Under the pieces are notes generated by a model. It did not search any database, was not told where the DNA came from, and saw only the letters and a list, made by a program, of their open reading frames with translations. A stretch of 23,105 bases of DNA from Calditrichia bacterium (GTDB taxonomy: Bacteria > Calditrichota > Calditrichia > RBG-13-44-9). The stretch covers positions 1 to 23,105 of the forward strand of contig JARRQT010000047.1 of the NCBI GenBank assembly GCA_037381445.1. The letters run 5' to 3'. Below are positions 1 to 23,105 of the stretch, piece after piece. The position numbers and the translations under genes were made by a program. Position 1 is the first letter of the stretch. Each line of letters opens with the position of its first letter.

Positions 1-20
1 TTATTTTTTATGAAATACAA

Positions 21-55
21 GAACTGAGCTTGATGAGGAAACTGGCTCGCAGTTC
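21..55 (-). terminator. Possible hairpin/intrinsic terminator after the PL9 gene
   Basis: Imperfect inverted repeat GAACTGAGC...GCTCGCAGTTC just downstream of the PL9 stop. The minus-strand tail is only weakly U-rich (TTGTATTT). Confidence 0.3.
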
Positions 56-63
56 GTTAACGC

Positions 64-1608
64 CTATTTAATCAACAGCATCTTCCGTGCGCTGACTTTT
101 CCACTGGCCAGTTCCAGGCGGTAGAAATAAACCCCGCCGGGCGCCGGCAGCCCCCTGGCGTCCGTGCCACTCCAGGTGACCGAGTGCTGTCCCGCTCCCT
201 GTTTTTCGCCGTTAACCAGCGTGACCACTCGTTGTCCCAGGGAGTTGAAAACGGCCAGGCTCACTCTTTCCGGCCTTTCCAGGGAATAGGCAATTTGGGT
301 AGCGGGATTAAAGGGATTAGGATAGTTCTGGAACAGTTGGAAACCGGTGACAGCGGCAATTTCCTTCCGGATAGCCGTCACAAAATCGCTCTCGAAAGCG
401 CCCAGGTCAGGTGCAGCCCCATAGTAGGGATAACCCAGGTCCGTCCCGGCATTGATCAAATCGCTGCCCTGTGCCAGGTGCAGAAAGCTGATATTTGGCA
501 GACTGCCGTCCGCCTGCCGCGGCGCGGAGGCGGAATCGCTGTTCAAGCTCAGGAAATCATCATCCGCTACCTCGAAAGGGGGAAGCCAGCTATTGGTCTC
601 CTGCACCGCAAAACTGCCCAACTGCACCGCACCGGCATATGAAACACAGTTTTTAATCGTCAGTGCCTGGTCGGGATTCAGCGGACGCTGAATGCGGTAA
701 TTAGCGGTCAGGTTGTGGTAGCCGGTGCAATTGTACAGCGTCATCGATCCCACATTATTATTCTGATCGAATCCCTTGGCTTTGTTGTCGAAGGCCACGC
801 AATTTATGAGGGTGAAGTGGTGCATCAGCAGATCGGCGTTGCTGTTATCGCCGCCGCCCATCTTGAAGCCGTTTCCGTTGGCCTGTGAGCCGGGGTCGGT
901 GCCATCTTTCAGGTAGCCGTTCCCCCAGGTCCAGCAATTTTCCAGCGTTGTGCTCACATCATCGGCCCCGCGCAGATAGCCGTCCCAGCCGTCGTCGCAG
1001 TTATTCCAGGAGCGGCACCCGTAGAAGTAGTTGCCGGTCCCCACTGTCAGCTTGGGTGCGAACCCGTCCGCGTCGCCATAATCGGGCGGGTCCGCATTAT
1101 AATAGGAGTCGCAGTTGATGATTCTGTTATTGGCCGAGCCGTTGCTTAGCTGCATACCGCTGTCCCGGTTCTCATAAAACTGACACCGTTCGATAATGTT
1201 ATTGGAACCGAAATTAATCTCCATGCCGTTATCGCCGGCACCCTTTACCTGCAGGCCGATGATATGCCAGTAATTTGAGCGCAGGCTGATGCCTTTGTCC
1301 CCCTGTGCCTGGGCGGAAAAGTCAAGAAGTGGTTCTTCATCCTGGTATGCGGTCAACGTGCAGGGCTGGTCAGGCAAACCGCTCTGCACCACAGTGACGG
1401 TGATGGTGTTTGTGAGGGCATATAACCCGCCGCGGACATAAATGGTATCCCCGGGGCTGATCATGGAAATGGCTTTGGTGAAAGTGCCGTATGGCTGCTC
1501 AATCGTTCCCGGATTCGCATCGTCACCATCGGTAGCGACATATATCTGGGCATAATGAACATTAACAAAAAACAAGAGACACAAGGCTGAAAAAAATAGT
1601 TTCTGCAT
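64..1608 (-). CDS. Secreted polysaccharide lyase family 9 (Pel9A/PelL-like pectate lyase) with C-terminal T9SS sorting / FlgD-Ig-like domain
   Basis: Signal peptide (MQKLFFSALCLLFFVNVHYA). PL9 beta-helix motifs YVATDGDDANPGT, GDNG, DADGFAPK, NCDDGWD and NGNGFKMGG (catalytic Lys). C-terminus reads LFQNYPNPFNP...GVYFYRL...KMLLIK. Confidence 0.9.
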   Translation of the reverse strand: MQKLFFSALCLLFFVNVHYAQIYVATDGDDANPGTIEQPYGTFTKAISMISPGDTIYVRGGLYALTNTITVTVVQSGLPDQPCTLTAYQDEEPLLDFSAQAQGDKGISLRSNYWHIIGLQVKGAGDNGMEINFGSNNIIERCQFYENRDSGMQLSNGSANNRIINCDSYYNADPPDYGDADGFAPKLTVGTGNYFYGCRSWNNCDDGWDGYLRGADDVSTTLENCWTWGNGYLKDGTDPGSQANGNGFKMGGGDNSNADLLMHHFTLINCVAFDNKAKGFDQNNNVGSMTLYNCTGYHNLTANYRIQRPLNPDQALTIKNCVSYAGAVQLGSFAVQETNSWLPPFEVADDDFLSLNSDSASAPRQADGSLPNISFLHLAQGSDLINAGTDLGYPYYGAAPDLGAFESDFVTAIRKEIAAVTGFQLFQNYPNPFNPATQIAYSLERPERVSLAVFNSLGQRVVTLVNGEKQGAGQHSVTWSGTDARGLPAPGGVYFYRLELASGKVSARKMLLIK

Positions 1609-1644
1609 ATTCTAGAGATCCGTCCGTTGCTATAAATCATGATT

Positions 1645-1677
1645 AAAAAGCCGGCCGCCCGAAAAGCGGCTGGCTTT
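1645..1677 (-). terminator. Intrinsic terminator-like hairpin between the large repeat-protein gene and PL9
   Basis: Minus strand reads AAAGCCAGCCGC-TTTTCGG-GCGGCCGGCTTTTT: a GC-rich stem with one mismatch followed by a T run. Confidence 0.65.
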
Positions 1678-1700
1678 CTGAATTTACTTTAAAAATTCCT

Positions 1701-1847
1701 TTACTTCATCAAAATAAGTTTTCGCACCGATACATAGTCCCCGGCATGTATCCGGTAATAGTAAACGCCGCTGGCGTAGCCGGTGGCGTTCCAGACCACC
1801 TCGTAAGCGCCGGCACCCACCCGGGCGTTTACCAGTTCAGCCACTTC
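1701..1847 (-). pseudogene. Out-of-frame 3' half of the T9SS sorting domain of the 1829..4861 gene
   Basis: Translates to EVAELVNARVGAGAYEVVWNATGYASGVYYYRIHAGDYVSVRKLILMK* (48 aa). This matches the ends of the sorting domains of the 64..1608 and 4974..6542 proteins. It has no start codon of its own and overlaps the end of the 1829..4861 ORF in another frame. Confidence 0.9.
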
Positions 1848-4800
1848 GGGTAGAGTGCGAATTTCTTGGGAAGCACGTTTGACTGTTCCACAATACCTAC
1901 CGGAATCAGCAGACTGCCGCCTTCATAGGAGATGGACCCGGTCTCTCCCAGGGTGAAGGGGATGGTATTGTCGAACACACCCGATACCAGCCTGAGCACG
2001 CCGTTTATCTCGGTTTCCTGCGAAAGCGTTACCCCTTCGGCGTTATCAATGGTCAGACCGTTCACCGTGTCAGGCAGCATGAAGCCGGTCACCTGCGCGG
2101 CGGTCCCGTTGAAAATGAAGCTTCCTTCTTTGCTCAGGGAGATATCTCCGGTGGACTGCAGAGTAGAATCGATGCCGCCGGTGTTTGCCGTCGCCAGGGC
2201 TGCGCCTGCATCCAGCATAAACAGACCGTTGCCGCCCAGTTGGCTTTCCCCAAAATCCAGGATGGCGCCGCCGGCCACCTCGATGGGCAGGCCGCCGCCG
2301 CCATAGGTAACATCGCTGAGTTCGATGGTTTGCGTGGTGTCCTTATCAAACACGAACCAGGCATTGGTGGGATTAGAGTTTCGGGTCTCGGCATTGGATA
2401 TTGAAAAATTGCCTTCGTGCATATACCAGCGGGTGGAACCCGAACCGTCGCCCTGGGAACCCCTTGAAACCGAGAAAGTGCCGCCGGTGACAACAACATT
2501 GCCGTAGTGATGCACTTCAAACACGGTGAGCGCATTGCCGGTGCCCTGGGTTTCGAAAGAGCCGTCTTCCACGATGACATCGCCCATGATGGTAACGATG
2601 GCCGTATCGCCAGCCGAGGCCGAGGTCAGGCGCCAGCGCGAACCGCCGGTGTTCACGACCGTGATATCTCCGCCGATGGTGACATCATCTAGTCCCAGGT
2701 CGCGGTTTGAGAGCAGGCCCGGGGTATTGATGGTGATATTGTAGTAGTCCTGGTTCCTGTTGCCGGGCGCGGCATCAACAATGCCGGTCAGCAGCAGGGT
2801 AGAGCCCTCGTTCCAGACGCCGTTGGGAATGCTTCCCTCATTGCGCGCATGCTCGTACACCGAACCGTTTTCGAAGACCAGCGAGCCGGCGGCTTCCAGC
2901 ACGCCCTTGTTGACGATGCTGCCGGCCACCGCGCCGGTGTCAGCGGTCACGTCTCCCAGGCTGTCGATGGGCATCAGGGCGTCTGCAGTAAGTCTGAGAT
3001 CGCGGCAAACCAGCGTGTCACTGAAGGAAACCCCTGCGGGGTTTTCAACGGACAATACGCCGAGGGTATCGGGCAGCAGGACACCCGGCACCTGGGGTTC
3101 GGTCCCGTTGAAGGTGAAATTTGCCTCCGGACTGAAGGTGATGGTCCCGGTGGTTTGCAGGGTGCTGTCCAGGCCGCCGGGCAGGGATGTGGCAAGGGTG
3201 GCCCCGGCGGAGAGCACGAAATTACCATTCCCGCCTAAAATCGTGGTGTCCATGTTCAGGGTGGTGGTGCTGTCAACCTGAATGGGCAGACCGCCGCCTC
3301 CGTAATCCACATTGCTCAGCGTGATATTCTGGCTGCCGTCCTCTTTGGCGAATATAAAAGTGGCGCCCTCAGGATTGGAGTTGCGGGTGGTGGCATTGGA
3401 AATGGAAAAATCGCCTTCCAGCATATACCATTTTGTGGTGCCCGTGCCGCCCTGGCTGCCGCGGCTGATGGCGAATGTTCCGCCGGTGACATTGACATTG
3501 CCGTAATGGAGAACCTCAACTTCCGTGGCGCTTGAGGTGCCCTGGGTTTCCAGCGAGCCGTCCTCCACGATCACATCGCCCATGATGGTGACCGCCCCGG
3601 AGGAACCGCCAACCAGGCGCCAGCGGGATGAACCGGAATTGAGGAGGGTCAGGTCTCCGCCGATGGTGTGGCCGTCCAGGCTCATATCTTTATTGGATGA
3701 TAAATCCGGGGTGTTGAGAGTAAGATTGTAATAATCCTGCCCGCGGTCATCAGGCGTGTTGCTGATGATACCGGTAAATAATGCTGTGGAGCCGGTATCC
3801 CAGACAGCCATCGGAACACTTCCGCCGTCACGGGCGTGTTCGTAGACCGAACCGTCCATAAATGTGGGCGTCCCAACATCGTAAATTGTGCCTTCGTTAA
3901 TAACAAGACCGTTAAAACTCATATCCTGTGTTATTTCCATAGTGGAAGAGTCAGCGATCTTAAAATGAATATCTCCGCCGCCATATTCCACATTTTCAAA
4001 CGTGATCTGCTGAGTATCAGCCATCGCAAACACGAATTTTGCATTTCCGGCTGTCGGATTGGAATTTCGCAGTTCCGCATTTGAAACCAGCATATTTCCG
4101 CCAAATAAATTCCAGGTTGTGGTTCCGGACCCATTGCCCTGGGAGCCGCGTGATATGCCGAAGCTTCCGCCGGTCACATTGAGATTGCCGTAATGATTCA
4201 CGATGAAGGTGGTCAGCGCATTGCTGGTCCCCTGTGTTTCAAAGGAACCGTCTTCAACATTTACGTCGCCCATGATGTCTACAATCGCCGTGTCACCGCC
4301 GGAGGCCGAGGTCAGGCGCCAGCGGGAACTGCCGGTATTGAGCACCGTAATATCTCCGCCGATGGTAACATCATCCAGTCCCAGGTCGCGGTTTGAGGAC
4401 AGATTGGGGGTATTGATGGTGATATTGTAATAATTCTGGTTTCGGTTCCCCGGGGCCTGGCTAGTGGTTCCGGTCAGCAAAAAAGTCGACCCCGTTTCCC
4501 AGGTGCTGGTCGGGATGCTGCCCTCGTCACGGGCATGTTCGTAAGTGCTTCCGTCAGCGAACGTCAAAGAACCGTCGGTAACTTCGATAAGTCCGGTGTC
4601 AATGACGGTAACATATCCCGTTATGGTTACGGGCACGTCCACACGCACGGAATCCTCGCCATCCACTGTGATGGTTTCCGTTCCGGCAGGAGCAACAGTA
4701 GCCGCGACCCAGTTCGTTCCGTCGAAGATTTCCCAGGTTGAAGCTTCGCTCCAGTTTCCTGTTTCGAAAGACCGGTAATCTCCGGCCTGCTGCGCAAAGG

Positions 4801-4861
4801 CATAACCAAACATAAACATCGTAATAATTGCCCACAGAATTGTGTATCTTGCTATTTTCAT
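1829..4861 (-). CDS. Large secreted acidic Gly/Thr-rich protein with three internal repeat domains (probable beta-helix); T9SS sorting domain disrupted by frameshift
   Basis: ATG at 4861 is preceded by SD GGAGGT and gives signal peptide MKIARYTILWAIITMFMFGYAFA. Three copies of a unit YEHARxxGS.P...YYN.T.NTP.L.SN...TIGGD...SRWRL...ETQGT...HYGN...SRGSQG...RNSNP. The ORF ends abnormally in KFALYPKWLNW*. Confidence 0.85.
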   Translation of the reverse strand: MKIARYTILWAIITMFMFGYAFAQQAGDYRSFETGNWSEASTWEIFDGTNWVAATVAPAGTETITVDGEDSVRVDVPVTITGYVTVIDTGLIEVTDGSLTFADGSTYEHARDEGSIPTSTWETGSTFLLTGTTSQAPGNRNQNYYNITINTPNLSSNRDLGLDDVTIGGDITVLNTGSSRWRLTSASGGDTAIVDIMGDVNVEDGSFETQGTSNALTTFIVNHYGNLNVTGGSFGISRGSQGNGSGTTTWNLFGGNMLVSNAELRNSNPTAGNAKFVFAMADTQQITFENVEYGGGDIHFKIADSSTMEITQDMSFNGLVINEGTIYDVGTPTFMDGSVYEHARDGGSVPMAVWDTGSTALFTGIISNTPDDRGQDYYNLTLNTPDLSSNKDMSLDGHTIGGDLTLLNSGSSRWRLVGGSSGAVTIMGDVIVEDGSLETQGTSSATEVEVLHYGNVNVTGGTFAISRGSQGGTGTTKWYMLEGDFSISNATTRNSNPEGATFIFAKEDGSQNITLSNVDYGGGGLPIQVDSTTTLNMDTTILGGNGNFVLSAGATLATSLPGGLDSTLQTTGTITFSPEANFTFNGTEPQVPGVLLPDTLGVLSVENPAGVSFSDTLVCRDLRLTADALMPIDSLGDVTADTGAVAGSIVNKGVLEAAGSLVFENGSVYEHARNEGSIPNGVWNEGSTLLLTGIVDAAPGNRNQDYYNITINTPGLLSNRDLGLDDVTIGGDITVVNTGGSRWRLTSASAGDTAIVTIMGDVIVEDGSFETQGTGNALTVFEVHHYGNVVVTGGTFSVSRGSQGDGSGSTRWYMHEGNFSISNAETRNSNPTNAWFVFDKDTTQTIELSDVTYGGGGLPIEVAGGAILDFGESQLGGNGLFMLDAGAALATANTGGIDSTLQSTGDISLSKEGSFIFNGTAAQVTGFMLPDTVNGLTIDNAEGVTLSQETEINGVLRLVSGVFDNTIPFTLGETGSISYEGGSLLIPVGIVEQSNVLPKKFALYPKWLNW
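1900..4560 (-). repeat. Three tandem intragenic domain repeats (YEHAR anchors at 4543, 3844 and 2857; spacings 233 and 329 aa)
   Basis: Protein-level repeats plus shared DNA, e.g. GAGGCCGAGGTCAGGCGCCAGCG near 2616 and 4302, and AGTCCCAGGTCGCGGTTTGAG near 2691 and 4377. Outer boundaries are approximate. Confidence 0.9.
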
Positions 4862-4973
4862 AGCCTTTACCTCCATTCTATTATGGCTTGTTTAATTAAT
4901 TATACTGCCTGCTTCTCACGGGGCAGCCCGGCCACGGCAAGGTCGCAGACCAGGCTGACGCCATGGCCGAAAA

Positions 4974-6542
4974 TCATTTCATCAGTATCATTCGCTTCAT
5001 AGACACATTATTTCCGGCCTGAATACGGTAATAGTAGATACCCGAGCTCAGATTTGCTCCATTGACCTGAAGCACGTGCTCCCCGGCGTTTAAATGTCCC
5101 TTGAACAGCACAGACACTTCCTGGCCCAGCACATTGAACAGTCCGGCGGTCACAAAAGATGAAGAGGCCAGGCCGAAACGGATGGTTGTGGTGGGATTGA
5201 AGGGATTGGGATAATTCTGTTCAACAAAGAACGAACGGGGAACATTCAGCTCATCGGATTCAATCGCGACCGGAATCAGCAGACTCCCGCCCTCATTGGA
5301 AATCGATCCGTCCGGACCCAGTGTGAAGGGAATGGTATTATCGAACACGCCTGCCATGAGTCTGAGCACGCCGTTTATGGTCGTTTCCTGGGAGAGCGTC
5401 ACTCCCGCTGCATTATTGATGATCAGGTCACCCACCGTTGTCGGCATCCGGGTGCCGGTGACCTGGGCGGCGGTGCCGTTAAATCCGTAACCGGACCCGT
5501 CCTCAAGCGTCAGCTCTGCAGTTACGGCCGTAAAGATCTCATTGATGCCTCCGGGAACGGAAGTGAGCAGAGTTGACCCGGCATTTGCCACAAAAATACC
5601 GCTGCCGCCCAGCACGCTGGAACCCATATCGAGCGTAGTGCCGCTGCTGATCTCGATGGGCAGAGCATTGAGCGTATTTCCTTCACCCAGGGTGAGGGTC
5701 TGGGTGCCCTGTTTATCAAATACAAACCTGGCGCCGCCCGGCGTTGCAGTTGAACTCTGGGTAGTGGCATTGGACATGGAAAAATTTCCTTCATGCAGAT
5801 ACCATGTGGTGGTCCCGCCTCCCTGCGATCCCCGACTGACTGAGAAATTGCCGCCTGTTACCACGATATTGCCGTAGTGGTGAACGATAAATGTCGTCAG
5901 TGCGTTGCTTGTCCCCTGGACGGATAAGGCGCCGTCTTCTACAATAACATCACCCATAATAGTGACGGTGGAGGTATCATTGGCCAGCGCCGTGGTCAGG
6001 TACCAGCGCGCATAACCGGTGTTGATCACCCTGATGTCGCCTCCGATAGTGTTATTATTCAGGTTCATATTGAGGTTTGAGAGCAGATCGGGCGTATCGA
6101 AAGTGACGTTATAGTAATCCTGGTCCCGGTCGGCGGGAGCAGTTGCGGTAACCCCGGTGATCAGTAAATTAGATCCTTCGGCCCAGATGCACCTTGGAAT
6201 CGTCCCTTCATCACGGTCATGCTGGTAGGTTCCGCCGTTGGCGATGGTGATAGTAAGACTGTCCACCGCATCAACAATGCCCTGATTAATCAGCGTTCCG
6301 GTAATAGACAAAGGAGCATTTACAAATACAGAGTCTGTGCTGAGGATGGTGATAGTCTCAGCACCTGTGGGCGGGGTCAGCGTATTTCCCCATACCGAGC
6401 CATTGTAGACCTGCCAGACCTGGGCGCTGCTCCAGTCGCCGCTGCCCCGCGTCCGGTAATCCCCCGCCGATTGGGCCATGAGTGACATGGCGAGAATAAG
6501 CATAATAAGAAGCGCGAACATCAACGTACCATTTCTTTTCAT
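4974..6542 (-). CDS. Secreted single-repeat paralogue of the 1829..4861 protein with intact T9SS sorting domain
   Basis: SD AAGGAGG and signal peptide. Shared N-terminus AGDYR..G.WS...W. One copy of the unit (YQHDRDEGTIP, ARWYL, SVQGTSNALTTF, HYGN, SRGSQG). Shared tail GVFDNTIPFTLG..GSIS.EGGSLLIPV, then EQNYPNPFNP...SGIYYYRI...KRMILMK. Confidence 0.85.
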   Translation of the reverse strand: MKRNGTLMFALLIMLILAMSLMAQSAGDYRTRGSGDWSSAQVWQVYNGSVWGNTLTPPTGAETITILSTDSVFVNAPLSITGTLINQGIVDAVDSLTITIANGGTYQHDRDEGTIPRCIWAEGSNLLITGVTATAPADRDQDYYNVTFDTPDLLSNLNMNLNNNTIGGDIRVINTGYARWYLTTALANDTSTVTIMGDVIVEDGALSVQGTSNALTTFIVHHYGNIVVTGGNFSVSRGSQGGGTTTWYLHEGNFSMSNATTQSSTATPGGARFVFDKQGTQTLTLGEGNTLNALPIEISSGTTLDMGSSVLGGSGIFVANAGSTLLTSVPGGINEIFTAVTAELTLEDGSGYGFNGTAAQVTGTRMPTTVGDLIINNAAGVTLSQETTINGVLRLMAGVFDNTIPFTLGPDGSISNEGGSLLIPVAIESDELNVPRSFFVEQNYPNPFNPTTTIRFGLASSSFVTAGLFNVLGQEVSVLFKGHLNAGEHVLQVNGANLSSGIYYYRIQAGNNVSMKRMILMK

Positions 6543-6680
6543 AGCGTTCCTCCTTAGTGAATTAAATGATATTAAAGATTATTTAATTATTTAATTAAAT
6601 CTTAGCGTCGCAGGAAAAGCACTCAGTTAGATCGTGCACAGGTTCAACTGTAAGTCGGACAATTTTTTTGCCTCGTGTTT

Positions 6681-8165
6681 TTACCAGATCCGTGGTATTG
6701 CATAGGACAGATCAGCGATAATTGCGTAACGCCGTTCGCTGTTCTTGCTGATCTCGCTTGACCATACATCCTGATATTTCATCAGGGAATTTTCATAAGC
6801 CACATTCAGACGCAGGCCAGAGTAAAATATTCCGAATCCCGTGGAATAAACGGTATACTTCACCGGATCCCCTTCAATTTTGTTTCCTTCCGACTGAAAA
6901 ACCTCCGCTTGCCCTCTCATGCCTCCGCGAAGTGCCAGCCAGGAGGTAACCCGGAACTCCACGCCGACCCGAAAGAGCGAGGCCGACAGCCAGGGGGATG
7001 TTTCGGTGCCATCCGGAGCGACATAGCGGACGGAATTGTAGGGGCGAAAATCATACTCAAGCCCCACCAGCAGATTTTCTTTTGGTGTCAGCGAAATACC
7101 GACCGTTCCGCGCCAGGGAAGTCTCAGTTTATCCTCACCGGAAATCGCGGAAAGGGAAGGGCTGCCGGTCGTGTCAGTCGCGACCTGCATGGAAAACGTC
7201 CGGTTGATTGTGGTGGGCGGTTTCACGGCAAATCCGATGCTGACATAGCGCCCGGAGAGGATGCTGCTGAGCGTGAATTCCTGACCAGTGAAATCCGAAG
7301 TGCCGGTTTTGCTGATTCTGCTGTAGACCGAATCGATTCGGAACGCATTGGAAAAGAAAGTCAGGTTACCCCGTCCCACGGACTGTTCATAATCATCGCT
7401 GTTTCCCCGCAGAAGCATGGCGCTGAATCCGAATGACACATGATATTTCTCCACATTTCCCGCCAGTGAAAATCCGTACCCGTTGATGTATCCTTCGCGG
7501 GAACGAACGGATTGCAGCCATTCGACGGAGAGGGGATTGTCATCCGTCGGGCGGAGTGTGGGAAGGGGGCGCTGAGATAAAATTCCAGGCGAAAGCACAT
7601 TATTATTCTGGTAATAGTTGTCCAGATTAGCATAACGAACCGCGCCGACCCCCGCAGCCAGTTTGATGCTCCCCAGCGATATGGGCACAGCCAGCATTGC
7701 TTCCAGCGGCCGGTTATCACTGCCGGATCGGGACCAGTTGGGGCCGATATTGTCGTACGGTCTTTGCACGGTATCCTGGGCCGTGAAGCCAAAAAGGGAG
7801 CTGTCCGGATTTGGGATATTCCCGGTCCGTCCCTCCAGAAGGAGGCTCAAATTGGGATAGTATCTCACTGGGGCATAATTCTGTTCCTGGTTCAGATCGT
7901 TTGCAAAATGCAGGCCGCCGATTGATATCTGCAGCGACCCGATGGATGGCAGGGTGGCGGGATTCTGGAACATCAGCCCGATATCGTTTTTTACGCCGAT
8001 TGAAATTCCGCCTGCAGCCCTCGACCCGGCGGATTGCAGCGTCATGTTTTCAACTCCCTGGAAGGTCAGTTCTTCACCATATCCCTGAGCAAAAAGGGCT
8101 TGGGAGAAAGTAGCCGGAACAACAAAAAATATCAATACTCTCACTGCAAATTTTAATTTTTTCAT
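6681..8165 (-). CDS. Outer-membrane beta-barrel protein, FadL/PorV-like fold (putative)
   Basis: Signal peptide. N-terminal SAGSRAAGG...LMFQNPATL resembles the FadL/PorV hatch motif. Alternating amphipathic strands (FRVGVEFRVTSWLALRGG, LRLNVAYE). Its ATG overlaps the upstream stop (ATGA, 8162-8165). Confidence 0.7.
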   Translation of the reverse strand: MKKLKFAVRVLIFFVVPATFSQALFAQGYGEELTFQGVENMTLQSAGSRAAGGISIGVKNDIGLMFQNPATLPSIGSLQISIGGLHFANDLNQEQNYAPVRYYPNLSLLLEGRTGNIPNPDSSLFGFTAQDTVQRPYDNIGPNWSRSGSDNRPLEAMLAVPISLGSIKLAAGVGAVRYANLDNYYQNNNVLSPGILSQRPLPTLRPTDDNPLSVEWLQSVRSREGYINGYGFSLAGNVEKYHVSFGFSAMLLRGNSDDYEQSVGRGNLTFFSNAFRIDSVYSRISKTGTSDFTGQEFTLSSILSGRYVSIGFAVKPPTTINRTFSMQVATDTTGSPSLSAISGEDKLRLPWRGTVGISLTPKENLLVGLEYDFRPYNSVRYVAPDGTETSPWLSASLFRVGVEFRVTSWLALRGGMRGQAEVFQSEGNKIEGDPVKYTVYSTGFGIFYSGLRLNVAYENSLMKYQDVWSSEISKNSERRYAIIADLSYAIPRIW

Positions 8166-9199
8166 GGCAGCACAATTCCTAAACTAATCCGCTGAACATT
8201 TCCGAGATAGGTGCCCATGGCTCCGTAACTGTAATCCGCTGAAATCTGCATGCCTTCCAGGGGATATCTGAAGCCGGCACCCAATGTTAGACCATCGAAA
8301 TCGTAATTAAATTTATAGCCTCCCCGCAGGGCAAATATGCCGGCGTATTCATACTCTATCCCCACATGCATCTGCTGGGCGTAATCATTGGGATGGAATA
8401 TATCATATGCCACACCCACCCGGTTCTCCCTGCTTCCTGTGACCAGGAGTCCCTCGGGCCCGATGATATCCGCGCCGACCCCGAAACGGAAGAGCAGGGG
8501 AACGGGATTCGATTCTTTGGCATATTTCACATCGGCGCCGAAATTTTGCACCGCAGAACCGACGAAAACCGAACGATAGCCGGTGTTGTAACGAATTCCG
8601 AAATCGAACAGCAAACCATTTGCCCAGGTGTTTACTTCCTCATACTCGCCCTGACGGACCTGGGCATTGATCCTTTGACCATTGTACAAGGATTCGTGGG
8701 CGAATTTAATACTTGCCCCTATCGAGAACCTGTCTGTCATGTAGCGTGCGTAGGATATTCCGACCAGATAACTGTAGGGGTTAAAGGTTCTTCCCGTCAT
8801 TCCCACATTGTCAGGGTCCTTTATATAGGGACGATCATTGGTGGTTTCTTCGAACTCGCCAAAACTGACATACTGGACCTGCATGCCAATGGCCCCGAAT
8901 CCGTGAAGAGAGAGGGCATAGGAAAACGCGCCTTGCTGGGCATCGAACAGCCAGTTGATGTAGGTGGTTGAAAATCCCATCCTGTTGATGGTGGCCAATC
9001 CCGCCGGATTCCAGAACACTGCTTCCGCCCCGGTTGCCCACACCGTGTAAGCCTCTCCGAGCGCGGTGGCCCGTGCGCACGGCATCACTTTCAGAAACTG
9101 CATGGAGGTGCTTCCCACTTTCTGGGCAAATGATGGGGAAGTAAAAAGAACACCGGCCAAAAGGAAAAGAAAAAATTGTGATTTTAAGAAATTCATCAT
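8162..9199 (-). CDS. PorV/PorQ-family (UPF0164-like) outer-membrane protein
   Basis: Family-typical N-terminus QKVGSTSMQFLKVMPCARATALGEAY...AVFWNPAGLA and C-terminal strands GIEYEYAGIFALRGGYKFNYD...ADYSY...QRISLG. Start is uncertain (9214 TTG, or ATG at 9211, 9199 or 9196). Confidence 0.85.
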   Translation of the reverse strand: MMNFLKSQFFLFLLAGVLFTSPSFAQKVGSTSMQFLKVMPCARATALGEAYTVWATGAEAVFWNPAGLATINRMGFSTTYINWLFDAQQGAFSYALSLHGFGAIGMQVQYVSFGEFEETTNDRPYIKDPDNVGMTGRTFNPYSYLVGISYARYMTDRFSIGASIKFAHESLYNGQRINAQVRQGEYEEVNTWANGLLFDFGIRYNTGYRSVFVGSAVQNFGADVKYAKESNPVPLLFRFGVGADIIGPEGLLVTGSRENRVGVAYDIFHPNDYAQQMHVGIEYEYAGIFALRGGYKFNYDFDGLTLGAGFRYPLEGMQISADYSYGAMGTYLGNVQRISLGIVLP

Positions 9200-9222
9200 T
9201 GTTTTTTCCATCAAAGTTTGGA

Positions 9223-11439
9223 TTAATGAATGACGATAAACTTGCCATGGGACCTTGCGCCTGTGTCGCGGTCCTCCACAACAAAATAGTAAACACCCGA
9301 GGCGATGATCTGATTATTTACGCTGAGCTGATACCATGGATTGCCATATGTTTCCCGATTATGCTCGATTGTTCTGATCAACTGGCCGGTATAGGAAAAA
9401 ATCCTTATGGTACAATGTTTTGTTAGTCCCACAAACTGAACCCGATCGCCGATCTCTCCTGACGGATCGGAACCGCGCAAGCCGCTGGTCACTACCAATG
9501 GATTTGGAATAACATACACTTTTCCTAACGGATCAGCAGGGGGCGCCTGGGTTTCATGCACCGTCAGATTTGTCATGCCGCTCTTCCCGCCAAGCTTATC
9601 CACCGAGACCACCGCATAGGCGGCATTATCTCCCAGATTGCTTTCGGGATCGAGAAGAGAATATTCACCATCCTTAAAATACTCAGGATCGCCGATAGAT
9701 ACGGAATCGATAACCGTCCAGGGGCCCAGCGGATGGGGAGCCCGCAGTACTTCGTAATGATCCAGTTTAGCATGCAGTCTGGGACAATCAAAAGACTCCA
9801 CCTGCGGTCCCCAGATAATCCTGTTGGCTGCTGCGCGGGTGTCTTCAATACGGATTGCGGGAGCCGGAAAAGGAATCGGGATCGTATTGTAATGGCCGCT
9901 GGCAGGTTCCTCTTCCGGTTTATACTGCAGCGTATCATATTTGGCCAATGGCTGGCCTGTATACATTTCAATGGCGCGATCGGCCACATCGCGGATGGAT
10001 ACCACACCGGGAGTGACATACCAGGGCAGCGGATGATCTTTCAGATATGTGCTTCCGATGTAATCCTTTGTTCCCAAAAAATTATAATGCAGCGTGTCGT
10101 ACCAGCTCGGCACCGGGCTGAATAAAAAGCCGGCATCGACCCCGGAACGCACTGTTCCGCCGAGATCCTTGTATTTTCTGTCCCCCGCGACTCCCGGGCC
10201 ATAGCCGGCGAGCTCGGCCACGGAAAAGTGCATCGTCTGCCCGGGGGGCAGGGTATAGGGATAAAAACCGTAAGCGTGGGTTACCGGCTGCCACCAGGAA
10301 AGATTTGTGGAGCCCGTTGTTCGTCCTCTCCAGTAATCCCACAGGTTCGGATCGAATTGATCGACAAACCGGGTGGAATCATTAATACCATTCCAGATCG
10401 ATGTCTTACGGCTCAGAGCGGGATCCATCCACGTTCCGGTTTTTGAATCTCCGGGAAGATTTCCGTTCTCATAGCGGAGCAGAAACGGCTGCTTGGCTTT
10501 GTCATTTTCATCCCACATTCCTGTACTGTCATCCGGACTCCAAAAAACCTGTTTTGTCTGATCTCTGGTGCTCAGGTGTTCATAATCGTAATGCAGCACC
10601 ATGATGCCCACTGCCTGCGGAGAATCCAGGCCTCCCCGGTTGCCCGGCGCTGACCATTCATCGAAAAAATCCGGATCGGGCAGGCCGTCACGCTCGTGGT
10701 TATAACTCATCCAGCGTCTCAGGTCGAAGCGCGCAAAGTGGTCACCCAATCCGTCGGGAGGCTGTCCACGGAAGGCGCTTTCTGCCCAGGAACCATGAAT
10801 CCGCTGATAGCCAAACATTGAGGGGGCAAATGTGTTTGCAAAAGTAATAAAAAGATCAGAAATGGTGTCGTTGGTTACATTTTCAAACGAATACTCGTAG
10901 ATAATAAAACTGTCGTAACCGGGGTAACTCCACTCCCGGCTTGTCCGCGAGACCCTGACTCCCACCGGCGTGTCCCAGCTGGAGATAATGATTTCCTCTG
11001 CTTCGTCCGGATTAAAGGCAGGATTCAATTCTCCGTTTGCCAGCACCGGGTAATTCTCCGTTCTCCGCAATTCAATCGGACTGCTGTAAACGCCGGCCAC
11101 CGGTATAGGATCGCCGTTGGTATTGGAGGTTGCCCCACAGAAAGCAAAGACTCTGCCGTTTGGCCGGGTGCCGGCAATCCAGATACCGCTTCCGAAGGAG
11201 TTCTGCTGGCCGGGATAATTGATCCGATTGAGCACCATGCTGGAGTTGGGCGGCCATTCCATGGAAGGACTGCTGGGCTGAATATTACCGCCCGCATTGT
11301 AGGCTCTGCCCAGTTCACCCGTGTTGTACACGGCCTGGTGAAGCATGCCGCGCCGGTGCACCCGCCAATCCCGCTGCTGGGAAAATAAATTACCGGATGC
11401 GATAATTAAAAGAAGGATAATGAGTACGCTACGTTTCAT
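9223..11439 (-). CDS. Secreted 738-aa protein of unknown function with divergent T9SS-type C-terminal domain, encoded between the TonB receptor and the PorV-family gene
   Basis: ATG at 11439 (GGTG upstream) gives signal peptide MKRSVLIILLLIIASGNLFS. An FN3-like segment (IIW...HYEVLR...YAVVSVD) precedes a CTD-like tail VYVIPNP...CTIRIFSYTGQLIRTIEH...IASGVYYFVVE...GKFIVIH. Confidence 0.8.
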   Translation of the reverse strand: MKRSVLIILLLIIASGNLFSQQRDWRVHRRGMLHQAVYNTGELGRAYNAGGNIQPSSPSMEWPPNSSMVLNRINYPGQQNSFGSGIWIAGTRPNGRVFAFCGATSNTNGDPIPVAGVYSSPIELRRTENYPVLANGELNPAFNPDEAEEIIISSWDTPVGVRVSRTSREWSYPGYDSFIIYEYSFENVTNDTISDLFITFANTFAPSMFGYQRIHGSWAESAFRGQPPDGLGDHFARFDLRRWMSYNHERDGLPDPDFFDEWSAPGNRGGLDSPQAVGIMVLHYDYEHLSTRDQTKQVFWSPDDSTGMWDENDKAKQPFLLRYENGNLPGDSKTGTWMDPALSRKTSIWNGINDSTRFVDQFDPNLWDYWRGRTTGSTNLSWWQPVTHAYGFYPYTLPPGQTMHFSVAELAGYGPGVAGDRKYKDLGGTVRSGVDAGFLFSPVPSWYDTLHYNFLGTKDYIGSTYLKDHPLPWYVTPGVVSIRDVADRAIEMYTGQPLAKYDTLQYKPEEEPASGHYNTIPIPFPAPAIRIEDTRAAANRIIWGPQVESFDCPRLHAKLDHYEVLRAPHPLGPWTVIDSVSIGDPEYFKDGEYSLLDPESNLGDNAAYAVVSVDKLGGKSGMTNLTVHETQAPPADPLGKVYVIPNPLVVTSGLRGSDPSGEIGDRVQFVGLTKHCTIRIFSYTGQLIRTIEHNRETYGNPWYQLSVNNQIIASGVYYFVVEDRDTGARSHGKFIVIH

Positions 11440-11458
11440 ATTTATTTCACCAATTATT

Positions 11459-14401
11459 CTAAAATTCGAAAACAATTCCAAAGCCATAAGACCTGGGCTG
11501 ATTGCTGTAAATTAAAAATGACTGATCCACGCTAAACGGACCCTGTCTACCCTTATCCCACCAATAGCGAATACCGTTTTCTTTGTCGTTGACAGGATAT
11601 TTTTCATAATATTGAAGGGGAAGATTGGGATTTGTTGGGGTGGGTCTGTCAAACACATAATCGTAATTGAGAATTTTATTGTTGAACAGATTGAATACTT
11701 CCATATACAATGTAGCCTTTGCATCGAAGAAGTTCCGGATGCTCTTTGTTATCCTGAGATTGGTATTATATTCCATCGGTGCGCGCTTCACATTAATGAG
11801 CCTGATATCGGAAGGAGACGTGTACGGCCTGCCGCTTCGGACGGTGGAATACGCGGAAATATTCAGGTTTTCCAGCGGTTTGAATCCGAAAACGGACGGA
11901 CCCGAGTGGTTCGCGAATCTGTAATTGGCGGTGATGACCAGATTATGGGTGCGGTCGAAATCCAGCAGAATATCACGGGATGGCACGTTTGTCAGATCGG
12001 TAGTAACCACCCCAAGGGTATCGCGATTGAAAATCGGGGTTGCGGCCGTAGCGGTAGCGCTTTTCCCGGTGGCGTAGCTGAACTGGTAGTTAATCGAACC
12101 GGTTAATGCACCCCTTCTTTTATTTAGCATTACCCGGAATCCACGAATATCCGCATAATCAAGATTGAAATAGGAACTTACCAGATATCCGGCACGCTCA
12201 TCAACAAAATCCGACTGCTGAATAAGATTCTTGACATCCTTATAGTATCCGCTGATATCCAGGGTAAATCCTTCTCCCAGGGACTGCACAACGCCAATAT
12301 CATAGCTGTCTGTCGTCTCAGGATCAAGTTTGGGGTTACCGAGAATGAGGGGAGAATTCAGGAGCTGTCCAAGCCTTCTCGAAACGATGTACTGAAATGA
12401 GGGGCGCTGCATAAACGCACCATAATTCAAATGGAATACCGTAGCGGCAGAAATGGGGAAAGAAAAACCGATTCGGGGCTGCAGACGAACATTTACAGGC
12501 GGTTTTTTAGTTTGTGCAGCCGACGGATCAAAGCGGCCCAGGGAATCAGGCTCTCCAAAGGGTGTATAGAGATCGGGATAATAATTTACGCCGGAATACC
12601 AGGAATCAAGCCGCAGGCCGACATTTGCAATGAATCCTTCAAATTCCATTTTATCCTGCACATAGGCCGCCGCCTCGAAGGGATGCGCTGTATAGCGCTC
12701 CAATTCTCTGGTGGTACGAACATTCAGAAAGTTCGAAACATCGATGAAATAGGAATTGGCCTGCACGCCGGCATTGAACAGGTGTGACCGGGTTACCTGG
12801 CTGGTAAAAGAGCCGTCCAGGGAAAGCGTACGGGTTTTCTCCTTATCAAAGTCGTCATATCCGGCCAGATAATCCATGCGGTCCGGGGAATTATTGCTTG
12901 GGTAGGTAATGGTCTGGTTCACCCAGTTAAAATTCACCGAATCCGGAAGCACATCGGGGACAGGCGTGGCGCCCAGTTGATTATCAGTAAAAAGGGAGTT
13001 GAGTTTCAATTCATAGAAAGTGCTCTGGCTGATGGTCTTTGAAAAGCGTGCGCCCAATTGGGCGTTAGTCCTTTTTCTTTCCCGCAGGCCGGTAATCCGG
13101 TCCCATAACCATCCCTGGTAGCCGCTGACGCTGTTCTCGCTTGGGAATACATTGTCGTTTTGCCGGGTTAAGCCGCCACTGAGGCGAAGGGTTGTCTGGT
13201 TGCCAAGATCAGTGACCACATTGCCCATTGCCTGGTACTCAACATTGGGTGCTTCTGTGGGGAAGACGGTGCTTTCCCGGTTGGATCGCAGGGCAATAAA
13301 CATTCTCATTTTGTTATTAATGGGGCCGCCTGTGGCAGCTTCCAGAGAATAATCAACGTCCCCGCCGTAGGTTCGCCCGATATCTCTTTTGGTCTGCTGC
13401 CAGAGTGCCTGCGCCACCGCCAACTGTACAGTAGTGTCTCCGGCGAAACTGCTGGTCAGTCCCGAAGCCATTGATCCGTAATAGGGCTGAGATTGATCTG
13501 CATTGGGATCTCCGGTCAGCCAGACCTGCTGATTCTGAAGAAGCCGGATATAATCATTTGCGCTGGGATCGAAAACACTTGGTCCGAAGTGCTTGCGGCC
13601 CGGCGCCCGCATGCGCGATTCAATTCTTGTGGACCATCTGTCCCAACCTCCTTCTTTCATTGAAATATTAACCACCCCGGATTGTGCATTGCCGTATTGA
13701 GCGCCGAAACCGCTGGTAATCACCTCAACTTCTTCAACGCCGCTCATAATCGGCATAAAAGCCGAAGAATTATCGAGGGGATTTACGATTCCCATTCCCT
13801 GCAGGGTGTAATACTCTTCGCCCGTGCGTCCGCCCCTGAAATGGCCGTCAACCACATCGGAGGTGAGGTTCAGGACATCACCAATGTCTCTGACGCCCGG
13901 CAGTGTCTGCACTTCATCAAAACGGACAATGGCGCTGGTGGCGGTCTTGTCCCGTTCCACATCGGGCCGTTGTGCGGTAACGACCACTTCTTCCGATTCA
14001 AAAGTTTTTTCCGCAAGCTTGAAATCAATTCTGGTGGTCCTTCCGCCGTTCACCACCACGTCAATAATTTTGGTGGTTTCAAAACCGATCATGATGGCAC
14101 TGAGTTCATATTTCCCGGGGGGAACATTCAATATGTAGTAGGCGCCGTCTTCATCGGTGGCCGCACCCATTCCGCTTCCGGCAATAACGACATTGGCTCC
14201 GGGCAATGGTTCACCGGATTTGGCCTCTGTCACTGTGCCGGCTATCTTTCCAAAAGTCTGTGCAGAGACCGCATTAAAGCTCAGGAAAAGGGTAAACGCT
14301 GCCAAAACAACATACCCGGGAGACATAAATAAATACCGGAGTCTTTTTCCGCAAAAACTCCAAATTCTTTGAACATACAAAAGGAAATGCATCTTTGACA
14401 T
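11459..14401 (-). CDS. TonB-dependent outer-membrane receptor with N-terminal carboxypeptidase-regulatory-like domain
   Basis: SD AGGAG. N-domain GKIAGTVTEAKSGEPLPGANV...GAYYILNVPPGKY. TonB-box-like EEVVVTA. Plug motif EVEVITSGFGAQYGNAQSGVVNI. Barrel motifs LGNPKLDPETT and DISGYYKDVKN. C-terminal PRSYGFGIVFEF. Confidence 0.92.
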   Translation of the reverse strand: MSKMHFLLYVQRIWSFCGKRLRYLFMSPGYVVLAAFTLFLSFNAVSAQTFGKIAGTVTEAKSGEPLPGANVVIAGSGMGAATDEDGAYYILNVPPGKYELSAIMIGFETTKIIDVVVNGGRTTRIDFKLAEKTFESEEVVVTAQRPDVERDKTATSAIVRFDEVQTLPGVRDIGDVLNLTSDVVDGHFRGGRTGEEYYTLQGMGIVNPLDNSSAFMPIMSGVEEVEVITSGFGAQYGNAQSGVVNISMKEGGWDRWSTRIESRMRAPGRKHFGPSVFDPSANDYIRLLQNQQVWLTGDPNADQSQPYYGSMASGLTSSFAGDTTVQLAVAQALWQQTKRDIGRTYGGDVDYSLEAATGGPINNKMRMFIALRSNRESTVFPTEAPNVEYQAMGNVVTDLGNQTTLRLSGGLTRQNDNVFPSENSVSGYQGWLWDRITGLRERKRTNAQLGARFSKTISQSTFYELKLNSLFTDNQLGATPVPDVLPDSVNFNWVNQTITYPSNNSPDRMDYLAGYDDFDKEKTRTLSLDGSFTSQVTRSHLFNAGVQANSYFIDVSNFLNVRTTRELERYTAHPFEAAAYVQDKMEFEGFIANVGLRLDSWYSGVNYYPDLYTPFGEPDSLGRFDPSAAQTKKPPVNVRLQPRIGFSFPISAATVFHLNYGAFMQRPSFQYIVSRRLGQLLNSPLILGNPKLDPETTDSYDIGVVQSLGEGFTLDISGYYKDVKNLIQQSDFVDERAGYLVSSYFNLDYADIRGFRVMLNKRRGALTGSINYQFSYATGKSATATAATPIFNRDTLGVVTTDLTNVPSRDILLDFDRTHNLVITANYRFANHSGPSVFGFKPLENLNISAYSTVRSGRPYTSPSDIRLINVKRAPMEYNTNLRITKSIRNFFDAKATLYMEVFNLFNNKILNYDYVFDRPTPTNPNLPLQYYEKYPVNDKENGIRYWWDKGRQGPFSVDQSFLIYSNQPRSYGFGIVFEF

Positions 14402-14476
14402 TCTTTCTCCTATTGCAACAGGAAATTAATTTGTGACTTTTTAAATCATAAGTTTGGTTCGATGCCTGTTTAGAAT

Positions 14477-14508
14477 TCCCTGAAACCTTTCTCCATGTTT
14501 GTCAGGGA
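14477..14508. other. Intergenic hairpin between GH28 and the TonB receptor
   Basis: Inverted repeat TCCCTGA(AAC)...(GTTTG)TCAGGGA with no clear U-tract on the minus strand. Confidence 0.35.
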
Positions 14509-14532
14509 TATTTTTTGCCGTTCCCTTCGTGG

Positions 14533-15951
14533 TCAATTTTGTAATTGACCATTGATATATACATTTTTCATCACCAGGTTTTTATAGTATCGCAGCAGAT
14601 TTCCATCCATAACACCGTCAAAGCGGCAGTCTTCAAGATGAAAGCTGGTAACAGGAGACCGTTTATAGCCTTCCAGAGATATCCCGTAGCGGCTCTTGCG
14701 GCTGGTAACATTGCTGACATAGATATCACGGACGACGGGAAGGTGCTGGCCAACATCGCCTTCACCATAATTAAAATTGATTTTTACCACTGCATCGCTT
14801 ACCTGGCCCACCGTAACATTTCGCATATATATATTTTCAACGATTCCGCCGCGCATTGAATTGGTTTTTATCCTCAGGGCCCTTTCCAGATTCGGGCTGT
14901 CCATGGCGCAGTCTTCAACGAACACATTGCGCACATTTCCGGACATTTCGCTGCCGATCACAACACCGCCGTGGCCGTCCTTCATAGTGCATCCCTGGAC
15001 AATAATATTCTCGCTGGGCTCATTTACCCGGCGGCCGTCCGCATTCCTTCCCGATTTAATTGCAATGCAGTCATCACCCGTATCGAAGTAGCTGTTCTTG
15101 ATCAGAACATCTTTTGATGATTCCGGATCGCAGCCGTCGTTATTGGGACCATGACTGCTGATTCTGACATTTTGCACGGTGACATTCTCACTTAATACCG
15201 GGTGAATTTCCCACATTGGCGAGCGTTTTATGGTCACACTATCGATCAATATATTCCTGCACTTATACGGTTGAATGAAATTCGGACGCAGATAATGATT
15301 TTCACCAAAAACCCTGTCCGCCACCGGGATTCCCTCTTCTCCCATCCTGAACAATTCCTCGCGGTCACGGTCCTGGCTCGGCGATCCATCTTTGCTGCGG
15401 CCTTTCCAGGGCCACCAGGCGTGCTCTCCGGCCTGACCATCCAGCGTTCCGCTGCCTGTGATGGCAATATTTTCTTCATCGTAAGCGTATATGAAAGGGG
15501 AATAGTTCATGCACTCCACGCCCTCGAAGCGGGTATAAACCACAGGCAGATATTTTTGGGGATCGGTGGAAAAAAGGATGGTAGAATTTTTTGTCAGGTG
15601 CAGGTTGACATTACTCTTCAGGTGAATGGCGCCGGTCAGGAAGATTCCCTGCGGGATGACCACCCGGCCACCCCCGGCTTCGGAACAGGCCTGAATTGCC
15701 TGCGCGAAAGCGGTAGTGCAATCGGTGCTGCCGTCGCCAACTCCGCCGTATTCGATAATAGAAAAGTCATTTGCCGGAAAGGTGGGCGGAATAATATCAC
15801 TTAATATCCCGGGAACCTGCTCCCAGCCGGTGGCTGTTGAATCGGACGAAATACCCGATATCGGGAAAACGCTAAATAGCAGAAGCAGAGTTATTGCAGC
15901 TGGAAAAAGGAATTGAGAAATAACGCGGTGTCTTTGGTATCTGTTTTTCAA
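14533..15951 (-). CDS. Glycoside hydrolase family 28 (polygalacturonase, probably exo-acting)
   Basis: All four GH28 motifs are present: NNDG, GDDCIAIKSG, GHGG and LRIKT. N-terminal YGGVGDG..DCT.AF..AI..C. Hydrophobic signal segment. The TTG start is uncertain. Confidence 0.93.
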   Translation of the reverse strand: MKNRYQRHRVISQFLFPAAITLLLLFSVFPISGISSDSTATGWEQVPGILSDIIPPTFPANDFSIIEYGGVGDGSTDCTTAFAQAIQACSEAGGGRVVIPQGIFLTGAIHLKSNVNLHLTKNSTILFSTDPQKYLPVVYTRFEGVECMNYSPFIYAYDEENIAITGSGTLDGQAGEHAWWPWKGRSKDGSPSQDRDREELFRMGEEGIPVADRVFGENHYLRPNFIQPYKCRNILIDSVTIKRSPMWEIHPVLSENVTVQNVRISSHGPNNDGCDPESSKDVLIKNSYFDTGDDCIAIKSGRNADGRRVNEPSENIIVQGCTMKDGHGGVVIGSEMSGNVRNVFVEDCAMDSPNLERALRIKTNSMRGGIVENIYMRNVTVGQVSDAVVKINFNYGEGDVGQHLPVVRDIYVSNVTSRKSRYGISLEGYKRSPVTSFHLEDCRFDGVMDGNLLRYYKNLVMKNVYINGQLQN

Positions 15952-16014
15952 GGTATTCTGTTCCCGTATGTTTTATTTTACTTTTATCCTGATAAAATCC
16001 CAATGAAGCAAAAC

Positions 16015-17118
16015 CTACCGGGATGCCGTAGCAATCATCTTGTCCATTTGAAGACCGGCCATTATAAACGGACCGACGCCTTTGAGGTCATTGGAAACCA
16101 CCGGTTCGCTGATGTAGTATTTAAACGAACCATCGCGATAAGGATTCCCTCCCAGCCCGGCAACACTGCAGATGCCGTTCAGACTTATCCGGCTGTCGTC
16201 ATCCGTGCTCAGCATCTTTTTGATAATTCCGTTATATCCTTTAACGGCGGTTTCGCGATAGGTTTGATCAATATACCCTTTGCTGACAGCTTTCGCAATT
16301 GAATAAATAAACATTGCCGAGCATGAGGTTTCAAGATAGTTGCCGGAGCGTCCTCCCAGATCCACTATCTGGTACCACATGCCGCTGTTGTCCTGATATT
16401 TTCTAACGGCTTTCAGCAGGTCGGTGAGAATATAGACCAGCTGGCTTCTGTTGGGATGATCAGAAGGAATATAGTCCAGAACATCTACCAGGGCCATGCT
16501 GTACCAGCCCATAGCCCTGCCCCAGAAGTGCGGGGAACATCCCGTGACCGGATTCGCCCAGGCCTGTTTGTTGCTTTCATCCCATGCATGATAGCGAAGA
16601 CCGGTTTGGGCATCGCGGGTATGCATGTCTATCAATTTAATCTGCTTAATGACATCTTCAAAAGCATCCGGCTGTTCAAACATCAAACCGAATTCCGCGT
16701 AAAAGGGGCCGCTCATATAGATACCATCCAGCCACATTTGCCAGGGATAGCGCTGTTTATGCCAGAATCCGCCTTCGGAGGTTCGGGGCTGTTTCTGCAA
16801 TTGCTCATACAGAATTTCAGCGGCGTGTTTATATTTTTCATTTCTGGTTATTTTATATAATTGGAGTAAAACTCTCCCGGAATTTATTTTGTCGAGATTA
16901 AAATCTGTCATATGATAGGTTTTGATGCTGCCGTTTTCCTCAATAAAGGAATCAATAACTTTTGTGACATATTCCAGATATTTGGAATTGCCTGTCACCT
17001 GCCATAGGTCAAGCAGAGATTCTAAAAAAAGCCCGGTGGTATATTGCCATTTCACACCGGAATCCGGTCCGGCATAGACTAATGAAGTTCCGAGCCGTTC
17101 CATTTCCGAATCAGCCAT
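16015..17118 (-). CDS. yteR: Glycoside hydrolase family 105, unsaturated (rhamno)galacturonyl hydrolase; true start probably further upstream
   Basis: Motifs WQYTTG, NLDKINSG, GGFWHKQRYPWQMWLDGIYM, HFWGRAMGW, YLETSCSAM and VAGLGG..YRDGS..YY..E. The frame stays open upstream to 17259. Confidence 0.92.
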   Translation of the reverse strand: MADSEMERLGTSLVYAGPDSGVKWQYTTGLFLESLLDLWQVTGNSKYLEYVTKVIDSFIEENGSIKTYHMTDFNLDKINSGRVLLQLYKITRNEKYKHAAEILYEQLQKQPRTSEGGFWHKQRYPWQMWLDGIYMSGPFYAEFGLMFEQPDAFEDVIKQIKLIDMHTRDAQTGLRYHAWDESNKQAWANPVTGCSPHFWGRAMGWYSMALVDVLDYIPSDHPNRSQLVYILTDLLKAVRKYQDNSGMWYQIVDLGGRSGNYLETSCSAMFIYSIAKAVSKGYIDQTYRETAVKGYNGIIKKMLSTDDDSRISLNGICSVAGLGGNPYRDGSFKYYISEPVVSNDLKGVGPFIMAGLQMDKMIATASR

Positions 17119-17209
17119 TTTAACGGACCATTTGGTGTATTCTCCCGATTGATAATCATCGGGTCCTCCGGGAGAGCCACCGTCCTGATGACTGCAATTA
17201 ACCGATATA

Positions 17210-18424
17210 ATGGAGAGTGAAAAAAACAGTAATAAAATACTCGAAAAAATTCTGGCGAGTCAGGAATTTTCCAATTCTAAAATATATCAATCCTATCTGA
17301 CCTACCTGGTGAATGCCGCAGATGAAGGGCGTTCCGTCAAAGAAATCACCATCGCGATGGAAGTATTCGGAAAAGATGCCGACTTCAATCCGGCTGAGGA
17401 TGCAATTGTCAGGTCACACACTTATACGCTTCGAAAAAAACTTAGCAATTACTATTTTAATGAAGGAAAGGATGACCGGTATCGTCTGAAAATTCCCAAG
17501 GGGCATTATGAAGTGCAATTTTACCCGGTATCAAATAACCGGCTAACATTCGAAAATACAAAAAAATATTATCCCTGGGTGGTTGTGTTTATTTGCGTAA
17601 TAGCTGTTATTTTTTTCTGGATGAAGAATCGCAATCTGCAGGATCAGCTGCAGAGTTATCAGCCGATTGATCCGCAGGATCCAATCTGGAAGGAATATAT
17701 TCAGTCTGAAATACCCGTAATGATTGTTCCCGGCGAGCATATTTTTTATACCACATATTTCGAAAAATTCGGGAAAGAGCTCACGGTTCGCGATTATACC
17801 ATAAATTCCCTGCAGGAACTGGACAGCCTGAAGTCGGTCTACCCTCAATACAATATAAGAAGGAGCGATGAACCGTATTTCCCTTATCACAGTGTCTGGG
17901 GGATTCCGCCACTTTTAAATATATTATTTGAAGGCCACCAAAAGCCTATTTTCAGAAAATCTCTTGATATAAGTCCCCAGATTCTGGACGAATACAATTT
18001 TATTTTCATTGGCAGTATTAAAACACTTTATACCTTCAACTACACTGTGGCCAAATCACATTTCACTTTCAGCATTGCTCCCCATGTGATCACTTACACG
18101 AATCCCGACAGCAACAAAACCATACGTTATTCCACCAATTTGCATTCCCTGGGATTAAATGAGGACTTGGTGTTGGCACTCAAACTTCCCGGTCCCGCCG
18201 GAAACACGATTTTCATTATTGCTTCCTATCATTCCCTGGGTGCGCCTGAAATTGCCGATTATCTCACATCACCACCGAAGAGGGCTGAACTGGAAAAATT
18301 GTTCATGAGCAAATATGGCGGCATTCCCAAGTATTTTGAGATATTATTCAAGGTGACCGGTATAGACAAAACGGCCTACAGCAGTGAGATCTTAATTTGC
18401 AATAAGATAAACAGTGAGCAGTGA
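17210..18424 (+). CDS. Membrane-anchored one-component transcriptional regulator (N-terminal winged-helix domain, single TM, periplasmic domain)
   Basis: N-terminal pattern LEKILASQEF..S......L.YLV...KEITIAMEVFGK...FNPAEDAIVR.....LRKKL..YY..EG...L.IPKGHY.V.F. One TM helix (PWVVVFICVIAVIFFWM, about 17573-17623). C-terminal soluble domain of about 265 aa. Confidence 0.75.
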   Translation: MESEKNSNKILEKILASQEFSNSKIYQSYLTYLVNAADEGRSVKEITIAMEVFGKDADFNPAEDAIVRSHTYTLRKKLSNYYFNEGKDDRYRLKIPKGHYEVQFYPVSNNRLTFENTKKYYPWVVVFICVIAVIFFWMKNRNLQDQLQSYQPIDPQDPIWKEYIQSEIPVMIVPGEHIFYTTYFEKFGKELTVRDYTINSLQELDSLKSVYPQYNIRRSDEPYFPYHSVWGIPPLLNILFEGHQKPIFRKSLDISPQILDEYNFIFIGSIKTLYTFNYTVAKSHFTFSIAPHVITYTNPDSNKTIRYSTNLHSLGLNEDLVLALKLPGPAGNTIFIIASYHSLGAPEIADYLTSPPKRAELEKLFMSKYGGIPKYFEILFKVTGIDKTAYSSEILICNKINSEQ

Positions 18425-18512
18425 GATTGCATCGTCAGCAAAGCATGAGCTCACTTTTGCCGGGATTTAAGTCCATAAATCAAATGCCTGTAACAATCAT
18501 CCGGGACTTATC

Positions 18513-19769
18513 ATGAACGGATCGTTTCCCAGATTTATCTTTATACTTTTTTTCAGCATGTTAATGCTCATTCATCCGGCAGATGCGCAAACGCGAGATA
18601 CTATTGTTGTGGATAAAAACGGCAACGGCGACTATGAAACATTATCAAAGGCAATTGCCTCCCTTCCCATGTTCAATTATCAACGCGTCACCATTTTCAT
18701 TAAGCCCGGCATCTATAATGAAAAGATCCGGATTGAACAGGATTATATCACGCTGGAAGGAGAAGACCGCGCCAGCACCATTATTCAGTATAATCAGCTT
18801 CGGGAGGACTGGAATCGGGGCAAGGACACTATCGGACCGGCAGTTATTAACATCCACGCCGACGATATTATTCTTAAAAATCTCACCATTAAAAATACCC
18901 AACCGCAAATTGGACCGCATGCATTTGCCATTTACGGTGACGGCACCCGCACCATTCTGTTGAATTGCACAGTGGTGAGCAGGGGAGGTGATACCGTCTC
19001 CCTGTGGAATTACAAAACCGGGATGTACTACCACGCCAACTGTTCTTTTGAAGGGGCGGTGGATTTTGTCTGTCCGCGGGGCTGGTGTTTCATCAGGGAC
19101 TCAAAATTCTATGAAATGAAAAAAACTGCCGCCATCTGGCATGCCGGCGGAAATGATATGGGGCAAAAGCTGGTGATTATGAATTCATCCTTCGATGGCG
19201 TGAAGGATTTCCAATTGGGCAGGCATCACTACGAAGCGCAATTTTACCTGATTAACTGCACTTTTTCCCAGAATATGAGCGACCGGCCCATTTACCGGGT
19301 GACTTATGAGGACTCTACCCGCAACCGTCCCTTCAACTGGGGGAAGCGCTATTATTTTTCAGATTGCCATAGAATTGGTGGTGATTTTGAGTGGTTCGCT
19401 GATAATCTGAACAACGCGGCCGGGGCACCTTCGCCGGATGAAATTACGCTCTGCTGGACTTTTGAAGGGCGGTGGGATCCGGAGTCTTCAACCGGTCCCG
19501 GAATCGTTAAATTTGAAATTCATAAAAATTATATACTTTTGTATTTTGATGACATAGTAACGGTGAAAGGGATTCCGGAATTAATATCAGATACCGGGAA
19601 ACATTTCACGTATTATTCTGGGGGCGGCTCGGATACGATTCGTTTTAATACCCCCGGAACGGTTTCAGCCGGAGATTTGCCGGGACTGAAAATCAGCAAT
19701 GCAGCAAAGCTGCTGGGCAGCAGGGCTTCGGTCTGTGAACGCCCGGTAAGCCTGAAAATTCAGCCATGA
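18513..19769 (+). CDS. Pectin methylesterase (CE8) with C-terminal Ig-like extension
   Basis: Signal peptide. Motifs IVVDKNGNGDYETLSKAI, IFIKPGIYNEK, GGDTV, YYHANCSFEGAVDFV and LGR. Confidence 0.85.
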   Translation: MNGSFPRFIFILFFSMLMLIHPADAQTRDTIVVDKNGNGDYETLSKAIASLPMFNYQRVTIFIKPGIYNEKIRIEQDYITLEGEDRASTIIQYNQLREDWNRGKDTIGPAVINIHADDIILKNLTIKNTQPQIGPHAFAIYGDGTRTILLNCTVVSRGGDTVSLWNYKTGMYYHANCSFEGAVDFVCPRGWCFIRDSKFYEMKKTAAIWHAGGNDMGQKLVIMNSSFDGVKDFQLGRHHYEAQFYLINCTFSQNMSDRPIYRVTYEDSTRNRPFNWGKRYYFSDCHRIGGDFEWFADNLNNAAGAPSPDEITLCWTFEGRWDPESSTGPGIVKFEIHKNYILLYFDDIVTVKGIPELISDTGKHFTYYSGGGSDTIRFNTPGTVSAGDLPGLKISNAAKLLGSRASVCERPVSLKIQP

Positions 19770-19812
19770 AATCCTGATCATCAGTTTGTTGGATAATTTT
19801 TAGATAATAGAT

Positions 19813-21378
19813 TTGTTCAATGTCATAAATAATAAATGCATAGCAATGCCTGAAATTCAGTTACCGCAATTTCCGGATACCACATTTAGTATCACTAGCT
19901 TCGGTGCTGTGGGAGATGGCCACACTCTGAATACCGAAGCATTCAGGAAGGCAATCGAGGCCTGTTCGCGAAGCGGAGGCGGGAAAGTGGAAGTCCCTCC
20001 GGGAGTGTGGCTGACGGGACCCATCGAGTTAAAGAGTTACGTCAACCTTCATATTTCCAGGGGCGCGCTGGTGGTTTTCAGCCCCGATCACAGCAATTAT
20101 CCCATTATCGATCCCCCGAAACGAGGTTTCACCGCTGCCTCTCCGGTATACGGTTTTAATCTGGAGAATGTGGCCATCACCGGTGAAGGTGTCATGGATG
20201 GATCCGGGGACACCTGGCGTCCGGTTAAAAAATATAAAACCACTGCAAATCAATGGAGAGATCTGGTGCAGTCAGGCGGAGTGGTGGATCAGAAAACGCA
20301 AATCTGGTGGCCGTCCAAAGAGGCCATGGACGGTGAACAATACCTGAAGGAGCTTCATAAGAGGAAAAAGAGCAGCGATCTGACGCCGGCGGATTTTCTG
20401 CCCGCCCGGGATTATCTTCGCCCCTACATGGTGCTTCTTATCAATTGCAAAAAAGTTTTGATCGACGGACCTACCATAAAAAACTCCCCCAAATTTGCTC
20501 TGTATCCCAACTGGTGTGAGAATGTAGTGATCCGCAATGTCAAGGTCAATAACGAATGGTGGGCGCAAAACGGGGATGGTATCGACATCAGCTCCAGTCG
20601 CAATGTGTTGATTTACCGCTGCACGGTCACAGCCGGGGATGACGGGATCTGTATGAAATCCAGTGATGATAAAACGGTGAAGAACCCCACGCTGCAGAAT
20701 GTGGTTATCAGGGACTGCATTGTTTATCACGGGCATGGCGGTTTTGTTATCGGGAGCAACACCGATGGCGGCATGAAAAATATTTTTGTCGAGAATTGTG
20801 ACTTTATCGGCACCGACATCGGACTGAGATTCAAAAGTGCCCGGGGTCGGGGATCACTGGTGGAAAATATTTTTATCAAAAACATTTATATGAAAGATAT
20901 TGTTAACGAGGCCATTCTTTTCAATACCTATTATGAAAATGCCAGCCAGGATTCGCAAAGCTATCCGGTAACGAAATTCACTCCCAGGTTTGAAAAATTT
21001 TACCTGGACAGCATTTACTGCCTCAATGCAAAACAGGCGGTTTTGGTGCGGGGATTACCTGAAATGCCGGTAAAAAATATCAGCATGCGTCATATTTACA
21101 TATCGGCGAAGAAAGGCTTTGAGTCCGAATATGTAGCTGGAATTCAGCTGAAGGATGTTGAAATCATTCCGGAAGGGGGCCCTGTATTTTCTTTTACCGA
21201 AAGCAGCGATCTGACTATGGAAGATGCAAAGGTGCCGGAAAATACTGATACTTTTATCCGGGTCAATGGCCCAAATTCGAAAAATATTACCGTTCACTGC
21301 AGGGGACGGTCTTCGGCAAGAATACCGATTGAGTATGGAGACGGAGCGGATAAAAACAGTGTTACCATTGAGCAATAA
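19813..21378 (+). CDS. Glycoside hydrolase family 28 (polygalacturonase)
   Basis: FGAVGDGHTLNTEAFRKAI plus motifs QNGDGID, GDDGICMKS, GHGGFVIGS and GLRFKS. Start is uncertain (TTG 19813 or ATG 19846). No signal peptide is visible. Confidence 0.92.
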   Translation: MFNVINNKCIAMPEIQLPQFPDTTFSITSFGAVGDGHTLNTEAFRKAIEACSRSGGGKVEVPPGVWLTGPIELKSYVNLHISRGALVVFSPDHSNYPIIDPPKRGFTAASPVYGFNLENVAITGEGVMDGSGDTWRPVKKYKTTANQWRDLVQSGGVVDQKTQIWWPSKEAMDGEQYLKELHKRKKSSDLTPADFLPARDYLRPYMVLLINCKKVLIDGPTIKNSPKFALYPNWCENVVIRNVKVNNEWWAQNGDGIDISSSRNVLIYRCTVTAGDDGICMKSSDDKTVKNPTLQNVVIRDCIVYHGHGGFVIGSNTDGGMKNIFVENCDFIGTDIGLRFKSARGRGSLVENIFIKNIYMKDIVNEAILFNTYYENASQDSQSYPVTKFTPRFEKFYLDSIYCLNAKQAVLVRGLPEMPVKNISMRHIYISAKKGFESEYVAGIQLKDVEIIPEGGPVFSFTESSDLTMEDAKVPENTDTFIRVNGPNSKNITVHCRGRSSARIPIEYGDGADKNSVTIEQ

Positions 21379-21841
21379 CATGAACATTTATCTGCCGCCG
21401 GGATTGTTCTGGTAGTGCAGTCGCAAATTAGGTTCATAAAATATGAAATAGCAGTTTGGTCTTGCCATCCCGCTAATCTCGGCCGCAGCACTATGACCAG
21501 CATATTCGGTCACCAGCCGCCGCGGTTTTTTGTTTCTTTTCAAATCAGGTCGTGAATCGGGGATCATGTATTTCCAGGTCCTCGGTATACAGATACCATT
21601 CTTCCATTTTAGTGAGAATACCCAAATACCCAATTCTTCTGCCCAAAATTGATCAGACAAATGTATATTAAATGCACATAGCTGAATGGATACATTTAAT
21701 CATAATTGCTGCGCAATGCGCCAAATACCCGAATCGCAAATCTGAACCGTAATATCTGTTTATGATAATATTGTAATATAATGTTGCTTTTTGACTGGCC
21801 CATATTTTTCTCTCCCATTATCGGTTTGCTATTCTTTAAAA

Positions 21842-21858
21842 TTGGCATAATTCTTGTC
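21842..21858 (+). promoter_or_regulatory. Candidate sigma-54 (-24/-12) promoter upstream of the cytochrome gene
   Basis: TTGGCATAATTCTTGTC versus consensus YTGGCACGRNNNTTGCW. Spacing is correct, but the -12 element reads GT rather than GC. Confidence 0.45.
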
Positions 21859-22158
21859 CAGTTCAGAAGAGTCTAAAGGAGAGCATGATCCCAGGAAGCC
21901 TGAAGAAAAACAATTGTATAAAGAGTCAATCAATTTCCTTTAGCCATTCAAAAATCCACAGGGGTATGCAGACCGCAGTTGGCAGGCGAACTGTATCGGG
22001 ATGCCTTTCTTTAACATAAATAACCGGGCCCCTCTCATCGCTATTGAGAAAGGGAGGAACGCACCTGGAGCTGTTTTACTTATCATCGAAATCCAGGGCC
22101 TTATTTCGGAATATGGAGATGGCCCGCAGTTTATAATCATCAAGCAGGAGGAGTGAGT

Positions 22159-23105
22159 ATGAAATATCGGAAGTTTATTGCGTATCTTGGTTTGCTGCTT
22201 ATGTTGAGTGTTTCCGGGCAGCTATTTGCTCAGAAGTATATAATTATCGGCTGGAATGACCTGGGGATGCACTGTGCCAACAAGGATTTTCAAACCCTTG
22301 CTGTACTTCCGCCTTACAATAATCTGATGGCGCAGGTAATTCGTCTGGGTGACGCCAATTCGCTTCCTCAGGTCGTCACCGATGGGCTGCGGGTGACTTA
22401 TGAAGTTCCCGGCAATACGTATTCCGTGGGCAAGACCAATTTCTGGAGTTATGAGGATAAATTGTTTGGCGTTTCACTTCCCGACAATATTGGCCTGAAG
22501 GGGGCCGGACTTTCCGGTGATATGGAGCTGGTTACGGATCACTTCTTCAGGGAAGGTATTCCCCTGACGCCGTTCCCGGATAATGATTTGACCCATGAGC
22601 ATCCCTATCAACTGGCACTGCTCAAAGTATACGATTCTCAGAATAATCTTCTCGCCGAAACGCAACCGGTCATCCCGGTATCCAACGAAATCAACTGTGT
22701 CAGCAGCGGCTGCCACACGAGCGAGCAGCAGATTCTGGACCGGCACGGTGAGGAATTGAATTCAACCAACACACCGGTCCTGTGCGCCAATTGCCATGCA
22801 GACCCTGCCCTGGGAACAACCGGCGGGGGCGAGGCACCCATCTTCTCACGCGCCATTCATTCCCGACACGCGAATATTACCAATGATTGCTACAAATGCC
22901 ATCCCGGACCAAACACGCAGTGTCTGCGCGGAGCCATGTATCAAAAGGGAATGAAATGTCAGGACTGTCATGGTGATGTTGCCAATGTGGCCAATTCCAT
23001 CAGCAACGGACGTACGCCCTGGCTGGAGGAACCCTCCTGCGGTGCTGCGGAATGTCATGGTCCGGATTATGCTGAAGAATCCGGCAAATTGTTCAGACAG
23101 TCAAA
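22159..23105 (+). CDS. Secreted multiheme c-type cytochrome (3' partial; at least 5 heme-binding motifs)
   Basis: Not in the ORF track because it runs off the window. SD AGGAGGAG, ATG at 22159 and signal peptide MKYRKFIAYLGLLLMLSVSGQLFA. Also GWNDLGMHC and KTNFW. Heme motifs: CVSSGCH (22696), CANCH (22783), CYKCH (22888), CQDCH (22957), CGAAECH (23038). No stop before the window end. Confidence 0.9.
   Translation, partial: MKYRKFIAYLGLLLMLSVSGQLFAQKYIIIGWNDLGMHCANKDFQTLAVLPPYNNLMAQVIRLGDANSLPQVVTDGLRVTYEVPGNTYSVGKTNFWSYEDKLFGVSLPDNIGLKGAGLSGDMELVTDHFFREGIPLTPFPDNDLTHEHPYQLALLKVYDSQNNLLAETQPVIPVSNEINCVSSGCHTSEQQILDRHGEELNSTNTPVLCANCHADPALGTTGGGEAPIFSRAIHSRHANITNDCYKCHPGPNTQCLRGAMYQKGMKCQDCHGDVANVANSISNGRTPWLEEPSCGAAECHGPDYAEESGKLFRQS

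Follow-up and report, generated by a model that had tools for sequence, protein, structure and literature searches.

A TonB-type receptor, a secreted protein with a PorZ-like tail and a PorV-family barrel as a likely import block in a Calditrichia pectin locus

SusC/SusD pairs serve as the marker for locating polysaccharide utilisation loci. CAZyme clusters with few susCD genes have been reported in Ignavibacteriales (PMC10576277, excerpt). The window (the whole stretch of 23,105 nt that was analysed) raises the question of what takes up sugar fragments where a TonB-type receptor lies in a pectin gene cluster and the gene after it does not encode SusD. The receptor, the protein encoded next to it (protein X) and a PorV-family barrel likely import sugar fragments; X, secreted and barrel-held, would stand in for the lipoprotein SusD of Bacteroides. 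An alternative utilisome had been proposed for this locus in an earlier note, and the proposal is partly supported: X is not SusD, the block is conserved and its PorV is not the housekeeping one.

Layout of the locus

Coordinates were re-derived, and the four packed, co-oriented genes with short gaps and one ATGA overlap were found as first described. The ORFs of the receptor, X, the PorV-family barrel and a FadL-like barrel are all on the minus strand and span 6681..14401. Receptor and X are spaced by 19 nt, X and the PorV-family gene by 11 nt (ATG 9211) or 23 nt (ATG 9199), and the overlap is shared by the PorV-family and FadL-like genes. The pectinase-cluster setting was also borne out by the flanks, where the CAZymes (two GH28, GH88/GH105, pectinesterase and PL9) are coherent for one substrate. 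The features are as follows.

64..1608, minus strand: PL9-like pectate lyase with a type A tail (PF22842, E 4e-19; TIGR04183)
1829..4876, minus strand: 1015-aa repeat paralogue of the 522-aa protein (phmmer)
4974..6542, minus strand: fifth conserved gene, 522-aa secreted protein with a type A tail (TIGR04183, 39.9 bits)
6681..8165, minus strand: FadL/BamG-fold barrel, 494 aa (predicted model, Foldseek)
8162..9214, minus strand: PorV/PorQ-family barrel, cassette paralogue (NF033709, 218.9 bits)
9223..11439, minus strand: protein X, 738 aa (ATG at 11439; predicted model)
11459..14401, minus strand: TonB-dependent-receptor-like protein, 980 aa, N-terminal CarboxypepD_reg (PF13715, E 7e-21)
14533..15951, minus strand: GH28 galacturonase directly upstream of the receptor (PF00295, E 2e-34)
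16015..17118, minus strand: GH88/GH105 unsaturated uronyl hydrolase (PF07470, E 2e-117)
17210..18424, plus strand: 404-aa membrane-anchored protein, divergent, candidate regulator (no Pfam match)
18513..19769, plus strand: pectinesterase, CE8-type (PF01095, E 1e-20)
19813..21378, plus strand: second GH28 (PF00295, E 5e-31)

The type A tail of the 1015-aa paralogue runs on in a different frame (three-frame read). Homologues of the candidate regulator (51-76%) adjoin several pectin-clade cassettes. Promoter and terminator counts stayed at the level of shuffled sequence (21 vs 15.9 +/- 3.8; 14 vs 13.5 +/- 3.8), and no RNA holder was listed at the four-gene block.

The receptor scored 67 bits on TIGR04056 (cut-off 368.25) and is not of the SusC family. 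Its barrel half gave weak TBDT model matches, and its profile matched PhuR (E 1e-5). No PF07715 (Plug) or PF00593 (barrel) match was obtained for the window receptor in the Pfam search, an observation that counts against an importer reading; among aligned homologues PF00593 was matched by 17 of 36 and PF07715 by 4 of 36. When the receptor barrel without its plug (mature 207-933) was paired with X 1-273 in a complex prediction, both chains being trimmed, the score was 0.04 (mark 0.32), which speaks neither for nor against contact.

Protein X and its PorV-family neighbour

By sequence reading, X begins with a cleavable-type signal that ends FSQ|Q and is without Cys. Among homologues with an anchorable N-terminus (n = 259), Gln stands at the predicted mature start in 258, and a lipobox-like pattern was found in 1 by a simple pattern test, not SignalP. 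The earlier description of X as lacking a lipobox thus holds. X had no Pfam match at E<=0.05 and therefore no SusD/TPR match; the SusD family search was empty, and X is unlike SusD, as had been proposed. No match to PDB sequences was returned by phmmer, and Atlas feature matches were to unnamed clusters only. SusD was absent among the fold-search matches listed, which alone excludes nothing. The predicted model (pLDDT 90.7, pTM 0.90) consists of a mutarotase-like beta-supersandwich interrupted by helical inserts (mature 1 to about 500), an FN3 domain (about 500-612) and a PorZ-like C-terminal tail (614-718). Apart from the inserts, which are short, the confident model is all beta-sandwich and lacks the helical SusD/TPR fold. 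Family, profile and fold searches placed X outside known enzyme families.

The tail had been taken for a T9SS-like C-terminal domain; it proved PorZ-like and is not a standard type A or type B signal. The type A models TIGR04183 and PF18962 gave no match at E<=0.05, and CHU_C (type B) gave 14.1 bits (cut-off 27). The sole PDB sequence match of the X profile was PorZ 5m11 (E 3e-4), and the modelled tail superposed on the PorZ tail with Z 12.5 and rmsd 2.0 over 91 residues at 33% identity. On an X-tail model the window tail reached 82.6 bits, and type A models gave it 21-23. In leave-one-out scoring, 18/18 X tails reached 83-137 bits vs 10-28 on the type A model, and held-out type A tails were assigned the opposite way in 86/86 cases. 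X tails form a class of their own. The PorZ homologue of this genome has the same tail type, and four genes carry X-type tails without a PorV neighbour.

Directly after X lies the PorV-family gene that had been claimed, at 218.9 bits on NF033709 (cut-off 90). Its profile matched PorV 6h3i (E 1e-35), and for the equivalogs NF033710 (PorV, cut-off 250) and NF033711 (PorQ, cut-off 220) the scores were 80.7 and 77.7 bits; TIGR03519 (PorP family) gave no match. It is not the genome's housekeeping PorV, since a gene on another contig scored 271.1 on NF033710. In a tree of 25 paralogues the window PorV fell on the cassette side of a split with 0.98 support. Contig C3 carries a PorV-like gene adjacent to a PorU-like C-terminal piece; this PorV-like gene was rejected as housekeeping PorV because it lies below the cut-off, and the gene on contig C46 is the equivalog.

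The block in this genome and beyond

Seventeen receptor/X/PorV cassettes were found in the genome. With the receptor subfamily delimited by a 200-bit line set post hoc, scores already seen, 17/17 subfamily receptors are followed by a PorV-like gene no more than 4 kb away and have an X-type tail no more than 8 kb away. The same is true of 0/14 other TBDT-like ORFs; downstream of 9 of these 14 the contig runs on for 4 kb or more. X is directly 3' of the receptor in 15/17 cassettes; a 238-aa ORF intervenes in one, and X lies upstream in one. Other cassettes adjoin dextran, cellulose, beta-glucan and peptidoglycan gene sets. Receptor, tail and PorV have correlated tree distances across the 17 paralogous cassettes (rho 0.56-0.73; 0-2/5000 permutations); because linked genes yield congruent trees without contact, this shows block inheritance, not binding.

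The genome (91.85% complete) gave no match to the SusD families PF07980, PF12771 and PF14322 and none to TIGR04056 (SusC) above cut-off. Across the class, SusD_RagB gave 0-3 matches per genome, with any in 31/86. SprA, PorU, the housekeeping PorV, a PorZ homologue and TonB were found. The PorM/GldM motor (TIGR03517) had no match in this genome at the same completeness and none above cut-off in 31 class genomes, and the export machine is thus incomplete or divergent by known models.

Conservation beyond the window was upheld: the four genes are complete wherever contigs allow, and the block recurs in fixed form in several bacterial groups. The orthologous block divides into a pectin clade (clade 1) and an alginate clade (clade 2). 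Pectin enzymes adjoin 20/26 clade-1 and 0/15 clade-2 loci, and PL6 adjoins 15/15 clade-2 and 0/26 clade-1 loci; the clades track the substrate of the flanking enzymes. The fifth gene (4974-6542) is conserved to the same degree as the four-gene block and lies downstream of the FadL gene in 22/22 pectin-clade loci with room. Atlas structure rows for its 522-aa product gave TM 0.54-0.60 to AIDA-containing clusters (AIDA-type beta-helices), under the naming bar.

The fourth gene encodes a barrel modelled (pLDDT 86.9) with about 14 strands by DSSP count and long outer extensions. Its best Foldseek matches were BamG (9hiv_F, E 2.7e-17, and 9n2d_B), then FadL, and the 27 top ranks were BamG, FadL and TodX-type. 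The predicted fold and extended strands are those of the 14-stranded BamG/FadL barrels; unlike BamG, the protein is under the equivalog cut-off (NF053685, 41.9 vs 250 bits), and it is patchy, occurring in the same 22/86 class genomes as full-length X and always with X. Its role would be that of an accessory scaffold, peculiar to the subfamily for polyuronates (pectin and alginate).

Readings of the block and known systems

In the reading that we prefer, at a probability of roughly 0.55, X would leave the cell by type IX secretion, retain its PorZ-like tail after export, be kept at the surface by its own neighbouring PorV paralogue, and assist the TonB-type receptor in capturing oligo-uronates, here putatively oligogalacturonates, in place of SusD. 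Export, retention of the tail and anchoring would parallel those of PorZ-PorQ and SprB-SprF. Experiments on close counterparts (PorZ-PorQ; type B tails with PorP/SprF) set a precedent for the predicted anchoring, which also has strong genomic support. X takes the position of SusD directly after the receptor, which was counted for a SusD-like role; gene position, co-inheritance and substrate-tracking clades suggest that X may act as a lid and may bind oligogalacturonates. The lack of SusD and SusC matches, the distinct tail class and the finding of SprA, PorU, a housekeeping PorV and TonB also speak for this reading; the missing motor match, the four genes with X-type tails but no PorV neighbour and the lipoprotein nature of the Bacteroides lids discussed below speak against it.

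X could instead be surface-held by its own PorV and be a free-standing glycan-binding protein or new enzyme (lyase, epimerase or mutarotase-like), co-regulated with a receptor that stays uncapped. Fold matches of the sandwich include aldose epimerases (Z about 11-12) and lyase domains, H8, R10, E41, E128, R148, E162 and R193 (mature numbering) are invariant, and the X proteins of this genome, about 600 to 1200 aa long, vary more than expected of one lid family. The best fold matches are nevertheless non-catalytic N-terminal domains of GH15/GH94/GH116 (Z 16-20; dextran dextrinase, VIA Z 19.8). The catalytic (alpha/alpha)6 barrel of GH15/GH94 is missing from the model, FN3 and tail following the sandwich. 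Ordinary enzymes of this genome bear type A tails, unlike X, and every subfamily receptor has an X regardless of flanking enzymes, which is more readily expected of a transporter partner than of an enzyme for one substrate. We regard a free-standing X as unlikely, though the strongest competitor. The supersandwich is catalytic in mutarotases and some X fold matches, and the invariance of His, Glu and Arg residues in X counts against an import partner.

PorF, a Porphyromonas T9SS component, is TBDT-like, which was counted for a block that would be a surface scaffold or assembly platform organising or displaying secreted enzymes and adhesins, with import secondary or absent. Such a platform would also suit the lack of TBDT core Pfam matches in the receptor, the type A cargo that follows the block in 22/22 and 15/15 loci with room, and the BamG fold of the fourth gene, BamG being a docking scaffold for a surface protein (PMC12611786, excerpt). 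It is improbable given the TBDT barrel family matches among the receptor homologues, the absence of any SusC or SusD found as alternative product importer, and the inner-membrane sugar transporters or catabolic genes beside several cassettes. Slightly less probable still is an X that is not surface-exposed, being periplasmic or sent by another route, with no recognisable T9SS motor and the PorV-like barrel differently employed: GldM/PorM had no match and no PorP-family member of the genome reached the cut-off, but SprA, PorU, the PorV equivalog, the PorZ homologue and 136 type A tails are present, the X tail retains its near-terminal Lys (K713), and PorV extracellular loops bind tails (PMC10994853, excerpt).

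Our preferred reading, import with a surface-held X, resembles SusC/SusD in that a TonB-type receptor with CarboxypepD_reg precedes a secreted partner in a CAZyme cluster, with numerous paralogous copies per genome and subfamilies that track substrate. It differs in a receptor under the SusC cut-off, in one or two extra small barrels, and in X, a beta-sandwich with cleavable signal and secretion tail, whereas SusD is a helical TPR lipoprotein. The tail and the barrel family are those of PorZ-PorQ and PorU-PorV, and PorQ anchors PorZ, which does not lose its tail (PMC10947112, PMC11285876, excerpts). X is, however, without the PorZ propellers, the PorZ homologue and PorV of the genome lie elsewhere, and the X/PorV pair comes in 17 copies linked to receptors. 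Type B cargo requires cognate downstream barrels (PMC12618676, PMC9143113, excerpts), and a small barrel gene likewise lies directly 3' of the cargo gene in SprB-SprF and PG1035-PorP. The X tail is far under the CHU_C cut-off, the window barrel is of the PorV/PorQ family, and known type B cargo are adhesins, unlike receptor-linked X; TonB was unmentioned in the excerpts of type B cargo papers searched. Lids of Bacteroides unrelated to SusD (BtuG, XusB, DUF4876 and others) also pair a non-SusC receptor with a conserved adjacent partner, but all are lipoproteins as described (bioRxiv 2023.03.17.533168, excerpt), and X is not.

A broader reading, held tentatively and at slightly under even odds, would make a SusD-independent utilisome the main outer-membrane nutrient importer of Calditrichota, KSB1, Ignavibacteria and relatives. 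Each receptor would have a T9SS-delivered beta-supersandwich lid with a third tail class and a private PorV clip, and the BamG-fold barrel would complete a four- or five-part polyuronate machine, which would have moved between phyla as a block and given pectin and alginate versions. Should the block be what imports glycans in lineages with few susCD genes, receptor, X tail and PorV would be a new marker predicting substrate niches (here pectin vs alginate), applicable to widespread uncultured sediment and bioreactor bacteria. The 11-54 PorV/PorQ-family matches per genome would be accounted for, and type IX secretion would take a structural part in transport.

The literature searched, most subscription papers and all supplements aside, gave no account of what the block does, and a term search of a 2026 glycoside transporter review (PMC13543919) showed no T9SS, PorV, Ignavibacter, Gemmatimonad or Rhodotherm. 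The alginate locus of Rhodothermus marinus MAT378 has the order tonB, hypA, hypB, hypC (PMC9530828, excerpt, Fig. 2 legend), with a T9SS sorting domain in hypA (2181 nt), hypB as PorV/PorQ (1056 nt), hypC as hypothetical (1398 nt), and alginate lyases, kdgK and kdgA as neighbours; hypA-C are labelled hypothetical there, without assigned function. Printed order, sizes and context match clade 2, a likeness taken from the description and not from sequences, whereas the window locus is for pectin. Rhodothermus proteins were not identified among the named homologues of the block. In a Rhodothermus xylan locus a similar-looking receptor and hypothetical genes stand alongside a SusC/SusD pair (PMC6987092, Table 1), so SusC/SusD and the block may be complementary and not equivalent. 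Rhodothermus marinus is cultured and has the same printed gene order, which makes the block directly testable.

Gene block and its preferred reading

The genes that make up the block, with the gene that follows it, are as follows.

11459-14401 (-), receptor, 980 aa
9223-11439 (-), secreted protein X, 738 aa (ATG at 11439)
8162-9214 (-), PorV/PorQ-family barrel, 350 aa
6681-8165 (-), FadL-like barrel (fourth gene), 494 aa
4974-6542 (-), secreted repeat protein (fifth gene), 522 aa

The first four were described in the earlier note as tightly packed, co-oriented and set in a pectinase cluster, and this holds: on the minus strand they are separated by 19 nt, then by 11 or 23 nt, and lastly share an ATGA overlap, and they are flanked by two GH28 genes, GH88/GH105, a pectinesterase and PL9. 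The window is one entire contig of a 5.1 Mb genome (91.85% complete), and the names given to close relatives suggest that its class is Calditrichia. The receptor has a CarboxypepD_reg domain at its N-terminus; plug and barrel Pfam models gave no match to it, and in 36 aligned receptor homologues the TBDT barrel family was matched in 17 and the plug in 4. Its score on the SusC model was 67 bits, below the cut-off of 368, and it was treated as a TBDT of a family other than SusC.

The block is real and conserved, and is not a SusC/SusD member. We give a probability of about 0.55 to its working like SusC/SusD: X would be delivered by the T9SS, anchored by the barrel and act as partner to the receptor. 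A functional description of the block was not found in the published article texts searched. In the available part of one paper, a Rhodothermus marinus alginate locus runs tonB, hypA (with a T9SS domain), hypB (PorV/PorQ) and the hypothetical hypC, none of the three hyp genes being given a role there; this matches the block in printed gene order (PMC9530828). In the table consulted for a xylan locus, a SusC/SusD pair is neighboured by a receptor and by three hypothetical genes, of which two carry sorting domains (PMC6987092, Table 1). The alternative lids in the accessible text of bioRxiv 2023.03.17.533168 differ in being lipoproteins.

Protein X and the two barrels

X was modelled with confidence (pLDDT 90.7, pTM 0.90, from a 150-row alignment). 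In the model, a mutarotase-like beta-supersandwich spans mature residues 1 to ~500 and contains helical inserts; an FN3 domain comes next and the tail last. No Pfam family was matched, in agreement with the claim that X is not SusD, and none of the 17 X proteins of the genome had a Pfam match at 1e-6. The signal peptide is, as proposed, cleavable-type without a lipobox: among 259 X homologues with an anchorable N-terminus, Gln occupies the predicted mature start in 258 and a lipobox-like pattern occurs in 1. The proposed T9SS-like C-terminal domain was also recovered, the tail fitting that of PorZ (Z 12.5, rmsd 2.0, 91 residues, 33% identity), which was the sole PDB sequence match of the X profile. 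Two homologues vary the plan: P0223 carries N-terminal Ig domains ahead of a full X, and P0234 the X sandwich ahead of a standard type A tail.

In structure comparison of the model, the best matches to the sandwich were domains at the N-terminus of enzymes from GH15, GH94 and GH116 (Z 16-20), whose catalytic helical barrel is absent from X; mutarotases and lyase domains stand lower in the list, so an enzyme role is conceivable. That X is a free-standing binding protein or enzyme is rather unlikely.

The tail set comprised 18 X tails, all from cassettes (receptor/X/PorV sets) of the window's genome. With leave-one-out, 18/18 scored 83-137 bits on the X model against 10-28 on the type A model, and 86/86 held-out type A tails scored higher on the type A model. 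X-type tails were also found on four non-cassette genes, a PorZ homologue among them, and 3 of 136 type-A-classed tails lay directly ahead of a non-cassette PorV-like gene. According to the portions available, the PorZ tail belongs to neither type A nor B, is not cleaved, and PorZ is anchored by PorQ (PMC10947112, PMC11285876); type B cargo depend on a downstream-encoded PorP/SprF barrel (PMC12618676, PMC9143113). Both pairs are precedents for the proposed anchoring of X.

The fourth gene was modelled as a barrel of ~14 strands with long extensions (pLDDT 86.9), closest in fold to BamG and FadL; it scored well under the BamG cut-off. It was found in 22/86 class genomes, exactly those with full-length X, using a profile built from many of the same 22 genomes. 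A single copy was detected in the window's genome, which leaves the other 16 cassettes there without a detectable one. BamG docks a surface protein through extended strands (PMC12611786, in part), and a BamG-like scaffold is our guess for the fourth gene; a channel for small uronates is the alternative. That the block as a whole is a scaffold without import is improbable.

Cassettes and secretion genes in the genome

Twenty-five PorV-like ORFs were found using phmmer. The window's PorV scored 80.7 bits against an equivalog cut-off of 250, and the equivalog is a gene on contig C46 (271.1), which upholds the view that the former is not the housekeeping copy. The 17 cassette PorVs were split from the remaining 8 by a branch with support 0.98 (FastTree). 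By sequence, the window's gene is a dedicated paralogue.

The set of TBDT-like ORFs (n = 31) consisted of 30 from the genome search and one added truncated receptor. All 17 scoring ≥200 bits on the receptor profile are followed within 4 kb by a PorV and have an X tail no more than 8 kb away; of the other 14, none has both, with ≥4 kb of room in 9. X directly follows the receptor in 15/17 cassettes; a 238-aa ORF intervenes in one, and X lies upstream in one. One cassette contains a second X gene, and two X genes are broken up in the assembly. Neighbours include GH66, GH9, GH3, GH2, peptidoglycan amidase and sugar symporter genes. Receptor, tail and PorV tree distances correlate over the 17 cassettes (rho 0.56-0.73), a congruence explicable by linkage alone. 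Two tandem cassettes, L083 (G000:C12:8000-27900) and L084, lie among peptidoglycan-recycling-type genes (amidase, NlpC/P60, GHL10, SIS-domain protein). Large secreted proteins at L102:6059-12397 (2113 aa) and on G000:C128 (at least 1015 aa) each have immediately behind them a PorV-like gene (L102:4749-6044 and on G000:C128) whose product is extended at the C-terminus, and neither is near a receptor of the cassette subfamily; an OmpA-type model weakly matches the L102 barrel.

The window's genome gave no match to three SusD families and no gene at the SusC cut-off. SusD_RagB was matched in 31/86 class genomes, with ≤3 per genome, and susCD is reported to be scarce in Ignavibacteriales clusters (PMC10576277). 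SprA, PorU and TonB were found, and more than 130 type A cargo are present besides SprA, PorU and PorV. The presence of SprA and PorU argues against X not being exported, which is very improbable. GldM/PorM was not found in this genome, with none over cut-off in 31 class genomes; this counts against the SusC/SusD-like, T9SS-delivered reading. PorU matches lie on two contigs (G000:C219 and C301), and contig C3 holds an additional PorU-like C-terminal piece adjoining a PorV2-like gene.

Conservation, substrate and possible lateral movement

Conservation of the block was confirmed: X orthologues are 68-84% identical in KSB1, Calditrichia and Bacteroidota, and loci also come from Ignavibacteria. 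Clade 1, the pectin version, has 26 loci after removal of 6 duplicates; where downstream room exists, PorV, FadL barrel and 522-aa gene are present in 22/22. The expected association with CAZymes was found, with a pectin enzyme in 20/26 and alginate lyase in 0/26; the other 6 loci end near the block to one side or both. Clade 2, the alginate version, comprises 15 loci in which X is 32-38% identical by BLAST; the four genes recur there, with another gene in fifth place. PL6 is present in 15/15 and pectin enzymes in 0/15, the alginate queries having been taken from clade-2 loci themselves and named by Pfam. Heparinase II/III-type lyases, KdgK and KDPG aldolase accompany the block in several clade-2 loci. 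The third group, with 5 loci, is mixed, and both clades occur within one genome (L033, L045).

The four gene trees are concordant (rho 0.87-0.95 over 31 loci; 0.53-0.92 inside clades). Housekeeping PorV identity is 76% within the same family, 58-65% within the same order/class and 48-51% in five genomes of other groups, against 73%, 77-79% and 64-79% for cassette PorV. The former declines with kinship and the latter does not, which suggests that the pectin block may have moved laterally, the two identity measures differing in kind.

Three further genes of the window were noted.

1829-4876 (-), 1015-aa repeat paralogue of the 522-aa protein
17210-18424 (+), 404-aa protein, divergently oriented
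22153-23103 (+), ORF resembling a multiheme cytochrome c, with CxxCH motifs, open at the contig end

The 522-aa and 1015-aa proteins belong to an unnamed secreted repeat family (modelled as an AIDA-like beta-helix) that goes with the pectin clade, and are candidate pectin-binding surface proteins. The 1015-aa protein stops early, with its remaining type A tail downstream in a different frame and a piece seemingly absent; full-length homologues terminate in an intact tail, and the early end is either an assembly error or a genuine lesion. The 404-aa protein (short N-terminal domain, one membrane span, no Pfam family match) is a possible one-component regulator; its homologues are kept beside several cassettes of the pectin clade and beside two loci of the third group.
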